Assembly (NCBI GenBank): GCA_008632985.1
Contig: QPGO01000151.1
Span: 1-64,000, forward strand
Length of the DNA: 64,000 bases
Reading direction: 5' to 3'
Source: Psammoneis japonica
Taxonomy: Eukaryota
A program made the position numbers and the translations under genes. How positions within the stretch are numbered: the first letter of the stretch is position 1; every line of letters starts with the position of its first letter. This document shows positions 1-64,000 of the stretch, one piece after another. The notes under the pieces were generated by a model. That model was not told where the DNA came from, did no database searches, and saw only the letters and a program-made list of their open reading frames with translations.

Positions 1-2486
1 TCTGTCTCCTGCAACTCTCGGTCTGACCACCACAGCTCCTACCACTGTCGGACCAACAACCATTGCTCCCACCACTGTCGGACCAACAACCATCGCTCCC
101 ACCACTCCGTCTCCTATCACTATCGGTCCGACAACCATGGCTCCTACCACTCCGTCTCCTATCACGATCGGTCCTACCACTGATTCACCTACGCCAAGCC
201 CAACAACCTACAACGATTTTCTGAGCTCGCTTTTAGCGGAAAGAAGTCCTTGGTCTGTGGAGCTCTGAAGGTGCCCGATTCGGCTCAACGTCAAGCTTTT
301 GATTGGCTCCTAGCCGATGAAGTGACCAGAGATTTGGAAGAACCTGATCAAGATCGGATTCTTCAACGATTTGCCCTTGCAACACTTTTTTACGCCATGG
401 ATGATGACGACTTTATGGACGAAACGTGGTTGACAGCGACCGACGAATGCACTTGGAGTGGAGTCGATGCTTGTAGCTCTGCAGGTGGGCTGCAGAATCT
501 AACGATCGATCAAGACAATATGAAAGCACTGCCGTTGGAACTCGGCCTATTGACAAACCTGGGTACGTCCAAGTTCGCTCTGCATTGCCTCTTCCTTCCC
601 GTGCACTCTACCTAACACTACGCTCAATGTACGTTTGAAGTTGAGTTTGACGCGTTTGCTGATGTATATAACGTCGATGTTCAGTCACACATCACTCTGC
701 TCCCTACAACGATCGGTCTGTTGACTGGTATGAGTAAGTCATTCAGCTTGGACCCGTCGTTTCTTGCCCGTGGAGCAAGTCGTATGGCATATTTTACTGA
801 CGTGGTGCTTGATGCCGCTGTTGCTTTGTAGAGAGATTTGACGTTGCGTACTATGTGGATGGTTTGCCTGAAGAAAGGGGGTATACAGGAGGCCCCATCC
901 CGTCTGAGCTGGGTCAGATGACAGCTCTCAAGGAGCTACGTTTCGGTGGAGCCTTTACGGGTACCTTACCCCAGCAGATTGGAGGACTTGTTGGTCTTAC
1001 AGAGCTTGAAATAAATGGAGGCATGATCACTGGACCAATTCCAGGACAAATTGATGAACTGACAAAGCTGACGTATCTCGATCTTGGCGGAAGCAAGTTT
1101 GTCGGTGGAATTCCCAAACAAATAGGATCCCTCTCGAACCTCGTGTACCTGAACTTGGGGGGAAACTCAATCGGCGGTCCATTTTATTCGGAGGTGGGTG
1201 ACTTATCCAAGCTAACGAGTCTTTGGCTGGGTAGGTGCAAACTAACAGGGCCTATTCCATCCGAAGTTGGGGAGTTGTCTTTGCTTCGAAACCTTTGGCT
1301 GCAAGAAAATGGCCTCACAGGTGTGATACCCACTCAAATGGGCACGATGACTGCTCTCGAAGACATTGTTTTTTCTTTCAATGCGCTTCATGGTCCAATA
1401 CCTTCAGAAATCGGCAGAGTCAGTCTTCTCCGCATCGTGAGGCTAGAGCACAATCAATTGAGCTCGAGCTTACCAACAGAGCTTGGATTGCTCACAAACC
1501 TTTCCTTATTTCGTTCTGGAAACAACCAATTTGAAGAAAAGATCCCCCCTCTTGGCTCGCTTACTCGCCTCGAAGTACTACATCTTGGTCACAACCAGTT
1601 GACTGGGTCGATACCTGTTGAACTACAAAGCTTGACTGATTTACGATTTTTGACGCTGAACGACAACAAGATTGACGGCTCGATTCCACCGGCTCTTTCA
1701 AAGATAACCAGCCTTGAAAAACTGTTCCTACACAACTTGGACCTTGTTGGTACCGTCCCCGATTCTCTCTGTGCCTTGTCACGCCTTACTCCGTTTTACT
1801 TTACTGTCGACTGCAGTGATGTTTTCTGTCCTTGCTGTCACGTATGCCAGACTCGCGAAACTATTGATATTGCTCAGTACAACTGGGAGGACGGTGCAGT
1901 CGATACGAAGCTCAGCTTTCATCCAATAGATCACCATGGCACGTTGGACGACGGAGTCAGCGCCAAGGATGGCAAATTGACTGTTTACAATGACTATGGC
2001 GTCGATCTTGGTCCCATTTCTGAGCTTGACGGAGCGACCGAAGTCTTGTTTCGCTTCGAAGACGTAAACATTACAGATTCTCGCGACTGGCTCTACCATG
2101 TGTTGCTTGGAGGTGGGTACGAGAAATACTGGGTGGCAGTGTACTACGACGACTATTTGGCAGGAGCCGTGCGAACCGAGTTACGCTTTAACATTGGCGG
2201 GTTTGGTCGTCCACGAGCTGAATTGGTGTACGACCTCGGCTTGGGCGCAGTCAAGTTTTTTGACAGCATCGAATACTACTTTGACGCATCGCAGCCGTCG
2301 AACCAACGCCTTGCGATTCGCTACAATGACGGTGAATGGACACGAGGCGGATGGAACGACTCCGATTGGACCACTAGCTTCCCAGTAAACGATGAGAGTG
2401 TGAAAATCAATGACGGGGCACGAGCAGACTGGGACGCGTTGAATGCAACCCTTGGCCAAATCACGATTAGAGCGAATCGTCCATAA
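1..2486 (+). CDS. Leucine-rich-repeat protein (5' partial): Thr/Pro stalk, LRR N-cap, LRR array, Cys cap and ~200-aa uncharacterised C-terminal domain
   Basis: Frame 2 from base 2 reads PTTVGPTTIAPTT...; cap motif QRQAFDWL..QRFALATLFYA..W...ECTWSGV; plant-type LRRs (LxLxxNxLTGxIPxExGxL). Introns ~563-640 and 734-831 join in frame to ORF 855-2486. Apparent 1-nt deletion near 261. Confidence 0.9.
20..210 (+). repeat. Coding tandem repeats (PTT-rich mucin-like stalk)
   Basis: Repeated ACCACTGTCGGACCAACAACCATYGCTCCC and ACCACTCCGTCTCCTATCACNATCGGTCC units. Confidence 0.85.
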
Positions 2487-2571
2487 GCCAGATCATTTAC
2501 AAGTAGACAAGATGAATTCATCAATACGACCTTTGAACCTTCATGGTATCTCTGGCAGTACCCCTAAACTT

Positions 2572-3183
2572 TTAGATTAGGTTGTTGCTGGTCTTCACCT
2601 TTTTGTAAGTCGACGGATCCGCCTTTCCCAACGGACTGGCCCGAGCCCATGCCTGAATGCGTTCAACGACACTCAATTCTCCGTCCCCATTTAATTCCTC
2701 CGGCACGTCCATCCTGAGAGTGATGATGTTGTAGATATCGATAGTTTCCATATTTACAAAGTCTTCGAAATCATTCAGGTCTCGTTCAGAAAGATTGGGA
2801 ACATTCTCACTTGCCCACGTTCCAAGAAGCAAGTCAACTTCAAGCCATCCGCGTTGCTTTGATCGATAAACGAGTCTTTTCTTGCGCACCTCGACCTCCA
2901 TCTCTGAGGTATCAATTTCATCCGAAGTAGCATCCATTGATCCCTTCGGAATTCCCTCCAGCGTAGGGAGTCGAACATGACGACGGTATATTTCCTCAGA
3001 CTTTGGCTTTGCTACCTTTAGTAACTTTTCCTCTTCTTTAGACAATTTGTGCGTGGCCTCGCCGCTCTCGCCGCGATACCAGCATCGCTGGAAACATGCG
3101 TGAGACGGTGGCATGACAGAGTTATGCCTCATCGCACAACGAGGCGTTGTCAGCACTGATCGTAGAGCCATTCGAGACGCCAT
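2572..3183 (-). CDS. SDHAF2: Succinate dehydrogenase assembly factor 2 (Sdh5/SdhE family), mitochondrial
   Basis: RKKRLVYRSKQRGWLEVDLLLGTWA family motif (RGxxE); Arg-rich N-terminal presequence from ATG at 3183. Confidence 0.92.
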   Translation of the reverse strand: MASRMALRSVLTTPRCAMRHNSVMPPSHACFQRCWYRGESGEATHKLSKEEEKLLKVAKPKSEEIYRRHVRLPTLEGIPKGSMDATSDEIDTSEMEVEVRKKRLVYRSKQRGWLEVDLLLGTWASENVPNLSERDLNDFEDFVNMETIDIYNIITLRMDVPEELNGDGELSVVERIQAWARASPLGKADPSTYKKVKTSNNLI

Positions 3184-3607
3184 TCTCTGCAAGCTGATTG
3201 GTCTCTTCTGTGTAGGGCTAGGCGAATGTTGTTCAAGCAGCTTACTTCGTTAACGTTGTGGCTCGGCTCGACCGCGGCGCATTCCGCAAAGCGCCGCCAG
3301 CACAGAGCACGGTGCGCAGAGCTCGCGCCAGCCCGCAACAGCTGGTGCATGTTCGTCGATCGTGACAACATCACTTTCCCTTTGACAGAGGAGCTTAAAA
3401 CGATGCGTTTAGATTTCTACAATTAATAACAGAGAGCTCTCTACAGTTGGATCGAAGATTTGTCGGTACTAAGTCTCTAGTAGAGTTAGATAGATAGACC
3501 AGAATGTGACTTTGAGGGAAGTGATGTCTAGTCTCTAGTTTAATCGCAGAATTTGGAGTTTCTTGGTAATGTCGCTGTTGGTCGCAGGTCAAAATGCTGG
3601 CTAGCGA

Positions 3608-5958
3608 CTAGGGCGCTAGTTTGTGGGATCCTCCGCTCTTCAGAGAAGGTGACTCTGGGGTTAGGAGCGCAGTCAACTTCATAAGCATGTCTTGTTCCTG
3701 TCCTTTGTCCAAGCTACGACTGTCGGAAGTTCCCCTTTTACTTCCTATATCTTTTTGGAGTCTGGAGCAATCTCTTTGTATCGACTTTCGCATTTTCTTC
3801 AATGAAAGGGATTCTGTCTTTATTTCCTTCTGCATATCGTCCATGCGATCCTTGAAAAAATCCACATGCTCTTTCAGAACCTTTTGTCGTAACTCAGGAT
3901 CGTACACTTCTTCAAACTCGCCTTTACGTCCTCCCCACCAACGCCTCTTCTCCTGGTTTTGTAACACAGCTGGACTATCTAGAACTCTAAGAACCAAATC
4001 GAAATCTTGCGAAAGACTTATCATCTGTTCCGCTCTGGTATCAAGAAGCGCGTCCACAAACAGCACCCACGCTTCTTCTTTCTTCATGTGACTAAGCTCG
4101 ACCTTTTTCTTATCTATTTCATCTTGCTTCAGGTCTTTCAGTTGGTCCATAATATCAGAGAGTTTTGTTGCGGCCATTCTTGCAGATTCTGCGTCAGACT
4201 TGGCTTCCTCTAGTTCTTGCCGTAACTCCTCATTTTCTTTTGAAATCTCTCTCGACTTTTTCACTTCTTCCTTGAGAAGTTCCACCTCCACTTTCATTGC
4301 AGGAATCTCAATAGCTGCAGCACTCACAGATTCCTGATTGTCCACCTTTGCGAAACGCAGCTCTTTCTTCAAGGAAGCAACTTCCTTTTCAAGTTCTTTT
4401 ATTCGTTGTGGAGCATCAATACTCTCATCGCCATCTTCCACAGGGAGAGGAACTGGTTCCTCCTAAGCGGGCAGAAACGGATTCGAGAAGAACAGCATTT
4501 ATTATTGAAAAATGACACGAATCGGTTTGTACACACGATGACTCATCGCTACTTACATCGTCGCCAGAAGAGTCTGGGTCAAACGAAACGACTTTCGCAA
4601 TTCCTGGAGGTGCATTCGAAGACAGTGAACGAAGAGCTTGTTGCAGTTCGGCCACTTCTGTCTTGAGAAGCTCGTTTTCCCGCCTAAGGGCGGCGGCTTC
4701 TTCGGGACTAATGGACTTTACAATGTTGCGAGTAGCGCTGTTCTTGATGTTTCTCGCGCTTGTTGCGTATCTCAATGTGTTGACAGACTCATCAATGTTA
4801 AAATCAGCAGGGCTGACACAAGCGATCATGACTGTCTTTGAGTTTCCGCCCAAGGAATCCTGTAGCAGTCGAGTTAGCTTGGAATCACGGTAAGGTGGTT
4901 TTCGGGCTGGACCCTTTGACTTTTTGCCCTGTTCTGATAGGGCTGAAACGACCTGTCCCAAAACAAACAGTCCTTTGTTGATATTGATTCCCTCCTGTTT
5001 GCGACTGCCCTTAGCACCTGTCTTCTTTATGCGTTCGGAACCTAAAATGGCGACACAAAATGATGAGCACAATCAGCAAATTCTCGGGCTGCAGCAGTAG
5101 CGTCTCAACTTCCAAAGATAAACACAACGAAACAGCTCTCTCACCTGCGAGATCCACAAGTGTAAGCTTCGAAGTAAACTTATCAACTTGGTTGTTCTCA
5201 GAATTCTCGAGAACCCCAGATATCTTTAGGGTACAAATAGCATGAGACCGACTAGACACCGCATTCATCGCAGTCGCCGCCACCACTCGTTTGCTGGATG
5301 CCTCCTCCATTAGCTCGCCGATTTCTCGTGTAGACTTTACTTCCCTAGCTGCCAATCCCGATACGTAAATCTCTCCATTCAATGTTTCTCGAATCTTCAA
5401 GCTGGTATTCTCGTCCGCTGCCAGCAAGTCTCGTATTTCTTCATTATAAATTTCCAAGTACGACAGCTCAATTCTTGCATTACCGTCGCATTTCTCTTGA
5501 ACCGTTTTGAACAAATCGGCGCACGCACGAGGAATCACGCCGTCCTCTGGCTGAACGTCTACTCCTCCTCCGGCGGCGGTACCCATTGTATGCGTTTTTC
5601 CTGCTCCAGTTTGACCATAGGCTAGAATTGTTGCATTGTAACCTCGGAAAATGTCGTCACAGACAGCACGGCAAGCTCCAGAACGGACATAGACTTCTTC
5701 TTGCGTACATTGTTTGTCGAACACTGCATCCAACTCAAACCAGCGCTTCCCCCCAGTTACGCTAGGCCCTCTCGCTTCGACCAATTCCGGTTCACCACTA
5801 GAAGCCGACCAATGCAAGCGATTATCGATATCGCCAACCCTCTGCTGCATAGAGGTCACGGTTTCTTTTGATCCGCGCTGTTCCTCGGTTCGCGACAGCG
5901 GACGGATTCTCGCGACAACGCGAACATTGGAGGAAGATGCGGCCGTGTTTCCAGTCAT
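3608..5958 (-). CDS. Kinesin motor protein (kinesin-4-like) with coiled-coil tail, 3 exons
   Basis: [11 protein letters not shown]-loop, SSRSH, DLAGSER across intron 5144-5042, [18 protein letters not shown]; second intron 4556-4463 (GTAAGT...TTAG) joins the tail in frame. Confidence 0.93.
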
Positions 5959-6378
5959 TTTATTCTATTTTAGATTAGTATGTGAGCTTTTGAAAGGAAG
6001 AACCGGGAAGTGGTCAACAGAATACCTATGATAGAGCATAGAGCCGATGTGGCGCCGAGCAAATGCGCAAGCTCTTGAACAAAAACCTGCCGTCGTTGTT
6101 CCCTCTTGGCGGGAATTGTGCCCATACGTGTGTCAGTACAAACATTTCATGTAGAAGAGACATTCCAGTGCCGAGTCTCAACGGAAACATTATTTAAAGG
6201 TATTGGCGTTGAACGCCATTCATTACGTTTATTCCATTTTGAATAAATCATATCCACGTCATCGCCGAAAAATCCCCGCCCCCGCCAAAAAGATCTTCTG
6301 CATCACGAAAGCTTTGGACACAATGAGGAGCCCTTCGAGTTTTAATTCACCATTAAGCGCTCACGGGACAACGAAGAC

Positions 6379-7934
6379 ATGGCGCCGGACGCAGAGCTCT
6401 CTGCAGTCCAGGCGCCGTCTCTTGACAACATTCCAGTCTACAAGTCCTTTCTCGAGGAGCCGGAACTCTACTGCCGAATCCATGTTCATTTGATTGGTGC
6501 TTTTTCAACGGATGGGGGTGGCATTCGGAAACGGCGCAACAAGTTGGGAGGCCGTCACCTTGTAAGAGACAAGATTGCGGACCCATACGTCATTGTGAAA
6601 ACCGTTGGTTCTGACACGGGAAGTACGGACTACTTTCCCATTGGCACGCATACCTTTAAGGTGTTGGAGAATTGCCGTATGCCTCTCTGGGATGCAAAGT
6701 GTCTTCTAATCTGCAAGAAAGATTCAACGGACTCAGTGAAGTTCACCATGCTGGACGAGAACCGTAGGAAGGATGAGGTTCTCATGGAGGTATCGCTTCC
6801 CCTCTCTGACCTCCCTGCCGCCGGCGAAGGTTGGAAAGAGTTTTCACAGTCCCCATCCGAAGGTCCCATGAAAAACATGGAGCTCGCGTTTAGCATCAAA
6901 GTTACAGACTGTGCTAATCACCGTATTGTTTCCAAGGAAGACACCGATGCGCTTTGTCTAATTTCTGGGACGATACAGTATAAAGAGGAGACGCTATTAG
7001 GGGACACTAATGATGACGAAGACAATGCTCTCCTTCAGTGCTGGCGAACCCCTGGTAACAACAGCGCTGTATTGTGGATCTTGGGCCGCAACGACTGCTT
7101 TATGCATCCACACGTGGCCAAACCACTCTTTTTCGAGCAAAACTATGATGTTTACGTGCTTAACTATAGCCAGAATGGAAGATGTCGCACGAAGGGTTGG
7201 GTGCACGATGCCCATTGTAACTCCCACAACAAGCATGGGGATTTCAATGTGTACAATCGCCAGATTGATGAAGCAATTGATATTATCAATCGCCTGTCGT
7301 ATGAGACGGTGCTTGGATACGCTCATTCAACCGGCGGGCCGGTACTTATCAATTATCTCATGGAGAACAATGACGAAGAATTTGATGGGTTTATTTTCAA
7401 CAGTCCATTCTTGGACTGGGGCTATGTGGGTGGTGACATGGTGGAGTTTGTGCTGGAAAACGTTGGATTCATGGAACGGATTGGAGTCATGCCCCTAGAC
7501 ACCAAGATGGGGGCAGCCGCTACCCCAGCCTCTCTCGCCAAAACGCCCCTCCATTATCTTGGAGAAGACATTGTTCTTTCTGAATGGGCCGCCCGCATTT
7601 GGAGTCTCTATCACTTTGGTGCGATCGACCCCTCTACAAGGTGCCCATGACGGCTGGGTTTGCTCGAGGGGTGACGAATGTGCACCGCAAACTCGAGAAA
7701 AGGCACGAGAAGAAGCGCGCCATTACTTCAAAGCCCTTCTTGTGCATCACCTCGCGAGGTGATGATGTACTCAAGGCTTCGGAGACAACAAGCCGTGCCG
7801 ACTGGATCGGACCTGCACGGTGTGAAGTGGAACTTCGCCACAACGGGCATGATGTTTTCTTGAGCCAAGATGAGGAGGATGTGACTATGGCTGTCGAAAT
7901 GGTAGCCAGTTGGATGAAATGCCATAGCTTTTAG
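6379..7934 (+). CDS. C2-domain plus alpha/beta-hydrolase (lysophospholipase-like) protein
   Basis: ADPYVIV...PLWDAK C2-like N-terminus; YAHSTGG nucleophile elbow, NSPFLDW, DDVL and GHDVFLS motifs; frameshift near 7617. Confidence 0.8.
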
Positions 7935-9254
7935 AAGTGTCAGGTAGAGCCTACCAGTTTATAAGTAATAAGATACCTGATTGTGGTGGCGCTTTCCCGG
8001 TCGCCGTATTCGAAATCATCTTTTCCGCTTCGGGGTTGTATTGATGCAAGTCCAGTTGGGGCAGAGGTGATGCATGACATGCAACAACGTCTCTATGTAC
8101 TCTTGCTGGTCACCAAGCGGTAAACCCACTTCTGTTGCTGAAGCTTGTTGCGACCCCCAGTGTGCTGCGCGCGGGTCCTCGATAACCGCTGATGGCAATA
8201 GATCCTCGACTTGTTGGAGGATCTTGCCAAGGCTGCCCTCGCATTTCAAACTGGGCACACATGTTTCAAAGACCTCTCGGTAATCTTCAATCCGATTGCA
8301 CGAGTGGAGAGGTCTCTGTCATCATAGAAACACACATGGATCATCTTAAAATCCTCCTTCAAAAGGAACAGTGACATTGTCATGACCCCATTTCCCTTGA
8401 CCATTAAAGGTGCTGAAATTCATGACATGGCTCTGTTCTTCACAATCATGCATCCATCTTCACCAAGGATGATTCATTCATTCTTGCAAGAAACACCACC
8501 TTCTGACAGCTTGTCAACACAATCTTGGTTCTTCTCAGCATTGGTTTTTATTCCACACCCTGCAGAACCATGCCACTGCCACACCAAACAAATCAGCAAC
8601 ATGCTTTCAAGCATTGTTGTTGCCTTGTTTGGTCACCCTTGACAAAAGTTCCTTGTGCTCCATTGCATGGTGCTTCAGCTCAGAATGCTTTTGTGCACCC
8701 CTGTTCCTCTTTTCTTTTTCAGCATGCTTTTGGTCATAATTTGGATTTTTCACCTGCATGTGGACACTGCATTCCCTTTGGCACTGGGAGTTGTTGGTCT
8801 TGACCATTGTTGCAGTTGTCAATGAATGAGACTTGTCACAATGGTCAGTGCATGGCAACATCATGAGTTTTGTGCGGTGCAAGCAGATGGGTTTGTCAGG
8901 TTTTGTGCTCCATTTCAAAACTTTTTTGTTTGTGATCATGTGGCCACACAGTCAATGGATGCCATTGTGGATTTTCTTGGTTGTAAGAGCAATTTTTTGT
9001 GGCTTGTGGCATCTCACTGGTGCAATGAGTGCTGAGTGTTTGGAGGATTTTGGCACTCCAATCAGTCAGATGTGCCAACCTGTCCTGTGACCCAACATTT
9101 GTTTTGACACTCAAAGATGAGATGGGCCAATTCCACAGCCACACAAACCCATGATCCAAGAAGAGAGTTGCAAGCAGGACCTGCCACAAAAGGAATGAGA
9201 GCAGGGTGTGAAATCATGCCTGTGCAAGACACTGGAACAGGTTCCAGCAGACCG

Positions 9255-9520
9255 CGAATGAGAAAAAGGCCAAAATGCCTCAAGCTCTGTCTTGATCAAT
9301 GACGCCATTTCACTCTTTTCATGGTGTCACCCAAAGGGGGTTGCAAGGCAAGGAGGCTAAGGCAGTGCTTTGCACAACATTGCTGCAAAGCTGGCAGATG
9401 AATGGCAGAAGCCTTGCTCAGAAGTGCGCCGATTTGTGAGTGCTGCAAGGATGAGCATCGCTGCTGCTGTGAGAGCTGCCCATCAGTGCCTTGCTTGGAA
9501 GCTTGCATGTCACTTCTTCT
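9255..9520 (+). mobile_element. Relic C-terminus (restriction-like endonuclease region) of a CRE/R2-type non-LTR retrotransposon
   Basis: Across frameshifts: KCLKLCLDQ*RHFTLF..GKEAKAVL..NIAAKLADEWQKPCSEV..RMSIA..VRAAHQCL, resembling the recalled KYL..CL.QRRHF.PF..KW.KPYS.V..RMSIA.VRA.H.CL consensus. Confidence 0.7.
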
Positions 9521-10189
9521 CAGATCAGCTCCAGGGGGGCACTGGTCTGTCCCTTTGCAAGTGCCAAAAGGCCCAACCTGAGTCAGATTCTCCACTTGCA
9601 GAGACAGAGTGCCAAAGCCACCCCATCATCACAAGATGCCATGGACAAAAACCTTGCCTCCTCAAACAATGTGGGCAGCACCCCAGGCCCTGCAGTGTGC
9701 CAGGATTGCATTCAAATCACTCACGCAGGATGGCGTGCACAAAACCCAACCCAAATTCACACAACTGCATTTTGACAATTGCACAAAACCCTTTTGGTGC
9801 CCTGCTGTTCACACTGTTTTGCATCTGAGTGCAGCATGGTGACTGGTGACGCGATGCACCATCAATGTTGTTAAGGCAATTGCAGAAGCAGAGGGCAAAA
9901 GCAAGATGATTTCATTTTTCAGGATTTTCCACTGTGCCAGAAAGATGCAGCATGCCACACATCTCATCACCAAAAGGCAGCAACATGAAGGTGGTGTGTT
10001 GTTGCAATGTCATGTCAGCAATGTGCTCCAGAGTCTTTTGTCATTGTGGACATTCAGTTTGTTGAGTTTGCAACAGCTTTCATTTGTGCATGTCTCCCAG
10101 GACAGCCCTCACTCATTTTCAAAATGTTGCAGCAATGGAGGAGAGCTCTGTTTTTCAACCAGTCACTTTGGTGCATTCATTGTTGAATG

Positions 10190-11900
10190 ATTGAGGCTGC
10201 ATCCAGCATTTGAAAAGTCTCATCATCATCATTGGCATTGAACGGCAATTTGTCAAGCAAATTGCACTCACCAGAATCCAAAAAATCCAACTCAGCAGAA
10301 TTCTGATTCCCTTCAATTTCACCAACAGCATCACTCTGTGACATCATCTTCTCCACCTTGCCAACATTGCCACCATCTCCTCCCTCTCCAGCTTCAGCCT
10401 CAGCCACTTCATTTGTCTCATCCATGCACACAACCTTCACCATGTTTTCTTCTCCCTTCAACTTCAGGTGTTCTGCATGATTCAGACACTTGCTTTTGAC
10501 CTCCATGTGAGGCAACCAGAGTGCCTTTGCAAGATTTGCATGTCTTTGCTGTCTTGCTCACCTTCTTGGCTGCTGTTGCTGGCAAAGGTGAGTTTGTTTT
10601 GTCTGCAGCATCTCCAGAGACATCATGTTTTGCAAATCCCATCCCTCTCCCACAGCCTCCATCATGCTTGGATTTCTCAAAAGCTGCTTGGTGGCTTGAT
10701 TTCTGCAGCATTTCACAATGACATTTTTTCTGCCTGATCTTGTTCACTGCCAGCTTCTGCTTTGCCAGCTTTGTGTTTCTCTCCTTGTCAATCATTGCCA
10801 GCCATTCTTTTGCACTGTCTGCCACAGGAATGCCCAGCTTTCTGTGCAAAAGGCAAAAACAGTCTCTTGGCAGCCATGGACAGCAGTGCTTGTGGACATG
10901 GAGATGTGGTTCTGAAGAGACATGAATCAGCCACACATCCGGTTCTTTGGTGTGCACAATGCAGTCATCTGATTCAGCACCTTGTTTGCTTGCATGTTGT
11001 TCTTGTGTGCAATTTCTTGTGGCCTCTCCAAACTGACAAACACTTGGCCACAATTTTGTGCAACTCTTTGTGCAAGCAGGGATCAATGTCTTTGCTGCAG
11101 CACTGATCCGATGTTTTCACTTGCTCTTCTTTGCTTTCCATCTTTTGTTTGCGCCAATTTCCACAATGCTGGTGGTTGTTGAAGTGATGTTCAAGAAGGC
11201 CTTGGAAGCATTCTCTCTCATTCAGTCTCTGGCAAGTCAAGGAGCTGTGTTCTCATGTGCCCAAAATTCTTCACAAGCCTCAACATGTCACAACATGCAA
11301 TGGATGTAACTTTCTTCCCCTTTCTCTTCAGATCACACAAAAGCTGTCCAAGAAAAAATGTCTTCAATGAGATGGACCCCACTTGAATTTGGGTTTGGGG
11401 ACTCCTCACTTCAGTTGGCCTGTGCGCTCCACTTTCACCAATTTGCCTTGTGAATTGGGTGCCCTTGGCCAGTCCTTGAGACATGGCCATGCTTTGCCTT
11501 GTCTTTGATCTTTCACTTGAGCTGAGCCCACATCAAGGAGTTGTCATCAGCGCCAGTCAACCCAGGGGACACTTTCTTTTTCTTGCATGTCTCCTTGCAC
11601 AACAGAACAGCACTGTGTGCTTCCAATCACTTTGAATGGCCTTTGCAATTCAAGGGGCACTGGTGCATGGGCACAGTGGCATGGCCAGTGCATCACATGC
11701 AGATGTTCTGCTGCTTGCACAAAACCATCACAATGATTGGCTTGTGAAGCTTGGGGCCAATGACAGCGGCATCTTCAGAGAGAGAGAGGCGTGCCATTGT
11801 CCACTGTGATGAGCTTGCCAGCCCATGTTGGTTGACACTGTTGCAGAAATGCCATTTGCCGGATGCCATGCACTGGTGCAAAGGAAGGAGAGTGCACATT
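10190..11900 (-). mobile_element. Degenerate Mutator-like transposase
   Basis: VSTNMGWQAHHSGQWHASLS (DMGWQKR.SG.RY.S.S), HQCPLNCKGHSK*LEA (H.C..NY.GSSK.ME), ADDNSLMWA (DDDS.MRA), LEHHFNNHQHCGNW, TQANKVLNQ..TPKNRMCG. Confidence 0.78.
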
Positions 11901-12149
11901 GCGCAAACAGAAGAGGATGATGAGTTGGATCCTCAATCAATTTTTCAGAGAAGATGTTGAGTCTGTCATGAGAGCGGAGCCCAAACAAATGCAAAGGAGC
12001 AAGTGTGTTGCGTCTTGCCATTGGATGCAGTTCTTTTACAAGTGGCTGTGGAACGTTTGTCACGAACTCGGCCTTTCCATCTGTGACAACTGCATCTGGT
12101 GTTTTGTCACTGTGATGTGATGTTGGCACAGTGTGTGGCTTGCTTGCTC

Positions 12150-13200
12150 CTTGTTTGCACACAGCACGCAATTGTCATTGCAAGTCTTTTGAAAGGGTTC
12201 CCATCCTCCTTGAAGCAAAAAGCAGTCTCTGTCGTTCTTGTGGGATGACAGAGTGGGAGCGCGATTCATGGTGGCAGCGTTGCGTCCGGCAGCTGCTCCA
12301 TTTTTGATCAATGATTCCCATTTGCTGCTGCGGCATGACCCATCATTCATGGACAACAACCAAACGTTGCTGCATCCTTCCAATCCACCATTCTTGCATT
12401 TGGCACCACCAAACAGTGCGGCAACACCATCTTGCACGGCACATGGACAAGGCAAAGCACAAGGACACAGAGCATTGTTGGTCATTTCGACACATGTCCA
12501 TTCCCATGTGGATGCATCCAATGCAAACACCTCATTGGACATGGTCCCATCCTGTGCGGCTCCACACATCATGAGCAGCTTGTTTTTCGACATTGGTGTG
12601 GCGGCATGCAAACCACACACCACATGGTGAGGGGGTGTCACCCGCTGTGGCTTGCTTCTCAACAACCACACCACTGCCCTTTTCATTGACAGTCACAACA
12701 AGAACGTGATTGGCGCAGCAATGAGTGTGCAACAAAATGCAGTCGTCATGCAAAGCAACCGCGACATGATGACTTGCAGGTCCATCGGGCAGTTTGATGT
12801 TTTCCAGCACATTCCATTTGCTTCAATCCTTTAATTGCACGACATCGTCTAGAATGATTCTGCCAGTCCCTGATGTTTGTGGATCCCAGCCACCAAACAA
12901 GGTGGGCTTGTTTCGTAAAATGGAGCAGGCAGATGCCAACCGTGGGTTGGGAGCATCGCTGGCTTTTTGTGGAATCCAACCTCAATCATTGCTCCACTTC
13001 CACAAATCATTCTTGACATGTTGAGTTGTGGCATTGCCGTTTTCTTCTTTTTCTTCCACATGTCCACCAAAGACGTGCAAGTCACCTTGATTTGTCACAA
13101 AAGAAACATGTCCGGGTTGGGGTGGAGCGATCTTTGCACTCCTCAAGATCTGTCCACTCAGCCTTGCAGCTCGTTGCCAAACTCTCAACTTGCAGCATCA
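12150..13200 (-). pseudogene. Kelch-repeat protein pseudogene (hypermutated host-gene copy)
   Basis: GHVSF..GDLHVFGGH, NDLWKW, LFGGWDPQT, LFGGA, LLQGGWEPFQKTCNDNCVL; stops and frameshifts; expected Tyr replaced by His/Cys. Confidence 0.85.
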
Positions 13201-13563
13201 TGACAAAGAACAACAATGCAAGTGTGCAGCTAAATTGTGATGCACAGTGGCGACTCATTGTCCTGTTTTGTCATGACTTGTGACAGCAGCAGCAACAAGA
13301 ACCACGAACCGCAACAAAAGAGAAAAAAATTCTCCACCAAACCCTTGCACAGACTGACCTTGCTTTTTTTCCAAGTGTGAGAAAAAATTTGCTCAATGTG
13401 GGTTTATGCCCATGTTCAGTCATTGACAGGTCTGAATGAACCATGTGAAAAAAAAAAGATTTTGACCAGACAAAATCGGGTGAAAATCGGGAAAAAATCT
13501 GCAAAATCTTTTTTTTGAAAAAAACAACAACAACATGCATGTTGAGTCATAAACACACACACA

Positions 13564-13609
13564 ATCAACTGTCTGCAGACAGTCCACAGACAGTCTGCAG
13601 ACAGTTGAT
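13564..13609. repeat. Perfect 17-bp inverted repeat (hairpin)
   Basis: ATCAACTGTCTGCAGAC (13564-13580) / GTCTGCAGACAGTTGAT (13593-13609); related palindromic run TCAACTGTTGATCAACAGTTGATCAACAGTTGA at 13758-13790. Confidence 0.85.
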
Positions 13610-14859
13610 CTGTTGTTTGTCAATGACTGAATCCATGTGTAAATTTTTTTGAAAAAAAGCATTTTTTTTCCAAATGAAAAAGAAAATTTGCCAAATGTGG
13701 GGGTTCATTTTCGGAAAAAAATGTTGTGCACATGTGCGTTCATTGTAAAAAGCATTGTCAACTGTTGATCAACAGTTGATCAACAGTTGAATTTTTTTGC
13801 TGTGGCGCAAAAAAAAAACACCAACAAAAAGACGACCGACGATGCAACGGAGATGTCAGCAGATCATTCTGCCGGCAAAATGTCGTCGTGAAGTTGCAAC
13901 ATCCAAGTTTACAAATGAGGTTGTTGTCTGTCGACACAATCGCTCCTTCCACCCAGTCACAATCATGGACAGGCACTGGCCAAGAATTGGTTGGATGAAA
14001 GGTCGCTTGCGACTTTGGCACGTCCGTCTCGTTGAATGGAGATGAGACGATTCTTGCAATTGGAGACACAACAAACATTGCTGTGCAAACTGTGCTGGTG
14101 GTGTTCTTCTGTTTAAATGCTGCTCTGCCTTGGACCGTTGGGTTCTGCTCATCAGCGATGTTCCTGGACAAGCTGATTGTGACCGATTTGGATTTCCGTG
14201 TTGCTCTCGGACGTGGGAGACATTGTTGCTGTCGGAGCTTGCCATCAAAAGACGAAAAATGGGACAAGGTCAGGGTTGGTTTGATTGTTTGAACATGATG
14301 TTGTCATTTCATCCTGGAGCCATCTCGGGCAGAGAGTTGTTGGTCGAGCTGCAGATTGTCAATTTGGCATTTCTGTTTTGCTCACTTGGAAACCGTTCTC
14401 ACTGTTGGGACAAACAATTGGAACAAATGAGGGTGGGAATGACAATCAATCAACACAACAATTGCCAGTTGATGCTGGCGCCCTCTGCGGGCTTTTAGCC
14501 GACATTCGTGGAAACAAAGCTGGTTGCAGGTGTTTGAACCATGCTCTGAAGAGATTCACAAATCATGATGAATGGCCCACTGCTTCTGTTGGCATGCTGC
14601 AAATCGATCACAACAAGTCAAACCACAACTCTGTCTAAGTGCGCCATTGTCACCAGCACACCATGCCACAAGAGAAGCATCATGCGCTTGTTTTCTTTTC
14701 CACTCTCGGGCAAGCGGACCTGGCTCAATGTCACCGCAGCTTGGATGATCAGCACAGTTCATCAGGAAGCATCTTTTCTGTTTCTTCATCCTCTGGTGTT
14801 GCCTGCTGCTGCTGCTGTTGTTGATTGTGATGATGTCCAAAAAAGTGGAGAACCATGGC

Positions 14860-15210
14860 AGACACACTCACGACGAGTCCGTCACATTGAATCCCACTCA
14901 AGGAATGTCCACAAAACCAAATGGATGCCACCAGTGTCATAACCTTGCATGCCAATCCAATGATGGAACACGTCAGGGCCCCAAATTCAGCAATGGTGAC
15001 AAAAATAGAAACTTGTCTGAGTGCACCACTCAAACTGAGAGCCGAGAGCCACCAACAAAAAGCCCGTTTTTCGAAGGACATGAACTTTGTTGAGTGCAAG
15101 GTGTGACATGCCAGCCAAGATGGTTTTCCCCAATTGAACATTGAATTTACACTCATGAGCTTGTCCTCGTGTGCACCCGTGCCACCGTCAAAGCAGTGGA
15201 AAGTGGCAAA
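14860..15210 (-). pseudogene. Fragment of a UAA-family (SLC35B) nucleotide-sugar transporter, hypermutated
   Basis: FDGGTGAHEDKLMSV and IFVTIAEFGALTCSIIGLACKVMTLVASIWFCGHSL match the family C-terminal pattern (DG..G.Y.D; FGAL....I...RK..T...S...YGH). Confidence 0.78.
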
Positions 15211-16044
15211 CATTGTTTGTTCCATGCTCGCACACACTCATCCTCCCCACAAAGAGCGCCACACCACCACAATCATGACGACATTGTCACATTGTTTCTT
15301 CACAGGACATTTTCTTTCCTCTTTCCCATGAGAGCCCCCACAAGCATCACGTGTGCTGGTTTGCAACTCTTGGCTCTTGGTTGACACTCAAGTGGGACAA
15401 ATGACATGGCGAAGTGACCTTGCCGAACAAAAGACACTGCCCATGGGGAGGTGAGTCCCAAAATGGCAAAGCGTGAAGCTGGTGGAACAGTGGTGGGTGT
15501 GTCGTTCTGAACATAACGTCCTGCCGCGCAGCTGTCATGGTGTACAATGACGATGTAGCAAACAAAACGCAAGTTCGTGCAACTTGCGTCCACCCGATGT
15601 TGTGCACTCCAACAACAATCCGTGCACGACAAAGGAGTGCATGATTCCAAAAAAACACAAGAGCAACCACAGGAGTTCTGTTTTTGTACAGTACAGTAGT
15701 TTTCTCTTCTGAAACAGAACATCAACATCACACCAAGAACTACTGTAAACAACTGTAACACCCGACACCCGCACACCAAAGAAAGTGAGTGCGGGAAGAT
15801 GCGTTGGGCGGTCGCAGAATTCGCGCGATTGGATTTTTGGAATTTTTGAAATTTTTGGTGCTGACGTCCAGATATATTTACATCTTAACATCCGTATATA
15901 TTAGAGCTCGCGACCAGCGATGATGGTTTCGATGATTCTTCATTTTCAATTTCACCATGAGCACACACCAGCGCCGTTGCCGCACAACCAACCACCAACC
16001 ACCAACCACCAACGTTGATATAAAGCCCCGATAGCACAAAGAAG

Positions 16045-16708
16045 ATGCGAATCTCTTTCATTCTCATAACGTTGTCAAGCTTACTGCTAGTGAATTGCAG
16101 TGCCTTCGTGTCTCCCAGCACAACGGGAGCCAAACTCAATCGCGTTCTTTCCTTGCGCAGTTTGACAAACAACAATGACCATTCAAGGCCGTTGTTGTAT
16201 CAAGTGCTTGCGACACCTCGCGAGAGTGACCTAAAACCAGGAAATTGCAACTTTTTCTACAATGATGAAGTGTCAAGTCACTTGCACGGGTACATGTTGT
16301 TGTTTGGATTGTTTGCTGCAAAAGATGAGGTGTGCTTCAAGTGCTCATGTACCGTGTGTACGTCTCGTTTCGTTGTTTACAGGTCACTCATCCTCTTTTT
16401 CTTATCTTCACGCCATTTCTCGTTATTAGGTTTTCGTAGTTTCCTTTGGAATCTTTGCTGCTCTAGCGGCCACAGCTACCACAATTGGAATATTGCCAGC
16501 CAATCCACGAGTCCCTGCAGTTGTGGCGATTGCCACCTTGGCTACAACTCTTCTTGTTCGCCAGTTGATACATCCAGAAATGTTGGGATACGAGGCTGAT
16601 TTGGCATGGAAATTTGAACTCTTGGTTTGCGCCGTCAATGTCCTTTGGGGATTTGGAGGTTCGTGGCGAACCAAGGAACCCAAGAATGGAGCCACGTTTG
16701 GTTTTTGA
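16045..16708 (+). CDS. Small predicted plastid-targeted membrane protein, 2 exons
   Basis: Signal peptide ending CSA-FVSP (diatom bipartite motif); intron ~16330-16429 gives in-frame hydrophobic helices ending at TGA 16708. Confidence 0.75.
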
Positions 16709-17753
16709 ATTTGTGAAGTAAATATCCTTTCGTCTCAGAATAGGTAGTAGGATAGTCCAACTGCTGAACGGAGGACTGGTGGGCGCGGCTACGTTTTGCG
16801 ACTGCCACGAGACAAGCGACAGTGGGAGGACTTGATTCATTCAATCGACTCGAGTGGTGCTCACTCGCACCATGCCAGATTTCGCGGGATTAAGTCTAGA
16901 TTTGGAATACTACAATGACGACTGAGCGGATTGATAACTGCTCTACTACCAATCTGCTCGATTCCAGTTTCAAGGGATCTGCGCTTATGCGGTGAATGCC
17001 TCTCTTACGTCTAGCTGAAGTGCTGCCTGCGTCTGATTCATCATCTTATTCTGCATTCCCTGGTATTGTTGGCATCCTTGTGACTGCATACAGATCACCT
17101 ATTAAATCCTGTCCTTACAGTTGCATCTGACGGCAAGGCGTGAGGGGATTGCTTGATTCTGAGGTGGTGAGTCCCATTTATGATTGTGCCCGGAAGTAGT
17201 TTCAGCCGGTTTTTCTCCAGCAACGACATCTGAACACCTATTTTGTACTCCCAGTCTGGAATTATGGGTAGCGGGGATTGCAGAGGAGGCAAGCCTTAGC
17301 TTCTCACTGCAGGGGAATCAAGCTGTGAAAGTTGCTGCCGATCGGATCCAGGTTCAGAGGTATCAAGAATGTTGTCCTGAACCTCCTCATCGTGGCGCAG
17401 TGTGGTTTGGGACATTTCGCAGTCCGTGGCTGCGTTCTTCGTCGTTTCGGTGGTTGTTGTAAGATTCAAAATACTGTTGAAAAGGAGGTCGAAAATTACA
17501 AGCTAATATATACTCTGATCCGTGGACACGTCATCGCCTTTGACTATCATATCGTCCGATCCTCGCATCCTTTTGTGCTATGATTGCCGTTGTGAAGTGG
17601 GCCCAAGGCGGCAACTACGAGTATGATGCAGACTTACGGTGTTAGGGTCTGCTAAGTTATCTTGATTATTTCCTAAAGGGACGAACAATATCGAAAGTTT
17701 GAAGCGAGATCTTCTTCTCAGAAAGAATCAATCGAGAGAGGGCGTGAAAGACT

Positions 17754-17894
17754 GGACACCCATGAATTGATTTGAATGATTCAATTCAGGAGTGACAAAA
17801 AAAGAAAGATTGGACACCCCTGAATTGAATCAACACTAGCGATCGGACACTCCTGAATTGAATCGAGATTCTTTGGCTCAATTCAGGAGTGTCC
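17754..17894. repeat. Cluster of five 17-bp motifs GGACACYCCTGAATTGA in both orientations (probable transposon end)
   Basis: Forward at 17754, 17812, 17845; inverted at 17781, 17878; 17845-17861 and 17878-17894 are perfect reverse complements. Confidence 0.85.
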
Positions 17895-17954
17895 ACGAGG
17901 ACACGTCTTCTCTGGATTGATTCTTCCTGAGAGGAAATTCTCACATATTGCGCA

Positions 17955-19126
17955 TCAGCATCTCTTCAGTCGGGGATCCTTAGGAATCGGACCGCCTCGT
18001 GTGGTTCGGTATTCTTCCCGAAACCGTCGCGACTCGTCTTCGAATTCATTGTGGATCGCATTCTGCGATGCAGCTGAAGGTTGTCCCTGTGGATGGGTCT
18101 GTCCGAGTAGACTGTTGTGTAAGTCCGTTATCTTGATTTGAACGGCTTGGGGTAGCGTTGGCAAGGGCGGTGCAGACTTGGGGTTCATATACGGCATTTC
18201 CATCGAGATGCGGTGTGTTGTTTCATTCCTTCCTCCCGGCTCTCTGAAAATAAAGCAGTCGTATGCCCGTGCTGCTGCAGCATGCTCAGCAAACGTCTTT
18301 TTCGCTGCAAGTATAATGCGTAATGACCAAATGTGAGGGTTCTCATCAAAGATTCAACAGAGTGACATTTAAAAAAAAGCAAGCACGTACTGTACCAAAT
18401 CACGTCCACGTTCGTCCGAGGATCGCGGCGAACAGAATAGTTTTTCGCGTCACCGTAGCGACCACAAGGGAAGATTTCACCGGTTCTGGGTGAAACGAAA
18501 ACGGCCGTAAACATGAGTTGATGCGGCATCCCACCGTCGTGCCAACTGTAATAATCCTTTTTGGAAAGCAGCTGGCGGTGTTTCTTCCCGAACCAACCAG
18601 CAAGTATTGCTTTCGGTTGTATGTCGCCGAGGGTTGAGTTCGACGCTTGAGGAGTGTTCACGGTCTGAGCTGCACGCGAAGGTGCTCCTCCTTGTTTCCT
18701 TCCTGAATCGGCGGTGATGGATGAAAATGATGTTCCTGATACGGACGGAAAAGCCACCGATTCGGCGATAGACACACGACTGCTAGTCGTGGTGTCTTGT
18801 CGTGAACCCTCAGGTATCGATGACCCCCAAGTACGCGAGACCCAAGAAGATGGCACCTTATGCGTTTGGTGGGTACTGCGGTGGCTCCTTTGATCCTCGT
18901 TTGTGATGGATGAGACTTCTGTGCTTGCTATTGAAGGCGTCGATACCGAATCGGCGACAGAGGCGCCGCTTGAGGTTGCGTGCTGCGAACCCTCCGTGAT
19001 CGAGAAGCCAGGGGGCGTACCGAGAGTCCAAGACGATGACGCTTTCCCCAGTTTATCTTCATTGCGATGACCATTTCCCCATCTTGAGCCTGGGCCTGGT
19101 GGCCCCCCTCCGAGACTCGACGACAT
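17955..19126 (-). CDS. Protein with Ser-rich disordered N-terminus and a divergent double-stranded-RNA-binding-like domain, 2 exons
   Basis: PKAIL..W....GMPHQLMFTAVF...WY-T-KKTFAEHAAAARAY after removing intron 18390-18305; resembles the dsRBM KKxAExxAAxxA helix. Confidence 0.7.
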
Positions 19127-19917
19127 GGTGTTTTGACACGATCGTCAGTTTTCATGTGAGAATGATCGTGGTACGTTTGGAAAGGAGACCCGTCAAACCA
19201 AAATTTGACGGGCGATACGATAGGGTTCCCTCTGATGAGTGGATGGCATGATATTGACTGGCGCTACTTGTACGGTATGTAGATGTATGGCACCGAAATT
19301 TTCAGATTTTCGTGTGAAAGAGTCGTCCTCGTCGTCGCGGCGCGGGCGAGCTAGTCTACTCTGCTAGGCCCTACCGGTACATAGCAGTAGGCCTCTAAAA
19401 CCTACCTGGCGGTCCTATGTGCATCTATCGCCAGCCTGAAAGCGCAATAAGAATGAAGGCGCGGAAAGTTCTTCACAGGGTTGGTCAAGAACCCGGAGCC
19501 ACGACTAGTAGAGAAGCTCCCCGCTCTCTTTGGCCCTTACGAGTAGTCTTGCTCTCTCTACTCTAGAGCAGAGAGGGGCCCTACTTACTCTCTTATCTCT
19601 CTACTCTAGCTGGAGAGTATCGATACTCTAAAGCTCTAGAGTAGAGACAGCTCTCTCTGCAGAGCTCTAGACAGGCTACCTCTAGCTAGCCACCCTCTCC
19701 AGCTACTAGAGAGCAGTTAGACTCTCTCTGCTCGAGAGAGTGCACCGTACATGTACTCTTATGATCTAAGACTCTTTAGCGTTACCCTCGTTATTATGCT
19801 ATTTAATCGAGATTCAGTAAGTAAAGACAAGAGGCGGACTCATTCAAGCAATGCTACCTAAAAGGAACTAGCCAAAGGGCAATCATGACTGTGTATGTTG
19901 ATTCGAAGCGGAGGTGA

Positions 19918-22213
19918 CTATGCAGCCCTCTGCTCTTCTTCGTGATGAGCTCCATCAGCAGCTTCCGTGACAATAGGATCATCACCGTACATGTGTCCAA
20001 TCAAATCTTCATAAGTCCTGAGCACCATGTGTCTTCGGATGCTCATTTTCGGAGTTAGAAAGCCATTCGCAGCGGTAAAGGGCGCAACCAAGCTCCACGA
20101 CTTTGGTACCTCAAACTTTTTCATATTTTGGCAGGCAGATGCAATTTCAGAGTCGATAAGATCCGAGACGCGTTGGTCGTTTGCCATGTCTTCCTCCGAA
20201 ACGTCCTCCTTGAGTTTAAACTCCTGTCGGATAGCTTCCCAGTCGGGCACAATCAGTGCGGTGTTGTGTGGGCGATTGGCGCCGCAAAGAACAATCTGAC
20301 TGATAAAGCGACTGAGTCCAATCTTTTCTTCGATTGGAGTGGGAACGACATATTTTCCATTCTCAAGTTTGTACTGCTCCTTGATTCTTCCAGTATCTTT
20401 ACAAATCCGTCCACGTCAATTCGTCCCAAGTCACCAGTGTGGAACCTACTCGATATGCAAGGGAAATGCATCTTGTTAGAAAGAGGTCGCTGCTGTCGAA
20501 CTCGACGTCGATCAGGCAAGCGCAACTTACATTCTGGATTTTCCGTCTGGGGCAATGCTGATGACTTCATCGGTAGCCGCCTGGTTGTTGTAATATCCAC
20601 GCATCACATTGTCGCCGGAACAGCAGATCTCGCCTTCTTCGCCCTGAGCCACAGGCTTGCCGTCTTCTCCAATAATATACACAGTCACTCCATCAAGAGG
20701 CCTGCCACCGGTTCCTGGTTTCCGAGAAGTAGGAGTATTCATTGTGATAATGGGAGATGTTTCTGTTAGGCCGTACCCCTCACAAACGGGAATACCGAGA
20801 TCATCCATAAAGTCCGTCACTTCGGCCGGTAGCGCAGCACCGCCAGCAAAGCCATGCTTGAGATTGCCACCAAACCGCTCACGAATCTTGGAAAGTACAA
20901 TGGAATCCAAAGCCTTCAACTGAAACTTTTCAACAGCACCAAGAGGTTGTCCCCCGTGTTCCGCTTCCACCCGGCGCCTTCCCAACTGTAGCGCCTTCCT
21001 CATTAGGTTCTTTCGGATCGGGTTTGAGTTCTCCATGGTGTTGTGGACACCGTCATAAATCCTCTTGTACAGCGTCGGAACGGCGAAGAGAACGGTGGGC
21101 TTGACAAACTGAAGATCCTCCAGAATGGAAGGAACTCCACGGCAAATACCCATCGACGATCCATGAGCAATCTCTGCCCATAATTCACAAGTTTGTCCAA
21201 AGGAGTGAGCCCAAGGCAAAAACGCAAGACTGCGGTCCGTTTCACGATAAAAGTCATCAGGTTCCTCCTGTCCCTTCAAGCCCGCCTTGATATTCGATAC
21301 AAAGTTCAAATGAGTCAACTCCACACCCTTTGGCTTTCCGGTGGTGCCACTCGTATAAATGAGATTAGCCAAATCGTCCTGCGTTGGCCTTGTAATCAAG
21401 CTCTCGGTATCTTCCGATGCGTTCGCCATTGCTGTAGCAAAAGCGTGCGGTTCACCCATAGCTGCGTCCAGGCACAGAACCGACTTGACGAGGGGGGTTG
21501 AAGGAAGCACCTCCTCACGACACTTGTCGTAAATGTCTTGGTTCGCGCAAAAGAGTGTGGTGCAGCCAGAATCATTCAAGATGTAATTCCAATCAGAAGG
21601 CATCTGAGCCTCGTACATGGGGACAATCGCGGCATTGAGAGAAAATGCGGCGGCACCAATAGTGGCCCACTCCCAACGGTTGTTCGAGATGATTCCCACC
21701 TTATCGAATTCCTGAACACCTAAACAACAAAAACAACAAGGTTTTCAGTGAGCGAGAGCAGTCCAATTAAACTCAAAACATTCCAGGAAAAATATTTTAA
21801 CAACAAGTGAACTTACCCATCTCCTTAAGTACTTGACGACACTTGTTCACATTCGTTCCGTATTCTCCAAAAGTCATCCACTCAAAGTCTCCTCCTTTCT
21901 CGGATTCCTTATACGTTCCAAACAACTCGTGTTCGTTGAATGCAACACAAGCATTCACCTGTGCTTCATGGAGTGTATCAAACTTGACCATTTGACAATC
22001 GTCAAGAATCCCTTGTTTTCGCAAATTCACCAAGTCGAGTTCCGCATAAATCGTCCGCGATAAAGTCTTTCCACCAGCATGATAGGAACGCAATGATCCT
22101 CCGTTCTTGCACTTTAGCAGCGGTTCCACTGCAACGGTCGATGAGGGAAGCAAGCTCCTGTAAGACTTGCTTCCAATCCGACGCACCGCGGTGCAAAGCT
22201 GAGTGCTAGCCAT
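19918..22213 (-). CDS. Long-chain acyl-CoA synthetase, 3 exons
   Basis: IYTSGTTGKPKGV, EGYGLTETSP, FHTGDLG, TPKMSIRR; introns 21816-21720 and 20530-20446; 1-nt deletion near 20395 in ITGRIKEQYKLENGKYV. Confidence 0.93.
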
Positions 22214-22598
22214 CTTGATGACAAAAGATACGACCCTTTCTTTTGACTCTCGTGACAGAGCTGTCACAGAAAATGATTCGGTTGAAATTTTGTGTTCGAG
22301 GGGTGTCACTGCTGAGATCGGAGGGAGGTGTCAATCTGATGGGAGGGGTTCGCAAAATTCATTCTTTGACACGAAGTAGACGTCACAAGGAAGTGACGCT
22401 CAAGCTTTTTGCTCTTGAAAATGCCTTGCCTCCTGAACTTCTCGCGGGACTGAAAATCGGTGAGTCCTGTGAAGTTATCGAGCGAAATTCGCGCGCGTGA
22501 AATTTTGGAAATCGAAAAACTCCATCCAACGTCTGTCTGTCAACTCACCTTCTGTGCGGCACAAAAAAAGCCTCACGACACAAAAACCAACACAAACC

Positions 22599-25500
22599 AT
22601 GAGCGGCCGACCGCCAGGAGATGCGTCCAAGTCGGGCAGAGGAGGCCGTGGAAGAGGAAGATCTGGAAGAGGTCGAGGTCGTAGTGCAAGACATAGTGGA
22701 AGAGTACGTGGTAGCAGTACAAAACAAAGCGGCAAAGGAGGTCGCGGTACTAGTCAGAGTAAGCCATCGGAGGCCAAGTCGGCCACTGGCGAGCCCTCTG
22801 ATCTCTCAGCGTCTGCGACTCCGTTTCAGCCTTCGACGGCACTTGAGACACAAAACAAAACGACAACCAAGAGAGAAGACAAGAAGCCAAAGAACAATAA
22901 AAATAATAAACCGCCGAAGAAGAATGAAAAGTCAGACAAGAAAAAAGCGAGCGCCGACGAAAAGCCAAAAACGAACAACAAAAAGAAAGAAAAGAAATCT
23001 GACAACAGCAAAACTTCAAAGAGCAAGTCTACAATTGGCACGCTGACGCCCTCTATTCCACCAAGTCAACCCCAAACAACCAACGACTTAAACTACGCAA
23101 AGGGCGAAAAGATAACAGTGTTGCACATTGCGGAGAAGCCCAGCATTGCGCAGGTAGGCGTTTCTAGGTCGATGCGTATTTTGCCACTCTTGTTCGTTGT
23201 TTTTGTTGCCTCACTATCGAACGTCCGCCTACATCTTTTGTTTTGCTAGGCAATTGCCAAGGGTCTTTCATCTGGATCGTTCAACAACAAGGGAGGCCGA
23301 TTGCCAGTGTTTGAGTTTACAGGTCCGGACTTTCCAAAGGCACCCATGGCCTCGAAATGCGTTCACAAAGTAAGCTCTGTCGCGGGCCATGTCTTTTCGG
23401 TGGACTTTCCGAGTCAATACCAGTCGTGGGATTCTGTTGATCCCGCCGAATTGTTTCATGCACCCATTGTTAAGAAGCCTTGTCAGGGGTCGGTGGTTAA
23501 GCACTTGCAGGACGAGGCGCGTGGAGTCAATTTTATCGTCCTTTGGAACGATTGTGATCGGTGAGTGTATTGCATTGTGTACGCTATTTTTTCCTTTCTC
23601 TGTTGGCCTCACTCTCATGCCTTCGTTGTTTTTCGCAGAGAGGGCGAAAACATCAATTTTGAAGTCCTGGATTGTTGTATGCATCTCATGAAAGCTGGTG
23701 GTGCTTCCAACTATGATCGTGTCTATCGAGCCTATTTTAGTGCCATTAATCCGTCTGATATCAAAAAAGCCTACGGATCACTGGGGAAGCCCGATAAGAA
23801 TCAAAGTCTCTCTGTGGACGCAAGGCAGGAATTAGATCTCAAAGTCGGGGTTGCATTTTCTCGATTCCAAACTCGCTTCTTTCAGGGAAGGTATGGTGAT
23901 CTAGATTCTGCTGTGCTGTCGTACGGGCCTTGTCAAACTCCCACGCTTGGCTTTTGTGTCCAGCGACATGTTGATATCGAAACCTTCAAACCCGAGCCTT
24001 ACTGGACGCTGGATCTTGGTGTCCTGAAGCGTGGGCGAATGTTTCGAGCTACATGGGGCTCCGGGCGCTCCTTTAATCAAAAGAAAGTACAGGCCCTCGT
24101 TGAGAAATGTACGGAGGCATCTCCGCCAAGTACAGTGACGGTCGCCTCTGTAGTAACAAAGGACAAGAAGCAAGGGAGACCAATACCTCTCAATACCGTC
24201 AACATGCTCAAGGCCTGCAGCAAGGCTCTGGGGATTGGGCCTCATTCTGCCATGCAAGCTGCCGAACAACTCTATCTTAGTGGATACTTGTCGTATCCGC
24301 GAACCGAATCTACAGCGTACCCCAAATCTTTTGATATCAATGGCGCTCTGCAATCTCAGACAAACGACAACCGCTGGGGAAGTTACGTGAGAGACCTGCT
24401 CAGGGAAGGGCCCAACAAGTCTAGAGGCGGAGTCGACATGGGAGACCACCCTCCCATTACACCGTGCCGTGCTGCCGGTGCTGGAGAATTGTCAGGAGAC
24501 CGTGCAAGGGTGTATGACTTGGTGGTTCGTCATTTCATTGCCTCTGTTAGTCAAGACGCTGTATGGCGATCGACGCGAGTAGACTTTGAAATTGAAGCAC
24601 TAGCAGAACAGGGACATTTTACCATTAGTGGCAAGGAGGTACGTTCACTGCTCATTGATGCTGTTCCCGTCACTTACGAATGTGCTCATAGCGCGTACAT
24701 TTTTCGTCGTGCTCTACCACAGATTGTCACCCTGGTTTTCTCGCCGTTGTGCTCCACAAAGAGTACGGCGACGAAGCTGAAAACGACAAAGCTGACGACG
24801 AGGAAGAACGGGCGATACCTGAGTTTGTGAAAGGTGAAGAAATTCCAATATTCCAGCAATCTTCTTCGTCCTCGACAAAAGTAGCTGTTGCTTCCGGTGC
24901 GCCGTGTTGGGCATCGCTCGGTGTCAAGGAGCGATTAACAACTCCGCCGTCGCACCTTACCGAATCTGAGCTAATTGGGTTGATGGAAAGAACGGAATTG
25001 GGACTGACGCGAGCATCGCAACGCACATTGAGAATATTATCAAAAGAAACTACGTCCAGCTGGAAAATGGAAGGCGATTGCATCCGTCGAAACTCGGCCT
25101 TGTATTATGCCAGGGATACCATCAAATTGATGCTTCACTCGTGCTCCCCCAAGTTCGATCTGATATCGAAAACCAATGCAGCCGTATTGCGAAAGGTCTC
25201 GCATCCAAGGTAAGCAGCTTACTTTGAAGCGCCGGTCGTGTCGCTTGAATCGTCTGACAGTAGCTTACAGATGCATTGCTTGTGGTTGAAACTGAAGGAG
25301 GATGTGGTAAAGCGTGCAATCGAAATTTTCGGAGCTAAGTTTGACTTCTTTGTGAAGAATATAGCTCGAATGGACGTGCTGTTCGGGTCGTCCTTCGCCA
25401 AGCTTGAGGATGTAGGTAAATCTTTTACACGATGTGGCTTTACAAGGTAAGATGACTTCAGTCGCAGCTTTTCTGCTTTCTTATTCTTTGCAAGTAGCCT

Positions 25501-26276
25501 CAACAATCGCCGCACTTTCGTTCAGACGCTATCTACAGTACATTATTGGCCCGCCGACTCGGTTGTACAACAAGTACACAGAAACCGTCTATCCTCTTCC
25601 TGGCGGTGGTATTATCAAGCAGTGGACAGGAAGAAAGTGTTCGGTCGAGGGATGCAACTTCGAGCTCTGTCTTTATTCCGTGGGACAGCCTGAAAGGACA
25701 TTTCCATTGTGCCCGAACTGCTTCAACGATCCGAAGCCTGAATGGGGTCCTGTGCCAGGTGACGATGATGCTGACAGAGCACCTGGCCTTGACGAGGAAG
25801 ACGAGAAGAAAGAACGACAAATTCGGAGGGTTGGAGGGAAATCGCTCATCCTGGAATGTCCCCATCCGGACAAGCATCCTTTGATCAGCGAAATGACCGT
25901 TAGTCCCGATCCTGATAGTGATGGTGTTTTCATTTTAGATCCGCATTTTGGTCCGAAGTGGCGTCTGGTATCAACCAGAAGTCCCACCATAATACATCTT
26001 CCGAAAAGCATTGACAAAGTGTCTATTCTTGATAGAAAGGACGATGTCTTGGGTGTGAATCTCATGCAAATTAATTTCAAATCTGGAGAATCTCCTTTTG
26101 ATGATGGGAAAACCAAGCACGTGTGCTGTTTCCCGACAGATGAGGTTATGCAGAGCATTGTGCGAGTCTATCATGGCTCTGAACGTACAAAAGCGAGCGG
26201 CAGAGGCGGCCGTGGACGAGGTAGAGGTCGTCGCGCTGCTGGACGCGGTGGCAGGGGAAGAAAAGGCGGGAGATAG
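22599..26276 (+). CDS. TOP3B: DNA/RNA topoisomerase III beta, multi-exon
   Basis: IAEKPSIA Toprim, DCDREGENI, SYGPCQTPTLGF, catalytic SYPRTES, DHPPITP, GIGTDASI, C-terminal Cys motifs and RGG tail; five introns; 1-nt deletions near 24730 and 24988. Confidence 0.93.
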
Positions 26277-26396
26277 TACCCTATCATAGCACCTCTGAGG
26301 CCGAGAGTGCAACAAAGCGTGACGTAACGCACACTAAAAATGGCAAAGTTAAAACGCTACTCAAAGTTCATCCCACCTCCCCGGGCGAAAATCTTG

Positions 26397-29300
26397 CTAG
26401 TCACTATCATCATCGAAAACGAACGGCTTAACGGCGGTGGGTTCCTCATCTTCGACTTTATTTCCAAAAACATCGTCGTCATCATCGGAGGAGTCTTCAC
26501 TTACAACCTTGCGGAATCTATGCTTCGGTTTCTCCTCTTCGGCCTTAGCATTAGTAGCATCATCGCCTTCTTCACTTTCTTTGTCGTCCACCGACTTATT
26601 CTCTGCAGAGGATTTTTCCGAAGGAGACGAAGCGACGTCACTTTTGAGTTCGTTGCCGGGCGAACTACTCTCGCTCTCGTCGTCACTGTCATCGCTTACG
26701 TCGGTCTTTCGTTTCTTAGTTGGAGTGCGTGTCTCTTTCTCTCCTTCGCCATCTTCCTCATCATCTGAGCTATTGTCCGAGCTTTCAACGGGTGCTTTCC
26801 GTTTCTTAGAACGACGAGCCTTTTTCTTCTTCTTCTTCTTGAGGCGAGACAGAATAGCTGGTGTTTCATCGTTGGACATATCATCAACCCATTCAGTTTC
26901 TTCTTCAATAGCATTGGATGGTCCACTTTCTGAACTGGCTCCAGGAGCATCGTCCGTGGGGCTTCCGTCGTTGTCGCTGTCATGAGCATCGCTTTCGAGG
27001 CGCCTTCTCTCGTCCAGAAGGAACTCGCGTTCGGCAATCATTCGCAGTTCCTCGTTTACATAGCTGTTGGTCGAGAGCTCACAGAACCGATGAGGGATGG
27101 GGTGTCGAAAAAGGCACTCAACGTGGAGTAAAGGGTTCTTCTCGGCCGCCGCAGCAAAATTGCTCATGACAGAAGACGCGAAAGAGAGCGTTGTGACGTA
27201 GTCCTTGTCGTTCCTGATGCTGGAGTCGTTGAGGATCTGTTCGAGAACGACAAACATTTGTATGTGATACAACATGGGTTCCAACGTAACTGTCTTGCTT
27301 GCCAAGAGGAGTTGCGCGGGATCAACGTCGTCCTCGTCGTTCTTGGTTTCCTCTTTGGACGCAATTGTCATCTTTCGAATCCGCTGCAAGAGCGCAATGA
27401 CTCGATGGTTCACACTTGGTGCATTGACAGCGTACTGCGACAAGAGGTGCGTATACAGGAACACAACATGGTTCGAAACGATTCTTCGAGACATGTACGA
27501 CGTCAGATCAAACTCGGATGCCACTTCCTTCATACGAGATACTGCGTCTTTCTTCTTCTTGTCCATGTTGGAAGCCTTGCCTGACTCATTAGGCTTTTCT
27601 ACGCAAGCCTTAGCATTCAGTTCCAGTAGCTTCAATGAAACGTGGCAGAGCTCCACCAAATCACACGCATACTCCCTCGTAGAGGATCCAGGAGTCCATT
27701 TCGAGAGCAGCTTGGGTAGACGATCGAGCGGTTCGTTCCCGTAGAAGAGACGGTCCAAAAGACCCAACGCCATCAAGTTCTCCGTCGAGTCTGACGACCG
27801 GTACATCTCGAAGAGCATATTCATCATCTCATTATACAATGCGACGGTCTGAGCCAGTTGCGAGTGCTTCTTGTGAAGCAGAAAGGTATCGGCTGCATTC
27901 AGAACCAGGTTGAAGGTGAATACATCCATGGTAAAGATCATTTGTCCCACAGCGTTCGTGGCATCATCAGGACCGGGAACTGCATTATTTTCAGAAGACG
28001 GGTCGGTTGCCTTTCTTCCAGGTCCAGACACGCGCCACCACTGGCAAAAGAACCACACAATCCTGAAAAAGACAACTTTATCGCCTTCCTCAAGACGAAC
28101 CGAATCCCTACGGAACTCGTTCTTGAGGCTCTTCATAACCGGACCGTAACAATCTTTGACGAAACGACAACAAAAGTTGTGAATGGACTTCTGGGCACGA
28201 GCTGCCGTGAGGCTTTCTTGTGTGGCAATACTGGACCTTGTATGAGACGCCAAGGTTTTGCCAGAACCAATAAAGGGTTCGGACTTGCGATTCTTTCGTT
28301 TCTTGGCTTCTGGTGGTGCCACCTGCTTGTTCCCCAAAACTGCAGATCGAAATTGCTGCTTGCCTCCCTGGCGTTTCGAGACGAGCGTGCCTCCAAAGTG
28401 CGAATGTCGCGTCGTGGCAATTCCGCTAAATCGCTGTTTCTCTCGGCTGAGCTGAGCCCGGAGGCTGTCCGAGCCGTTGTTCGCAATAGATCTACTCGAA
28501 TAAGCAACTGTCTTTTTGCCACCGCCTGAACGAGCCGCGTTCTCTTTTCCTTTCACAGTTTTGGTAGACCGCTCCTTGATAGATCGGGCAACACTGGTGG
28601 GATCCTGATACCGTATAAGAGGAAGTATTTTGTGATTACGAGAGTTCTGAATCATAAATCAGCACAACCGTGTATACTCACCTGATTTCTTAGCAAATGA
28701 TGCAATAGCTCCATCATGAGCAAATTGTAAGGAGCGTTTTCACGCAGCTCCATTTCTTGAGCAATAACTAGAATGATCTCTAGCACCAGCTCTCGTTCAA
28801 AAAGAGAAATCAATTCCTGATGTAGTTTAATGTTTCGATGAGATGTCTCGGGCGAACCTAAAGAATAGAGAGCACACGTTAGTCACACGTTAGTCACAAG
28901 CCATGAGGCGACTTATGCGGCATTGCCGCATTTTCACTTACCCTTGAGAAGTGGTTCCGCACTCAAAAGATTCCGAAACAAGTGAAGAACAAGCTCAATC
29001 GTGAGATGATCCGTGTCTGTGCGAGATGTTCCAGTTTTCGATAAAGGCTCAGCCAACAGCGAGACAAAGACGGATAAAAGACCTCCTTGTTCGTCCCCCT
29101 TTTTCGGCGTCAAGTGAGATGAGTGATGCGCCACGGCCCGCTTATATTCCATAAGTATTTCGCTTTGAGCGATAGCGTTCTCACGAAGCTTGATCTGTTC
29201 CTTGACGACACTTACAAAACAAAAGAGGAGAATCGCGGTGAGACTCTTGACGCAATTTTCGAAACCATACGTCGTGAAAGAATCGTAAGGACTCACCTCG

Positions 29301-29751
29301 GCGGGAACTTTCGACTCTTTGTGTCAATTACCATTCGACCTGCCCTCTTGGCGTTCTCGCTAAGTGGTTTTGTGAGAATCACTAGAATTTTGACAATTGT
29401 AAGAACCATCGGAGTATCGTAGCGACAACTCATGACGAGAGGCAAGAGTTTCTGCTGCACCACTTTCCACTTGCCAATCAAAAGACTTATTGGTCGGTAA
29501 GAGTCATCATCACGACGCAGTGCTCGCTGCAGATCTTGTAGCCAGTTGAGACAGTCGGTGACGGGCACGAGCTGCTCGTCGTTGGAGGGATCTTTGGTAG
29601 TCGATCCAATCACACCGCATACCAGAAGAAGCTCGTCGACCACGTCCTTTTCTACAGACATTCGCTTGCTCAGACCCGAATCTTCAAAGGGAGTCACTGC
29701 GGCCGTGGCCTTGCCACGTGCGACCGGAGGCGTCCTCGATGTCGTTGCCAT
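26397..29751 (-). CDS. Timeless/Tof1/Swi1-family replication fork protection protein, multi-exon
   Basis: DCLNWLQDLQRALRRDD...W.VVQQKLLPL...KILVILTKP; IELVLHLFRNLL; TRHSHFGGT; acidic/basic tail; GT-AG introns in 28640-29296. Confidence 0.88.
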
Positions 29752-30098
29752 CTTCACCTCGCTTCTGAATGTGAGAGTTGTTGTTTTGCCTCCGCCATGA
29801 GCGTACTTCTCTCACCGTAGAATCAGTACTGAATCCTACGCATAGAAAATGGCGCGCCACGAGATGACAGACTAGACGTCCGCCCGCCGCAAGACAGACA
29901 GACCGCAACAGACAATCCCGCGCGCGCGCGCCCCAGCACGCGCGGGCACCCCCGCCCAAGCAAGCAAAAAAGTGAGGGAAGCGTTCGGTGGCATGGCGCC
30001 AGGTTCAAGTTGGAAGTTGGCACGATCCCACATTGCTTTCTGTCATCTGCGAATTATTCATCATGAGCAATTCGAAGAAAGAACAGCAGTTTAGCACA

Positions 30099-31954
30099 AT
30101 GATGGAGCGACTTTGATTGCATTCATAATTTTTGTGTTGTTACGTAGTTCTTCTTGCTATGAAATTGGTTGCGTGTATCCCGATCTCATGCCGGAACCGT
30201 TCTTTGCTCGCGGTAGGTTGGTCGCGCTTACGGATGTTTATAGCCCGTTGAGCGGCTTGGAGACACCCATGGTCGTTCACAAGGGATTGGCTTTTTCCTA
30301 CTGTGGTGTCAATTGTCTGGCTCATCACGACTCGGCTGTACTCAACGCGTTTGACATGGCTCGGCCTCGCCTGGTTGTACCGCCGGAAATTGGGCACAAC
30401 TCGTGGAGTCGCATGATGTGCATTGCTCAGTGTTATGGCATATTCATTGCTCAAGCTGGAAACAACGAAGCGCTGCAGGCGGTAGCAGATAGTTGGCAGT
30501 TACCAATTCGGCAAACTATTGAACCAGAAATTACTCAAAACTACGAAAGTAATTATGATGCTGTCATCGAGTACATTTCCTCGGGTTCGTCCATTACCGA
30601 AGAAGTAGAAGTCGAAAGGCAATTCGATGTCACGTACCATGCGTACGATCCCTTGAAAATTGGTCGCTTGGTTGCACACGAAATCATTGTGAACATGGCA
30701 AAAGATGGCTGGAACTCGAATGGAGACTTGGTGTTTGATCCCACCACCGGCGAAGCGGAGCAATGTACCGCAAATTGTGTCAAATATCGGGACACGTACG
30801 GCTACTTGCCTCGCAATTGGCCTCAGATTATCCCTCAGGACGAAAAGTATAATATCACTGGCAACAGAATGTACTGGCAACCATTAATGGAAGACGACGG
30901 AAGGGGTTTCATGTTTCGGCAGGAGCACGTGGTGCCGCATATTGGTTTCAATGCTCAGTTCAAGCTGCGAGATCCGTCTACCGTGTCGCTTCCGGATCCG
31001 GAATACAACTATTATGAAGAAGCTCTTTTGGTTTTAAGTAGGCTTAAGGATTCTGCAATGAATTTATCAAAATGGGACAAGATCACATTCTACGATAAGA
31101 AGTTCTTGGTTCGGATATTAATTCAAACCTCTATGAGAGGTGGGTTCCGCCAACAATACAGGTTTGAAGACGAGCTCATGTTTATTTACGGGATTTCAGT
31201 AGCCGAACACGATGCCGTGTTGCATTCTTGGCGTGAAAAGGTATTGAAAGATCTGGTGCGTCCCACTACGGTTATTCAACAATGGGGCAATGATGAGGTG
31301 GAAACGTTTGACGGCAACTTTAAGTCCCCAGGAGTCGCAACCATCAAGGCTCGCGACTTTCAAGCCTTTGTTCGAGTCATGCCACACTCTGAATATCCTT
31401 CTGGTTCGTCGTGTATATGTACTGCCTATCAGGAGTTCACCGATGCCTTTACTTCTCAGTATCTCAACACCTCCAATTTGACAAATATATTCTGGGGATT
31501 CGGCGGAGTGGATCTGGGATGCTTCAAGGGCCATGGACCTTCGGAGTTGTTGGGTTGTAAGCACACGGGAGGGTTTCAGATTGGAACCATGTTAGACCTT
31601 GCCAGGGAGTGTGGTCAATCGAGGTTATGGGGAGGCATGCACTTCACGGCAAGTGTGCCGGCAGGGGAAGAGCTGTGCAGCGGGTTAGGTGAACTAGGAC
31701 TTGCTTCTATGCTTGAAATCATCAATGAGTCGACATTTGGTCAAACGCACAAGCAGCGAGACGAGCGTCCCGTTTGTAGTCTAGGACCGCGACCAGCACC
31801 GCCCCCAATCACACCTGCAACACCTCAAGAAATTCCGGCCACAGGTCCATTGGCAAACGAAGGCGACAACGCGAGTGCAGCTTGGACCATTTCCGCAGGA
31901 CTTTCCTCGTTAATATATTTACTGTTTCTGACTGTGGCAGCTCTGGTCTTCTAA
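30099..31954 (+). CDS. Vanadium-dependent haloperoxidase-like / PAP2-superfamily protein with signal peptide and C-terminal hydrophobic anchor
   Basis: KVLKDLVRP, HSEYPSGS, SRLWGGMHF motifs; ATG 30099 needs one extra T at ~30112 to join the ORF; Pro-rich linker then hydrophobic end. Confidence 0.82.
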
Positions 31955-32459
31955 AGTCTTTCGCTTTTGTTGCGGATGGAAAATAAGAAGAAACGCCTTG
32001 GAACTTCACTGCTTAAACGGAGAATAGATGGAAAGTCAAAGCAGCCGCTGGGTTGATGACGAGCGTCCTCATTCATGAAGGCGCTATGGATTGCTCAACG
32101 CGAGAAGCTGCTTTCACTTATGGACCATCCCCAGATTATAGACCTGTTGGGTGCAAATGGGTTGTGTACAAATTCAAATCCAACGTCAATCAAAATGTGG
32201 ACATCTCGGCACAAATCTCTAACGATGTTCTTTCCCGTGGCGAATCCCGCAAATTCATAAGCGCAAGCTTGAGGGCAAAAGTCTGGAGGTGTTTCGGGGA
32301 CCTGCAGAAGCGTTCTGGACGAAAAACGAACCCTTTCTGGTGTTTCCGTAAAGGTCGGGAAGTGGCACACGCTCAACCTGAAATTCATTACAGGCGGATT
32401 CATTCAATCTATGCTCGGTCAGTGTGTTCCCAACGAGAAGCAGCGATCAACTGACGTTG

Positions 32460-33037
32460 TTTGCAAAGTGTGATTGGAGCAATAGTGCCAAAGAAGCCAG
32501 TGATCCCTCTGTGAGACACGATGCAGTTCTAGAGGGTGGCGTGGTGGCCAAGGGGGGGGGGGGGGGGGAAGTCAACGTCTTTTGGTTGTCATGGGGTTGA
32601 TCTTGGTATTTTGGAAGAAATGGACGAGGCATCTGTCGTCTGATAAGGTTTGAAGATATAAATATTGAGAACAGCGGATACAGTGTTTTGTTGGTGGGGG
32701 TGATGACGTGTGGTGGGTAGGGCTCGACTACAGTACCTTGACCTTCAACGTTGGCGGCTGGGGTGACCAAAGATTCGAACACAAGGTGGTTGTGTCTGAC
32801 AAGTTTATTGGAAAGTTCGACAACATTGAGTACCGCTTTAATGGAACAGCGGCGCCAGAGAAGCGCTTAGCTATCCGCTACAACGATGGCGCCTGGGTCG
32901 AAGGCGGGTGGAAGAACGCAAAGTAGCGGCGCACCTTTGTATCGAACAATGAAGTTTGTATCAATGACAGTTGCCGTGCTGATTGGGACGAACAAAACGG
33001 AAAACTCGGTCCAGTTCATTTCTATGCCAACCTGTGA
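32460..33037 (+). pseudogene. Disrupted paralog of the C-terminal domain of the LRR gene at 1860-2486
   Basis: GVDLG, RFEDINI, FNVGGWG, FDNIEY, RLAIRYNDGAWVEGGW, IND..RADWD..N..LG align with the LRR tail; TAG at 32924 where the paralog has Trp; frameshift ~32640; G18 run 32551-32568. Confidence 0.88.
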
Positions 33038-33519
33038 GACTGAAGAACGCTCTATGATCTTCCACCGACCACCATGCCATGCAAAAGGGACGGCTGATAA
33101 GTTCCTATTGCTGCCCGCTCATGGTGATTTCGAAGAAAATCCTAGCCTATGCACATTGCTCATGGATCTGTGAGGTAGGAATATTTAAAAGCCAAGTTTC
33201 ATTTTTCAATTTTACACTGTTTGTGCTCGTAGGTTTCCAGACGCACCGTCAGCTGTCACTAACGTTGCTGGTGTTCGTTCCTCATCCCTTGTGACATGAT
33301 GTGTGTGTATGATGTGTAGCAAGAAAAGGTCAAGAGCCGAAGAGACATCGACGAGACTATAAGGGAATCGAGAACCCAACCCAAGAAGATCGCAAACCGG
33401 TTCGAAGCCAACAAGAAAAATGAGAACGTGGCTGAGAAAGAGTGTGGAAACGAGAAGAAGGACGAGAACAAGAATGCCAACAACCTGGAAGGCCACTTTG
33501 TTGTTGGCATTAGACTGGT

Positions 33520-36500
33520 GATGACATGAGGAAAACTGTGGTGAAGCAGTGAACATGCTGAGAATGGGGGGTCTTCAAAGTGAAAATTGACCCGACCGCA
33601 CACCGTGCAGCCCTCATGAGCAGCCACTGCTTCTGGAGGGGGTCTCTGATTTTGTAAATCCGGGCCTGATGGACACCGCACCCATTGTTCCAACATTTTT
33701 GTTTGGGAATCACCGCAGATGAGAATCTGGCAGTGTGCCCCAGCTGCTGCCGGCATTTGGGACAACGCAAAACCCTCTGTGTGGCCTGTGGTGAGCACCA
33801 GCACTGTGCTTTGTTCTCAACCACACTCACAAGTGTGCTGCATGTGCTGTGCATGTTTCGTCTTTTCTTTGTGGCATCTGGTTGACATGTTGGTGTCAAG
33901 GCAGCACAAGCCACTGCTGGATTTGACGAACTTGCCCCCACACAGGCACTTTTGCTGTGCCATTTAAAGACATTTTTGCATGACTGGCTGACATGTGCAA
34001 CTCAGCATTTCCATTTCAGCAATGTGGAAGGCAACATTGGCAACCCATCCCTGTTTGGGTGCTGGTGTTGCACCTCTCCTTGCCTGGGATGGTTTTCTTT
34101 GAAATTTGCGTGCTTGCTTGTCTTGCCAGTCATGGAGTGGATGCTCTGAGCCACTCCTCTGGTTGGTGCTGTGCATGTGAGCAGTTGCCAGCAGATCATT
34201 GCTCATAAATGCACCAGGTGTTGTTGGCTGGTTGTCCAACAGGGCCCAAGTTCATTGGTTTGTGGCAGCTCATGGCAGCTCATTTTTTGTGTGGTGGGCC
34301 CTGCCTCTTCATGTGTGGCACAGCAGAGGAGCTGGAAATCCAGGGAATCTGGTGCTGCATTGTTGAACTCTCTGCTTCCAAGTGCTGCACTGAAGTTGGC
34401 TGCTTCCACCTTTTTGTTCTTTGAACATTTGTTCAAAAGCAGCAACCTGCTCTTTTTGCCAAGTTGGTGGCATGCAACACAATCTAGAAACTTTCACTTC
34501 TGTGCTTGTTTGTTTTCCTTTCTTTCATTTCTGCCTGTTGGTGTTCTTGAGTGCCACTCCATCATTTCTCTGTTTGTGTGCTGGCAACCAGTGTTTTCTC
34601 TTCTTCCTTCCAACTCACGAGCATTGTGTGCAGGTGCAGATGTTGATCATTTCCAAGCGCAAAATTGTCAAGATGGCTTCTTTTTCAATCCACCACACAT
34701 GGTGCTTGTAATCTGCACCTGGCAGCAGAAATGCCACAGACAAGTGTGCCTTTTTTTTTCCAACTCTCTGATTTTTCAGCATCATCAACTGCCCTCCCTG
34801 GGTCAACTCCTGCAGGAAAAAGACAGGTCCATCAAAGCAATGTTCACAATGAAAGTGTGACATCTCTGACATGAGGGGTGTGACTGCAAGGGCAGGAGGA
34901 GCATTTTTCATCCAAAAGCACAAGACAACATCCTCAAATCATGTGCTGGTGGTGGCCAAATCACAAAGTCACAAGCTCAACAAGAGCCAAAATGATGCCA
35001 GTGAGATCAAGGAAGTTGAGAGACCTGGAAAATCTCAAACCTCAGCTGCAAATGGGTCTGGAGGCAACAAGAAAAATGAAGCAAAAGAGCACTGCCAACA
35101 AGAACATAAAAAGCAACAGTGTCACCTGCGCTGGCAAAAATGTTTGCAAACTGCAAGCAAAGCAGTGAAAGTGGCAAAGAAGAGCAGCACCTCACTCTTG
35201 CACACCCAAGGATTTTCCAACATCTGAGGTGTTCCCAAAAACTCAAACTGGACAAATGTGGAAATCAGGTGCCAATCTCACCAAGGTTTGGCTCCAGTGG
35301 TCATGTCTGGGCATGTGTGCTCAGCAGCCTCTTCTGTGCAAACTTGCAAATGCAGCTGGTGGGAAGATCTGCACAAACTTGTGTCAGAAACCTGCTTGCA
35401 CAAGCTGCAAGAGGCAGTGCTGCTGGGCGCAGCTTTGAAAAACAGCGTGCACAAAATTGAACACACAGAGGACACAAAACACAAGCACTCATCAACACTT
35501 CTTGTCAATGATGCCGCTTTGCACATCACAGCAACAATCTCCCCAGTTGCCTGGCGCTGGGCTTTCAAAGGCATCAAAAGGCTCCACATTGAAGAATTGC
35601 AGCCTTGCAAGCAAACAAATGATGCAAATGATTTGAGCGGTGCCACCAGCCACCACTGCCAACAGCCACACCAAAACACCAGCAGCGGCAACAGCTCCTG
35701 AGTCAGGAGGCAGGAGGAATGGCTGTCTCACAACAATTTCTCAGCCTTGTTGTTGTGTGAAAGCATGGAACAAAAATTGTGGTGCAGGGGTTGCCAACAG
35801 GAGCTGTGGCTGCCATGGATCCCTTCAGGATTCTCCCATGCACAGTCTGCAGCTTGTGATTGAAACAATGTTGACACACAAGATGTCGACGTCAACCACA
35901 TCTGGACAATCTGTTGCAACTGGATTCTCTAAAATGCCTTTCCTCTGCAGGAGCAGCACAAATGCTTTGGGCCATTGAGAACACCATCGGAGAATCCCAC
36001 ATGCAAAATGCGATCTCACAATTTCCACTTTTTGTGTGACTTGTTCTGCTTCTGTTTGTGCTTGTTCTTCAAGCACAGGAGTGCACAGCATTTTCTTTTG
36101 AGGTGGGAAAATGCAGCATGAACTTCATGCAGAGCAAAAATGTGCAGAAAGAAGGAGGTGATCCAGTGCAGCTCACTGCAACAAATGAGCTGCCACAATG
36201 TGCCAGTGTTTGGGACTTGTCTTCTGCCAGCAAAGAGCGCCACACAACATGTTCACATGACTTCCTCAACATGTCTCTTGGGCAGCAGCAGGAGACATTG
36301 AACTTCACATGGCTTTGGCAGGAAAGTCTTTTGTGCTGCCCACTTTGTCTGACTGTCCCATGCCAAAAAGCACCCGTGGCATTGAAAAACAAAAATCCAC
36401 TTTTGTGGCAGCAGAAGAAAGTTTCTGGTGTGAAAATGCCGTGTTGCCACCCATCACAACAAGCGTGCATTTCAGATGTTGACATCCTTCAGATCATTTT

Positions 36501-37700
36501 TCAGATTCAACTGCACATTGACAAAGGATTTGGACAAAATGTTCTTCGTTGAGTGAGCCCAAAGTGCTCACATTTCTTCCTGCCTTTGGTTTTTCTGAGG
36601 ATGCCCAGCAGCATGGTGGTGCAACATCAACCAACACTTTTCTCCAGAGTGCCAAAAAAGCAGCTGCACAACAGGTCAACAGTGCCCCCCCCCCAGAAAG
36701 CCATTTTCCAATTTTCCCTGTCTGTTCAGGGCACCACCCCAACAGTTTGTGAGCTGCCTTGGTGAAGAATTTTGCAATTGCCCAGCGAAGTTGACATTTG
36801 ATTTTGCGTCTCCACGTGCACAGGTCTAACCCCAAATGAGCGATGGCCTCAATCTTGCAAGTGCAGACAGCAACAGGCACAGTTGTTGCCAATGTCTTTT
36901 TGGCAAATGGGTGGCAGACATGAGGCAGATTTTTCACTTTTCAGGTTGGCAGTGCTCAACACACCACTGCCAGGGCAATGTGGCCTCAAAAAGGATGAAA
37001 GAAGCACCAAGTCATGCCCCCCACAATGTGAGGAAGTCTGGGGCTGGGGAGCAGTGCACTGGTGAACAAGTCTTTTTTGGTTTGCATGCATTGAAGTTTT
37101 GTTCCCCCCCCAGGAGCTGACAACACAAACGTTTGTGGCAACAGGAAGAGGAGACATGTTTGCACCCGCCAGGAAGCAAGCAAGCCCAGCTCCTTGTGCA
37201 GACAGGCATTTTGTGCCCTGCAAAACCAAGGTGATTTTGAAATTGTCTTTCAGAGCCAACTGATGAGAATGAGACCTGCGCCAAAGCAAGTGTCAATGCA
37301 AAAAATGACAAGGCCAAGACAACAAATGCCATTTGCATGTGCTGCGTGCATGCTGCACTTTGACATGCCCTGCACAAAAAAGCAGGGCTCTCTCAAGCAA
37401 ATCAACTCTTGTCTTGTTGATGATTTTTTCTGCAGTGTTTGCATGAGATCAGCAAAAATGGTGGTGATCTTGGCGCTCAAATTGATGCTGCATCAACCAA
37501 CCCAAGAACGATGCCCTGCAAAAAACACACACGACAGCGAGAGATGCGAGAGATGTGCCATCACTGCCCCCACCACCGCATCATGTCAGCTGGCAACCAA
37601 AAAGACACAAGGCATGCAACACGACAAAGGAGGACAAGATTGCACCAGCAAAAGGGCAATGGGAAACGTGTGCGGTTTTTTGTCGATGGTGCGAATTTTG
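33520..37700. other. TpA-depleted hypermutated block B (unclassified repeat/TE relic)
   Basis: Same TA/CG loss and TG/CA excess; dense Cys/His-rich spurious ORFs nearly lacking Tyr; family not recognised. Confidence 0.88.
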
Positions 37701-37771
37701 ACCCGACAGTTTACCGTTTTCCCAGTGAGTGCTTTATTCACCACAGGTGTGCGTGCTAAACCTTCGTGCTC

Positions 37772-37806
37772 CACGCACGCACGCACGCACGCACGCACGG
37801 CACGCA
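37772..37806. repeat. (GCAC)n microsatellite
   Basis: CACGCACGCACGCACGCACGCACGCACGGCACGC. Confidence 0.9.
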
Positions 37807-38028
37807 ACACCCCGGCATCACCGATGACAGACCTTGGAGGGAGAAATCACCTTACCGGTACCAAAGAAAACGTTTCAAATGTAGAAGTTGCGAACAGTGT
37901 GTTTGACCATCACGACACAAGGACGACTCTTGAGCATCATCACAAAGCAACCATGAACTTGCGACGTTAAGCACTCGTCGTTCAAACAAAGTTACTTTTA
38001 GAACAGAGTGAAAAGGGATTGCAAAGAC

Positions 38029-40153
38029 ATGATGATGAATATCGACTCGGACCCAGAAGCAAGCGAAGAACAAGCGTTGATACCGTCGCAACATGCAAGC
38101 GAATCAGATCATTCTGACACTCGCCTCGAAGAAGAACCCACTCTTTTGTCACAGGCGTCTGGTGAAAATGATGGAACAGATGTTTTGAACTCTGGTGCAA
38201 TTGGAATAGAAGAAACCAGCCGTTCCCATTCGTACTTGCCTGGGACGTCTCACCCGTTGTTTCCCGAATCCCTCTTGGATCGAAGGCGGCGGGTACGATC
38301 GAATTCATATACACAACGTTCCATAGGGGGTACCCCAAAGCGCTTCCGGAACGATCAGTCAGATGGTGCCCAAGCTATAGAAGCAGTGAGAAACGCCCTG
38401 ACATCGCCGTGTCATAGATCGACTCGAAGTCTTGTGGAGTTGCCAATTCTAGAACTGAATGGAGTCGTTCTGTTTCCAGGATCAACGATCCCGATACGTC
38501 TGAGAGAGAGACATTGGGTCGAGTATTTAGGTCGACAGATTGATGAAGCTCGTGGCATACGGGGAATTGGAACAGGTTCAGAGGAGGCTCGCCTCGGCAT
38601 ACTAACGTATGTCGACCCTCGTCCAGCTCGTGAGCAACATCTTCGGAGGCAGAGACGAAGCTGGATGCGCAACGCAATTAGTCCTAGTCAAGGATCTCAA
38701 ATGGTCATGTTTTGGAGAGAGTACGATCGGTTGTCTCGTGAGTTGGAACGGTCGGACTCTGGGGCAGGTCGAGACTCTGAATCGCAGTCTCAAAGTAGTA
38801 TAGATAGTACAAACTCCACGGATAGACGACGCGTGAATGCCCCACGAGCTCGAGGCGTACCACCGAGTTCTCGTGCGAGCAGACGAAGCAGCCAGCGGCC
38901 TAGACAGCGTCCTTTAGATCCATGGATTGGCAGGATCGGGACAATGGCCACAATCACATACACTCACGAAGACGCCGCAGGAGCCTCGGTGGACGCGCAC
39001 GAAACTCATCACGACCCGCGTTCGCTAGTTTGGCAGCGAAGCGAGGATAGCCAGCTTGTAGTCACCGCACTTGGAACGTAAGTTTTGGGTCATTACTGAC
39101 GTTATGAATGCGTCATTGACAACGCTAATGGATTCTTGGCGTCCTTTTTACAATCAGAGGGCGTTTCCGTATTGTTTCTCGCATTGACGGAGATGATGAC
39201 GACGGCTCTGGTCGTCGACATCGAAATGGATTTGAGGGAGACATGGCATCGATAAGGCTGTACCAAGTTGAGGAGCTGGAGGAGGAGGAGTTCTCCGTGC
39301 CGCCGCTTTATTTGCGAAGAAGCCTCTCGTCGGCAAGAACTGATGCTTCTATGTGTAGCGTTCCGTTCTTATTGAGACAGGAGCAAATCATCCACAACAT
39401 GTCACTTTTAAGTCCGTTACCTCACTTTGTTTTGCGGACTACATGGCCGTGGAGGCTGGTTGGCTTGATCATGGCAGCTCTCGATAGAATCCCTGCACTG
39501 GAAGGCTTGCGCAAGACTCTAGTAGCAAACACGAAGAATCACCCGATCACCAATTCGAAACAATCTAGTTCCCCGCTGGAACCACGTCGATTTTCTTATT
39601 GGATGGCATGTAACATGCCTTTGTCTGAAAACGAAAAGCTTGAGCTGCTGGCGATGCACTGTACCTTAACGCGATTGAGATTCATATATGAAAAGGTGTT
39701 GGAACAAGAGGAGCACGAAACATTTATATACTGCAGGAATTGCTCTCAAAGGTTAGGATTAGCGTCTAGTATTTTTACCGTCGGTGGAGCAGACGGAACG
39801 ACAGGTGCATATGTTAATGAACATGGCATTGTGCATCAAACAGTCACTTTGCGCGCCATGGACGAAGCCAATGTATTCTTGGAAGGTGGACCAGAGACTA
39901 AAGACAGGTGAGTCGGAACGTCTGAGTTCATTACTATTTTGCCAGTTGCCAATGTCTCATTATTTGATCACGTAGCTGGTTTCCTGGATACTCGTGGACG
40001 ATTACATACTGCGCGACGTGTCGATCACATCTCGGTTGGAAATTTCTGCGCGTTCAGGCAAACGCGAAAGAGGAGGAAGATCGTCCTGATATGTTCTGGG
40101 GGATGAGCGGTGGCGCCACAACAACCGAGACCTTTGCTGGAGTTGAAGTGTAA
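38029..40153 (+). CDS. CRBN: Cereblon-like protein (Lon N-terminal domain plus CULT domain), 3 exons
   Basis: LPILELNGVVLFPGSTIP; FSYWMACNMPL; CxxC..AYVNEHG.VHQTVT; SWFPGYSWTITYCATC..HLGWKF..FWG; introns ~39079-39157 and 39908-39975. Confidence 0.9.
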
Positions 40154-40252
40154 GTTGCTATTAAAAGTGTATCTATGGTCATACCGTATCAGTTGTTATG
40201 GGGAATGAGCGATGGCGCCATAACAATCGAGACCTTTGGTGTTGATACGTAA
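40095..40252 (+). repeat. Diverged tandem duplication of the last codons and stop of the cereblon-like gene
   Basis: GATGAGCGGTGGCGCCACAACAACCGAGACCTTTG versus AATGAGCGATGGCGCCATAACAATCGAGACCTTTG about 100 bp downstream. Confidence 0.85.
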
Positions 40253-40293
40253 TAATTAGTTGTTCAACATGTATCGTTCATCGCATCAGTTGT

Positions 40294-43196
40294 TTACGTA
40301 GTTTTTTCGCATAGAAAGAGTGCCAGTTCCTCCTTAACCCCTTTCAATAGCTTCCACTCGACGAAAGTTGCTTTCAATCCTGACTGCAACAAGGCGCATG
40401 CTCTGTCGTTGCTCCAAGGTACACCTTTCCAGCCTGTGTTACACTCGCCACCCTAGCCGCGCGGTTGACAACTTTACCGAAGTAATCTGCTCTTCCTGTT
40501 TGTGGACTTGGTCCCATCGTCGTGAACGACCCCTCATGGATGCCGATCTGGACCAGCCCTGCCAGGTCAATCCCGTCGACTAGCTTTGAAGCAAGTTCCG
40601 TCCTGAAGAGAGAGCCCAAACCTGATTGCATCGGGAGGTCAGAAAACGCAAGCATGAAGTCTTTGCAGTGATAGCCTGTGCGCGATTCCAGCACAAGTGA
40701 GCCAATGACTTTGGCAAGTGAACCCAGGACAATAGCAGGTCCTCGACAATCTTCTCGACTTCTGAGGTGTAGATAAAGCAAATTGTTGCAATATTCTTCT
40801 TGTACGGCGCATCATGGAAAGAGCGGGTCCGCTGCAGTTTTGAGGGTACGGAAGGAAACTGTCGCCCATACACCCCTGCTCCGGAAGCACCTTTCCGGTG
40901 ACGAAATAGTCGTGCGCAAGTGATGCCGGAACAAGCTGAATCACAGTTTTAGCAATGACTCCTTCGTTCTGTTCCTTGCCTTTACGCAGGATATGCATTC
41001 CAAGGTCTAAACCTGCGGAGACTGTAGCGTTGTTTCGGCGAGATAGGACGCTACTTTCCAGACGTCAGAAGTCACAAGGATCTGACCTCCATGACACAAA
41101 TGCTCAGTTGATTTGGCAATGTGGTAAGTGTCCCCGTAATACTCGCGCCTTCCTGAAACTTTGTTATCGCCAGAGTCGACTCTTCCCCAGTGAATAGCAA
41201 TACGAGCTCTGAGGCCTCGGAATCGACCAGTGTCGTCCGCGTTCGCATCAGGAAGCGCAAGCAAATCATCGCTCCAAGGTGCATCGTGGAGGGACTGCTG
41301 AGCTAACAGTGCGTACTTCACAGCGTCCACCGGGTCATGAAATGCAATATGAAACGCATCACCCTCGGTGCATACTTCGTAACCATTGCATTCAGAGATG
41401 CACCGCCGCATTATCTTGTCGTGGAGTGCGAGCGCTTCGTTCATCACGTCAGGACTAGATTCCCACAACGATGTAGAGCCCTGAACATCCGTAAACACGA
41501 GAGCGGCTTCACCTTCTGGTGGGCTCGTCTTGAGCCTGTCTGAAACCAGCATCTGTCTTTCTCTTTGTAGCTTTTCCATATCCCGGCGGAGCGTCCAATT
41601 CTCAATCTGTTGCGTGACGAGCTGCGCAATTTGCTCGGTTTGGATTTCTTGCATCGGACCAAATTCGGGGTGCGGTTGACTGTCGAGAAGACACAAAGAG
41701 GCAACTACATGGCCCTGAATCATAATCGGGGAGCCGGCATAAAAGCGAAGAGGGAAACGCTTTTCTCGAAAATTAAAGGAGGCGTCTTCCCACAAGTCTC
41801 GAAACGCGACAGTCCTCCGCATCGTTATGGGGTAGTTGCAGGCTGCGTCGCAACGACGTTTTTCTGTGAGGAACGGGTCTCCGGTTCTTTCTAATTTCCC
41901 ATCAACGAACGTTAGACCCATTTCCTCCTCACCCTGCTGTCTGATGTGGGAGGCCATCATATAAACTTTATTGTGCACGATATGCGAAATGGCAACGTGC
42001 TCCATGTTGAATAGCTTGCTCGTCAGCTGCGCAAATCGCTGCAGCGCAACTGCGGTAGCAGAGTCTTCCTTCATCTCCGTTAACCGAAGAGACTCGGCAA
42101 CAGCACAGCGTTCCATGTCGTCTTTTCCAACGGGTATTCGGTCAACGCCCTCCGCGTCTAACGGGCTGTAATAGTCAGCCGGGAGATGCTGCATTTCCTC
42201 TTCCGTCGCTGCCAAAGCTTGTACACTGGGGAAGCATGGCAGTTCGCTTTGGAATTGTCGGGTCTGCGTCATATTCAGGAAATGCAGGGCGATATGAAGA
42301 AAGCTGAGATGGCGAGATTGGCTTCAACAAACCAATTTCACTGGGAACGTCGACATGATCGTTCTCGGGAATCCGTTTTCTGGCACGATCAATTTGCTCT
42401 TGAAGATTCTTGTTCCGCTTCATGAGCACCCTTCGAAGTTGAAGCTGCTTCTCTGCTTCCTCGGCGAGCTCTTTGAGCAGCGCTTCCTTCTCTTCCTCGT
42501 CAGGCTCTACGCGAGAAACAGCGCAGACAATCCCAATCCGCTCTCCGTTGGGACCACGGACAACGTGGCCGGTGTACCACGTCGTCTCATCTTCCTTGTG
42601 TAACATTGATTCACCCTTGTTCATCTCCTGAATGCTAAAGTCATGTTCACTATCCAACAATGCGGCATAGCAGCGATTGAACGTCCCTTTCCGGACTAGA
42701 TTTTGGCTCTGGCGCGTTCCGTCCGGCAGAACAAAGCTGGAACTAAGCGACATCATTTCTTGCTGGTCGAGAACGTGAACGCCGGCGTAATCAGCGTTGC
42801 ATCCCTCCAGTGCTCTCAAAGCGATTTCATCAAAGACTTTTAATTTCTCATCTGAGCCGATGTCGAACGAATCTGCAAACGACAGGAAGCAAGATCGGTT
42901 GAAACCGATTGTCTCGTTGTAGATATAATTTCTGGGGGACGATCTTCAGCGACAAAGTCTTTGGCCGCTTCCCATTCTTTTCGTAGAATACGAACATGGA
43001 GACTGCTGCTAATCTGCAGCTCTTGCGCGGTTTCGTTCCATTCTTTCGTATCTATCGACGCAAGGTAGGCTCCATCCACCCCATTCTCACGGACCGCATT
43101 CGCATAAGGCACATATTGCTTGCCACGTTGTTCGAGCGTTTCCGCTATATCATCAGAGGAATACAGCTCGAGAGGTTTTGACTGATTCACACCCAT
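40294..43196 (-). CDS. SAM-like + two GAF-like + tandem class III nucleotidyl cyclase domain protein
   Basis: MGVNQS start; YANAVRENGVDGAYL (SAM-like); LRFYAGSPI..SLCLLDSQP (GAF); FTDVQGST, EGDAF, RIAIHWG; second domain GIHEG..DYFGKVVNRAARV; several apparent frameshifts; stop at 40294-40296. Confidence 0.85.
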
Positions 43197-43794
43197 GTAC
43201 TTGTAAAATGATTTGCCTTATCAAGTGGCGAGCTCATCGTCATTGAATGCTCTCTACTAAGAGGTAGCTTTGATGGCTGTCACATTTCGCACAGGTGAAG
43301 TTGAGGTGCAGCCCATGCAGTTTTTGATGTGTTCGGCACGCACGACTCCTCCTCACTACACTCCACGACCCAACTTGGCATGAACTCGCGACCACTTTTG
43401 CGGCACCTTCCATTCCCGCATTTGGATAGACGGACAGTCGGCGCGCTAAAACCTTCGGTTCTTGAGTTTCGCCGACTGCTACTAGTTCTACATGAGTTCC
43501 AGTATGTAGGATTGTACATGATTTTGTATGATTGTACTCACGGAGATATTCTTCAACGCGAAGAAGCCACGTTTGCCTGTTTCCGAACTCCGCTCGCCAC
43601 ACGCACACAAACCACGAAAGCCGAAAGCCATCAGCGGTCGAAAGTCCACGAATGACAGCAGCCAGCAACACATCAGACTTTCAACCATCAACAACTAGGC
43701 CATCAAGCAAAGGAACAACAGTTAACAGCTCCAAGAAGAATATAGAATACTGGAATACAGTAAACGAATTATCACTACAAAGACGCTCGCGGAA

Positions 43795-44397
43795 ATGCTT
43801 CAAATTTCTGGAACCCTTCGGAACATGACACCTGATGCTCAACATCACGGGAGTGGCCTCTACGCCCAGAACGATATGGATATGGACCTCCTGTTCTCTC
43901 CGTCACACTGTCTAGGCGATCCAGGATTTCAATTAGGGGCATGGGGGAAACAAGACGATGCAAAAGAAAAGGGGGAAAGCTCAGTGAGCCGAGGACCTAT
44001 TCGAAGCTCGAGGTCAGAAACAATCGACAGCGAGTATGATTCAGACTCGGATGGAGACGCGGAGTCTTGCTGCTCAGCCGACGACAGAAAAAGAGCGTTG
44101 AACGCGACTAGCGAGAGGGTATCAAGTACCACAGCAGGAACGGAAAATGAAGGCACCGCGAAGAAAAAACTTAGTGATTGCAACATACCGCTGAATTCTC
44201 TCTCAATCCAGGACCCGGACGATTCCTCTACGAGTAGACACGTTCGATTTTGCGACGGTCTCGTCACGGAGGTCAATCATGCCGAACATTATGCTCCAGA
44301 CGATGACAGATTGCTATTCTATGGTGCGCATGAACTGCAAAAGATGCTGGAGGAGTCTGCAGCTGAAACGAAGCAGAACCAGAAGCCATCATCGTGA
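43795..44397 (+). CDS. Hypothetical low-complexity protein
   Basis: 200-aa open ORF, Ser/Asp-rich, HVRF motif near the C-terminus; start uncertain. Confidence 0.6.
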   Translation: MLQISGTLRNMTPDAQHHGSGLYAQNDMDMDLLFSPSHCLGDPGFQLGAWGKQDDAKEKGESSVSRGPIRSSRSETIDSEYDSDSDGDAESCCSADDRKRALNATSERVSSTTAGTENEGTAKKKLSDCNIPLNSLSIQDPDDSSTSRHVRFCDGLVTEVNHAEHYAPDDDRLLFYGAHELQKMLEESAAETKQNQKPSS

Positions 44398-44646
44398 TGT
44401 TCGTTCGTTCGGTTTTATGTACAGTGCGACGCCCGCTTGCCGAAGATACGGCGAGCCCTGACACGTAATTATTCTAGACTATCATATACATGTATTATCA
44501 ACACTGTGCAAAGGGCACTTTCTACAAGTTTTAGGCATAAGGATTGCACCAATTCTTGGTTAGACAATTCATCAGCGGTAGTACAGAAAAAACTGTTATC
44601 AGGCGCACTATGATGATACTTCCAAGTTTCTAATAGTTTAAAATTG

Positions 44647-47600
44647 TTATTTTGTGGCTTGTCCTCGAAACAATCGAATTACAATGACTGTAATGTTGTC
44701 AGATGACCCCAGGTGGATTGAGATCTCTGCAAGTCTCGCAGCCTGGTAAAACGAAAGCGACAAGAGTTAGAACGACAAGCAAGGGACACAAATCATGGGT
44801 ACGATGAGACGACGATAAATACATACCGTTTCCTTGGCACTCCAATTCCTTTCAAAGAGCAATCCTCGGGCAACCCGAACGGCATCGTCTGGGTCCATAA
44901 CGTCCCACAAGCCATCACATGCCAAGAGAAGGAATTCCTCCGACACACCCTTCTGTCCAACTTTTAACTCCTGAACTTCCGGGACTGAGCTCACAAGATC
45001 ACCAGAGAATTGCTTGCTATGGTCTTCGGGATACGGTAGAAAGATTGAACCATCCCAAGTGATCTTATCAGGGGACTCTTTGCTTTCTTCCGAGAGTTTT
45101 GATTCTTGTGGTTGGTTAAATGCTGCCTTGAAGTCACGATCCCCAAGCGCTCGACTTACAGCTAACTCCCCGCATACTCTCGAAATTACAAGGACTCGCT
45201 TTGGTGCGGAGCTGCACCGTTTTGAAGGCGTCAATCCTCTTGGGACGACTGATAACGATCCGAAAAGCACCGTTTAATGATATCAACCACGTCTTCGTCA
45301 CAAAAGTCAATGCGCTGTAATTGACTCATGGGAACTTCCTTCTCCGTCGTAATCCATCCGTTGGCTTCCTCGATCCTTTGACGCTCATCATCACGCGCTG
45401 GATAGTGAGTATCAGTCACTTCCTTCCAAAAGCAAACGCTTGCAGAGTTGCCTTCAGAATCGCCAGTAGCCCTCACCCACTTGCTTTCAGAATCTCCGTC
45501 CTCATCGTCCGTTCCGAGTGCCATCCAACCTTTGCTTAACATATCAGACTGGTCAATGTCTCCACCTCCCACCGAAGATATCGAACAGCCCATAACAGCT
45601 CGGCAATCGCCGAGATTCGCTACTACCAGCTGATCGTCAACCAGCATCGCAACGACTGCGGTTGTTCCAGAATCCCACTCCCGGCCTTCTTCTGTGCAAA
45701 GGCGACAGAATGATTCGTCCAGGTTGGCAAAGGCCTGAAGTAAAACCCGTTCGATATCACCCGAAGGAGTGTCTGCGGAGACATTAAACGATTCCTCCTT
45801 CACGAAATCAACCACTTTCTCGGATGCATACCTTGCCGCTTGGTTTTCACAGTGGCCGTCAAAGATCGCGAACAGTCCTGGTCGATGAGATACAGACTCC
45901 ATCCACACGGGTAACTCATTGTCATCAATAGATTCCGGAGATTGAAAAGCTTCCAGTAGGTCGGCAATAACATAGGCATCTTCATTGGACTCACGTATTC
46001 CGCATTCAGAAACTGCACCAACCTCCCATCTCAGGGAATCGTCAAAGTCAGCGCTATCAACCTCAGAAGAAGGCCCGCCACCAAAGCAGCCAAAAGACTT
46101 GGTATGTACTCTGCCTACCCTGGATGCCTTCCTTGGTCGATATAGTGGCAGGTCGAGAATAGATCCGACCGCCACCATTGGGTCAGCGCAGCCTCCGAGC
46201 TTTACAGGGATGTTTTGCTGCACAATCGGCGACTCGTCGATCGCAACACCATTATCATGAAACCCGTTGGATAAAGCGTCGTCCACTGGCTGTTTGTACA
46301 CATAATTTCCATTATCAGTGGCTTCTTGGAAGCGCTCTCGATCCGCTAACGACATAAGTTGTGGTTCCTCTTCGATTTCAAACGGGAGATCATCTTGAGA
46401 CGGTCGTTCGACATTGTTTTTTCGAAGTTGCGGTGGAACATATCGTCTACTTCCGGACAACGCAGTGCTGCCTTTGCGGTTCTTGCTGTTTCGCAAATGA
46501 GGAGGAACATATTTCCCCACTGACTTTGGAGCTGCTGATATCCGTGATTGCGGTGTCTCCATAACAATTGTGTCTTCTTCCCGAGGTAAACTTAACTCAT
46601 TCTGCTCGTCGACAGCATCAAGAGAAAAACCTCAGGAGGTTTCGTCGCTGATGCCGGGGACACTTTTCTGAGAGGCGTGGTGTAGAGCTATCCGCGAACG
46701 ACTGCGGCAATCTCGGTTCGATTATTGTGGCTCTCGCCATGGTCAGAGGAGATGCGTGTTCTTCACCCGCTTCTGGTCGCCTGTATCGTCGGTTCCTACC
46801 ATGTCCATGAGAAAGAGATGTCGGAAAGTTGGTCAATGGGCGTAGCCGACCTCTTGGGCTTATACCGCGAGATCCATCGAAATCATTCACTAGCGGTGGC
46901 GGGATCACTGAGAGTATCGACCCGGAAGAAAAATAGGAGTGGTGTATATCCCCAGCACGAACAAACGGGCTACTAGGACCTGCCGCCAAATAACCCGGGC
47001 TACACTCAACATTTTCAACGATATTTTTCATAAAAGAAACGACCGCTCTCAAACACTGAAATAGCCACTCATTCATTTCATCCCCATTTCTTGCTCGAAG
47101 AATAAGTCGGTCTTGTTTGTCGGATGACTCGTCAAGAAAAGTTGTATCCGTCTCGTCTTCATTGTTGACCGCGAGCAACTCAAAGGCATATTCTCCATAT
47201 TCTAGCTCTGCCGAGCGCACTTCCCCAACACAATCCAAGTCCACTCGCTTCTCCCAAATGACACCAGGGCGATCACCTGAACGACCCTGATCCCCTCTCT
47301 GATCAGTTCCAAACACAGGTATAAGTCTTGCTCGAGGCATTGGTGACTTTGAAAGGTCCGAGGGATTGTCCATCTCAGTTCTGCTGCTCTTTGGGATTGT
47401 AGAATTGCCCTGCAGTCGCTCAGCCTGTGCCTCAGGGCACTCCCCTTCACTAACGTTTCTGTAGAAGAATAACGAGCCGTATTCAAGCACACAGTATTTT
47501 GATCGCCAAAGATGGCCATCCTTATCAATGAAGTCGATAGGAGGAACCAAGCCATTAGCGTTCGTGGATCCCTCTGGACGAGACTGTGTATTCATGAGTA

Positions 47601-48305
47601 CAGCTTCCGCTGAATCGTAACGCTGAAAGAGCCGAGGGGTAGCCGATCCAGAAGGGATCTGTGACTGAGGCAGAGGTCCAGTCGCATGCTTTTGATGGCT
47701 CTCCTCTGTCAAATGCTCACCAGAGAGGAGCGGATCTGGAGAAACAAGTTTCGGGTCTCCACTATGCTCCTGTCTACTATGTTGTTCGGGTACATCATTG
47801 CCATCATGTTGCGAATTTGTGTCGGTTTCGTCTGCATCGCTCTCACCTCCAAAGAAGTTGGAAACAAGCATAAGCGATCTCTCCATTGGGGAATGCTGTG
47901 CCTCATCATCGTCCTGTGGGGTCGCCCTGCTTGCCTCGGTTGCTCCAAAAGTTCCGTCTGAAACATGCTTGGGTGTGCCATCTGTATTTTGTGGTGTCAA
48001 AGCCAAAGTAGTGTCGGATATCGGGAATTCACTAACTGACCGAAAGGGTTCATTGGATCTCTTCATCAAATACCCCGAATAACGTATAGCAGATCCTTCG
48101 CTGCTTCTTCTGTGTACGTCGAAACGAGAAACAAACAAAAAACCGAAGACCGACAAGGAAATTAGAAGGGAAATAAAAGGAAAGAATTTCTAGCTTCGCT
48201 TTTCAATTCAGGCCTCAAATTCCACTCCAGAAGGAACAGCACAAAATTCACTCTGTACAACTGTTGTTATTCGCCCTTTGTCAACCGCATGGCAACCACT
48301 GACAT
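44647..48305 (-). CDS. Protein phosphatase 2C with N-terminal PH-like domain
   Basis: YSGYLMKRS, WRSKYCVL, EMNEW (split PH); RESNEDAY, IFDGH, SGTTA, ANLGDCRA, LAVSRALGD, LACDGLWDV, GSSDNITV; 5' end uncertain; frameshifts ~46650 and ~45243; last intron ~44826-44742. Confidence 0.87.
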
Positions 48306-48732
48306 CTGATTCGTACATTGTGGTACAATTTGTACGTGCGAAATAATTGTGTGATGTCCAGAGACTCTAGAGAACAATCATTTGTACGTACCGATGGTAA
48401 GGCGTCATGTTGGCGGTTCTTGGGACAGCTCCCAAGGACTGTGAGAGGAGATTATTGCTGGAAGGAACAACCTCCCCGTCTTGGAGCTGACCGCTCGTCT
48501 TGATTGCTATCGGTTGAGATTTCTTCATCGTCGTGCTTTTTGTGCCGTGAGCGAGTTGCGATGCGGAACGCAAAAACGAACGCGCGATGAAAGCAGGGTG
48601 GCAAAAACGCGCGTACGGCATGTATGACTCAGTTGACTAACTCAAACGTCAACCTTTTGGACGTCTTTCCGGCCGTGCGTGTGTGACGTGGTAGCGAGGC
48701 TCTTTTTATTTTGAATCTCAATCGTCCTGACC

Positions 48733-50115
48733 ATGATGCGCGGCACTTCGACGATGAAAGTCTTGATAGTGTCGTCTCTATCAGTAGTCAGTATGCTGTT
48801 ATCAATTTGTAATGCATTCATGAGGCATATTTCAGTTAGAGTCGGTACTAGCGTGCGTTGTCCAGCTCCAACATGGTCGTCAAAATTCCTTCACACAACA
48901 CGGATTGTTGGGGGAGTGACCGCGGGGTCGACAGTTTCAACAACCCAAGAAATAGAATCATCCAGACGAAATCTGAAGTACGATCCGGATGTTCCTTACT
49001 TTCCAATTTTCTACAATGATGTGTACGAAGTGATTCTACCGCCGAATCATCGCTTTCCAATGGAAAAGTACCGCAAAGTCAGGAAATTGGCGCAACAATG
49101 GATAGCAAAAGCCACCCAAGAAGATGAACAAAGGCGTGTATTATGTGGTGAGACTTTTATTGGATAAACCGAAAGCTAAGCTCAATTTCTTTTTCTTCCT
49201 ATAGAGCAGATTTCGGTTCCCTCTTTCAAAAGTATCTTACTGCTCTTTTTTTCTGCCTCTCACCTCTCTATTACAGAATTTCACGAGTCACCCTTGGCGA
49301 CGACAGAAGAGCTCACAACAACGCACAGTCCAGAATACGTGGACAGATTTCTCAGAGGAGATCTTACCGAGTCAGAAATTCGAAATGTTGGATTTCCGTG
49401 GAGCCCGGCTGGAGTTGATCGTGCATTGTCTTCTGTTGGTGGCACAGTCGCAGCTGCCACGTCTGTTTGCGAAGCCCTTTATCAACAGCGAGACGAGGCA
49501 TCGACAATGCATCCAATTTGGTCGGCGCACGTGGCCGGTGGGACGCACCACGCTTTCTATGATCGAGGGGAAGGATTCTGTGTATTTTCTGACATTGCTG
49601 TTGCAGCCAACGTGATTCGTCGACGTTACCCAGACTTGATCAAACGAATTCTGATTATAGACTTGGACGTACACCAGGGGAACGGAAATTCCGTGCTTTT
49701 TCAGGATAGAGTGGATGTTTCGACCTTTTCAATGCACTGCAGTGCCAACTACTTTTCTCCAAAAGAAAAATCCGATCTTGACGTGGAGCTTCCCGTTGGT
49801 TGCACGGACGGAACGTACATGGTCACGCTGAAGCACTGGTTGTCGAGAATCGATGAAGCTGGCGGTGATTTCGATCTGATATTCTTTCAAGCTGGAGTTG
49901 ACGTCCTCGACCATGATCGGTTGGGAAGGATGTCGCTTACAAGCAAGGGTGTCAGACAACGAAATGAATTGGTTTTTGAATTTGCAGCAGCAAAGAATCT
50001 CCCGCTAGTTATAACAATGGGTGGAGGGTATCCTTCAAAAGACGACTGGACGCCAATTATCGAGGCGCATGCTAACGTTTACTACCAGGCGCATCAATAT
50101 CTAAGCAGGCTCTGA
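48733..50115 (+). CDS. Histone-deacetylase-superfamily protein (class IV/bacterial-like) with organellar-type presequence, 2 exons
   Basis: HRFPMEKY, GGTHHA, GFC, IDLDVHQGNG, AGVD..DRLG, GGGY; intron ~49148-49277. Confidence 0.92.
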
Positions 50116-50292
50116 CGAACTGCACCCGCCATCATCAATATAGAATATAGAGCAATTTTGGATTACATTGAAACACTGTAAAAGCTAGACGAAAAATGAG
50201 CATCTATCGTTCCAAGCCTGTGTAGTAGCCACTAGAGAGTTGAATAAGCCTTCAGCATGGAGCAGCGGATTCAAATCAGTCTGGTCCATCTA

Positions 50293-51625
50293 CTAGACAA
50301 TCATCCTCGCGGTCGCAACCATTCCAAAATGATCACTTAGATAGTGATGCGGGTTCGTCAAGGGTCGGTTGGCAATGAGTCGAAAGTCAGTAACAGACCC
50401 TTCTCCTCGCAGATAGATGCGATCGAATCGGCACTTAAATGGAAAGGCTCCTTCACCATGATAGCGATTGTGTGGTCCTGATCCGGCTGGGGCTCCTTTG
50501 GGTGTATGATCGGTGCTGTCCCAAGTGTTCTTTTCGGAAAAGACAGATCCGGCGGACTTCCAAGCGTCGTTCAAACCAAGACGTTCAACGTTTGTGTCCT
50601 CAAATGTCCTCATGTTGAAGTCTCCCGCAATGATCAGTATGTCTGTTGTACAAGACTGAAGCATGCGCTTTGTCTCCTCTAGTCGCGAGGGGGCATTTTC
50701 CTTGAAAGGAGAAAGATGACATGACGCAAACGTTATCGTCTCGTATGAGCCATTGCTTCGCAAAAACTTCATGGTTGCCAGCACGGCAGGTGCTTGCACA
50801 TCAGCTGTGCGGACAGTGTGATGAGCCCAATCGGTTTTGAAAAATAGAGCGACCTTCTCGCAGTGCGACTTGCATGTCCCAACGCATTCATAGCCCGGAA
50901 GAAGCCCATGCTCTTGATGATCTGGCACTTCCTGAAGACAAACGACATCGGGAGAATATTGAAGGATTTCAGATTGAAATGCACGAATAGGATCCCAACC
51001 AATTGGTGCCGCCGATGAAGGCATCAGACCAGATACATTCAAGGATACATCGTAATGCTGTCTGGAAGCAGCGGTGGTGATCCGCGTTTACCAAAATCCA
51101 ATGAAATGGATCCCACCGGTGGAGAATCAATCCGGTATTCAGAGTCTGGCTCATTCTCGGCGTTGCTGTCGTCATCGATGTCAATGACCTTTATAGCGTT
51201 ATCACTCCCACCTTTGGCCGAGCCACAAGCTTCGCAGGAAGTGTTCATTGGATCGTTCAACAACGTACAGAAAGAACAGGCCCATTGAGGGCTTGACTCA
51301 TCCGCAGCGATTTGAGGGTGTTTAGTCGGGCGCTGCTTCCGTCACTATTCAATGATGTCCTTTTTGACCCTTCGTCATTGGCATGATCTTCTCGCTTGCA
51401 TGCAAAGACTTGAACTCGGTCATTTCTTGAAAATGAATCTTGAGCCAGCTTATTCATATCATTCAGAGTTCTCAGTGGATAACCAGCTTTGAGTGTAATG
51501 TTATCCTCAAGCGAAAAGGAGTCCATCGCCATGTGCTTTACATCTTGTACCTTGGCTGTTGCAGACACGGAAACAATTTTCCGCGGCTTCCCGTCGTGGC
51601 ACAGACAAATCCTAAAGTCATTCAT
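50293..51625 (-). CDS. Ubiquitin-like + RanBP2-type zinc finger + EEP phosphodiesterase (TDP2-like)
   Basis: LKAGYP UBX-like N-terminus; WACSFCTLLN..SCEACG; PDVVCLQEV, SCHL, AGDFN, NTWD, RFDRIY, SDHFG; 1-nt deletions near 51290 and 51045. Confidence 0.83.
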
Positions 51626-52080
51626 GGCGTCCTTACAGTCATAGTATCAGATACCAACGCAGCGCAAGAACAGCTAAGTGTGTGTACAGCAGTGAGAACG
51701 GTGAAAATAGCCGTTGATGGATTTCTGCCCAGTTTCAGGCCCAGTTTCACTGGCCCAGTTTCAATGGCGTCTCGACATCAGAGGAGGACAGGAGTGTCCC
51801 GTACCGGTACCGTACGGTAGACTATGAGGCTACGACTAGCATAAACGTACCTGTTATACCGGTCAGACATTTTGTATTGGATTTTATGTACCCCTTTATT
51901 TAACGATAACGGTTCTTGCCAAAACAAATAGCAGGTTTTACATGTGTTACATATACAAATGTCTCACAAAAGTGCATACTTTTCAACTATTTAGATGTTT
52001 TTGTAGGTGTTACACATTCAACCGTCGATACTCCGTTTGTCAACTCCGTCTTTGAATAATACTTCATATATGCTCGAATG

Positions 52081-52081
52081 N
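52081..52081. other. Single N, probable contig join
   Basis: Only ambiguous base seen; composition changes abruptly across it. Confidence 0.7.
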
Positions 52082-54334
52082 TCATGGAAACTCCTCCTCT
52101 TCCAAATGCAGAGCACTCTTTCTTCAAGTTGAAAGTGACAATGAACCTGTTTTGATTGGGAAAGACAAAGCCAGTTTCTTGGTTTGAGTTTTCAAATTGA
52201 GTTGATGGTTTGATTTGTTGGCAGAGTTTGATTCCTCGGCATTGGCGAAAGACAAACACGCTTCCAAATCAATCGCAACACACATTAGAGTGCAGTCAGT
52301 GGAAGAAAACCACTGGGGATTCACCTTGTGTTGGCAGAAAAATTGCTGCTCTAGATGCTGCTCAAGACCAGATGTTTGCTGCTCGAGATGTTGCCACTCA
52401 AGACCAGCCAGACTGTCGCTCAATGTGCAAGATGCAATGCCACAAAAAGCACAGACTGCTTCTAGACAGAAGTGTCAACTGCTTGATGCAATGTGACACA
52501 CCACTTTAGAGACTGGACAACAGATGGTGTGACACCGCTGGAGACTGGCTGGATTTGCGTGCTCGATGTGACACCACTCCAGAGAGACTCTGCACAGACC
52601 ATTGCTGAGATGAGATGTTTTCTGCTCCTGCTTAAGCCACCAACCTTGAACACTCTAATTCTCCATCCCTGGGACCCACATTTTTGAAAGTGCTTTGCTG
52701 CTGCATCCGAGTTGCTGAAAGCAGCACCCCACAGTCCAAGTCTTCTTGCCAACACTCCTGATTGCCCTCAAGTTGTCCATGGTGAGGGAAGCATGCTTTT
52801 CATGCTGAAAACATTTTTTTGATTGGATTGAGGTCAAGACTGTGGTGCAGTGTGCAGAAACCTTGGCATTCACATGTGACTGTCAAGGGGCTGCTTCAAC
52901 TGGGACAACTGCCAAGGCTTGGAGAGTTGCCTTGTTTGCAGGACGAGTGTCGCAAGAGAGATGTTTCTCGGATTCTTGGGGAACATGTCAAGCGCAACAA
53001 CTGCCAAGGGTCAGAGAGGACACCGGTGTCATGAGAACAGCATCTGCTGCTTGGATTTGATGATGGCCAGAGTCAGATGTGCTTTTGGCATCATGTTCTC
53101 AGCAACTCAAATGACAAGCTTGAGACAAACCCTTGTCAATGTGGCGAAATTTCATGAGGCTGCTCACTTCTTGAATCATCCACTGCCCCATGCCAAGCAA
53201 CCAAAGCTGACATTCCATCTGAGTGCAAGCAAGCACACACAAGTCCAACTCCAATCCTGTCACTCATCATCAGTGCCTCCAAGAATTGCACTGATGACGA
53301 GACTCACCAATCAAAATGATGTTGTCATTTGCGCACTTCTTGTTCCTTGTTGCTCTTGGTCTTGGCGGTGGAGCCATTCATGAGAATTCTGAACAGCAAA
53401 GAACATGCTTGGCACTGCATTCTCACAAACATGATTCCAAGGCAAGAATGTGGGAAGCTTGGGTGAGGAAGCCACCAGATCCAGATCTGCATCGCTCATG
53501 TTGACGTTGTCATGGTGAGGTTGGCTGGGCTGCAAGTGAAAAACCAGTCTGTCCTCTTCCAACCAGTCTGTCCTCTTGCAAGAGCAAACTTTGTAAAGCA
53601 ACTTTTTTACAATGGCTCCCCAATGTCTGACATGTGAGCCCAATCTGCAAGCATTGGTCAGAAGGTCAATGGAGATCTTGGCAAAAACAGTGGGATGAAT
53701 GTGCACTGCATCACAGAGCACAGTGTGGCGGTGGGGGCAAAAGCAGCACATTGCCATTTTCTAAGAAAAATGTGCCTTTTGAGAATTTGCAGAGATTTTT
53801 TGTCATCAATTGTCCTCATTGATGGATGATTTTTACATTGTCCATTTCCAATTTGTGCAAAACACCTGGGTGCTGCAAAGTGCAAGTGAGGACAAGGCAA
53901 AACAACAATGAGCGAGAGCTTGTTGGCCCACATCATTTGATGCAAGTGTGCATTGTGGACTCACCATGCTGGCATTGCAAGAGACAATGGCTGAACAATT
54001 GACTTGCTGCACAAGAAGTTGGATGCCCAAAAAACTCTGCAAATTTTTCGGAACATTGCCATGCAGAATTCTGCTGATGACCGGTCTGTCCTCTTGGTGT
54101 GAAAAAAGGCCCTCATTGTGACAGCAGCAATGGCATTCAGAGCCATGAACCTGGTGAATGCAGGCATGAGAGCACGTCAATTGACAATGTGAGAAGATGC
54201 AAGAAGCATTGCACACTGAAAAACCCATCAATTTTGGCAACAAAATTGACTTTTACAAAGATGCCAAAAGGTGGAGGACAGACCGGTTTTTCACTTGTGG
54301 GGTTTTTCATTGCAAGGAAGCGGTCAGCCCAAGA

Positions 54335-54831
54335 TGCTGCACCAGTGAAAAATTCAGCGGACTTTTTTTCAGGATGAAGTCACAGACCCCACAACCCACA
54401 CATCAGCAGAAGGCTCATGCAGAGCTTTTTAAGATGCACTCAGTTTCATGTTCAATGGACACAACTGGGAAAGCTTTAGCTTCTCTGAAAGCACTTGGGT
54501 TTCCCAAGCTGTCGCTTGTGTGCAAGCAGCAGATTTTCATGTTCTGGCAATCACATGTGCGTTGACACACACATGGGAGTGCAGTGGCTGGAGTTTGCAA
54601 CATTCACACAAACTTGAATTTGACAAAAGTGCTTGGGGAACAAACCTTGTTGCCATTTTGCATGGGCTCTGCAGGTCTCACCATGACAAAACTCAAAAAT
54701 CAGCTTTTGTCATGCCACACAGAAGAGCGGGTGTTCTGCGTGGCATGACGAAAGCCAATTTTCAATTTTGTCTTTCATTTTTGAGATTTTACATGCAAAA
54801 AAAGTCTGCTGAATTTTTCACTGGAGCGGCA
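54335..54831. repeat. ~35-bp inverted repeat pair enclosing ~0.43 kb (MITE-like or subterminal transposon structure)
   Basis: CCAGTGAAAAATTCAGCGGACTTTTTTT (from 54342) versus AAAAAAAGTCTGCTGAATTTTTCACTGG (to 54824), one mismatch at a CpG. Confidence 0.75.
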
Positions 54832-54899
54832 AGGAAGAAGACAAGGAAAAATCTTTGTGCCATGAAGCTGCGCAGAATCTGCACAGATCATGACATCAG

Positions 54900-57800
54900 C
54901 GATTGTGCGTCTGACACTTTCACAACCACATCACACATCATCAAGCACACAACTTGCAGTGACAGCCATTGTTGGCCATGGACATGCGGGTGTCCAGAGG
55001 AAGCTCAAGGAGAGCTCCTTGTTGACAATGCAAGTTCAACAGGAAGACACAAGTCAATGTTGGGAGGAGCGGTGATTGCAAAAGACATGGTGTCTGTTGT
55101 TCCCAACAAAGGCATTTTTGCCACAGCAGTGACATGTGCTGATGAGAATGTTGTGGCTGGCCACCCCAAGGATCCAGAAGAAGAAGAAGCCAAGAAACTG
55201 CTGGAGTCAAGGAAAATCTCCTGAAGGAAGAAAATTTTCAAGAAGCGCAAGAAGTGGCAGATTTGTGCCGTGAGAAGCTCCTGAGTGCAAATGACTTGAA
55301 GACCACTGCAGCTTCAGACCTTGAAGAATGTCATTGAGCACTCAAAGAGAGAGCTGAAAATGTGTGACTGAGACGTGCAATTTGTGTTGTCAGGAAAATG
55401 GGCTGGAGTCATTGAAGCAGCTGCTTGTGTGCTGCAGCCATGCCTTGACAAGGAGCAAAATGTGAAGTCAAGGCAAGATGATGTGGAGCTGTCATGCCAG
55501 AAGCACACAGCAGTGTCATCAGCTGTTGACCTTGCCACTCATGCGGGAGAGGACTCTGACAGCAATGCCAACAGCAATGACAACAAGGATGAAGATGACT
55601 CTGGATGTGTGCGCAACTCAATGAAGCACAAAGCCACTTGGAAATGCAAGTCAAAAAAGGTTCCCCAAGGCTCGCTCCTCTTCCACTGGCAATCAGTCAA
55701 AAAAGAAACACTGCAAGAATGGCAGTGCCAAAAAGGAGGGCAGCTGTCAGAAGCAGTTGATGGACGAAGACTTCCTGAGCAAGCTGAAGAAGCCATGCAA
55801 GAAGTTTTAAAGAAACTTGCCCAAATGGATTTGTTGGTCAGAGCTTTGCGTTTGATCACGGCACAAGCAGGTGTCAGTGTTGCAGCACTGCGGTCACTTT
55901 CTGCAATGTGTTGCAGCATGTTCATGGCTCCAAGAAAGGCAAAACAACAGATCATCATGCAAAGCTCAAGAAGTGGAGTGAAAATGAGCAGCATCAAGAA
56001 AGTCTCTGCTCTGTTCACAGCAACTGGCAGAGCTCCGTCAACACCCTTGGTGAGTGCATTGACAAGGACACTCACATCTTCCATGTTGAAATCACCTGGA
56101 TGCTTTGTGCAACCACCACACCAATCAACAAAGCTGGTCCCTTGAAGCCAATCATGCACAAGCACACAAACTTCAGCATTGGTGCAACCACGTCTTTGTC
56201 AGATTGCTTTGTGACTGCCCGAGAGTGTTGTCTCAAGTGCGTCAAGGAGTGCATTGCAGACAGCTTTGCCAAACATTCTGTTGTCATTGATGGTGCTCCA
56301 TCATTCACCAAAGCCAAGGGCATCAAAATCTGTCTTGCACCCAAGAACTTCAACATCCCCAAAGAACCCATGACTTGTGTACATCTCTTGAAAAAGTCGC
56401 CAAATGCAGCTCTTCTTGGAAAAGTGATGGTGGGAACCCCCATGAAAGACATGTCTTTGTCCTTGAAGGATTTGTTGGCTGTTGGCATGGATCATTGTTG
56501 TGCCAATCATGCTTCAATGACATGGCTGAAGGATGCTCACAATGTTGTTGCATTTGAGTCAAAGTGCAGCTCTCATGCTCTGATCAAATGTGGAGAGAAA
56601 TTCACAGACTGTACTGGGAAGAAAGCAAGACAGCTTCTGCCTGACCAAAGTGTTTCAGTCTCACCAAGGAAAAGCTTGTCTGCCATTCCAGGAGGAGTTT
56701 GGTGTCATGCCATTGGTGAAGGGTGGCATTCATTGGTGGATTGAGTGGGAGATGGCCCAGCAGAACACTGGATTGTCTCTCAAGAAGATCCTTGCAGCAG
56801 CAGTGAGATGCACTGAAAGAGATTGTTCCACCAAGTTGCAAAAAAAAGCAATGGAGCACCTCAATGACAACGCAACCATGGCAAGGGTGATTGTTGAAAT
56901 TGCAGCTGTGGCAGGTGCTGGATGTTGTTTTTACATTGGCACACATGTGCTCTTGAAGGTGATGCCCCTCTAATCTGTGTTGCTCATGAGGAGCTGCTGA
57001 AACTTGAGGTGACCACTGTCAAAAACAAGGCCCTGTGTCCTTTTCTCAAAAAGGCAGCAGAAAAAGCAGAAGAGCTTGTTGCCCCTGTGGTGCACGAGTT
57101 TGATTTTGCAGATTGTGGAGCTTGCTGACAAACTTGAATCAAAGGAAGAAGCAAGGGATGCTGTCATGGCAACAGCAGCAGATGGAGTGTCTGCAGAGGA
57201 GCATGAGACCAAGGCAGGTGGCAGGGGCTGCAGTTGCCGTCATCATCACCCAGGTGTGCATGCCAGTTGATTGCAACAAGCTTGCCACTCCTGTGGCAGC
57301 ACCACCAAACCCTGTTGTTGAAGAAGCAGATGCACTGGAGGATCTTAACAAGGAGGCAGAAGATGCAGAAAAGGAACTTGAGAAGGTGACTCAAAACAAG
57401 GAAGACTTCAAAACAAAAGCAGGAGGTGAGAGCAAGGCCAGTTTCATCAATCATGGCAAAAACATTGTCACACCAGGGAACAAGCATTGCAAGAAGACAC
57501 ACTTCAGTGCCAATGGTGAAATGTGTGAGGTTTGAAAGGCAGTCAAAGTGGCAAGCACACTCAGTCCATTTGTGCTTGAGAGGAGTTCTTTGGAGCAAGT
57601 GCCCTTGCTGTTTGAACTCTTGAAAGCACTTGGATTCCGTCACTTTGCCCATGCTGAATTCATTGGAGGACTGTGCAGCCAAGCAGGTGGATTGATTCAA
57701 GCAGCAAATGCTCCACATGATTGGGGCTCTGTTGAAAGAGCAGCATCTCACAACAAAAGCCCAGCAAGCAAAGACAAACCAGAAGAAAGCTGAAGAGGAA

Positions 57801-58080
57801 TTGGCTTGTGCAGTGAAGTGCAAGTCCTGGGAGGAGGATCCGTCTGAGAGGGCAAGGCAAATTTGGCATTGGTGGCAGGACCACAAGCCACACTTTGAAG
57901 ATTTTGCAACTGCTGTGCATCTTGTTGCTCCAGCTCAAGTCTCAAGTGCATCTGTTGGATGTCTTTTCTCCCAGCTCAAGCTCATTGTAAACTCGGTTGG
58001 AGAGAGATTGTGCTGAAAGAGACCCTGGGAGCTCATCTCTTTGTCCTCAAGAATGTTGTCCCTGATGGCATCTGCCTCGC
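54900..58080 (+). mobile_element. Degenerate hAT-superfamily transposase
   Basis: VVIDGAPSF, MDHCCAN, CSSH (CxxH), IHWWIEWE (TRW equivalent), LEGDAP, and dimerisation domain WHWW..FATAVHLV...QVSSASVGCLFSQLK (SSA.VER.FS). Confidence 0.82.
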
Positions 58081-59014
58081 ACATTGAGTGCAATTTGCGC
58101 AGTGTTCGAAGTGTTTTGGCAAGTGTTTTGGTGGCCGTGGGCTCCAACACACATGACTGGATGAGTGAACTGCTGGACAACAGCACCACATTGGCTCAAC
58201 TTTGCAGCACATCACAACAAATGGTTTTTCCTTGTGGCAACTTGGTCCCCACTGGCATGTTCTGGCAGCTGTGGGTTCCAGAGACAAGTCTGCTGCTGGT
58301 GAAAGGACCATGTCAGTCGCAACTGTGCAGCAAACAATGACAGTTAATTTTTCCTTGTCTGGTTTCCTTGTCTTTACTTGTCCAAGGAAAGTCAGGGCCA
58401 AACAAGGAATTCCCCACAATCAAAAACCCCAGAGGCAAGGAGCGAGACCTGCCACACTTGTGGAAACTGGGGTGCAATTTGGGGGTGCAAATGCATGCAC
58501 CTGATTTCTGCACAAGCAAGTGCAAGAGTCTGAAATGTGACAGCTGCAGCTCTGTGAGCACTGGAGTGCACATTGAACACATGCTCTTGAAAAATTGATG
58601 ACACCCAAGCAGGAACAACTCAACATCTCTAGTTCAATCAGTTTGTCTGCAGGCAAGGCAGAACATTCAAATGACTGCAACAAAACACAGCGGTCGCTGT
58701 TCTGACAAGCCTGGTTGATTTGCAATGACGCCGTCAATGTTGCGCGTTGTTGTTGCATCCATGGCCAAGGTTTCAGCAACCATGTGGCATGTTTTTCTTC
58801 AGAAAATGCAGGAAGTTGCCATCATTTTGTTGTCTGTTGACCAACCTCATCATTTTTTGCTGTTCTTTCTTTCATGAAAACACATCACAATGGCTCCCCT
58901 CCAACAATTTTTCACATCTCCTGTTGACTGAAGTTCATTGTTGATTGACATGGCTGTCATTGTTGTTTGATGCTCAGATGTTTTCTGCCATTGCAGACAA
59001 TGCTGAGTCTGCTC

Positions 59015-59350
59015 TGACAAGGAAAACAACTCTGTTGGTTTTGTTGACATCAAAGAAAACAACCTGTTGGTTTGGCTGATGTCAAGGAAAACAACCAATT
59101 GCTTTGGCTGACATCAAGGAAAGCAAGCTGTTGTTTTTGTTTGCATGAAGAAAAGCAGCGTGCTGCTTTGGCCAATGCCAAGGAAAACAACCTGTTGTTT
59201 TTATTGACATCAAGAAAAACAACCTGCTCTTTTTGTTGACATCAAGAAAAACAGCCAGTTGTTTTGGCTGACATCAAGAAAAGCAGCTTGTTGTTTTTGT
59301 TGATGCCAAGGAAAACAACCAGTTTTTTTTTTTGCTGAAGTCAAGGCAAA
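59015..59350 (+). repeat. ~32-bp subterminal tandem repeats (GACATCAAGGAAAACAACCTGTTGTTTTKGYT)
   Basis: About 10 degenerate copies; inverted copies at ~63390-63515. Confidence 0.85.
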
Positions 59351-59564
59351 CAACATGCGTGGCTTGCGTTTCTTGGTTCCGCCGCCATTGTTGTTGGCCT
59401 CTGCAGTTTCTGGTTTGTTGGGTGCTCTGGGTTTGTCTTCAACTTCCATCTCTCATTGGGTTTGGGTTTTGGGTTCATCAATCTCAATTTTTTCCACCCC
59501 CCACTCTGATCCATTTGTGGGACACTCCTTTGCACCAGCTGCATGTTGTCGGAGTTGTTGGCGC

Positions 59565-60780
59565 GGGTTTTCAGAAAAGCTGTGGGGCAAAAACAACTGC
59601 GGGTTGAAGGATTTTCAGAAAAGATGTGGAGTGCAAAAAGCTGTGGGTCGCAGGATTTTCAGAAAAGCTGCAGGATGCAAAAAGCTGCGGGTTGCAGGAA
59701 TTTCAGAAAAGCTGCAGGATGCAAAAAGCTGCGGGTTGCAGGATTTTCAGAAAAGCTGCAGGGTGCAAAAAGCTGCAGGTTGCAGGATGTTCAGAAAAGC
59801 TGCCAGGGGTGCAAAAAGCTGCGTGTTGCAGGATTTTCAGAAAAGCTGCTGCGGGGTGAAAAAAGCTGCAGGTCGCAGGATTTTCAGAAAAGCTGCGGGG
59901 TGAAAAAAGCTGCGGGTCACAGGATTTTCAGAAAAGCTGCAGAGTGCAAAAAGCTGTGGGTCACAGGATTTTCAGAAAAGCTGCAGGGTGAAAAAAGCTG
60001 GAGGTCACAGGATTTTCAGAAAAGCTGCAGGGTGAAAAAAGCTGCGGGTTGCAGGATTTTCAGAAAAGCTGTGGTGCGCAAAAAGCTTTGGGTTGCAGGA
60101 TTTCAGAAAAGCTGCATTGTGCAAAAAGCTGCGGGTTGCAGGATTTTCAGAAAAGCTGCTGGGTGCAAAAAGCTGCAGGCAGCAGGATTTTCAGAAAAGC
60201 TGCGGTGTGCAAAAAGCTGCGGGTTGCAGGATTTTCAGAAAAGCTGTGGGGTGAAAAAATCTGCGGGTTGCAGGATTTTCAGAAAAGCTGCACGGTGAAA
60301 AAAGCTGCGGGTCACAGGATTTTCAGAAAAGCTGCGGTGTGCAAAAAGCTTCAGGTTGTGTGATTTCAGAAAAGCTGTGGTGTGCAAAAAGCTGCGGGCC
60401 GCAGGATTTTCAGAAAAGCTGCGGTGTGCAAAAAGCTGCGGGTTGCAGGATTTTCAGAAAAGCTGCAGTGTGCAAAAAGCTGCGTGTCACAGGATTTTCA
60501 GAAAAGCTGCGGGTCACAGCATTTTTAGAAAAGCTGTGGGGTGCGAAAAGCTGTGGGTGGCAGGATTTTGAAAAAAAGCTTTTTAGAAAAGCTGTGGTGT
60601 GCAAAAAGCTGCGGGTTGCAGGATTTTCAGAAAAGCTGCAGGTTGAAAAAAGCTGTGGGCTGCAGGATTTTCAGAAAAGCTGCAGGGTGCAAAAAGCTGC
60701 AGGGGTGCCAAAAGCTGCAGGTCGCAGGATTTTCAGAAATTTGGATTTTTAGAAAAGCTGTTGCAGGGTGAAAAAAGTGC
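59565..60780 (+). repeat. 44-bp minisatellite, roughly 27 copies
   Basis: Unit GCAGGATTTTCAGAAAAGCTGCGGGGTGCAAAAAGCTGCGGGTT; GGAWTTTCAG core recurs at 59609, 59653, 59697 (period 44). Confidence 0.95.
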
Positions 60781-60794
60781 AGTGCTGAGTCTCG

Positions 60795-60955
60795 CTCCAA
60801 AGTTGGTGCACCAAGTTTTTGCCCAAAACGTTTGCATGCTGAGTTTGGCCCCAAAGTTGGGATGCCAAGTTTGGCCCCAAAGTTGGCATGCCAGGTCTTT
60901 CCTTAAAGTTGGCATGCCAGGTTTTGCTCCAAAGTTGGCACGCCAAGTTTGGGCC
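60795..60955 (+). repeat. ~26-bp tandem repeat (CCAAAGTTGGCATGCCAAGTTTGGCC), about 6 copies
   Basis: CCAAAGTTGG recurs at regular spacing; unit is quasi-palindromic around GCATGC. Confidence 0.85.
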
Positions 60956-62912
60956 TCAGGCGGTGAAGGCAGGCTTTCGTTTGTGCAAAGGAGAGCTTCT
61001 AGAATTGGTTCTTGAAGGCACCATCTTTTCTGAGTGATGGGTTTGTCTTTTGTGTTGCCCGCCCAGGTGGAGAAGACAATGCTGTCACCCACAAGCTTTC
61101 AAAAAGCTGCGGGGTGCAGGATTTGCAGAAAAATTGCAAGGACCAAAAAGCTGCGGCTCAGAGGATTTGACCAAAAACTTGCAGAAAACCTGCAAGGATC
61201 AAATGCTGCAGGAGCTCCACACTGCTGGGACCGGTGTGACTGGCCATCATGCAAGCGACTCACCTTGCAAGGATCAAAAAGCCCACCCATGCTCATCAAA
61301 GATTTTTGCATGGTCTGTCTGCCAACCTGCATTGTGCAATGCTGTCTTGATTTTGTGTTTCGTCTGATGTGTCAATTTTTGAAGATGAGCAAAATCCACA
61401 TGCTGCCATGCCAATTTTGCAAGCTGCACATCTCACACTTTTCATCTGGTTTGTGTCATTGCAGAAAAGCCAATCAAAGAAATCACTTTGGCAGAGTTGA
61501 TTCAGCACATTTGCTGGGGTGGAGATTTCAGCCATGTTTGTGACAAGGCGAGGGAGGACAAAGTTGAGTTGACAGTGGAAAAACTCATGAGTTGGTTTGA
61601 AGATCCAGAAAAACAGACCAAAGCAGCTTCTGAGCCAGAAAAGGCAAAAAAGAGGAAACAAGCAAACATTGAATCAGGCAAAGCAGAAATTGCACAGCCT
61701 CAACAAAAACACAAAGCCAAGCTGGGAAACAAATGAAAATGGAGAAATGGCTCTCTGCCTTGTTCAAAACTGTGAAGGACTGCTTTGGGAAAACAGCTGG
61801 CAAAGATGACAACAGAATGCTCCCAACAAGCAACATTCAAAAACAGTTTGTCAGGCTCTCTCAGGAAAGGGGCATGGTGGGCATGGCATCACACTGCTTG
61901 CAAAGCAACACAAACCTGATGGCGGGCAATTTGACAGATCAGATTCACTTCAGAGGAGTCAACAGTGATGGCAAGGACAAGGTGTTTTATGCACCCGAGG
62001 AGCAACAGTCAACCAAAGACATTGATGTCATGTGCAAAAACTCATTTGGACAGGAAGAGGGAGATGTGCTCCAAAGGAAGTCAACTGCAGGGGCTTCCAG
62101 TCAAACTTTGAAGATGACACCCCATCAATGGCAAGGTGCAGTCATAAAGCCAAAATGATCCACAAGAACTTCTGCAAAATTTTTGCCCAAGGGTTGCAGC
62201 AAAAAGATGCAAAAGGGATTCAACAAAGAACAGCTGAGAAAAAAGCATGAGCTGCAAAAGAAACAACGGGCCAATCACATGGGGGAAGAAAGAAACCAAG
62301 CTCACAAAAGAAGGAAACAGGCAAGGTTGAAGGAAAATGTCAGCAAAGAATCAGGCAAGGAAGGATTCAACGAAAAAGAGGGCAGTGATGCAGATGGCAA
62401 TGGTGACATCATGCAGGAGATTGAAGTGCAAGAGGAAGGTGACTTCCAAAACAACAAAGGGGATGAAGGCCAGGACAACCACAAGGAGAGTGTGCATGAG
62501 GACAGCAAAAAAGATGAAATTGTTGAGACTGAAGAAGGTTCCGTGCAGCAGATGGCAGTCACCAGCTCAGAAGACAATGACAGAGATGACAGCAAAGAGG
62601 AAGGTGGCCTCCAAAACAATGACAGGGACAAAGGCCAGGACAGGAAGAGTGAGCACAAGGACAGCAAAGATCAGGGTGGGCACAACAAGGCTGAAAGTGC
62701 ACCCAAAGAAAGGGCAAGTGATGCCAGTTTGGCAGAGCTGAGTGGCAGCACTGATCACTGATTTGCAGAGGGGCTTTCCTGGAGCATCGCAGATCTCCCA
62801 AACATGCAGTGCCACAAATCCATCTGCAGGTGCTCATCCAGTGGTTCAGTTGCATCACACTGTTTGGCAAATGTGATGATTCGTTGGCATGGTTCATTTT
62901 TGCTCAACAAAA

Positions 62913-63300
62913 GTGGCCAAGGCCATTGCCACTCATCCCATGCAATGTTGATGCAACCATGTGTCAATTTTGCATTTTTTCTGTTGGTCAAAGTGGCTGT
63001 GGCCATTGCCACTCCCGCACAAAATTGATGCAGCCATGCGTTGATTTTGCACGTCGATCATGCATTTTTTCTGTCAGCCAAAGTGGCTGTGGACATTGCC
63101 ACTTGCGTGCAAAATTGATGCAACCACGCATCAATTTTGCATGTCAATTTTGTGCAAGTGGCTGTGGCTGTTGCCACTCCCATGCAAAATTGACATGACC
63201 ATGCATCGATTTTGCACTGTGGCTCATGTTGTGAGTGACTCCAATTGGCAAAACACCAGAGATGCAAAATTGATGTGACCATGTGTTGATTTTGCACTCA
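62913..63300 (+). repeat. ~80-bp tandem repeats with internal palindrome
   Basis: GTGGCTGTGG..TTGCCACT followed by TGCAAAATTGATGC..GCATCAATTTTGCA, 4-5 copies. Confidence 0.8.
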
Positions 63301-64000
63301 TCTGTCTGTCTTTCTGCATGCTGAGCACCTGATGCAGAACACCTCACAACCTGACCCCAGCCCCTCCCTTGCCAAATCCACTCTTTGAAGTCAGCCAAAA
63401 TGACCATTGTTTTCCTTGACGTCAGCCAAAACAATGGGTTGTTTTCCTTGACATCAAAAAAAAAAAACAGTTTGTTTTCCCTGGCATCAACAAAAACAAC
63501 AGGTTGTTTTCCTTGTCAGAGCAGACTCATCATCGTCCATGATGGCAGAAAACATCTGAGCATCAAACAACAATGACAGCCATCAATCCACAACAAACTT
63601 CAGTCAACAGGAGATGTGAAAAATTGTCCCCGCGAAATGACAACAACGATGCCAATTCATCTGCAACAAGTGACATCCTCTCTTGGAGAGGCAAACCACA
63701 GAAACCCAAATTAAACCACCAGCCGCACTGGCTTGGGAGGCCAAGACACATGGATGCAAGTCACAGGTGCCTGGCCTTGGTGCTGGGACATTGCAAAAAG
63801 ATGCAAGAGCAAAGGCTCCAACACCGCTCCCCCGTGACCAATTTTGCAAGCAGATCTGCCAAGTTCATTTCTGCACTCTCCTTGCCAACATGAATGGTGC
63901 CCACTGCAACCACCTCTCACACCACATGGCAGTTGATTGCACCATGCTTCTTGTGCAAAACCAATTCAGGAACACTTGCATTTTTTGCCACACCATGATC

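Follow-up and report, generated by a model that had tools for sequence, protein, structure and literature searches.

The only report of TpA-specific hypermutation so far is a 2026 preprint that deals with the chlorarachniophyte Bigelowiella natans, where the signature is put forward as a possible means of defense against incoming DNA. Its main text describes TpA→TpG/CpA changes in integrated viral DNA, measured directly in mutation-accumulation lines as a rise in rate of about 1000-fold (Mettrop et al., bioRxiv 10.64898/2026.01.13.699255). In the two viral regions described there, 230 of 231 mutations were A→G or T→C, all at TpA, the single exception, in the NCLDV region, being G/C→A/T; the same text reports 124 TpA-poor, CpA+TpG-rich clusters and names ADAT2 as a candidate (bioRxiv 10.64898/2026.01.13.699255). 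This preprint supersedes the view, expressed in a preliminary description of the DNA analyzed here, that no system with such a signature had been described. Our literature search found no report of TpA hypermutation in diatoms, whose transposable elements (TEs) are described as CpG-methylated and which carry DNMT4 genes, of unknown function, that are related to the RIP gene RID (PMC9998398).

Composition of the Blocks

The window, by which we mean the whole 64-kb stretch of DNA analyzed, contains three blocks that are nearly devoid of TpA and poor in CpG (o/e, observed/expected):

8550-15513, block 1, 6964 bp, 21 TA and 120 CG, TA o/e 0.043, CG o/e 0.31
33512-37711, block 2, 4200 bp, 8 TA and 49 CG, TA o/e 0.028, CG o/e 0.20
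52082-64000, block 3, 11,919 bp, 33 TA and 142 CG, TA o/e 0.039, CG o/e 0.22

We note that block 3 reaches the end of the window, and that its left edge coincides with a single N (52081). An HDAC gene in the flanking sequence has exclusively diatoms as its nearest named relatives.

By dinucleotide counts, the flanks have a TA o/e of 0.56 and a CG o/e of 1.00. The three blocks together span 23,083 bp, and over 4-12 kb each they hold TA at a pooled frequency of 0.0027 (o/e 0.04), that is, 62 TpA compared to the ~898 expected from the flank ratio, while CpG amounts to 311 compared to ~1270 expected on the same basis (CG o/e 0.24 vs 1.00 in the flanks). TG and CA are raised at the same time, to o/e values of 1.77 and 1.79 from 1.10 and 1.14 in the flanks. 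In 200 mononucleotide shuffles of block 1, TA occurred 488 times on average and never fewer than 445 times, compared to the 21 observed. As in B. natans, the signature is confined to discrete regions beside normal sequence, with sharp edges at which TA and CG change within about 100-250 bp. Two gaps illustrate the extent of the loss:

9872-11307, TA-free gap of 1435 bp in block 1, flanked by a TA on either side
62145-63712, longest TA-free gap in block 3, 1567 bp

TA-free gaps outside the blocks are 227 bp at most, compared to up to 1567 bp inside them, and given 0.0368 TA per position in the flanks, 1435 bp would lack TA with a probability of ~1e-23. The earlier manual count for 9875-11305 proves exact (1431 bp with 0 TA and 4 CG, at 10243, 10940, 11109 and 11152), and the resemblance it noted between block 1 and the regions at 33.5-37.7 kb and 52.1-64 kb is borne out by TA o/e values of 0.028 and 0.039, compared to 0.043. 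The TAs that remain lie predominantly in TTA/TAA contexts (53 of 62, vs 582 of 1504 in the flanks), an excess that could reflect either a context preference or TA regenerated by other mutations.

Two Transition Processes with Different Footprints

The summed frequency of pyrimidine-purine (YpR) dinucleotides is 0.2375 in the blocks and 0.2361 in the flanks, unchanged as predicted if TA and CG were both converted to TG/CA by transitions. In line with this, the deficits in TA and CG (3.41% and 4.54% of dinucleotides) match the excess of TG and CA (3.90% and 4.19%), and GC content is nearly equal (0.470 in the blocks vs 0.486 in the flanks). The gains are also equal on the two strands, with 2507 TG and 2602 CA in the blocks, and runs tests indicate no clustering (z of −0.9, −2.4 and +0.6 in the blocks; −1.3, −3.7 and −1.8 in the flanks). 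Each TpA site appears to have been hit independently of the others, with no preference for either strand.

The footprints of the two losses differ. In block 2, the TA-free zone exceeds the CpG-poor zone by ~230-420 bp at both edges, and in block 1, CpG is almost absent from 8.55 to 12.0 kb and roughly half depleted from 12.0 to 15.5 kb, where the CG o/e is ~0.5, yet TA is ~0. This difference points to two processes, and thus agrees with the preliminary proposal that TpA loss is separate from CpG decay. The composition and the changes at consensus tyrosine columns described below are consistent with A:T→G:C change at TpA only, giving TpG/CpA. Decay of CG to TG/CA is likewise supported by the CG o/e of 0.24, by mixed units in a 44-bp array, and by changes at consensus arginines.

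Gene Relics in Block 1

Two relics of genes were recognized in block 1:

12063-13185, minus strand, Kelch-repeat pseudogene (Pfam Kelch, E 4.7e-10)
14752-15237, minus strand, TA-free relic of a UAA-family nucleotide-sugar transporter gene (Pfam PF08449, E 2.2e-6; 27.5 bits against a cut-off of 26.2)

The Kelch pseudogene is interrupted by two in-frame TGA stops and by a single frameshift near 12620-12690, and it contains no tyrosine codon. Its closest database homologue is 46% identical, whereas a paralogue known as run contigs is ~88% identical: a 1220-nt contig of set X2 aligns to 12138-13271 with 135 differences and 18 gaps. The pseudogene is a diverged copy of a gene whose expression, elsewhere in the genome, is probable. 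Residue changes were scored on an alignment to eight homologues. Tyrosine is kept in 0 of 5 consensus-Tyr columns (now His in three, Cys in one and Glu in one) and arginine in 2 of 9 consensus-Arg columns, the other seven having changed to Gln (3), His (1) or Cys (3), compared to tryptophan being kept in 9 of 10 columns and glycine in 19 of 21. The Tyr and Arg columns support substitution in the direction TA→TG/CA and CG→TG/CA.

Sibling Copies, Repeats, and the Search for Transposable Elements

The run data come from one sample in one study and may be the assembly's own reads. Contigs of set X1 of 349, 541 and 1011 nt are identical to block 1 (0 differences), at a word depth of 32-40. Where related contigs differ from the window, transitions exceed transversions (424 vs 95 for X1; 178 vs 41 for X2). 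Among the 40 of 580 differences listed, 23 fall in block 1; eight of these make up four adjacent TG→CA doublets, and a further five are single CG/TA↔TG/CA steps. Such differences between sibling copies support a conversion of block 1 that followed duplication. Together with the mass balance and the pseudogene changes, the TG↔CA doublets also support the earlier suggestion that TpA is removed by a second transition process, active on both strands.

In the single DNA run, multiple copies of block 1 are indicated by a summed X1 contig depth of up to 529, compared to ~55 in the flanks. The adjoining 15474-17174 region is also raised in depth (89-143, compared to about 53), but its TA content is normal, which argues that repetition alone is not sufficient. 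The description of the process as repeat-targeted is partly borne out, agreeing with the multi-copy state of block 1 but not with the normal TA at 15474-17174.

Block 3 contains the following features:

55788-56741, plus strand, 318-aa open frame, possible hAT/ZBED-type transposase relic (a lead only)
58904-59126 and 63407-63627, arms of an inverted duplicate (blastn, 87% identity over 224 bp)
59568-60708, 44-bp tandem array of about 26 copies (TRF)

In 15 clean units aligned, the array has CG/TG/CA mixtures at three CpG sites (columns 18-19, 35-36 and 40-41), and the units read as a record of CpG decay in place. Pairwise alignment of the arms of the inverted duplicate reveals both CA↔TG doublets and CA↔CG changes. 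The 318-aa frame has ESM Atlas feature matches of 0.87-0.94 to DUF4371/ZBED-type clusters, but Pfam and PDB sequence searches gave the hAT/ZBED identity no support, and neither did an AF2 model with a pLDDT of 33. Pfam scans of 91 ORFs of at least 100 aa and 129 ORFs of 65-99 aa found no TE or viral domain, six read-through frames of block 2 contained no Pfam domain, and neither set contained a reverse transcriptase domain. We found no LTR or terminal repeat pair in the window, and the block edges match no element end. For most block ORFs, no homologues were found, and the ORF at 10421-11116 has one weak library match. The recognizable TE relics that had been reported in the blocks were not confirmed by these Pfam scans, the hAT/ZBED-like frame at 55788-56741 being the sole lead.

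Proposed Mechanism and Alternatives

Taking these observations together, we consider it likely that silenced blocks were rewritten by a TpA-specific process alongside methylated-CpG decay. The blocks would be silenced and at least partly multi-copy DNA in a diatom-like nuclear genome, including degenerate gene duplicates, arrays of tandem repeats and probably ancient mobile elements, on which two region-confined transition processes would have acted in place. The first would be an A:T→G:C change specific to TpA, with the strand struck determining whether TpG or CpA results, and would be near saturation, with ~93% of the expected TpA lost. The second would be ordinary decay of methylated CpG to TpG/CpA, ~76% complete. 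The outcome would be irreversible inactivation, erasing Tyr codons, TAA and TAG altogether, with new TGA stops arising from CGA and TAA.

We infer that an enzyme is directed to marked chromatin, where its substrate would be the TpA step of the DNA itself. Tentatively, an ADAT2/TadA-type adenine deaminase is the most likely candidate. The natural substrate of these enzymes, A34, follows a conserved U33 and hence lies in a U-A step, and the inosine produced from adenine would then pair with C.

Since TpA is its own complement, chemistry directed at A or at T yields an identical sequence outcome. This indistinguishability leaves room for a thymine-directed alternative, which we regard as unlikely, in which an oxidase of the TET/JBP type makes 5-hydroxymethyl- or 5-formyl-uracil at TpA in marked chromatin, and the oxidized base mispairs with G at replication, giving T→C changes seen as TpA→CpA/TpG. 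In its favor, 5-formyluracil causes A:T→G:C transitions, and the 5hmU of dinoflagellates favors TpA. Against it, the B. natans authors propose adenine deamination instead, without a test in the text of the preprint (bioRxiv 10.64898/2026.01.13.699255).

It is also conceivable, albeit very improbable, that the blocks are edited retrocopies: double-stranded transcripts would have been hyperedited from A to I by an ADAR-like enzyme, reverse-transcribed, and inserted back into the genome. Gains of TG and CA on both strands would suit dsRNA, and the 5′-U preference of ADARs fits TpA (bioRxiv 10.64898/2026.01.13.699255, main text). However, the 44-bp tandem units differ from one another in place, the inverted duplicate at 58904-59126/63407-63627 is also converted, and so are two neighboring gene relics plus the DNA between them. 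Moreover, the block edges match no element end, and the terminal repeats and reverse transcriptase domain that would give a retrocopy its context were not found in the searches above. Known ADARs, in addition, are all from animals. In B. natans, the mutations are described as arising in place in single-copy DNA (bioRxiv 10.64898/2026.01.13.699255).

Error-prone patch repair of the Pol-eta type in methylated chromatin, with A→G changes at WA as in the A:T phase of immunoglobulin hypermutation, was among the candidates of the preliminary description. The hotspot of Pol eta is indeed WA with A→G, and the co-located CpG decay could supply initiating lesions. We nevertheless find the fit poor and this explanation highly doubtful, as AA and TT are not depleted, their o/e values being higher in the blocks (1.30 and 1.34) than in the flanks (1.15 and 1.14). 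In addition, the loss is near-total and restricted to TA, the TA-free zone reaches past the CpG-poor zone, and the TpA changes in B. natans are presented without accompanying C→T (bioRxiv 10.64898/2026.01.13.699255).

An artefact in which base calling or polishing of the assembly goes systematically wrong at modified bases, such as 5mCpG or a TpA modification, would produce a similar appearance. Miscalls at such bases are typically transitions, and the sequencing platform is unrecorded for the only runs, which are possibly the assembly's own data. Against such an artefact, public-run contigs reproduce parts of the TA-free sequence exactly, and their word depth would require accurate reads. The Kelch relic, furthermore, has a frameshift, stops and many other differences from its paralogue, and copies disagree among themselves at converted sites, leaving this explanation with very little probability. 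Finally, that the blocks are acquired viral or other DNA that avoided TA before arrival would suit the lack of detected homologues for most block ORFs, but is extremely unlikely given the decayed host-type genes with Tyr→His/Cys changes at conserved sites, a YpR total equal to that of the host flanks, and the TG↔CA doublets by which sibling copies in the genome differ.

Implications

A more speculative reading, which we hold to be less likely than not, is that TpA-directed DNA editing is an old genome defense common to distant SAR lineages (diatoms and chlorarachniophytes) rather than a peculiarity of Bigelowiella, and that in diatoms it runs to completion on marked chromatin, alongside cytosine methylation. 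On this reading, TpA and CpG, the two YpR steps that are their own complements, would both be erased by the joint action of the two processes, and TA-free blocks would be an easily scored genomic fossil from which phylogenetic profiling could find the responsible adenine deaminase or thymine oxidase. A TA o/e below 0.1 with TG/CA above 1.5 could serve as a survey marker for other genomes, making the enzyme question testable through co-occurring deaminase or oxidase families. The responsible enzyme would be a natural A-to-G editor of double-stranded DNA, and such an activity, turning A:T into G:C in resident chromosomal DNA, would be of interest to base-editing work. A saturated signature in a diatom-like genome would extend the process to a second lineage, one that is distant, ecologically dominant and served by genetic tools. 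For annotation, we note that long false ORFs arise in such blocks because TAA and TAG are absent, and that their Tyr-free, Cys/His-rich pseudo-proteins mimic zinc fingers.

Comparison with Known Systems

Animal ADAR/APOBEC hyperediting resembles the proposed process as a deaminase-type mutation against selfish nucleic acids, and ADAR shares the preference for a 5′ U, but these enzymes act on RNA or single-stranded replication intermediates, whereas here kilobases of resident chromosomal DNA are affected. Methylated-CpG decay in silenced transposons has its counterpart in the CG/TG/CA mixtures of the 44-bp array and in the Arg→Cys/His/Gln changes of the Kelch relic; it accounts for the CpG half only and cannot remove TpA. 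Fungal RIP similarly inactivates duplicated or mobile DNA irreversibly, within confined regions, through transitions only and in a dinucleotide context. However, RIP changes C:G to T:A, mainly at CpA, which makes TpA and raises AT, whereas here TpA is destroyed, the CpA o/e is 1.79, and GC is barely changed (0.470 vs 0.486). RIP is also tied to duplication, a link that is partial here (block 1 depth).

The closest likeness is to B. natans, with which the blocks share TpA→TpG/CpA change in discrete regions on both strands, and a long-term TpA-poor, CpA+TpG-rich footprint; the B. natans clusters, as the preprint describes them, hold many unannotated genes (bioRxiv 10.64898/2026.01.13.699255). 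The host there is a chlorarachniophyte (Rhizaria), whereas the host here groups with diatoms (stramenopiles). The rate in B. natans was measured, while the process here is read from the sequence of one sample alone. Strong CpG loss co-occurs here, whereas the main text of the preprint never mentions CpG. The targets described in B. natans are integrated viral DNA, compared to a multi-copy block 1 with host-type gene relics, and the active NCLDV region of B. natans still holds 3.3% TpA, compared to near saturation here (TA 0.0027).

Extent of the TpA and CpG Depletion

A sliding count along the window reveals three domains in which TpA is almost absent and CpG is strongly reduced, with TpG and CpA not quite doubled. 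With limits set from the positions of TA, these domains extend over ~8550-15513 (block 1), 33512-37711 (block 2), and 52082 to the end of the window (block 3), the remainder being referred to as the flanks. Taken together, the blocks (23,083 bp) contain 62 TA compared to 898 expected at the flank observed/expected (o/e) ratio, and 311 CG compared to 1270 expected; the o/e ratios are 0.04 in the blocks vs 0.56 in the flanks for TA, 0.24 vs 1.00 for CG, 1.77 vs 1.10 for TG, and 1.79 vs 1.14 for CA. The longest gap without TA is 1567 bp within the blocks and 227 bp outside them, and a TA-free gap of 1435 bp has a probability of ~1e-23 at the flank TA density. The preliminary description's count for 9875-11305 (no TA, four CG) proved exact, and the depletion is confirmed as a real and striking feature.

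We note that AT-rich intergenic DNA is TA-rich both directly beside a block (51800-52069, TA o/e 0.93) and far from the blocks (19501-20000, TA o/e 1.22), and the genome therefore shows no general avoidance of TA. As a separate observation, the sole N of the window, at 52081, coincides with the left edge of block 3, the last dense TA lying 12 bp before it (52069). This N may mark an assembly join, and the sharp left edge of block 3 is possibly not a natural boundary.

Content of the Blocks

Our Pfam searches covered 91 ORFs of at least 100 aa and 129 of 65-99 aa, together with the six read-through frames of block 2; within the blocks, matches above threshold were returned solely for the Kelch and UAA relics, which are decayed genes of host type and both lie in block 1. 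The features of the blocks are as follows:

12063-13185, minus strand: Kelch-repeat gene relic with two in-frame TGA stops and one frameshift (block 1)
14752-15237: decayed piece of a UAA-family transporter gene (block 1)
Block 3: tandem arrays (periods 44, 32, 26, and 90 bp)
58904-59126 and 63407-63627: inverted duplicate (block 3)

No transposase, reverse transcriptase, or viral domains were found in the blocks by Pfam, and self-comparison detected neither mutual resemblance among blocks 1-3 nor terminal repeats. Below threshold, there is one weak Microtub_bd match (E 0.0072, 62755-63195), as well as zf-CCCH_2-like_3 and zf-RING-like zinc-finger matches at 59706-59927 and 63061-63297 (both minus strand), in frames within TA-free tandem repeats; loss of TA and CG enriches such frames in Cys and His, and the zinc-finger matches most likely arise from this as artefacts. 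The ORF at 10421-11116 obtained a single weak match (E 8.5e-5) in a phmmer search of 1.84 billion representatives. In the case of the 318 aa ORF at 55788-56741, a language-model search of the ESM Atlas indicated resemblance to hAT/ZBED-type clusters; nothing relevant was returned by Pfam (E up to 5) or by a PDB sequence search, and the AF2 model has a pLDDT of 33. As no TE or viral domain was detected, and the hAT/ZBED resemblance lacks Pfam, PDB, and fold support, we could not confirm the recognisable TE relics that the preliminary description placed in these blocks.

We also observe a 32-bp tandem repeat at 59018-59334 and 63407-63515, in opposite orientations and forming part of the inverted duplicate; these repeats could represent the termini of an ancient element. 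At the right edge of block 2, an open frame of 291 aa without a Pfam family (37095-37967, plus strand) spans the boundary; TA is missing from the first two thirds of this frame and reappears ~230 bp after CpG does.

Flanking Genes and Relatives

The flank genes are compact and eukaryotic, and include a kinesin, an LRR protein, an AMP-binding enzyme, a topoisomerase, a GAF-cyclase, a PP2C, and a histone deacetylase. The best matches to the deacetylase are 75% identical and carry no species name, and the named matches are all diatoms (Attheya, Seminavis robusta, a Bacillariaceae MAG, Mayamaea pseudoterrestris, and Cylindrotheca fusiformis). The window accordingly derives from a diatom or one of its very close relatives, and not from Bigelowiella. 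Among 80 metagenome loci taken with the deacetylase alignment, only two were diatom-like, and no TA-free windows were found in these, which at 17.8 kb together constitute too little sequence for a conclusion. One bacterial-type window in the same set passed the TA-free filter and was set aside.

Copies in the Sequencing Runs

The region is present in three runs, all from one sample. Contigs from one of these runs (X2) omit introns of 94, 103, and 100 nt with GT-AG ends, and this run therefore behaves like a transcriptome. Two of these introns (4462-4555 and 5040-5142) lie in the kinesin-region transcript (3514-6068, minus strand) and a further one at 16328-16427; their length of ~100 nt fits a diatom-like gene structure. 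X2 has no contigs across 9237-12071 and a depth of 0.39 over 8670-9236; we do not take this blank as a sign of silence.

In the DNA run (X1), 282 contigs fall on 3000-20000, and their identity to the window is at least 99% in 72 cases, 95-99% in 43, 90-95% in 83, and less than 90% in 84. The summed word depth of X1 reaches 529 at 9804-10370 and is ~190 across 12072-13205 and 13773-15473, compared to ~55 in the flanks, and the genome thus contains many diverged relatives of block 1. Loose contig ends at 9943 look like a CpG-rich version of the same element. One X1 contig links 13216 to 16269, omitting 3052 bp, pointing to a paralogous locus whose genes are ordered differently. We note that 15474-17174 also has a raised X1 summed contig depth (89-143 vs ~53), yet shows normal TA and CG.

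Direction of Change

A transition exchanges one pyrimidine for the other, or one purine for the other; therefore, conversion of TA and CG to TG or CA by transitions is expected to leave the pyrimidine-purine dinucleotide total constant. This is what we observe, the total being 0.2375 in the blocks vs 0.2361 in the flanks, and the TA + CG deficit of the blocks (7.95% of dinucleotides) is matched by a TG + CA excess of 8.09%.

The same direction of change can be read from the Kelch relic, which we aligned with eight homologues. Consensus Tyr is lost in all five columns, being replaced by His in three (TAY->CAY), Cys in one (TAY->TGY), and Glu in one, the last shared with one homologue, and seven of nine consensus-Arg columns hold Gln, His, or Cys, matching the prediction for CGN->CAN/TGN. 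Trp is retained in 9/10 columns and Gly in 19/21. No close paralogue was found in the protein collection, where the closest matches are 46% ("near" search) and 43% ("longer" search) identical. A 1220-nt X2 contig that lies on the relic shows 135 differences from it as well as 18 gaps, and is probably an expressed Kelch paralogue (~88% identical).

Where related contigs depart from the window, most changes are transitions, with 424 transitions to 95 transversions in X1, and 178 to 41 in X2. Among the 40 difference rows listed of 580, 23 lie in block 1; eight of these form four adjacent TG->CA doublets, and a further five are one-step changes linking CG or TA with TG/CA. Such doublets should be expected if, after duplication, one ancestral TA or CG was struck on one strand in the first copy and on the other strand in the second. 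Doublets of this kind also occur between the arms 58904-59126 and 63407-63627, and the 15 units of the 44-bp array show a mixture of CG, TG, and CA at three CpG positions.

Two Probable Processes with Overlapping Footprints

The TA-free and CpG-poor footprints overlap without being equal. At 12.0-15.5 kb, the CG o/e is ~0.4-0.67 although that of TA is at most 0.1, and in block 2 the TA-free zone begins ~420 bp before CpG thins and ends ~230 bp past its return. Because the footprints are unequal, and because the TpA process of the alga Bigelowiella natans has no C->T component in the available part of its description (bioRxiv 10.64898/2026.01.13.699255), we attribute the CpG loss to the ordinary decay of methylated CpG and, in our reading, the TpA loss reflects a process of its own, faster or longer-acting.

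This TpA process is strand-symmetric (TG 2507, CA 2602), with no strand clustering of TG vs CA along the blocks beyond that of the flanks (runs-test z), and its changes look independent from site to site rather than processive. Surviving TAs lie in TTA or TAA in 53/62 cases in the blocks vs 582/1504 in the flanks, TTAA surviving best, and none occur in GTAT/ATAC, GTAG/CTAC, or ATAT, where ~296 would be expected. This bias may stem from a preference of the process for certain bases next to TA, or from other mutations that have regenerated TA.

Possible Origins of the Signature

Taking these observations into account, we consider it likely that the blocks are the fossil of a region-targeted TpA->TpG/CpA hypermutation, accompanied by CpG decay, in a diatom. 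As its agent we tentatively favor an adenine deaminase. Thymine-directed chemistry at TpA would produce an identical sequence outcome, but we regard it as unlikely.

RNA editing fixed by retrotransposition is very improbable, as the footprint extends into tandem arrays and between genes, and element ends are absent. Equally hard to credit is mutagenesis with the WA pattern of Pol-eta, since AA and TT are not depleted in the blocks; the TpA process is specific. A sequencing or assembly artefact might be entertained in that the only runs are possibly the assembly's own data; however, X1 k-mer contigs of 349, 541, and 1011 nt match TA-free block 1 with no differences, and the Kelch pseudogene shows ordinary decay features, making this explanation highly doubtful. 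Foreign DNA with native TA avoidance, finally, is the least credible, given the Tyr->His/Cys changes in the Kelch relic, the copy-to-copy TG/CA doublets, and the host-like pyrimidine-purine total.

Comparison with Known Systems

Fungal RIP is closest in logic, but its chemistry is opposite, creating the TpA that the blocks lose. Diatoms carry RID-related DNMT4 genes, described in the accessible part of the source as of unknown function (PMC9998398).

The preliminary description knew of no system with this signature; one has been described in B. natans, which was the sole TpA-specific process returned by our full-text literature searches, with none found for diatoms. According to the part of this preprint available (bioRxiv 10.64898/2026.01.13.699255), 231 of 302 nuclear point mutations in mutation-accumulation lines fell within two integrated viral regions, 230 of the 231 being A->G or T->C at TpA, at a regional rate of ~6e-7 mutations per site per generation, and the genome contains 124 TpA-poor, CpA+TpG-rich clusters. 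Its authors propose, as a proposal only, that an ADAT2 homologue deaminates DNA adenine.

Judged from the same part of the preprint, the signature is that of our blocks, but the window belongs to another lineage, its conversion is far more complete, and CpG loss occurs alongside; moreover, the targets in B. natans are integrated viral DNA, whereas in the blocks no foreign domain was recognised by Pfam. One other alga has been known to show this kind of hypermutation since 2026; the window would add the first case from a diatom, and the most complete of the examples.

Follow-up and report, generated by a model that had tools for sequence, protein, structure and literature searches.

Profile analysis of the minus strand between 12147 and 13258 of the window, by which we mean the whole stretch of 64,000 nt that was analysed, revealed a full-length, intron-free pseudogene of Kelch-repeat type. 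The Pfam model PF24681 matches both halves of the copy, with E-values of 8.1e-10 and 1.3e-9 at scores of 38.8 and 38.2 bits that lie under its 50-bit cut-off, and in the second half Kelch_4 (25.3 against a cut-off of 21.6) and Kelch_2 (23.5 against 21.3) score above theirs. Two protein searches matched relatives at E-values of 6.7e-35 and 2.7e-40. In an HMM built from 49 of these relatives, nodes 34–373 of 376 are collinear on four stop-free minus-strand fragments (13146–12988, 12969–12829, 12819–12598 and 12647–12141), with no intron-sized gap. From an ATG at 13258, a third frame reads into a hydrophobic N-terminus and a KAEW motif; the 3′ limit, 12147, is the last codon before the place of the relatives' stop. 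Since profile matches extend over several blades, we assign the copy, on its sequence, to the Kelch-repeat β-propeller family as a pseudogene, and the disabling lesions in an otherwise collinear coding sequence predict that it is non-functional. The features of the copy are as follows.

12147..13258, minus strand: full-length, intron-free Kelch-repeat β-propeller pseudogene, from Pfam Kelch matches, the family HMM and the ATG at 13258
13131..13150, minus strand: probable second frameshift, between the KAEWTDLEE and IAPPQPGH frames, inferred by eye and outside the reach of the family HMM
13060..13062, minus strand: His codon CAT at an invariant Tyr (FGGY to FGGH, TAT to CAT), the residue being Tyr in 43/43 aligned relatives
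12982..12984, minus strand: in-frame TGA stop in the Kelch pseudogene, from translation and alignment
12823..12825, minus strand: in-frame TGA stop in the Kelch pseudogene, from translation and alignment
12611..12624, minus strand: 7-nt tandem duplication (tgtggt g tgtggt) causing a frameshift inside the PSPRGLH motif, from sequence reading and frames
12144..12146, minus strand: Gln codon CAA at the stop-codon place of most relatives, a candidate TAA to CAA change, the alignment being suggestive only

Both copies of the 7-nt duplication carry a Cys codon, TGT, at a position that is Arg in 42/49 relatives. At the 3′ end, 37 of the 49 relatives continue for 4–6 residues (mode 5) past an aligned Cys and then stop, P0010, the closest, ending in CVSKQ; the pseudogene reads CANKE and then CAA, its frame remaining open for about 28 more codons to a TGA near 12060.

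None of the frames used for the pseudogene contains a Tyr codon, in a family whose members average 1.6% Tyr. Over the 1112 nt of coding length we count 4 TpA against 39.4 expected and 33 CpG against 69.9 expected, the expectation being set by 12 long open reading frames of the same window; of the TpA expected, the copy has lost some 90%. The absence of Tyr is neither chance nor codon usage. An earlier note on this DNA had drawn attention to it in five peptides, of which GDLHVFGGH (13086–13060), QHVKNDLWKW (13023–12994), ASHHVAV (12777–12757) and HTHCC (12729–12715) share one minus-strand frame and KTCNDNCVL (12188–12162) lies in the next frame relative to the other four. Neither of these frames holds a Tyr, just as it had said.

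The direction of the amino-acid changes was examined against relatives from the two protein searches, which returned 9 and then 148 proteins; the alignment comprises the 49 among P0001–P0066 that are 290–520 aa long, shorter fragments and longer proteins being left out. The context of each substitution was inferred from protein columns and present-day neighbouring bases rather than from a comparison with the parent at the nucleotide level. There are 104 columns with at least 70% consensus, and the pseudogene is identical to the consensus at 86 of them. The 18 that differ are made up of 9 single CpG transitions, three of which span a codon boundary and are judged by the present neighbouring base, 2 single TpA transitions and 7 other changes. 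A TpA transition is seen at 12777, where T/ACA has become T/GCA across a codon boundary.

Eight columns are at least 86% Arg. Six of them are changed in the pseudogene, to CAA at 13119 and 13023, CAT at 12771 and TGC or TGT at 12720, 12617 and 12461, so that they now read Gln, His or Cys, each a single transition from CGN; the assignment at 12461 hinges on the alignment of a PxPRA motif and is absent from a second alignment. The remaining two near-invariant Arg residues are kept as CGG and CGC, from which it follows that the parent gene wrote Arg as CGN. Tyr provides fewer test sites. The Tyr of FGGY is the sole invariant one of the family alignment, and the further columns in which Tyr holds a plurality now read His (13077 and 13020), Thr (12903) and Cys (12182 and 12170), so that the Kelch copy by itself offers one invariant Tyr column and two or three in which Tyr has a plurality.

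The direction put forward in the earlier note, Tyr to His or Cys and Arg to His, Cys or Gln, is borne out at the decisive sites, where the codons are each one transition from TAY or CGN and where the relatives carry Tyr or Arg instead of His or Cys. Four of the note's individual examples hold: the His of FGGH, the Q of QHVKNDLW (Arg in 45/46 relatives), the first H of SHHVAV (Arg in 48/48) and the first C of HTHCC (Arg in 47/48). Its other examples carry less weight. For the H of LHVFGG and that of QHV, the columns hold just 44% and 50% Tyr; in SHHVAV the second H, and in HTHCC the second C, match a His and a Cys that the family itself has, at 88% each; and the two Cys of KTCNDNCVL fall in mixed Y/W/H/F columns that are W and F in P0010. 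The Gln of PFQKT, not among the note's examples, is probably ancestral, since P0010 has it too.

A second dead gene lies on the same strand, 1.6 kb from the first.

14848..15696, minus strand: dead UAA/SLC35B1-type nucleotide-sugar transporter gene in several frames, from Pfam UAA (E 2.2e-6) and a family HMM

Fragments of this gene match the transporter family HMM at E-values of 3.8e-48, 2.8e-21 and 5.2e-21. In an alignment with the first 50 listed relatives of 400–520 aa, its 11 Tyr columns now hold His in 3 cases, Cys in 3, Phe in 2, and Trp, Lys and Tyr in one each; the Phe and Lys residues are not products of TpA transitions, and the only kept Tyr is at 15515, on the edge of the compositional island described below. 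Of the 7 Arg columns, 5 are still Arg, one has become Gln and one Cys. We pooled the columns of both pseudogenes that have at least 75% consensus and compared them by Fisher tests with the relatives' own cells. Replacement of Tyr by His or Cys is found in 7/12 pseudogene cells and in 13/693 cells of the relatives (p = 3.4e-9), and replacement of Arg by His, Cys, Gln or Trp in 6/13 and 2/777, respectively (p = 1.4e-10). At the level of sequence, the transporter pseudogene is an independent replicate of the polarity pattern in the Kelch copy.

The dinucleotide profile of the window places both pseudogenes in the first of three islands of unusual composition.

~8400..15690, no strand: island 1, containing both pseudogenes; TpA observed/expected (o/e) 0–0.1, CpA and TpG o/e ~1.7–2.0
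~33500..37600, no strand: island 2, of the same composition, with no recognisable protein domain
52080..64000, no strand: island 3, of the same composition, running to the window end; its left edge coincides with a single N at 52081

Across the islands TpA o/e is 0–0.1, against about 0.55 in the rest of the window; CpG o/e is 0.04–0.67 against about 1.0, and CpA and TpG o/e are about 1.7–2.0 against values near 1.1. Expressed as shares of all dinucleotides, TpA makes up 0.27% of the islands and 3.66% of the DNA outside them, and CpG 1.30% and 5.96%. The losses and gains nearly balance: relative to the rest, the islands have lost 3.39 points of TA and 4.66 of CG (sum 8.05) and have gained 4.35 points of CA and 3.95 of TG (sum 8.31). 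Base composition is nearly equal, with a GC content of about 47% inside and 48.8% outside. The edges of the islands are sharp, within 100–200 nt, and the right edge of island 1 coincides with the 5′ end of the transporter pseudogene. Within island 1 the loss of TpA is even and that of CpG uneven, CpG o/e being 0.04–0.2 on the left (8501–12000) and 0.38–0.67 on the gene-bearing right (12001–15500). The TpA that survives in the islands is enriched in TTA/TAA, the strand-pooled 5′ neighbour being T in 65/122 cases against 600/2820 outside. Runs tests on the order of CA and TG in the islands gave z values of −0.76, −2.07 and +0.61; clustering is not above that of normal DNA, and the test reveals no strand-coordinated bursts.

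A scan with Pfam of 24 long island open reading frames, of six frames of islands 1 and 2 and of the 84 open reading frames of at least 75 aa in island 3 found no viral or transposon domain; it yielded only Kelch, UAA and two sub-threshold matches at chance level. One open reading frame of island 1, at 10418–11116, has no relative at E ≤ 0.001. The islands are not copies of one another, the sole self-matches being tandem arrays in island 3, and self-comparison found no second copy of the Kelch or the transporter gene within the 64,000-nt window. As terminal repeats, island 1 offers just a 43-nt palindrome and one 39-nt direct pair. The suggestion that a host-gene copy was hit as hard as the transposons is not borne out here: the TpA share of the Kelch copy, 0.29%, matches that of the islands as a whole, but its CpG loss is weaker (3.04% remaining against 1.30%), and the transposons of the comparison are missing from the domains found.

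Sequence support and related copies were sought in Logan contigs of the one sample in which the stretch is found (runs X1–X3, none of them listed as RNA), possibly the source sample of the window. Those of run X1 have no other letters over 11844–12191, 12390–12930 and 12953–13963 (1901 nt), so that the Kelch sequence does not rest on one assembly alone. Over 6001–18000 there are 320 X1 contigs at least 80% alike, and since 205 of these are less than 95% alike, related copies exist in the same sample. They differ in the expected way. Among the nucleotide differences, 601 are transitions (A>G 141, C>T 163, G>A 139, T>C 158) and 197 transversions, with 17–30 per transversion type. Among the 40 differences listed of 832, about 17 of the 29 that fall in or at the island are exchanges between CG, TA, CA and TG; those listed include CA-versus-TG doublets between copies at 8288/8289 and 8751/8752, a CG in the window facing TG in another copy at 8240 and 8278, and TA facing CA or TG at 8260, 8306, 8323 and 8333.

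Run X2, from the same sample, contains a 1220-nt contig that is about 88% alike over 12138–13271, with 135 other letters and 18 gaps, and this contig is a candidate parent or paralogue of the Kelch copy. For the note's proposal that TpA was lost after duplication, such related copies are indirect evidence. X2 may be a transcript assembly; one of its contigs skips 16328–16427 in the manner of an intron. The best protein matches to the Kelch pseudogene, P0002 (47% identity), P0010 (about 48% by BLASTP) and P0013 (50%), were considered as the parent and rejected as too distant.

We interpret the locus as a dead, full-length copy of a cellular Kelch gene in a diatom-type nuclear genome, lying in a sharply bounded island that has been rewritten by two context-specific transition processes, and we give this reading a probability of about 0.72. 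It builds on four observations made above: the layout of the gene copy, the polarity of its changes, their confinement to islands, and the balance between dinucleotides lost and gained. The first process would convert TpA to CpA or TpG, that is, A to G after T on either strand, to near saturation; the second would convert CpG to TpG or CpA and would be about half complete in the Kelch copy. Conserved positions of the protein record the polarity because Tyr is written only as TAY and the parent's Arg as CGN: Tyr would become His through T to C on the coding strand and Cys through A to G, and Arg would become Cys, His or Gln, while the TAA or TAG stop of the Kelch gene has probably become Gln. 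By analogy, the first process may be a regionally targeted TpA hypermutation of the kind described in Bigelowiella natans, for which DNA adenine deamination has been proposed, and the second may be deamination of 5-methylcytosine in CG-methylated repeats. The islands would be targeted as repeated or silenced DNA.

The even loss of TpA and the uneven loss of CpG across island 1 suggest two processes of different speed, of which the TpA process appears to be the faster; the gene-bearing part of the island may be a younger addition. Since 86 of the 104 conserved columns are identical despite the loss of about 90% of TpA, we infer, roughly, that TpA sites changed far faster than the remaining sites. 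Taking the 4/39.4 TpA and 33/69.9 CpG that remain, and other changes in 7/104 conserved codons, we arrive at a rough estimate of tens of times the rate of ordinary sites for TpA and perhaps 20–30 times for CpG. The equal enrichment of CA and TG and their unclustered order point to numerous independent events affecting both strands of the DNA and speak against one-strand bursts or edited retrocopies.

Several other explanations were weighed. That an old pseudogene simply decayed neutrally under a genome-wide mutation bias, with no regional process at work, is in keeping with the under-representation of TpA outside the islands as well and with the commonplace nature of CpG decay in methylated DNA. 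Such a bias would nevertheless have to remove about nine-tenths of TpA while leaving 86/104 conserved columns intact, to stop within 100–200 nt at the island edges and to spare the TpA of non-coding DNA outside the islands, which numbers 42 within 19501–20000, and we regard it as very improbable. Hardly more can be said for editing at the RNA level, in which double-stranded transcripts, hyper-edited from A to I by an ADAR-like activity with a 5′ U preference, would have been reverse-transcribed and inserted as retrocopies. The Kelch copy is intron-free, the likeness to the X2 contig ends near the coding limits (12138–13271), and a 5′-T preference fits ADAR, a point made in the Discussion of the B. 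natans preprint (10.64898/2026.01.13.699255) as far as its text was available. Against this, Tyr to His (T to C) and Tyr to Cys (A to G) occur on the same strand within one gene, CA and TG are equally enriched and unclustered, and whole islands of 4–12 kb are depleted, spacers and two adjacent genes included, with common sharp edges; we consider this origin highly doubtful. The least credible of all is a base-calling or assembly artefact in which TA and CG were misread as CA or TG at modified bases. The sequencing platforms behind the assembly and X1 are unrecorded, and the islands could be heavily modified DNA, but over the Kelch region the X1 contigs agree letter for letter along 1901 nt, the changes come with genuine stops, a 7-nt duplication and replaced amino acids that are consistent across two genes, and some TpA and many CpG are still present.

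A better-placed alternative, although one that we still think unlikely, retains the hypermutation and dispenses with the duplication: the original single-copy Kelch and transporter genes would have been killed by the spreading of a repeat-seeded hypermutating or silenced domain, like the leakage of RIP. The two genes have the head-to-tail arrangement of ordinary neighbours, island 1 ends on its right within the transporter gene or at that gene's 5′ end, and among 5.8 and 1.84 billion proteins nothing is closer than about 48–50% identity. The X2 contig, however, is about 88% alike across the whole Kelch coding length, and the 205 of 320 X1 contigs below 95% likeness testify to related copies. 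The weaker CpG loss in the gene-bearing part is expected of a younger addition, although late spreading fits it too.

The closest known system is that of B. natans (Mettrop et al., bioRxiv 2026, 10.64898/2026.01.13.699255), here taken from the part of the preprint that was available. In two regions of viral origin, 230 of 231 mutations were A to G or T to C, these all on TpA, and the genome contains 124 clusters poor in TpA and rich in CpA and TpG, many of them unannotated; the authors propose an ADAT2-like DNA adenine deaminase (10.64898/2026.01.13.699255). Genomic TpA is 6.0% and that of the NCLDV region 3.3%, some TpA-poor coding sequences have host-type domains, and the available text makes no mention of CpG (10.64898/2026.01.13.699255). 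As far as this source goes, the likeness lies in the dinucleotide rule, TpA going to TpG or CpA by strand, and in regional confinement with a long-term footprint that is poor in TpA and rich in CpA and TpG. In the window, A to G and T to C at TpA are seen as TAY becoming CAY or TGY in the 7 of 12 conserved Tyr cells, and the three islands of 4–12 kb are clusters of the B. natans type.

The differences, again measured against the available part of the preprint, are of several kinds. Mutation is not confined to TpA in the islands, CpG being depleted too, which is most simply a second, separate process. The targets in B. natans are viral inserts, whereas the recognisable content of the islands is two dead cellular genes only, with no viral domain found. 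TpA is near-saturated at 0.27%, compared with 3.3% in the NCLDV region, and outside the islands it is 3.66%, compared with 6.0%; this lower value, together with the long, intron-poor open reading frames, indicates that the organism is not the same. Finally, the de novo rate in B. natans comes from mutation-accumulation lines, and the islands here are known from sequence alone.

RIP in ascomycete fungi converts CpA to TpA, so that TpA is enriched and GC is lowered. The islands resemble it as a regional, sharply bounded rewriting by transitions, with gene death through missense and nonsense changes; RIP acts on repeated DNA and can strike duplicated host genes, as may be the case here. The direction is opposite: TpA is erased, CpA and TpG are enriched and GC is unchanged, and we see neither C to T at CpA nor TpA-rich AT islands. 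Decay of CpG by deamination of 5-methylcytosine in methylated repeats is familiar from vertebrates and basidiomycetes. It resembles the second process in converting CpG to TpG or CpA and Arg CGN to Cys, His or Gln, with CpG o/e at 0.04–0.67 within the islands; it accounts for the CpG half only and cannot remove TpA. Defences of the ADAR, ADAT and APOBEC type share the gene-disabling hypermutation and, for deamination of A, the preference for a 5′ T (U), but their main substrates are RNA and the single-stranded DNA of viruses, whereas the islands are altered symmetrically on both strands. In the diatom Phaeodactylum, according to the part of the source that was available, CG methylation is maintained by DNMT5a and is found mainly on transposable elements (PMC9998398).

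In the literature searched we found no report of TpA hypermutation or of a RIP-like defence in a diatom, and one prior report of TpA-specific hypermutation of chromosomal DNA, the B. natans preprint (10.64898/2026.01.13.699255) in its available part. Judged by their composition, the islands would be an instance of TpA hypermutation in a diatom-type genome, the new elements being near-saturation with coupled CpG decay and copies of cellular genes as victims. The B. natans footprint, as presented in the accessible text, is weak and its targets are viral; the footprint in the present islands has gone to saturation within sharp bounds, and its polarity can be read in two dead cellular genes, which give it directly because Tyr and the TAA and TAG stops can be written only with TpA.

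If the window is that of a diatom, the process would extend to a second lineage, distant from the first and of major ecological importance, and it may also act on duplicated host genes. A broader proposal, which we offer tentatively and consider possible though somewhat doubtful, is that diatoms have a RIP-like defence of opposite direction that is directed against repeated or silenced DNA and converts 5′-TA-3′ to TG or CA on both DNA strands, adenine deamination being the probable chemistry. Such a defence would reach saturation in the time that ordinary sites take to change by a few percent. No duplicated sequence, a host gene or otherwise, would keep its Tyr codons and TAA or TAG stops, and occurrence in both a diatom and a chlorarachniophyte would mark the defence as ancient within the SAR supergroup and not as peculiar to one alga. 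For tractable diatoms this opens the questions of the trigger (repeats, silencing or foreignness), of the identity of the deaminase and of the relation to CG methylation. A practical consequence is that genes inside such islands escape annotation and similarity search, much as they do under RIP in fungi.

The window as a whole is gene-dense and eukaryotic, with long, intron-poor open reading frames for kinesin, PP2C, GAF-cyclase, AMP-binding, topoisomerase and LRR proteins. For one of its genes, every one of the best named relatives belongs to a diatom (Pseudo-nitzschia, Nitzschia, Amphora, Cylindrotheca, Fistulifera and Seminavis).

TpA is almost absent from 8501-15500 of island 1 (about 8400-15690), the first of the three stretches in which this dinucleotide has been nearly erased and CpG depleted, and it is evenly so throughout. 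The observed/expected ratio of CpG is 0.04-0.2 across 8501-12000 and 0.38-0.67 across 12001-15500. The depletion of TpA and that of CpG are uncoupled within the island, which may be a mosaic whose parts differ in age.

The neighbours of the surviving dinucleotides, pooled over the islands, are also biased. Surviving TpA is skewed towards TTA/TAA and is least common in ATA/TAT (chi-square p 1e-15), and surviving CpG is least common in TCG/CGA (p 2e-10). These biases may reflect the context preferences of the two proposed processes, the transitions of TpA to CpA/TpG and of CpG to TpG/CpA.

The right-hand part of island 1 holds the following features, the repeats lying to the right of the dead Kelch-repeat gene.

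13364-13402 and 13663-13701: 39-nt direct repeat (82%), flanking the near-palindrome on both sides
13542-13584 / 13589-13631: 43-nt near-palindrome (79% complementary), between the Kelch and transporter pseudogenes
14848-15696, minus strand: dead UAA/SLC35B1-type nucleotide-sugar transporter gene, its reading spread over several frames

In the transporter pseudogene, His, Cys or Trp now stands at conserved Tyr positions. The 5′ part of this pseudogene is situated exactly at the right edge of the island, and the sole Tyr codon retained, TAT at 15515, lies at this edge. The DNA of 13364-13701 is rich in A/T runs, and the repeat structure there may be a small foldback element.

Alignment of contigs from sequencing run X1 to 6001-18000 places the highest summed contig depth, which is not equivalent to copy number, at 10001-10400 (664.8 vs about 51-61 in the flanks). 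Several of these contigs have loose ends at 9943-10070, and 10001-10400 is probably a high-copy repeat. Just outside the island, a single contig from run X2, of the same sample, aligns on the minus strand to 15962-16327 and 16428-16704; the 100 nt omitted between them resemble a spliced intron, as would be expected of an expressed gene.

Islands 2 (33500-37600) and 3 (52080-64000) share the composition of island 1. No Pfam domains are recognisable in either, save two sub-threshold matches in island 3, RING-like (E 2e-4) and Microtub_bd (E 7e-3). Dense TpA ends at 52069, and the only N of the window, 52081, falls exactly at the start of island 3. The left edge of the island may mark a join made in assembly and not a boundary of biological origin. 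Inside this island lie three repeat features.

59018-59334: tandem array, 32-nt unit, 9.9 copies
59568-60708: tandem array, 44-nt unit, 25.9 copies, 80% matches
63407-63515: inverted partial array copy, 4 kb distant

Follow-up and report, generated by a model that had tools for sequence, protein, structure and literature searches.

We consider it likely that the 480 nucleotides at 13801–14280 lie in a dead FG-GAP_2 gene within a 7.1-kb domain of pennate-diatom DNA, that TpA-targeted A:T>G:C hypermutation in this domain is near exhaustion, and that the loss of CpG is a second process. The window, by which we mean the whole analysed stretch of 64,000 nucleotides, is gene-dense eukaryotic nuclear DNA with genes for a kinesin, a topoisomerase, a PP2C, a histone deacetylase and others. 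The closest named relatives of its kinesin, at about 60% identity, come from pennate diatoms (Bacillariaceae, Pseudo-nitzschia, Fragilariopsis).

Hypermutation of silent DNA that is specific to TpA was, to judge from the accessible text of a preprint, first reported in 2026, for a single chlorarachniophyte, Bigelowiella natans, and with partial depletion (Mettrop et al., bioRxiv 10.64898/2026.01.13.699255). As described there, 231 of 302 nuclear mutations in mutation-accumulation lines fell into two silent viral inserts. All but one of these insert mutations (230 of 231) were A>G or T>C, the GC-biased ones were all on TpA, and the insert rate was about 6e-7 compared with 3.5e-10 per site per generation. 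The authors report clusters poor in TpA and rich in CpA+TpG and propose an ADAT2-like DNA adenine deaminase; the same accessible text also cites ADAT2-type deaminases acting on A as well as C, and the DNA activity of amphioxus and Trypanosoma deaminases likewise enters by citation. CpG, diatoms and stramenopiles are absent from the main text of the preprint as accessible. Our literature search, with subscription journals outside its coverage, turned up no account of TpA erasure for diatoms. The accessible text of PMC9998398 describes diatom transposons as CG-methylated via DNMT5a, and some diatoms as possessing a RID-like DNMT4 of unknown function.

TA and CG content of the region

A recount of 13801–14280 gave 24 CG (o/e 0.86) and 2 TA (o/e 0.06), the latter both within TTTA at positions 13910 and 14114, exactly as the initial annotation had it (about 24 CG, 2 TA, both in TTTA). 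CA is found 38 times (o/e 1.41) and TG 54 times (o/e 1.63). Per 100 nt the region holds 0.4 TA and 5.0 CG, compared with 2.5–4.4 TA and 5.1–7.8 CG in the 14 intact ORFs of the window. For 118 pyrimidine-purine steps at a background TA share of 0.153, the probability of two or fewer TA is 7.7e-7, and hence chance is no explanation of the low TA content. Partitioned as in the background, these steps should furnish 70 CA+TG, 30 CG and 18 TA, while 92, 24 and 2 are observed; by mass balance, about 88–89% of the TA and about 20% of the CG were converted. The median is 6 CG among the 2106 sliding windows of 480 nt in which TA occurs three times or less. Only 0.4% of them contain 24 CG or more, and they come from just two places, the region of 13801–14280 and 37331–37850.

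Three TA-erased blocks

The region is part of the first of three blocks from which TA is nearly absent:

8406–15513: block B1, 7.1 kb, with 22 TA (o/e 0.044), 120 CG (o/e 0.31), CA o/e 1.87 and TG o/e 1.76; its core at 8.5–11.5 kb is erased of CpG as well, and the right part (12–15.5 kb) has kept CpG
33361–37711: block B2, 4.4 kb, with 9 TA (o/e 0.031) and 56 CG (o/e 0.22)
52082–64000: block B3, more than 11.9 kb and continuing past the end of the window, with 33 TA (o/e 0.039) and 142 CG (o/e 0.22)

Together the blocks make up 23.4 of the 64 kb (36%) and contain 64 TA, compared with 1504 in the 40.6 kb of background. The o/e values are 0.03–0.04 for TpA, 0.22–0.31 for CpG (0.03–0.3 in the block cores) and 1.75–1.87 for CpA/TpG, against 0.55–0.59, 0.96–1.03 and about 1.1 in the background. 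The block edges are sharp, with the last and the first ordinary TA about 150–350 nt apart, and the TA state is all-or-none: over 128 windows of 500 nt, TpA o/e is bimodal, being at most 0.12 in 45 windows, between 0.12 and 0.2 in none and above 0.2 in 83.

Several features were seen around the block edges. The left edge of B3, which may be an assembly join, coincides exactly with the sole N of the window (52081); the tract before it is rich in TA, with 32 in 51802–52069. Short TA-dense tracts are found in the background near block edges at 7886–7974 and 15873–15902, and another TA-dense background tract at 19501–20000 (TpA o/e 1.22). Contigs of one public sequencing run (X2) skip 100 and 88 nt at 16327–16428 and 17165–17254; these GT..AG-bounded skips, which resemble spliced transcripts, fall into the genes immediately to the right of B1.

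When the window was compared with itself in a purine/pyrimidine alphabet, the only matches were a 98-nt pair in the background, the inverted arms in B3 and the tandem arrays; no unmutated source copy of any block emerged. A Pfam scan of the ORFs in the CpG-poor core of B1 (8.5–11.5 kb) gave no family match. Pfam detected no transposon or virus family among 87 block ORFs, the ones of about 100 aa or longer out of 190 with at least 70 aa. The very sub-block under study contains host-type relics, and a foreign origin of the blocks is a possibility only. The repeats in B3 are the following:

59491–60747, plus strand: 44-nt tandem array (families D1–D3, 19–27 copies), CpG o/e 0.45–0.56, TA 0
58903–59126 and 63407–63628 (span 58903–63628): inverted arms with 32-nt sub-repeats, enclosing the 44-nt array (I1–I6, D4)

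The copies of the 44-nt array differ mostly by alternation of CG, TG and CA, and TA is missing at the repeat positions of every copy. The arms share 94% identity over 225 nt in the purine/pyrimidine alphabet, and together with the arrays they look like a foldback or terminal-inverted-repeat element. Over 59000–60747 a 32-nt tandem array (9 copies) accompanies the 44-nt array (up to 27 copies). Elsewhere in B3, the ORF at 55788–56741 (plus strand, 318 codons) was placed by Atlas near clusters of DUF4371/ZBED5 type, which are derived from hAT transposases (0.89–0.94). Pfam and PDB sequence searches gave no support for this assignment, and a hAT-derived ORF is a lead only.

Dead host-type genes in the right part of B1

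Three gene relics were recognised in and beside the region:

12138–13152, minus strand: nearly full-length Kelch-repeat gene relic, spread over two frames and bearing in-frame stops; 3 TA, 31 CG; PF24681, E 4.7e-10
13936–14522, plus strand: relic of an FG-GAP_2 repeat gene, in the frames 13936–14080, 14139–14190 and 14192–14522, with in-frame TGA at 13996 and 14282
14752–15237, minus strand: C-terminal part of a relic of a UAA-family (nucleotide-sugar) transporter gene; 3 TA, 11 CG; PF08449, E 2.2e-6 (27.5 bits, cut-off 26.2)

The CpG-keeping right part of B1 is thus a row of host-type pseudogenes. The spread of the FG-GAP_2 relic over three frames requires at least two frameshifts. It was recognised through its ORF at 14285–14635 (plus strand), which in a full HMMER scan matched 43 repeat proteins at E ≤ 1e-3, with 3–10 matched stretches each. 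PF14312 (FG-GAP_2) is present in five of the eight top matches that were scanned; the top match, P0126, resembles an off-frame product and was left out of the column counts for this relic. tblastn with the 43 proteins gave 219 HSPs, every one on the plus strand at 13.7–14.5 kb. Direct searches with the DNA itself were less productive: Pfam at E ≤ 10 gave no match for the relic and only chance-level matches for the six ORFs of the region, a word-based protein search with 14046–14495 gave no match, and the best Atlas score for 14285–14635 was 0.81, with nothing usable. On this protein similarity we read 13801–14280 as part of a dead FG-GAP_2 gene, and not as a repeat unit of obscure origin. Between the Kelch and FG-GAP_2 relics lies a GC-poor spacer (GC 0.32–0.38) rich in A/T homopolymers, with dyad-symmetric short repeats at 13561–13615 and 13760–13791.

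In the FG-GAP_2 relic, Trp, Gly and Ala persist in their repeat columns; the TGA at 14282 faces an Arg column (74% of 120 aligned residues) and the CAT at 14294 a Tyr column (65% of 121 aligned residues). The exact stretch 13801–14280 has no strongly conserved Tyr column among the aligned homologues, where Tyr makes up 15–20% of residues at best, and so it is gene-density statistics and the neighbouring codons at 14282–14294 that support ancestral TA inside these 480 nt. For the Kelch relic (five homologues, 36–43% identity), we counted the columns in which at least three of the five homologues agree. All 8 Trp columns and 21 of 23 Gly columns are retained; in three of five conserved Tyr columns the relic has His (CAC, CAT and CAT). 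Seven of nine conserved Arg columns read CAA (3), CAT (1) or TGY (3), i.e., Gln, His or Cys, and the other two keep CGN. We also considered a strand bias linked to transcription: the TG/CA asymmetry on the sense strand of the relics (1.08–1.52) falls within the range of the intact ORFs (0.65–1.73) and is uninformative.

Relation between the losses of TA and CG

An A:T>G:C change at TpA cannot arise by 5mC deamination, and in the 45 low-TA windows residual TA shows no correlation with CpG o/e (Spearman 0.14, p 0.34). This supports the initial annotation in that TA loss is no simple by-product of methyl-CpG deamination. It had further held that TA erasure was nearly complete when CpG decay had barely begun. 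The first part stands, with about 88% of the TA gone at 13801–14280, but CpG decay is under way, amounting to about 20% in the region and, relative to intact ORFs, to 40–63% in the Kelch, FG-GAP_2 and UAA relics.

The plot of TpA against CpG o/e that the initial annotation had proposed gave, for the 500-nt windows of these 64 kb, a two-sided answer. At TpA o/e of at most 0.12 throughout, CpG o/e ranges between 0.03 and 0.67, with a median of 0.20; 8 of the 45 windows lie at 0.4 or above and 23 below 0.2. CpG thus varies 20-fold inside DNA in which the TA state is all-or-none. CpG loss is, however, confined to low-TA windows: of the 83 windows with normal TA, a single one, located at a block edge, has a CpG o/e below 0.5. 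Of the claim that the two losses are uncoupled, we can keep the part that concerns extent, whereas their targeting is shared. The two processes are therefore not independent in their targeting and could share machinery.

A single RIP-like machine, triggered by repeats or heterochromatin and converting TpA (A>G) and CpG (C>T) with unequal efficiency, would turn the region at 13801–14280 into an early or weak target. It would explain why CpG o/e lies below 0.5 in 37 of the 45 TA-free windows as against 1 of 83 normal ones, and why the TA and CpG edges of the blocks coincide within 0.2–0.5 kb. The same sample contains related copies of 12.1–15.3 kb, which would make the relics repeated DNA, and possible components are at hand in the RID-like DNMT4 of some diatoms (accessible text of PMC9998398) and in the ADAT2-type deaminases of A and C cited in the accessible text of bioRxiv 10.64898/2026.01.13.699255. 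We nevertheless regard one machine as unlikely. The 20-fold range of CpG o/e is unrelated to residual TA, and the mutator of B. natans, with 230 of 231 changes A>G or T>C in the accessible text of the same preprint, operates without a C>T partner. In addition, B2 is TA-free beyond its CpG-poor zone on either side (33400–33800 and 37500–37711), where 100-nt profiles show TA absent and CpG already normal; the excess is 0.2–0.5 kb at either margin, and the right one holds 25 CG in 480 nt at 37341–37371. The right margin, 37331–37850, is also the second of the two CG-rich places among the TA-poor 480-nt windows. An ORF at 37095–37970 (plus strand), which has no family match, runs across it.

Two processes, of which TA erasure is fast and saturating and CpG decay slower, fit these data, and so does an unequal methylation of the sub-blocks. 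We infer that TpA erasure is the faster of the two, as the initial annotation had proposed, yet this ranking presupposes a common start, and differing methylation levels explain the data equally well.

Direction and context of the changes

Pyrimidine-purine steps make up the same share of dinucleotides in the blocks (0.237) as in the background (0.236), and so do purine-pyrimidine steps (0.237 and 0.236). Of the pyrimidine-purine steps, CA+TG accounts for 59% in the background and 93% in the blocks, CG for 25% and 5.6%, and TA for 15.6% and 1.2%. The share of the class being equal, TA and CG became CA or TG through transitions, which are confined to pyrimidine-purine steps. Beyond what a change of TpA and CpG alone accounts for, the blocks also differ from the background in GC (+25%, 0.073 vs 0.059), AA+TT (+23%, 0.186 vs 0.151) and TC+GA (−21%, 0.118 vs 0.150). 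These shifts could reflect the composition of the source or additional TpC>TpT and A>G changes.

The few TA that survive follow a strict context rule. In the blocks 55 of the 64 lie within TTA/TAA, against 39% in the background (p 2.6e-14) and against the 48.6% that newly arisen transitions from CA/TG should give (p 6e-10). No TA in ATAT, ATAC/GTAT or CTAC/GTAG survives in the blocks, compared with 509 occurrences of these contexts in the background; TAC and TAT are fully erased, and TAA survives. A per-strand, roughly multiplicative model fits the erasure, with T and C as the 3' neighbours erased best and A erased worst. CpG has its own order of survival in the blocks, CCGC/GCGC surviving best and TCGA worst. 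The standing ratio of TA to CA+TG in the blocks, 64 to 5161, implies that the erasure is many times faster than ordinary C>T change at CpA.

Both strands are affected. Sites at 12508–12523 read TG, CA, CA and TG in the window, so that both strands were changed within 15 nt. This bears on the idea that transcripts were hyperedited from A to I by an ADAR- or ADAT-like enzyme, then reverse transcribed and inserted. A 5' U or T before the edited A is indeed the known preference of RNA adenosine deaminases (accessible text of bioRxiv 10.64898/2026.01.13.699255). Editing of an RNA is hard to reconcile with two altered strands, with the equal enrichment of CA and TG (1.75–1.87), with tandem arrays, spacers and three differently oriented relics that are all TA-free inside common sharp edges, and with the loss of CpG in the same domains. 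We judge it highly improbable.

Sequence support and related contigs

Contigs from the public run X1 (one sample) match the block with no difference over 541, 1011 and 347 nt (12390–12930, 12953–13963 and 14480–14826), at a word depth of 32–43. As the X1 sample may be the source of the assembly itself, this agreement is no independent support. Run X2 gave no difference-free contig over the block among the matches listed. Related contigs of the same sample cover 12.1–15.3 kb and differ from the window with an excess of transitions over transversions, 288:58 in X1 and 164:36 in X2; the one over 13882–14168 shows 34 letter differences and 10 gaps.

We classified the best-supported 40 of 404 differences, located at 12223–12983. 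Twelve of them are CA/TG in the window and TA in the contig, and eight are TG/CA in the window and CG in the contig. The rest comprise three CA/TG swaps (six rows), one GCG/ATA cluster (three rows), one CG in the window that is CA in the contig, and ten unrelated differences. The homologue columns and the related contigs agree, and the copy in the window is consequently a descendant of DNA that contained both TA and CG.

These contigs also speak to an artefact in which modified bases were misread and TA and CG are truly present. Such a reading could draw on the fact that the supporting run is possibly the assembly's own sample, with a library type that is not on record. It is even less probable than RNA editing: the chemistry can read TA and CG, as the related contigs in the same run do at homologous sites, the X1 contigs agree with the block without a single difference at the depth given above, and the relics bear frameshifts and unrelated substitutions as well. 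Least probable of all is a source that was naturally TA-free or lost TA by selection, one of the conditions under which the initial annotation would have had to be given up; it has nothing in its favour but the composition itself, and it is contradicted by dead host-type genes with frameshifts and stops, by homologues with Tyr codons and related copies with TA and CG where the window has CA or TG, and by the 2.5–4.4 TA per 100 nt in 14 of 14 intact ORFs.

Proposed mechanism and significance

In the mechanism that we favour, TpA is converted into TpG or CpA on either strand until TA is nearly gone. The agent may be a chromatin- or repeat-targeted DNA adenine deamination at 5'-TpA, in which A becomes inosine and is read as G, as proposed for B. 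natans; by the same analogy the hypermutation may still be active. CpG would be converted into TpG or CpA in the same domains by a second process, which we take to be the usual decay of methylated CpG, probably through 5mC. The depth of this decay would differ from sub-block to sub-block, which would leave the FG-GAP_2 relic TA-free with about 80% of its CpG kept.

Beyond this single window, we offer only tentatively, and with some doubt, the idea of a standing defence in diatoms based on domain-targeted DNA adenine deamination. It would saturate TpA in silenced repeats and duplicated host genes, independently of 5mC decay and outrunning it, extend 0.2–0.5 kb beyond the CpG-poor core and have a TadA/ADAT-like 3' preference (T, C > G > A). 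Together with B. natans, it might then be an old defence of the SAR lineage and no curiosity of one alga. Metagenome contigs near relatives of the kinesin (80 loci, 410 kb) lack the signature, which is weak evidence given that many of them are short or distant; TpA o/e is below 0.15 in 14 of their 1520 windows, all of them GC-rich (0.57–0.67) with CA/TG o/e of 0.8–1.4.

What we see is the same footprint as in B. natans, here at saturation and in a new lineage, the diatoms. Three points are added to the published main text: CpG decays in the same domains but to a different depth, copies of host-type genes are destroyed as well as repeats, and TA survives essentially only in TTA/TAA (55 of 64), which constrains the enzyme. 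Were this true genome-wide, it would give diatom biology a RIP-like genome defence, a simple sequence marker of silenced domains and a two-speed clock, in which TA is quick to saturate and CpG slow to decay.

Comparison with known systems

In RIP, known from Neurospora and other fungi, C is changed to T mainly at CpA, which creates TpA. The blocks resemble RIP in their context-specific transition hypermutation and their sharply bounded tracts; RIP wrecks repeated or duplicated DNA, gene duplicates included, and the relics may be DNA of this kind. The chemistry is the opposite, since here TpA is destroyed and CpA/TpG are created. Instead of the TpA excess and CpA/TpG deficit of RIP, TpA o/e is 0.03–0.04 and CpA/TpG o/e 1.75–1.87. 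As to duplication, related contigs divergent by transitions exist for 12.1–15.3 kb, and no second copy of a block lies within the 64-kb window.

The decay of methyl-CpG in transposons matches the second process. It, too, converts CpG into TpG/CpA in silent repeat domains only, and it explains the CpG o/e of 0.03–0.3 in the cores, the Arg columns that read CAA, CAT or TGY (7 of 9) and the TG/CA found against CG in 8 of the 40 listed differences. It is no account of the TpA loss, because removal of TpA is impossible by that route and because the region has lost about 20% of its CpG as against about 88% of its TpA, the loss of TpA being complete at 80% CpG retention.

The natural TadA site in tRNA-Arg is U-A-C-G. 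A target A preceded by T or U links the blocks to ADAT2/ADAT3, to TadA-type deaminases and to ADAR hyperediting, as far as these are covered in the accessible sources. The known natural substrates of these enzymes are RNA, whereas the substrate here would be DNA and the enzyme is one that we only infer.

B. natans, in the accessible text of the preprint, is the closest system. There as here, TpA is converted to TpG/CpA on either strand in discrete domains where TpA is low and CpA+TpG is high. Our evidence for A>G/T>C transitions comprises the conserved pyrimidine-purine share, the change of Tyr codons to CAY, the TA that stand against CA/TG in related contigs and the excess of transitions; that for discrete regions comprises the three blocks, which measure 7.1 kb, 4.4 kb and over 11.9 kb. 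We also count as a likeness that the low-TpA sequences of B. natans include transposon-type genes and many unannotatable ones. As to changes on TpA only, the rule in B. natans, the blocks have lost TpA, but CpG, which the accessible text does not mention, is lost in the same domains, and GC, AA/TT and TC/GA differ, source composition and mutation being inseparable here. The host is a diatom, a stramenopile, and not a chlorarachniophyte, and the targets include host-type pseudogenes and tandem arrays without any recognisable viral gene. Our footprint is read from sequence alone, and a rate was measured only in the B. natans lines. Finally, TpA o/e is 0.03–0.04 here compared with 0.45 in the giant-virus insert of B. 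natans as given in the accessible text, which places the diatom blocks near saturation.

Follow-up and report, generated by a model that had tools for sequence, protein, structure and literature searches.

The stretch of DNA analyzed here, a 64,000-nucleotide window from a contig of the diatom Psammoneis japonica (QPGO01000151.1, positions 1 to 64,000), contains three repeat-rich blocks (8.4-15.7 kb, 33.4-37.7 kb and 52.1-64 kb) with a marked dinucleotide imbalance. The blocks and the features within them are the following.

8406..15690, no strand: block B1, with 22 TA in 7108 bases (counts taken over 8406-15513).
12063..12692, minus strand: Kelch-repeat fragment with 0 Tyr in 210 residues; its Pfam match (KLHDC2/Kelch, E 4.7e-10) is under the curated cut-off.
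14758..15693, minus strand: hypermutated pseudogene of a diatom-type UDP-galactose (SLC35B1/UAA) transporter, from its relatives and tblastn.
33361..37711, no strand: block B2, with 9 TA and 56 CG in 4351 bases and a composition like that of the other blocks.
52082..64000, no strand: block B3, TpA- and CpG-depleted and CpA/TpG-rich, the region of the first-pass annotation; it continues past the end of the window.
52350..52355, no strand: TCTAGA, a doubly protected TYTARA hexamer (others at 52461-52466, 60998-61003, 12848-12853 and 34483-34488).
53606..53611, no strand: example site of TTTACA/TGTAAA, which accounts for 13 of the 64 TAs and is the most frequent hexamer to survive.
55788..58013, plus strand: candidate hAT-type transposase remnant, a lead only, from Atlas feature matches (DUF4371/ZBED RNase-like clusters, score 0.90-0.94).
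58904..63627, no strand: element of B3 with TIR ends; it has subterminal repeats of 32 bp and encloses a 44-bp array.
59491..60747, plus strand: the 44-bp tandem array, whose units vary as CG/TG/CA.

Within the blocks rho of TpA is 0.04 compared to 0.56 outside, rho of CpG 0.25 compared to 1.00, and rho of CpA/TpG 1.77 compared to 1.11. The density of all TAs falls 13-fold, from 36.6 per kb outside to 2.7 per kb, leaving 64 residual TAs in the three blocks, or 62 without tandem-repeat copies. Block B3, whose left border is a lone N at position 52081, holds 33 TA, 142 CG, 1271 TG and 1304 CA in 11,919 bases, and its twelve 1-kb bins range from 0.01 to 0.18 in rho TA and from 0.09 to 0.44 in rho CG. 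In the left part of B1 (8.4-11.4 kb) lies a multi-copy repeat whose CpG loss is extreme; contig depth there climbs to 380-460 around 9.9-10.4 kb, where the flanks have about 50. Host-type pseudogenes occupy the right part, at 2-3 times the flank depth and with milder CpG loss. Loss of TpA is more complete than that of CpG and its domain is wider: in B1, CG rho stays below 0.2 only to about 11.4 kb, compared to about 15.7 kb for the TA depletion. Among NpA dinucleotides the loss is limited to TpA, with ApA undepleted (AA/TT rho 1.32 in the blocks versus 1.14 outside); TC/GA rho is 0.95 versus 1.20.

With outside DNA taken as a proxy for the ancestral state, the losses (TA and CG) and the gains (TG and CA) agree within 2%. 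The milder bins (6.1 kb) lost 403 TA and 435 CG (838) and gained 429 TG and 427 CA (856); the extreme bins (9.0 kb) lost 623 TA and 957 CG (1580) and gained 771 TG and 775 CA (1546). At the kilobase scale the two strands are equally affected, with 2528 TG and 2630 CA in the blocks.

The genes and repeats within the blocks bear the same mark. The best relatives of the transporter pseudogene are all from diatoms (49-57% identity); by tblastn it aligns at 41-43% identity with in-frame stops and one frameshift. None of its 11 conserved Tyr (columns with Tyr in at least 4 of 7 homologs) is kept: four became Cys (TGY), three His (CAY), and one each Thr, Gln, Phe and Trp. The Tyr-to-His change in B1 extends to 15624. 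Within B3 the TIR arms (58904-59126 and 63407-63627) match at 87%, with adjacent CA/TG double changes between them, and contigs from other copies (run X1), compared with the window, gave adjacent TG/CA doubles at five places in the 40 of 227 differences shown. Among the units of the 44-bp array, 23 read TTTCAGAAAAG and 3 read TTTTAGAAAAG; the TAs at 60526, 60584 and 60750 are non-independent and may be C-to-T newcomers. The candidate hAT remnant has a weak Dimer_Tnp_hAT match (E 0.08) at 57696-58013, and a sequence search with 55788..58013 gave no relative. The loss of Tyr in the pseudogene and the TG/CA doubles between repeat copies demonstrate that the DNA was mutated in place.

The few TAs that remain are not randomly placed. 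The first-pass annotation had claimed that TpA sites surviving in B3 sit in a biased context, TTTA/TAAA or TCTAGA, with RTAY rare, as expected of a target motif. All 20 coordinates that it listed carry TA in the context given, to within 1 base: TTTA at 53608, 53834, 54254, 54430, 54790, 55808, 56932, 59202, 60526 and 61988; TAAA at 53594, 57988, 60904, 62145 and 63712; and TAs within TCTAGA at 12850, 34485, 52352, 52463 and 61000. Two tandem-repeat copies were left out of the context tests, so that the flank rule rests on 62 TA sites from one 64-kb window, and expected counts were taken from TG/CA contexts inside the blocks and TA contexts outside. TYTA/TARA is present on at least one side of 50 of the 62 sites versus 16 expected (P-value ~1e-18); TTTA/TAAA accounts for 36 versus 8-10, TCTAGA for 5 versus 0.2-0.5 (P-value 6e-7 to 1e-4), and RTAY for 2 versus 14-18. 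The TYTA/TARA bias replicates in each block (16/22 in B1, 8/9 in B2, 26/31 in B3). B3 itself has TTTA/TAAA on at least one side in 20 of 33 TAs, and B1 and B2, held out for this motif, have it in 18 of 31 versus 5.0 expected (P-value 1e-7), with no RTAY among the 31 versus 7.7 expected. The strongest signal is T at position -2, in 80 of 124 half-sites (65%) versus a background of 27% (P-value 1e-19); at -1, T occupies 64 half-sites and A 11 of the 124 (P-value 8.5e-9). Positions -3 to -8 are at background except for a nominal P-value of 0.01 at -5. The bias thus ends at -2 and there is no A/T-run effect, so that the part of the original proposal that invoked a T-run falls away in favor of T at -2 with a pyrimidine at -1. 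Statistically, then, the process that removes TpA is sequence-selective beyond the dinucleotide, and a target motif therefore exists.

Sites with TY in the two flanking positions (TY half-sites) also differ in how well they survive. With 0, 1 or 2 such half-sites, 12 of ~633, 39 of ~207 and 11 of ~16 TAs remain, fractions that rest on ancestral proxies, either the TA contexts of neighboring, mostly coding DNA or the TG/CA contexts of the blocks. The natural logarithms of survival (-3.97, -1.67 and -0.35) are roughly proportional to half-site number, which fits independent hits on each strand. A per-strand hazard fit, relative to the unprotected rate, gave 0-0.02 for TT, 0-0.15 for TC, and 0.3-0.5 for TG and VT, and sites unprotected on both sides left 0 survivors among ~250-325. 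The additivity is approximate: TT+TG pairs number 13 against 4-6 expected, and TT+other pairs 13 against 5-6. Read at +1 on the complementary-strand adenine, half-site survival is 18% for A, 7.4% for G, 4.5% for C and 2.4% for T. TYTARA hexamers are essentially immune: the 23.4 kb of blocks hold 13 and the 38.8 kb outside hold 26, so that the blocks keep 83% of the density found elsewhere; TCTAGA, at 5 versus 11, holds about 75%, and its five sites in the blocks lie in unrelated wider contexts. TATAAA and TTTATA together number 0 in the blocks versus 10 outside, and some of the surviving TTTACA/TGTAAA may be former TATAAA.

A T-pyrimidine before TA on one strand is a purine-A after it on the other, and the "T-run" and "then purine" halves of the first-pass proposal are therefore mirror images. 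The evidence favors the purine. In TY contexts more TA was lost than CA gained in both age strata (35 versus 17, and 81 versus 33, by a composition proxy in a mass balance confounded by CpG-derived products), and three of three ancestral TT-TAY Tyr codons became TGN. From these observations the spared adenine would read T-A-R-A, an assignment that is only moderately secure given the proxy and the three codons; the strand that carries the protected base is likely to be the one so read.

Several other explanations have to be set against these data. The contexts might do no more than reflect how frequent A/T runs are in the blocks, where TT/AA rho is indeed raised (1.32). The check proposed at the outset, against composition, was run: the contexts of TT/AA, TC/GA and TG/CA precursors all predict 16-19 TY sites versus the 50 of 62 seen, nothing clear extends beyond -2, and the bias recurs in held-out blocks; local composition is thus refuted (P-value <1e-12) and hardly deserves credence. 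We regard as very improbable that the blocks are virus- or plasmid-like foreign DNA that natively avoids TA and CG, for example against nucleases, with the contexts reflecting donor word usage. Sharp block borders would suit such an origin, as would the result of a Pfam search of 112 long reading frames in the blocks, 110 of which had no family; no viral family or hallmark gene was found among them. However, it is already contradicted by the diatom-type transporter with its stops and its lost Tyr, 7 of 11 turned to Cys or His, by the TG/CA doubles that separate TIR arms and paralogous copies, and by a loss and gain balanced within 2%.

The residual TAs could instead be newcomers, made after TA was exhausted by context-specific C-to-T changes behind T-pyrimidine (TpC, for example TTCA to TTTA). 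The array units read TTTCAG in 23 cases, TTTTAG in 3 and TTTTGG in 0, and the blocks are lower in TC/GA rho (0.95 versus 1.20) and higher in TT/AA rho (1.32 versus 1.14), all in favor of this view. Newcomers do exist: non-TY TAs rise with decay, from 0.23 per kb in milder bins to 0.90 in more decayed ones, and make up 9 of 22 TAs in the most decayed bins versus 3 of 41 (Fisher P-value 0.002), and they look like later ordinary mutations. The first-pass view of residual TAs as survivors therefore applies to most of them but not to this non-TY part. TY-type TAs, however, become rarer with decay (from 2.86 per kb where CG rho is at least 0.2 to 1.30 in more decayed bins); a TpC rule cannot yield TCTA, TGTA or TCTAGA; one-sided creation would place T(-2) on both sides of ~14 of 62 sites, by arithmetic from the observed frequencies, and 25 were seen; and TYTARA at 83% of outside density is what retention predicts and a coincidence under creation. 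We consider creation unlikely as the general source. Unlikely, too, is a mutator without flank preference from which TYTARA-like sites were shielded by a bound protein, DNA shape, nucleosome position or selection on element motifs. TYTARA is dyad-symmetric, like the sites of dimeric binding proteins, and both strands of a single site show the effect; yet the sites are surrounded by unrelated sequence and spread over three blocks that are themselves unrelated, dead pseudogenes included, so selection is unlikely, and the effect is graded per half-site, roughly additive, and ends two bases from TA, a reach that matches an enzyme footprint where typical protein sites are longer.

Taken together, these results are best explained by TpA-targeted transitions made in place, at a flank-dependent rate, in silenced diatom DNA, a reading to which we assign a probability of about two in three. 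The blocks would be silenced repeat, transposon and pseudogene DNA of the diatom, in which a dinucleotide-targeted process converts TpA to TpG or CpA, with CpG loss to the same products running in parallel. Each strand would be hit independently at a rate set by two further bases, an adenine in 5'-T-A-R-A-3' (TYTA on the opposite strand) mutating at about a tenth of the rate of other TpA adenines. RTAY, with a pyrimidine 3' of TA on both strands, would thus be erased, and palindrome-like TYTARA (TCTAGA, TTTAAA, TTTAGA), protected on both strands, would be nearly immune. Given such a flank-dependent rate, most residual TAs would be slow-reacting survivors and a minority, in unbiased contexts, later ordinary mutations. 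We infer that a base-modifying enzyme is responsible, such as an adenine deaminase requiring T at -1, and that the process probably serves as a defense. The CpG loss may be a second, methylation-linked process, and the co-loss may reflect two processes or one dual process.

Known mutational systems share only parts of this pattern. Repeat-induced point mutation (RIP) of ascomycete fungi likewise makes local, near-saturating transitions at a dinucleotide target in repeated or duplicated DNA, and B1 is multi-copy. RIP has been reported to convert CpA to TpA, enriching TpA (PMC2621366); the direction here is reversed, with TpA erased and CpA/TpG enriched (rho 0.04 and 1.77), which rules out fungal RIP. 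In diatom transposable elements CpG is methylated, and the enzyme is DNMT5a (Hoguin et al. 2023, PMC9998398). Decay of methylated CpG accounts for the CpG-to-TpG/CpA part, including array units that vary as CG/TG/CA, but cannot remove TpA; since TpA loss is both more complete and wider in extent, such decay is ruled out as the sole cause.

The first-pass annotation had suggested comparing the spared context with the preferences of TadA, ADAR and Pol eta, and the comparison gave no match. In A-to-I mRNA editing by ADAT (Tad2/Tad3) in filamentous fungi (also PMC11087585, PMC11156358), U precedes 85.7% of edited adenines in Fusarium, and the enzyme is described as acting on RNA hairpin loops with a +1 preference for A or G (PMC4817773). 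In that editing and in the blocks alike, U/T directly 5' of the adenine is required almost absolutely. The +1 preference is opposite, as R at +1 followed by A marks spared sites here and half-site survival is highest at A and then G, and a Tad2/Tad3-type preference thus fails. ADAR prefers 5' neighbors in the order U > A > C > G (PMC4817773). ADAR and Pol eta both favor A-to-G after T, as seen here, and both also act after A. ADARs are metazoan enzymes, and Pol eta mutagenizes WA motifs, A-to-G after T and after A. The undepleted AA in the blocks excludes a fit to either, and ADAR-type hyper-editing is ruled out both by AA/TT rho and by the diatom host. With the flank preference also opposite to that of fungal ADAT, no proposed logo matches.

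The closest known case is that of Bigelowiella natans, in which integrated giant-virus and virophage DNA undergoes TpA-targeted hypermutation, as described in a 2026 preprint (Mettrop et al., bioRxiv 10.64898/2026.01.13.699255). There the process was measured directly in mutation-accumulation lines at a de novo rate ~1000-fold above background, with A:T to G:C as the sole type of change, and the authors suggest an ADAT2-like enzyme (bioRxiv 10.64898/2026.01.13.699255). Both systems make transitions that convert TpA, on either strand, to TpG or CpA in kilobase-scale blocks, affect transposon-type or unannotatable DNA, and leave clustered 1-kb windows that are TpA-poor and CpA/TpG-rich. By the threshold used there (a row of 3 or more 1-kb windows whose rho is <=0.43 for TpA and >=1.52 for CpA+TpG; bioRxiv 10.64898/2026.01.13.699255), our blocks qualify with 8, 5 and 12 windows in succession, window 60001 being borderline at 1.52, with rho CpA and rho TpG averaged here by a formula that may differ slightly from theirs.

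Residual TA contexts expose the sequence preference of a DNA-mutating process, and the spared motif would be a biochemical fingerprint for identifying the enzyme. If diatoms share the TpA-erasing system, it would be ancient within the SAR supergroup or have evolved more than once. It is a tentative suggestion, which we hold somewhat less probable than not, that diatoms have a rhizarian-like genome defense that erases TpA, with per-strand editing, a four-base specificity (T-A, then anything but R-A) and TYTARA "fossils", and that the parallel CpG loss may also come from this machinery, or from a dual A/C deaminase, because both kinds of product prefer the locally pyrimidine-rich strand.

The two systems differ in several respects. 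The host is a diatom, a stramenopile, here and a rhizarian in Bigelowiella, where viral DNA is the target, whereas here host-type pseudogenes are affected and none of 112 frames is a viral hallmark gene. On whether the target here is foreign DNA as well, the observations point both ways: the multi-copy repeat, the TIR element and the weak hAT lead on one side, the diatom-type pseudogenes inside B1 and the lack of viral families among the 112 frames on the other. The blocks depart from an exclusively A:T to G:C spectrum, CpG being lost as well (rho 0.25 versus 1.00); the main text of the preprint makes no mention of CpG. Neither the two-base flank rule nor the immunity of TYTARA appears in that main text, where "context" and "flanking" occur 0 times, and its Fig. 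2B and Table S2 may bear on them. Relative to the main text on Bigelowiella, the diatom host, the flank rule and the co-loss of CpG are thus additions.

The window is gene-dense eukaryotic DNA whose long frames encode, by similarity, a kinesin, a topoisomerase, a PP2C, an AMP-binding enzyme and a GAF-cyclase. Because both a Timeless-like frame (26397-28655; best named relatives Fragilaria, Thalassiosira and Nitzschia, top identities 58-60%) and a transporter pseudogene described below have diatoms as their best named relatives, the host is, on sequence similarity, a diatom, and the protein collection contains no closely related sequenced species. A dinucleotide scan in 1-kb bins delimited three sharply bounded blocks poor in TpA and CpG and rich in CpA/TpG:

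B1, about 8406-15690: 22 TA and 120 CG in 7108 bases
B2, 33361-37711: 9 TA and 56 CG in 4351 bases
B3, 52082-64000, extending past the window end: 33 TA and 142 CG in 11,919 bases

Within the blocks the strand-symmetrised dinucleotide ratios (rho) were 0.04 for TA, 0.25 for CG, 1.77 for CA/TG and 1.32 for GC, compared to 0.56, 1.00, 1.11 and 0.99 outside. TG and CA together number about 5160 across the three blocks and are nearly balanced (2528 and 2630), with no strand bias at the kilobase scale. The shifts in GC and AC/GT follow from TAC becoming TGC and GTA becoming GCA. Other ratios also differed between the blocks and the outside: TC/GA was 0.95 vs 1.20, TT/AA 1.32 vs 1.14 and AT 0.78 vs 0.92; the shift from TC to TT could reflect an additional C-to-T process acting on TpC, or just non-coding composition. 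The single N of the window, at 52081, coincides exactly with the left edge of B3, so this boundary may be an assembly join and is not interpretable.

The TA-depleted and CpG-depleted domains differ in extent. Values of CG rho under 0.2 are confined in B1 to about 8.4-11.4 kb, and they are 0.33-0.70 at 11.4-15.4 kb, where TA is still nearly absent; at both edges of B2, CpGs reappear 100-240 bases inside the TA-free zone. Since TAA and TAG are impossible without TA, which leaves only TGA as a stop, the 23 kb of blocks contain 112 stop-to-stop frames of at least 90 codons, many overlapping on both strands (for example 55372-56142 (+), 55542-56198 (-) and 55788-56741 (+)). TA-free sequence produces long spurious frames of this kind. 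A Pfam search of all 112 yielded two credible families (Kelch and UAA) and one chance-level match, and no viral hallmark was seen among them. Frame 55788-56741 had no protein relative at E <=0.001 among 1206 candidates (longer proteins only), and the single match of frame 10421-11116 (E 8.5e-5), to a bacterial Ig-repeat protein, was judged spurious. The recognizable contents of the blocks are:

Left part of B1: multi-copy repeat, by contig depth
12063-12692, minus strand, right part of B1: Kelch fragment, free of Tyr
15693-14758, minus strand, in B1: pseudogene of a diatom-type UDP-galactose (SLC35B1/UAA) transporter
58904-63627, in B3: 4.7-kb element bounded by terminal inverted repeats (TIRs), with 32-bp subterminal repeats (59000-59365, 63407-63518) and an internal 44-bp array
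B3, upstream of the TIR element: possible hAT transposase remnant (atlas feature lead 0.90-0.94; Dimer_Tnp_hAT match, E 0.08, placed in the order expected; no sequence relative found)

The Dimer_Tnp_hAT hint at E 0.08 was all that permissive Pfam rescans of the block frames produced. An 8-bp target-site duplication of the TIR element was considered and is not claimed; its flanks agree at 6 of 8 positions, the mismatches being transversions. Between B1, B2 and B3, blastn at word size 9 detected no homology, its sole matches being the TIR pair and the arrays. The transporter pseudogene and the Kelch fragment, in the right part of B1, lie at a depth 2-3 times that of the flanks and so may be duplicated host genes; if they are, the mutation may be triggered by duplication or silencing and not by a viral origin. 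Loose contig ends at 14757 and 14798 carry TA and CG at normal levels, a hint that an unmutated paralogue exists elsewhere.

Four agreeing lines of evidence demonstrate that the composition of the blocks is the product of mutations made in place and is not native. With neighbouring DNA as the ancestral proxy, losses of TA+CG match gains of TG+CA both in the milder bins (838 lost vs 856 gained in 6.1 kb) and in the extreme ones (1580 vs 1546 in 9.0 kb). In the transporter pseudogene, which is 41-43% identical to seven diatom proteins, has only diatoms among its named best matches and carries a frameshift and in-frame stops, none of 11 Tyr was kept at columns with Tyr in at least four of the seven homologs; they read Cys (TGY) four times, His (CAY) three times, and Thr, Gln, Phe and Trp once each, the Thr and Gln columns lying in the badly aligned, frameshifted part. 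The TIR arms in B3 (58904-59126 and 63407-63627) are 87% alike and show adjacent CA/TG double changes, the signature of a single ancestral YpR step mutated on a different strand in each arm. Finally, a search of public sequencing runs for the window stretch returned one DNA run and no RNA run among the matches listed; when the contigs of this run were aligned to 6000-18000, with other copies 90-95% alike included, 182 of 227 differences from the window were transitions, and at least five adjacent TG/CA doubles occurred among the 40 of these differences that were listed. Summed contig depth in this run rose from a flank level of about 50 to as much as 380-460 around 9.9-10.4 kb. In the unmutated flanks (6000-8400 and 15700-18000), the run and the window differ by a few substitutions and small indels per 500-1500 bases, so the run comes from a different haplotype or isolate and does not reproduce the assembly exactly.

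The first-pass annotation had noted by eye that surviving TAs favour TTTA/TAAA (in B3) and TCTAGA contexts, and this trend proved to be real, strong and replicated in each block. All 20 of the positions it listed were correct to within one base, and 20 of the 33 TAs in B3 have TTTA/TAAA on at least one side. For a quantitative analysis we pooled the three blocks, omitted two of three TAs in copies of one 44-bp tandem unit, and strand-symmetrised the flanks, giving 62 sites with two 5' half-sites each (124 half-sites); background flanks came from the blocks' 5160 TG/CA sites, and those of 1420 TAs outside gave almost identical expectations. T occupied position -2 in 80 of 124 half-sites (65% vs 27%; chi-square p 1e-19), and position -1 was T in 64 and A in only 11 (p 8.5e-9). 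Positions -3 to -8 were at background, with the exception of a nominal p of 0.01 at -5. By site, T at -2 was present on at least one side in 55 of 62 (28.5 expected), TYTA/TARA (hereafter TY; Y pyrimidine, R purine) in 50 (16 expected), TTTA/TAAA in 36 (8-10 expected) and TCTA/TAGA in 17 (7-9 expected). TCTAGA itself survived at 5 of 62 sites against 0.2-0.5 expected, and the reported scarcity of RTAY survivors was borne out (2 of 62 vs 14-18 expected).

The TY bias held in every block (16/22 in B1, 8/9 in B2, 26/31 in B3). As the TTTA/TAAA examples had been drawn from B3 only, B1 and B2 served as a held-out test, in which TTTA/TAAA accounted for 18 of 31 TAs vs 5.0 expected (p 1e-7) and RTAY for none of 31. 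The wider contexts of the TCTAGA and TTTACA/TGTAAA sites are unrelated, and these sites are therefore not copies of one repeat. If the survivors merely mirrored the local frequency of A/T runs, TY should be as common around them as around their precursors; the flanks of each one-step precursor class in the blocks (TG/CA, TT/AA, TC/GA) all predict 26-33% TY and 81% was observed, which argues against this explanation.

Survival was graded by context. With the outside proxy supplying the ancestral TA numbers (856 in total), 12 of about 633 sites with no TY half-site survived (1.9%), 39 of about 207 with one (19%) and 11 of about 16 with two (70%); counting only T at -2, survival for zero, one and two was 1.5%, 9.1% and 39%. 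The logarithm of survival thus drops roughly linearly with the number of unprotected half-sites, the pattern expected of independent hits on each strand. Relative to unprotected flanks, the per-strand hazard under two proxies was 0-0.02 for TT, 0-0.15 for TC and 0.3-0.5 for TG and VT, and among about 250-325 sites unprotected on both sides there were no survivors. This fit is approximate: TT+TG pairs, mainly TTTACA/TGTAAA, numbered 13 vs 4-6 expected. Some of them are probably former TATAAA, because TATAAA and TTTATA together occur 0 times in the blocks vs 10 outside. TYTARA hexamers, protected on both sides, number 13 in 23.4 kb of blocks and 26 in 38.8 kb outside, or 83% of the outside density, while the density of all TAs falls from 36.6 per kb outside to 2.7 per kb in the blocks.

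Using CpG decay as a rough clock, we compared bins split at CG rho 0.2. Bins below this value (10.0 kb) held 13 TY-type and 9 other TAs, and the remainder (13.3 kb) held 38 and 3 (Fisher p 0.002). TY-type TAs thus become rarer with decay and look like slow-reacting survivors; those in unbiased contexts build up and look like ordinary later mutations, which suggests that the TpA process comes in episodes and is not permanent. For the three TAs of the 44-bp array the assignment is ambiguous, as the array's units comprise 23 TTTCAG, 3 TTTTAG and no TTTTGG.

It had also been proposed that the adenine is disfavoured when preceded by a T-run or followed by a purine. These are the same sites read on opposite strands, which survivors alone cannot separate; the second description, a purine and then A after the TA, is weakly favoured. 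In TY contexts, TA lost exceeded CA gained in two age strata (35 vs 17 and 81 vs 33), with 83 and 173 TG gained, so TYTA would mostly become TYTG, the adenine after TYT being hit and that of T-A-R-A spared. Likewise, all three Tyr codons of the transporter pseudogene with TT upstream had become TGN. These counts, from a composition proxy in which CpG-derived products share the asymmetry, and the three codons hint that the spared adenine lies on the T-A-R-A strand. On that reading, half-site survival by the +1 base was 18% for A, 7.4% for G, 4.5% for C and 2.4% for T, and by the +2 base 18% for A vs 2-5% for the others. The products were themselves strand-asymmetric in tetranucleotide counts: after TY, gains of TG vs CA were 83 vs 17 and 173 vs 33, and after RR they were mostly CA (74 vs 131 and 179 vs 291). 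Since TG dominates after TY and CA after RR, the strand locally richer in pyrimidines seems to receive both the A-to-G changes and the C-to-T changes at CpG. Residual CpGs are rarest after T (16% of proxy) and commonest after G (32%).

Taken together, these results are best read as TpA-to-TpG/CpA hypermutation that proceeds strand by strand and depends on context, sparing T-A-R-A and hence also TYTARA; it would act on diatom repeat and pseudogene DNA alongside CpG decay. The involvement of an enzyme, what triggers it and which strand is protected are what we infer. The only description to date of hypermutation aimed at TpA in unwanted DNA is a 2026 preprint on one chlorarachniophyte. The same signature in a diatom would mean that the process is not a single-lineage curiosity. 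It would also place the process among the foremost marine primary producers, with consequences for how transposons decay, how pseudogenes form and what becomes of integrated viruses. With the flank rule, an odd composition becomes a biochemical specification open to testing: any deaminase or thymine-modifying enzyme put forward has to leave T-A-R-A refractory and TYTARA immune while erasing RTAY. For annotation, gene callers would yield spurious genes in TA-free blocks.

Several known systems invite comparison. Fungal RIP runs in the opposite direction, creating TpA. ADAR and Pol eta would both also act on ApA, which is not depleted in the diatom blocks. The native site of bacterial TadA, U-A-C-G, falls in the susceptible class. 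Fungal ADAT mRNA editing has T/U at -1 (85.7% U) and prefers A or G at +1 (PMC4817773); the requirement for T/U at -1 is common to both, but the +1 preference is the reverse of the context spared here. Diatom transposons are CpG-methylated through DNMT5a, and many diatoms carry DNMT4, a relative of RID, the RIP enzyme of fungi (PMC9998398); this fits the CpG part of block decay but leaves unexplained the loss of TpA, which is more complete and further-reaching than that of CpG. None of the papers covered by our literature search describes TpA depletion or hypermutation at TpA in a diatom, and at the dinucleotide level the one precedent is the preprint on an unrelated alga, Bigelowiella natans (bioRxiv 10.64898/2026.01.13.699255). 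According to its main text, 231 of 302 nuclear point mutations in mutation-accumulation lines lay in an integrated giant virus and virophage and were, with one exception, A-to-G or T-to-C; all of these GC-biased changes were at TpA, the genome held 124 clusters of TpA-poor, CpA/TpG-rich 1-kb windows, and an ADAT2-like adenine deaminase was suggested. The diatom blocks reach that preprint's cluster thresholds, with runs of 8, 5 and 12 windows. Unlike in B. natans, the host here is a diatom, host-type pseudogenes are affected, and CpG, which is absent from the preprint's main text, is co-depleted. A flank rule also emerges here, whereas that main text contains neither the word 'context' nor 'flanking', although Fig. 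2B and Table S2 of the preprint may bear on it. What appears to be new is that the host is a diatom, that the residual TAs follow a flank rule and that TpA loss is linked with loss of CpG.
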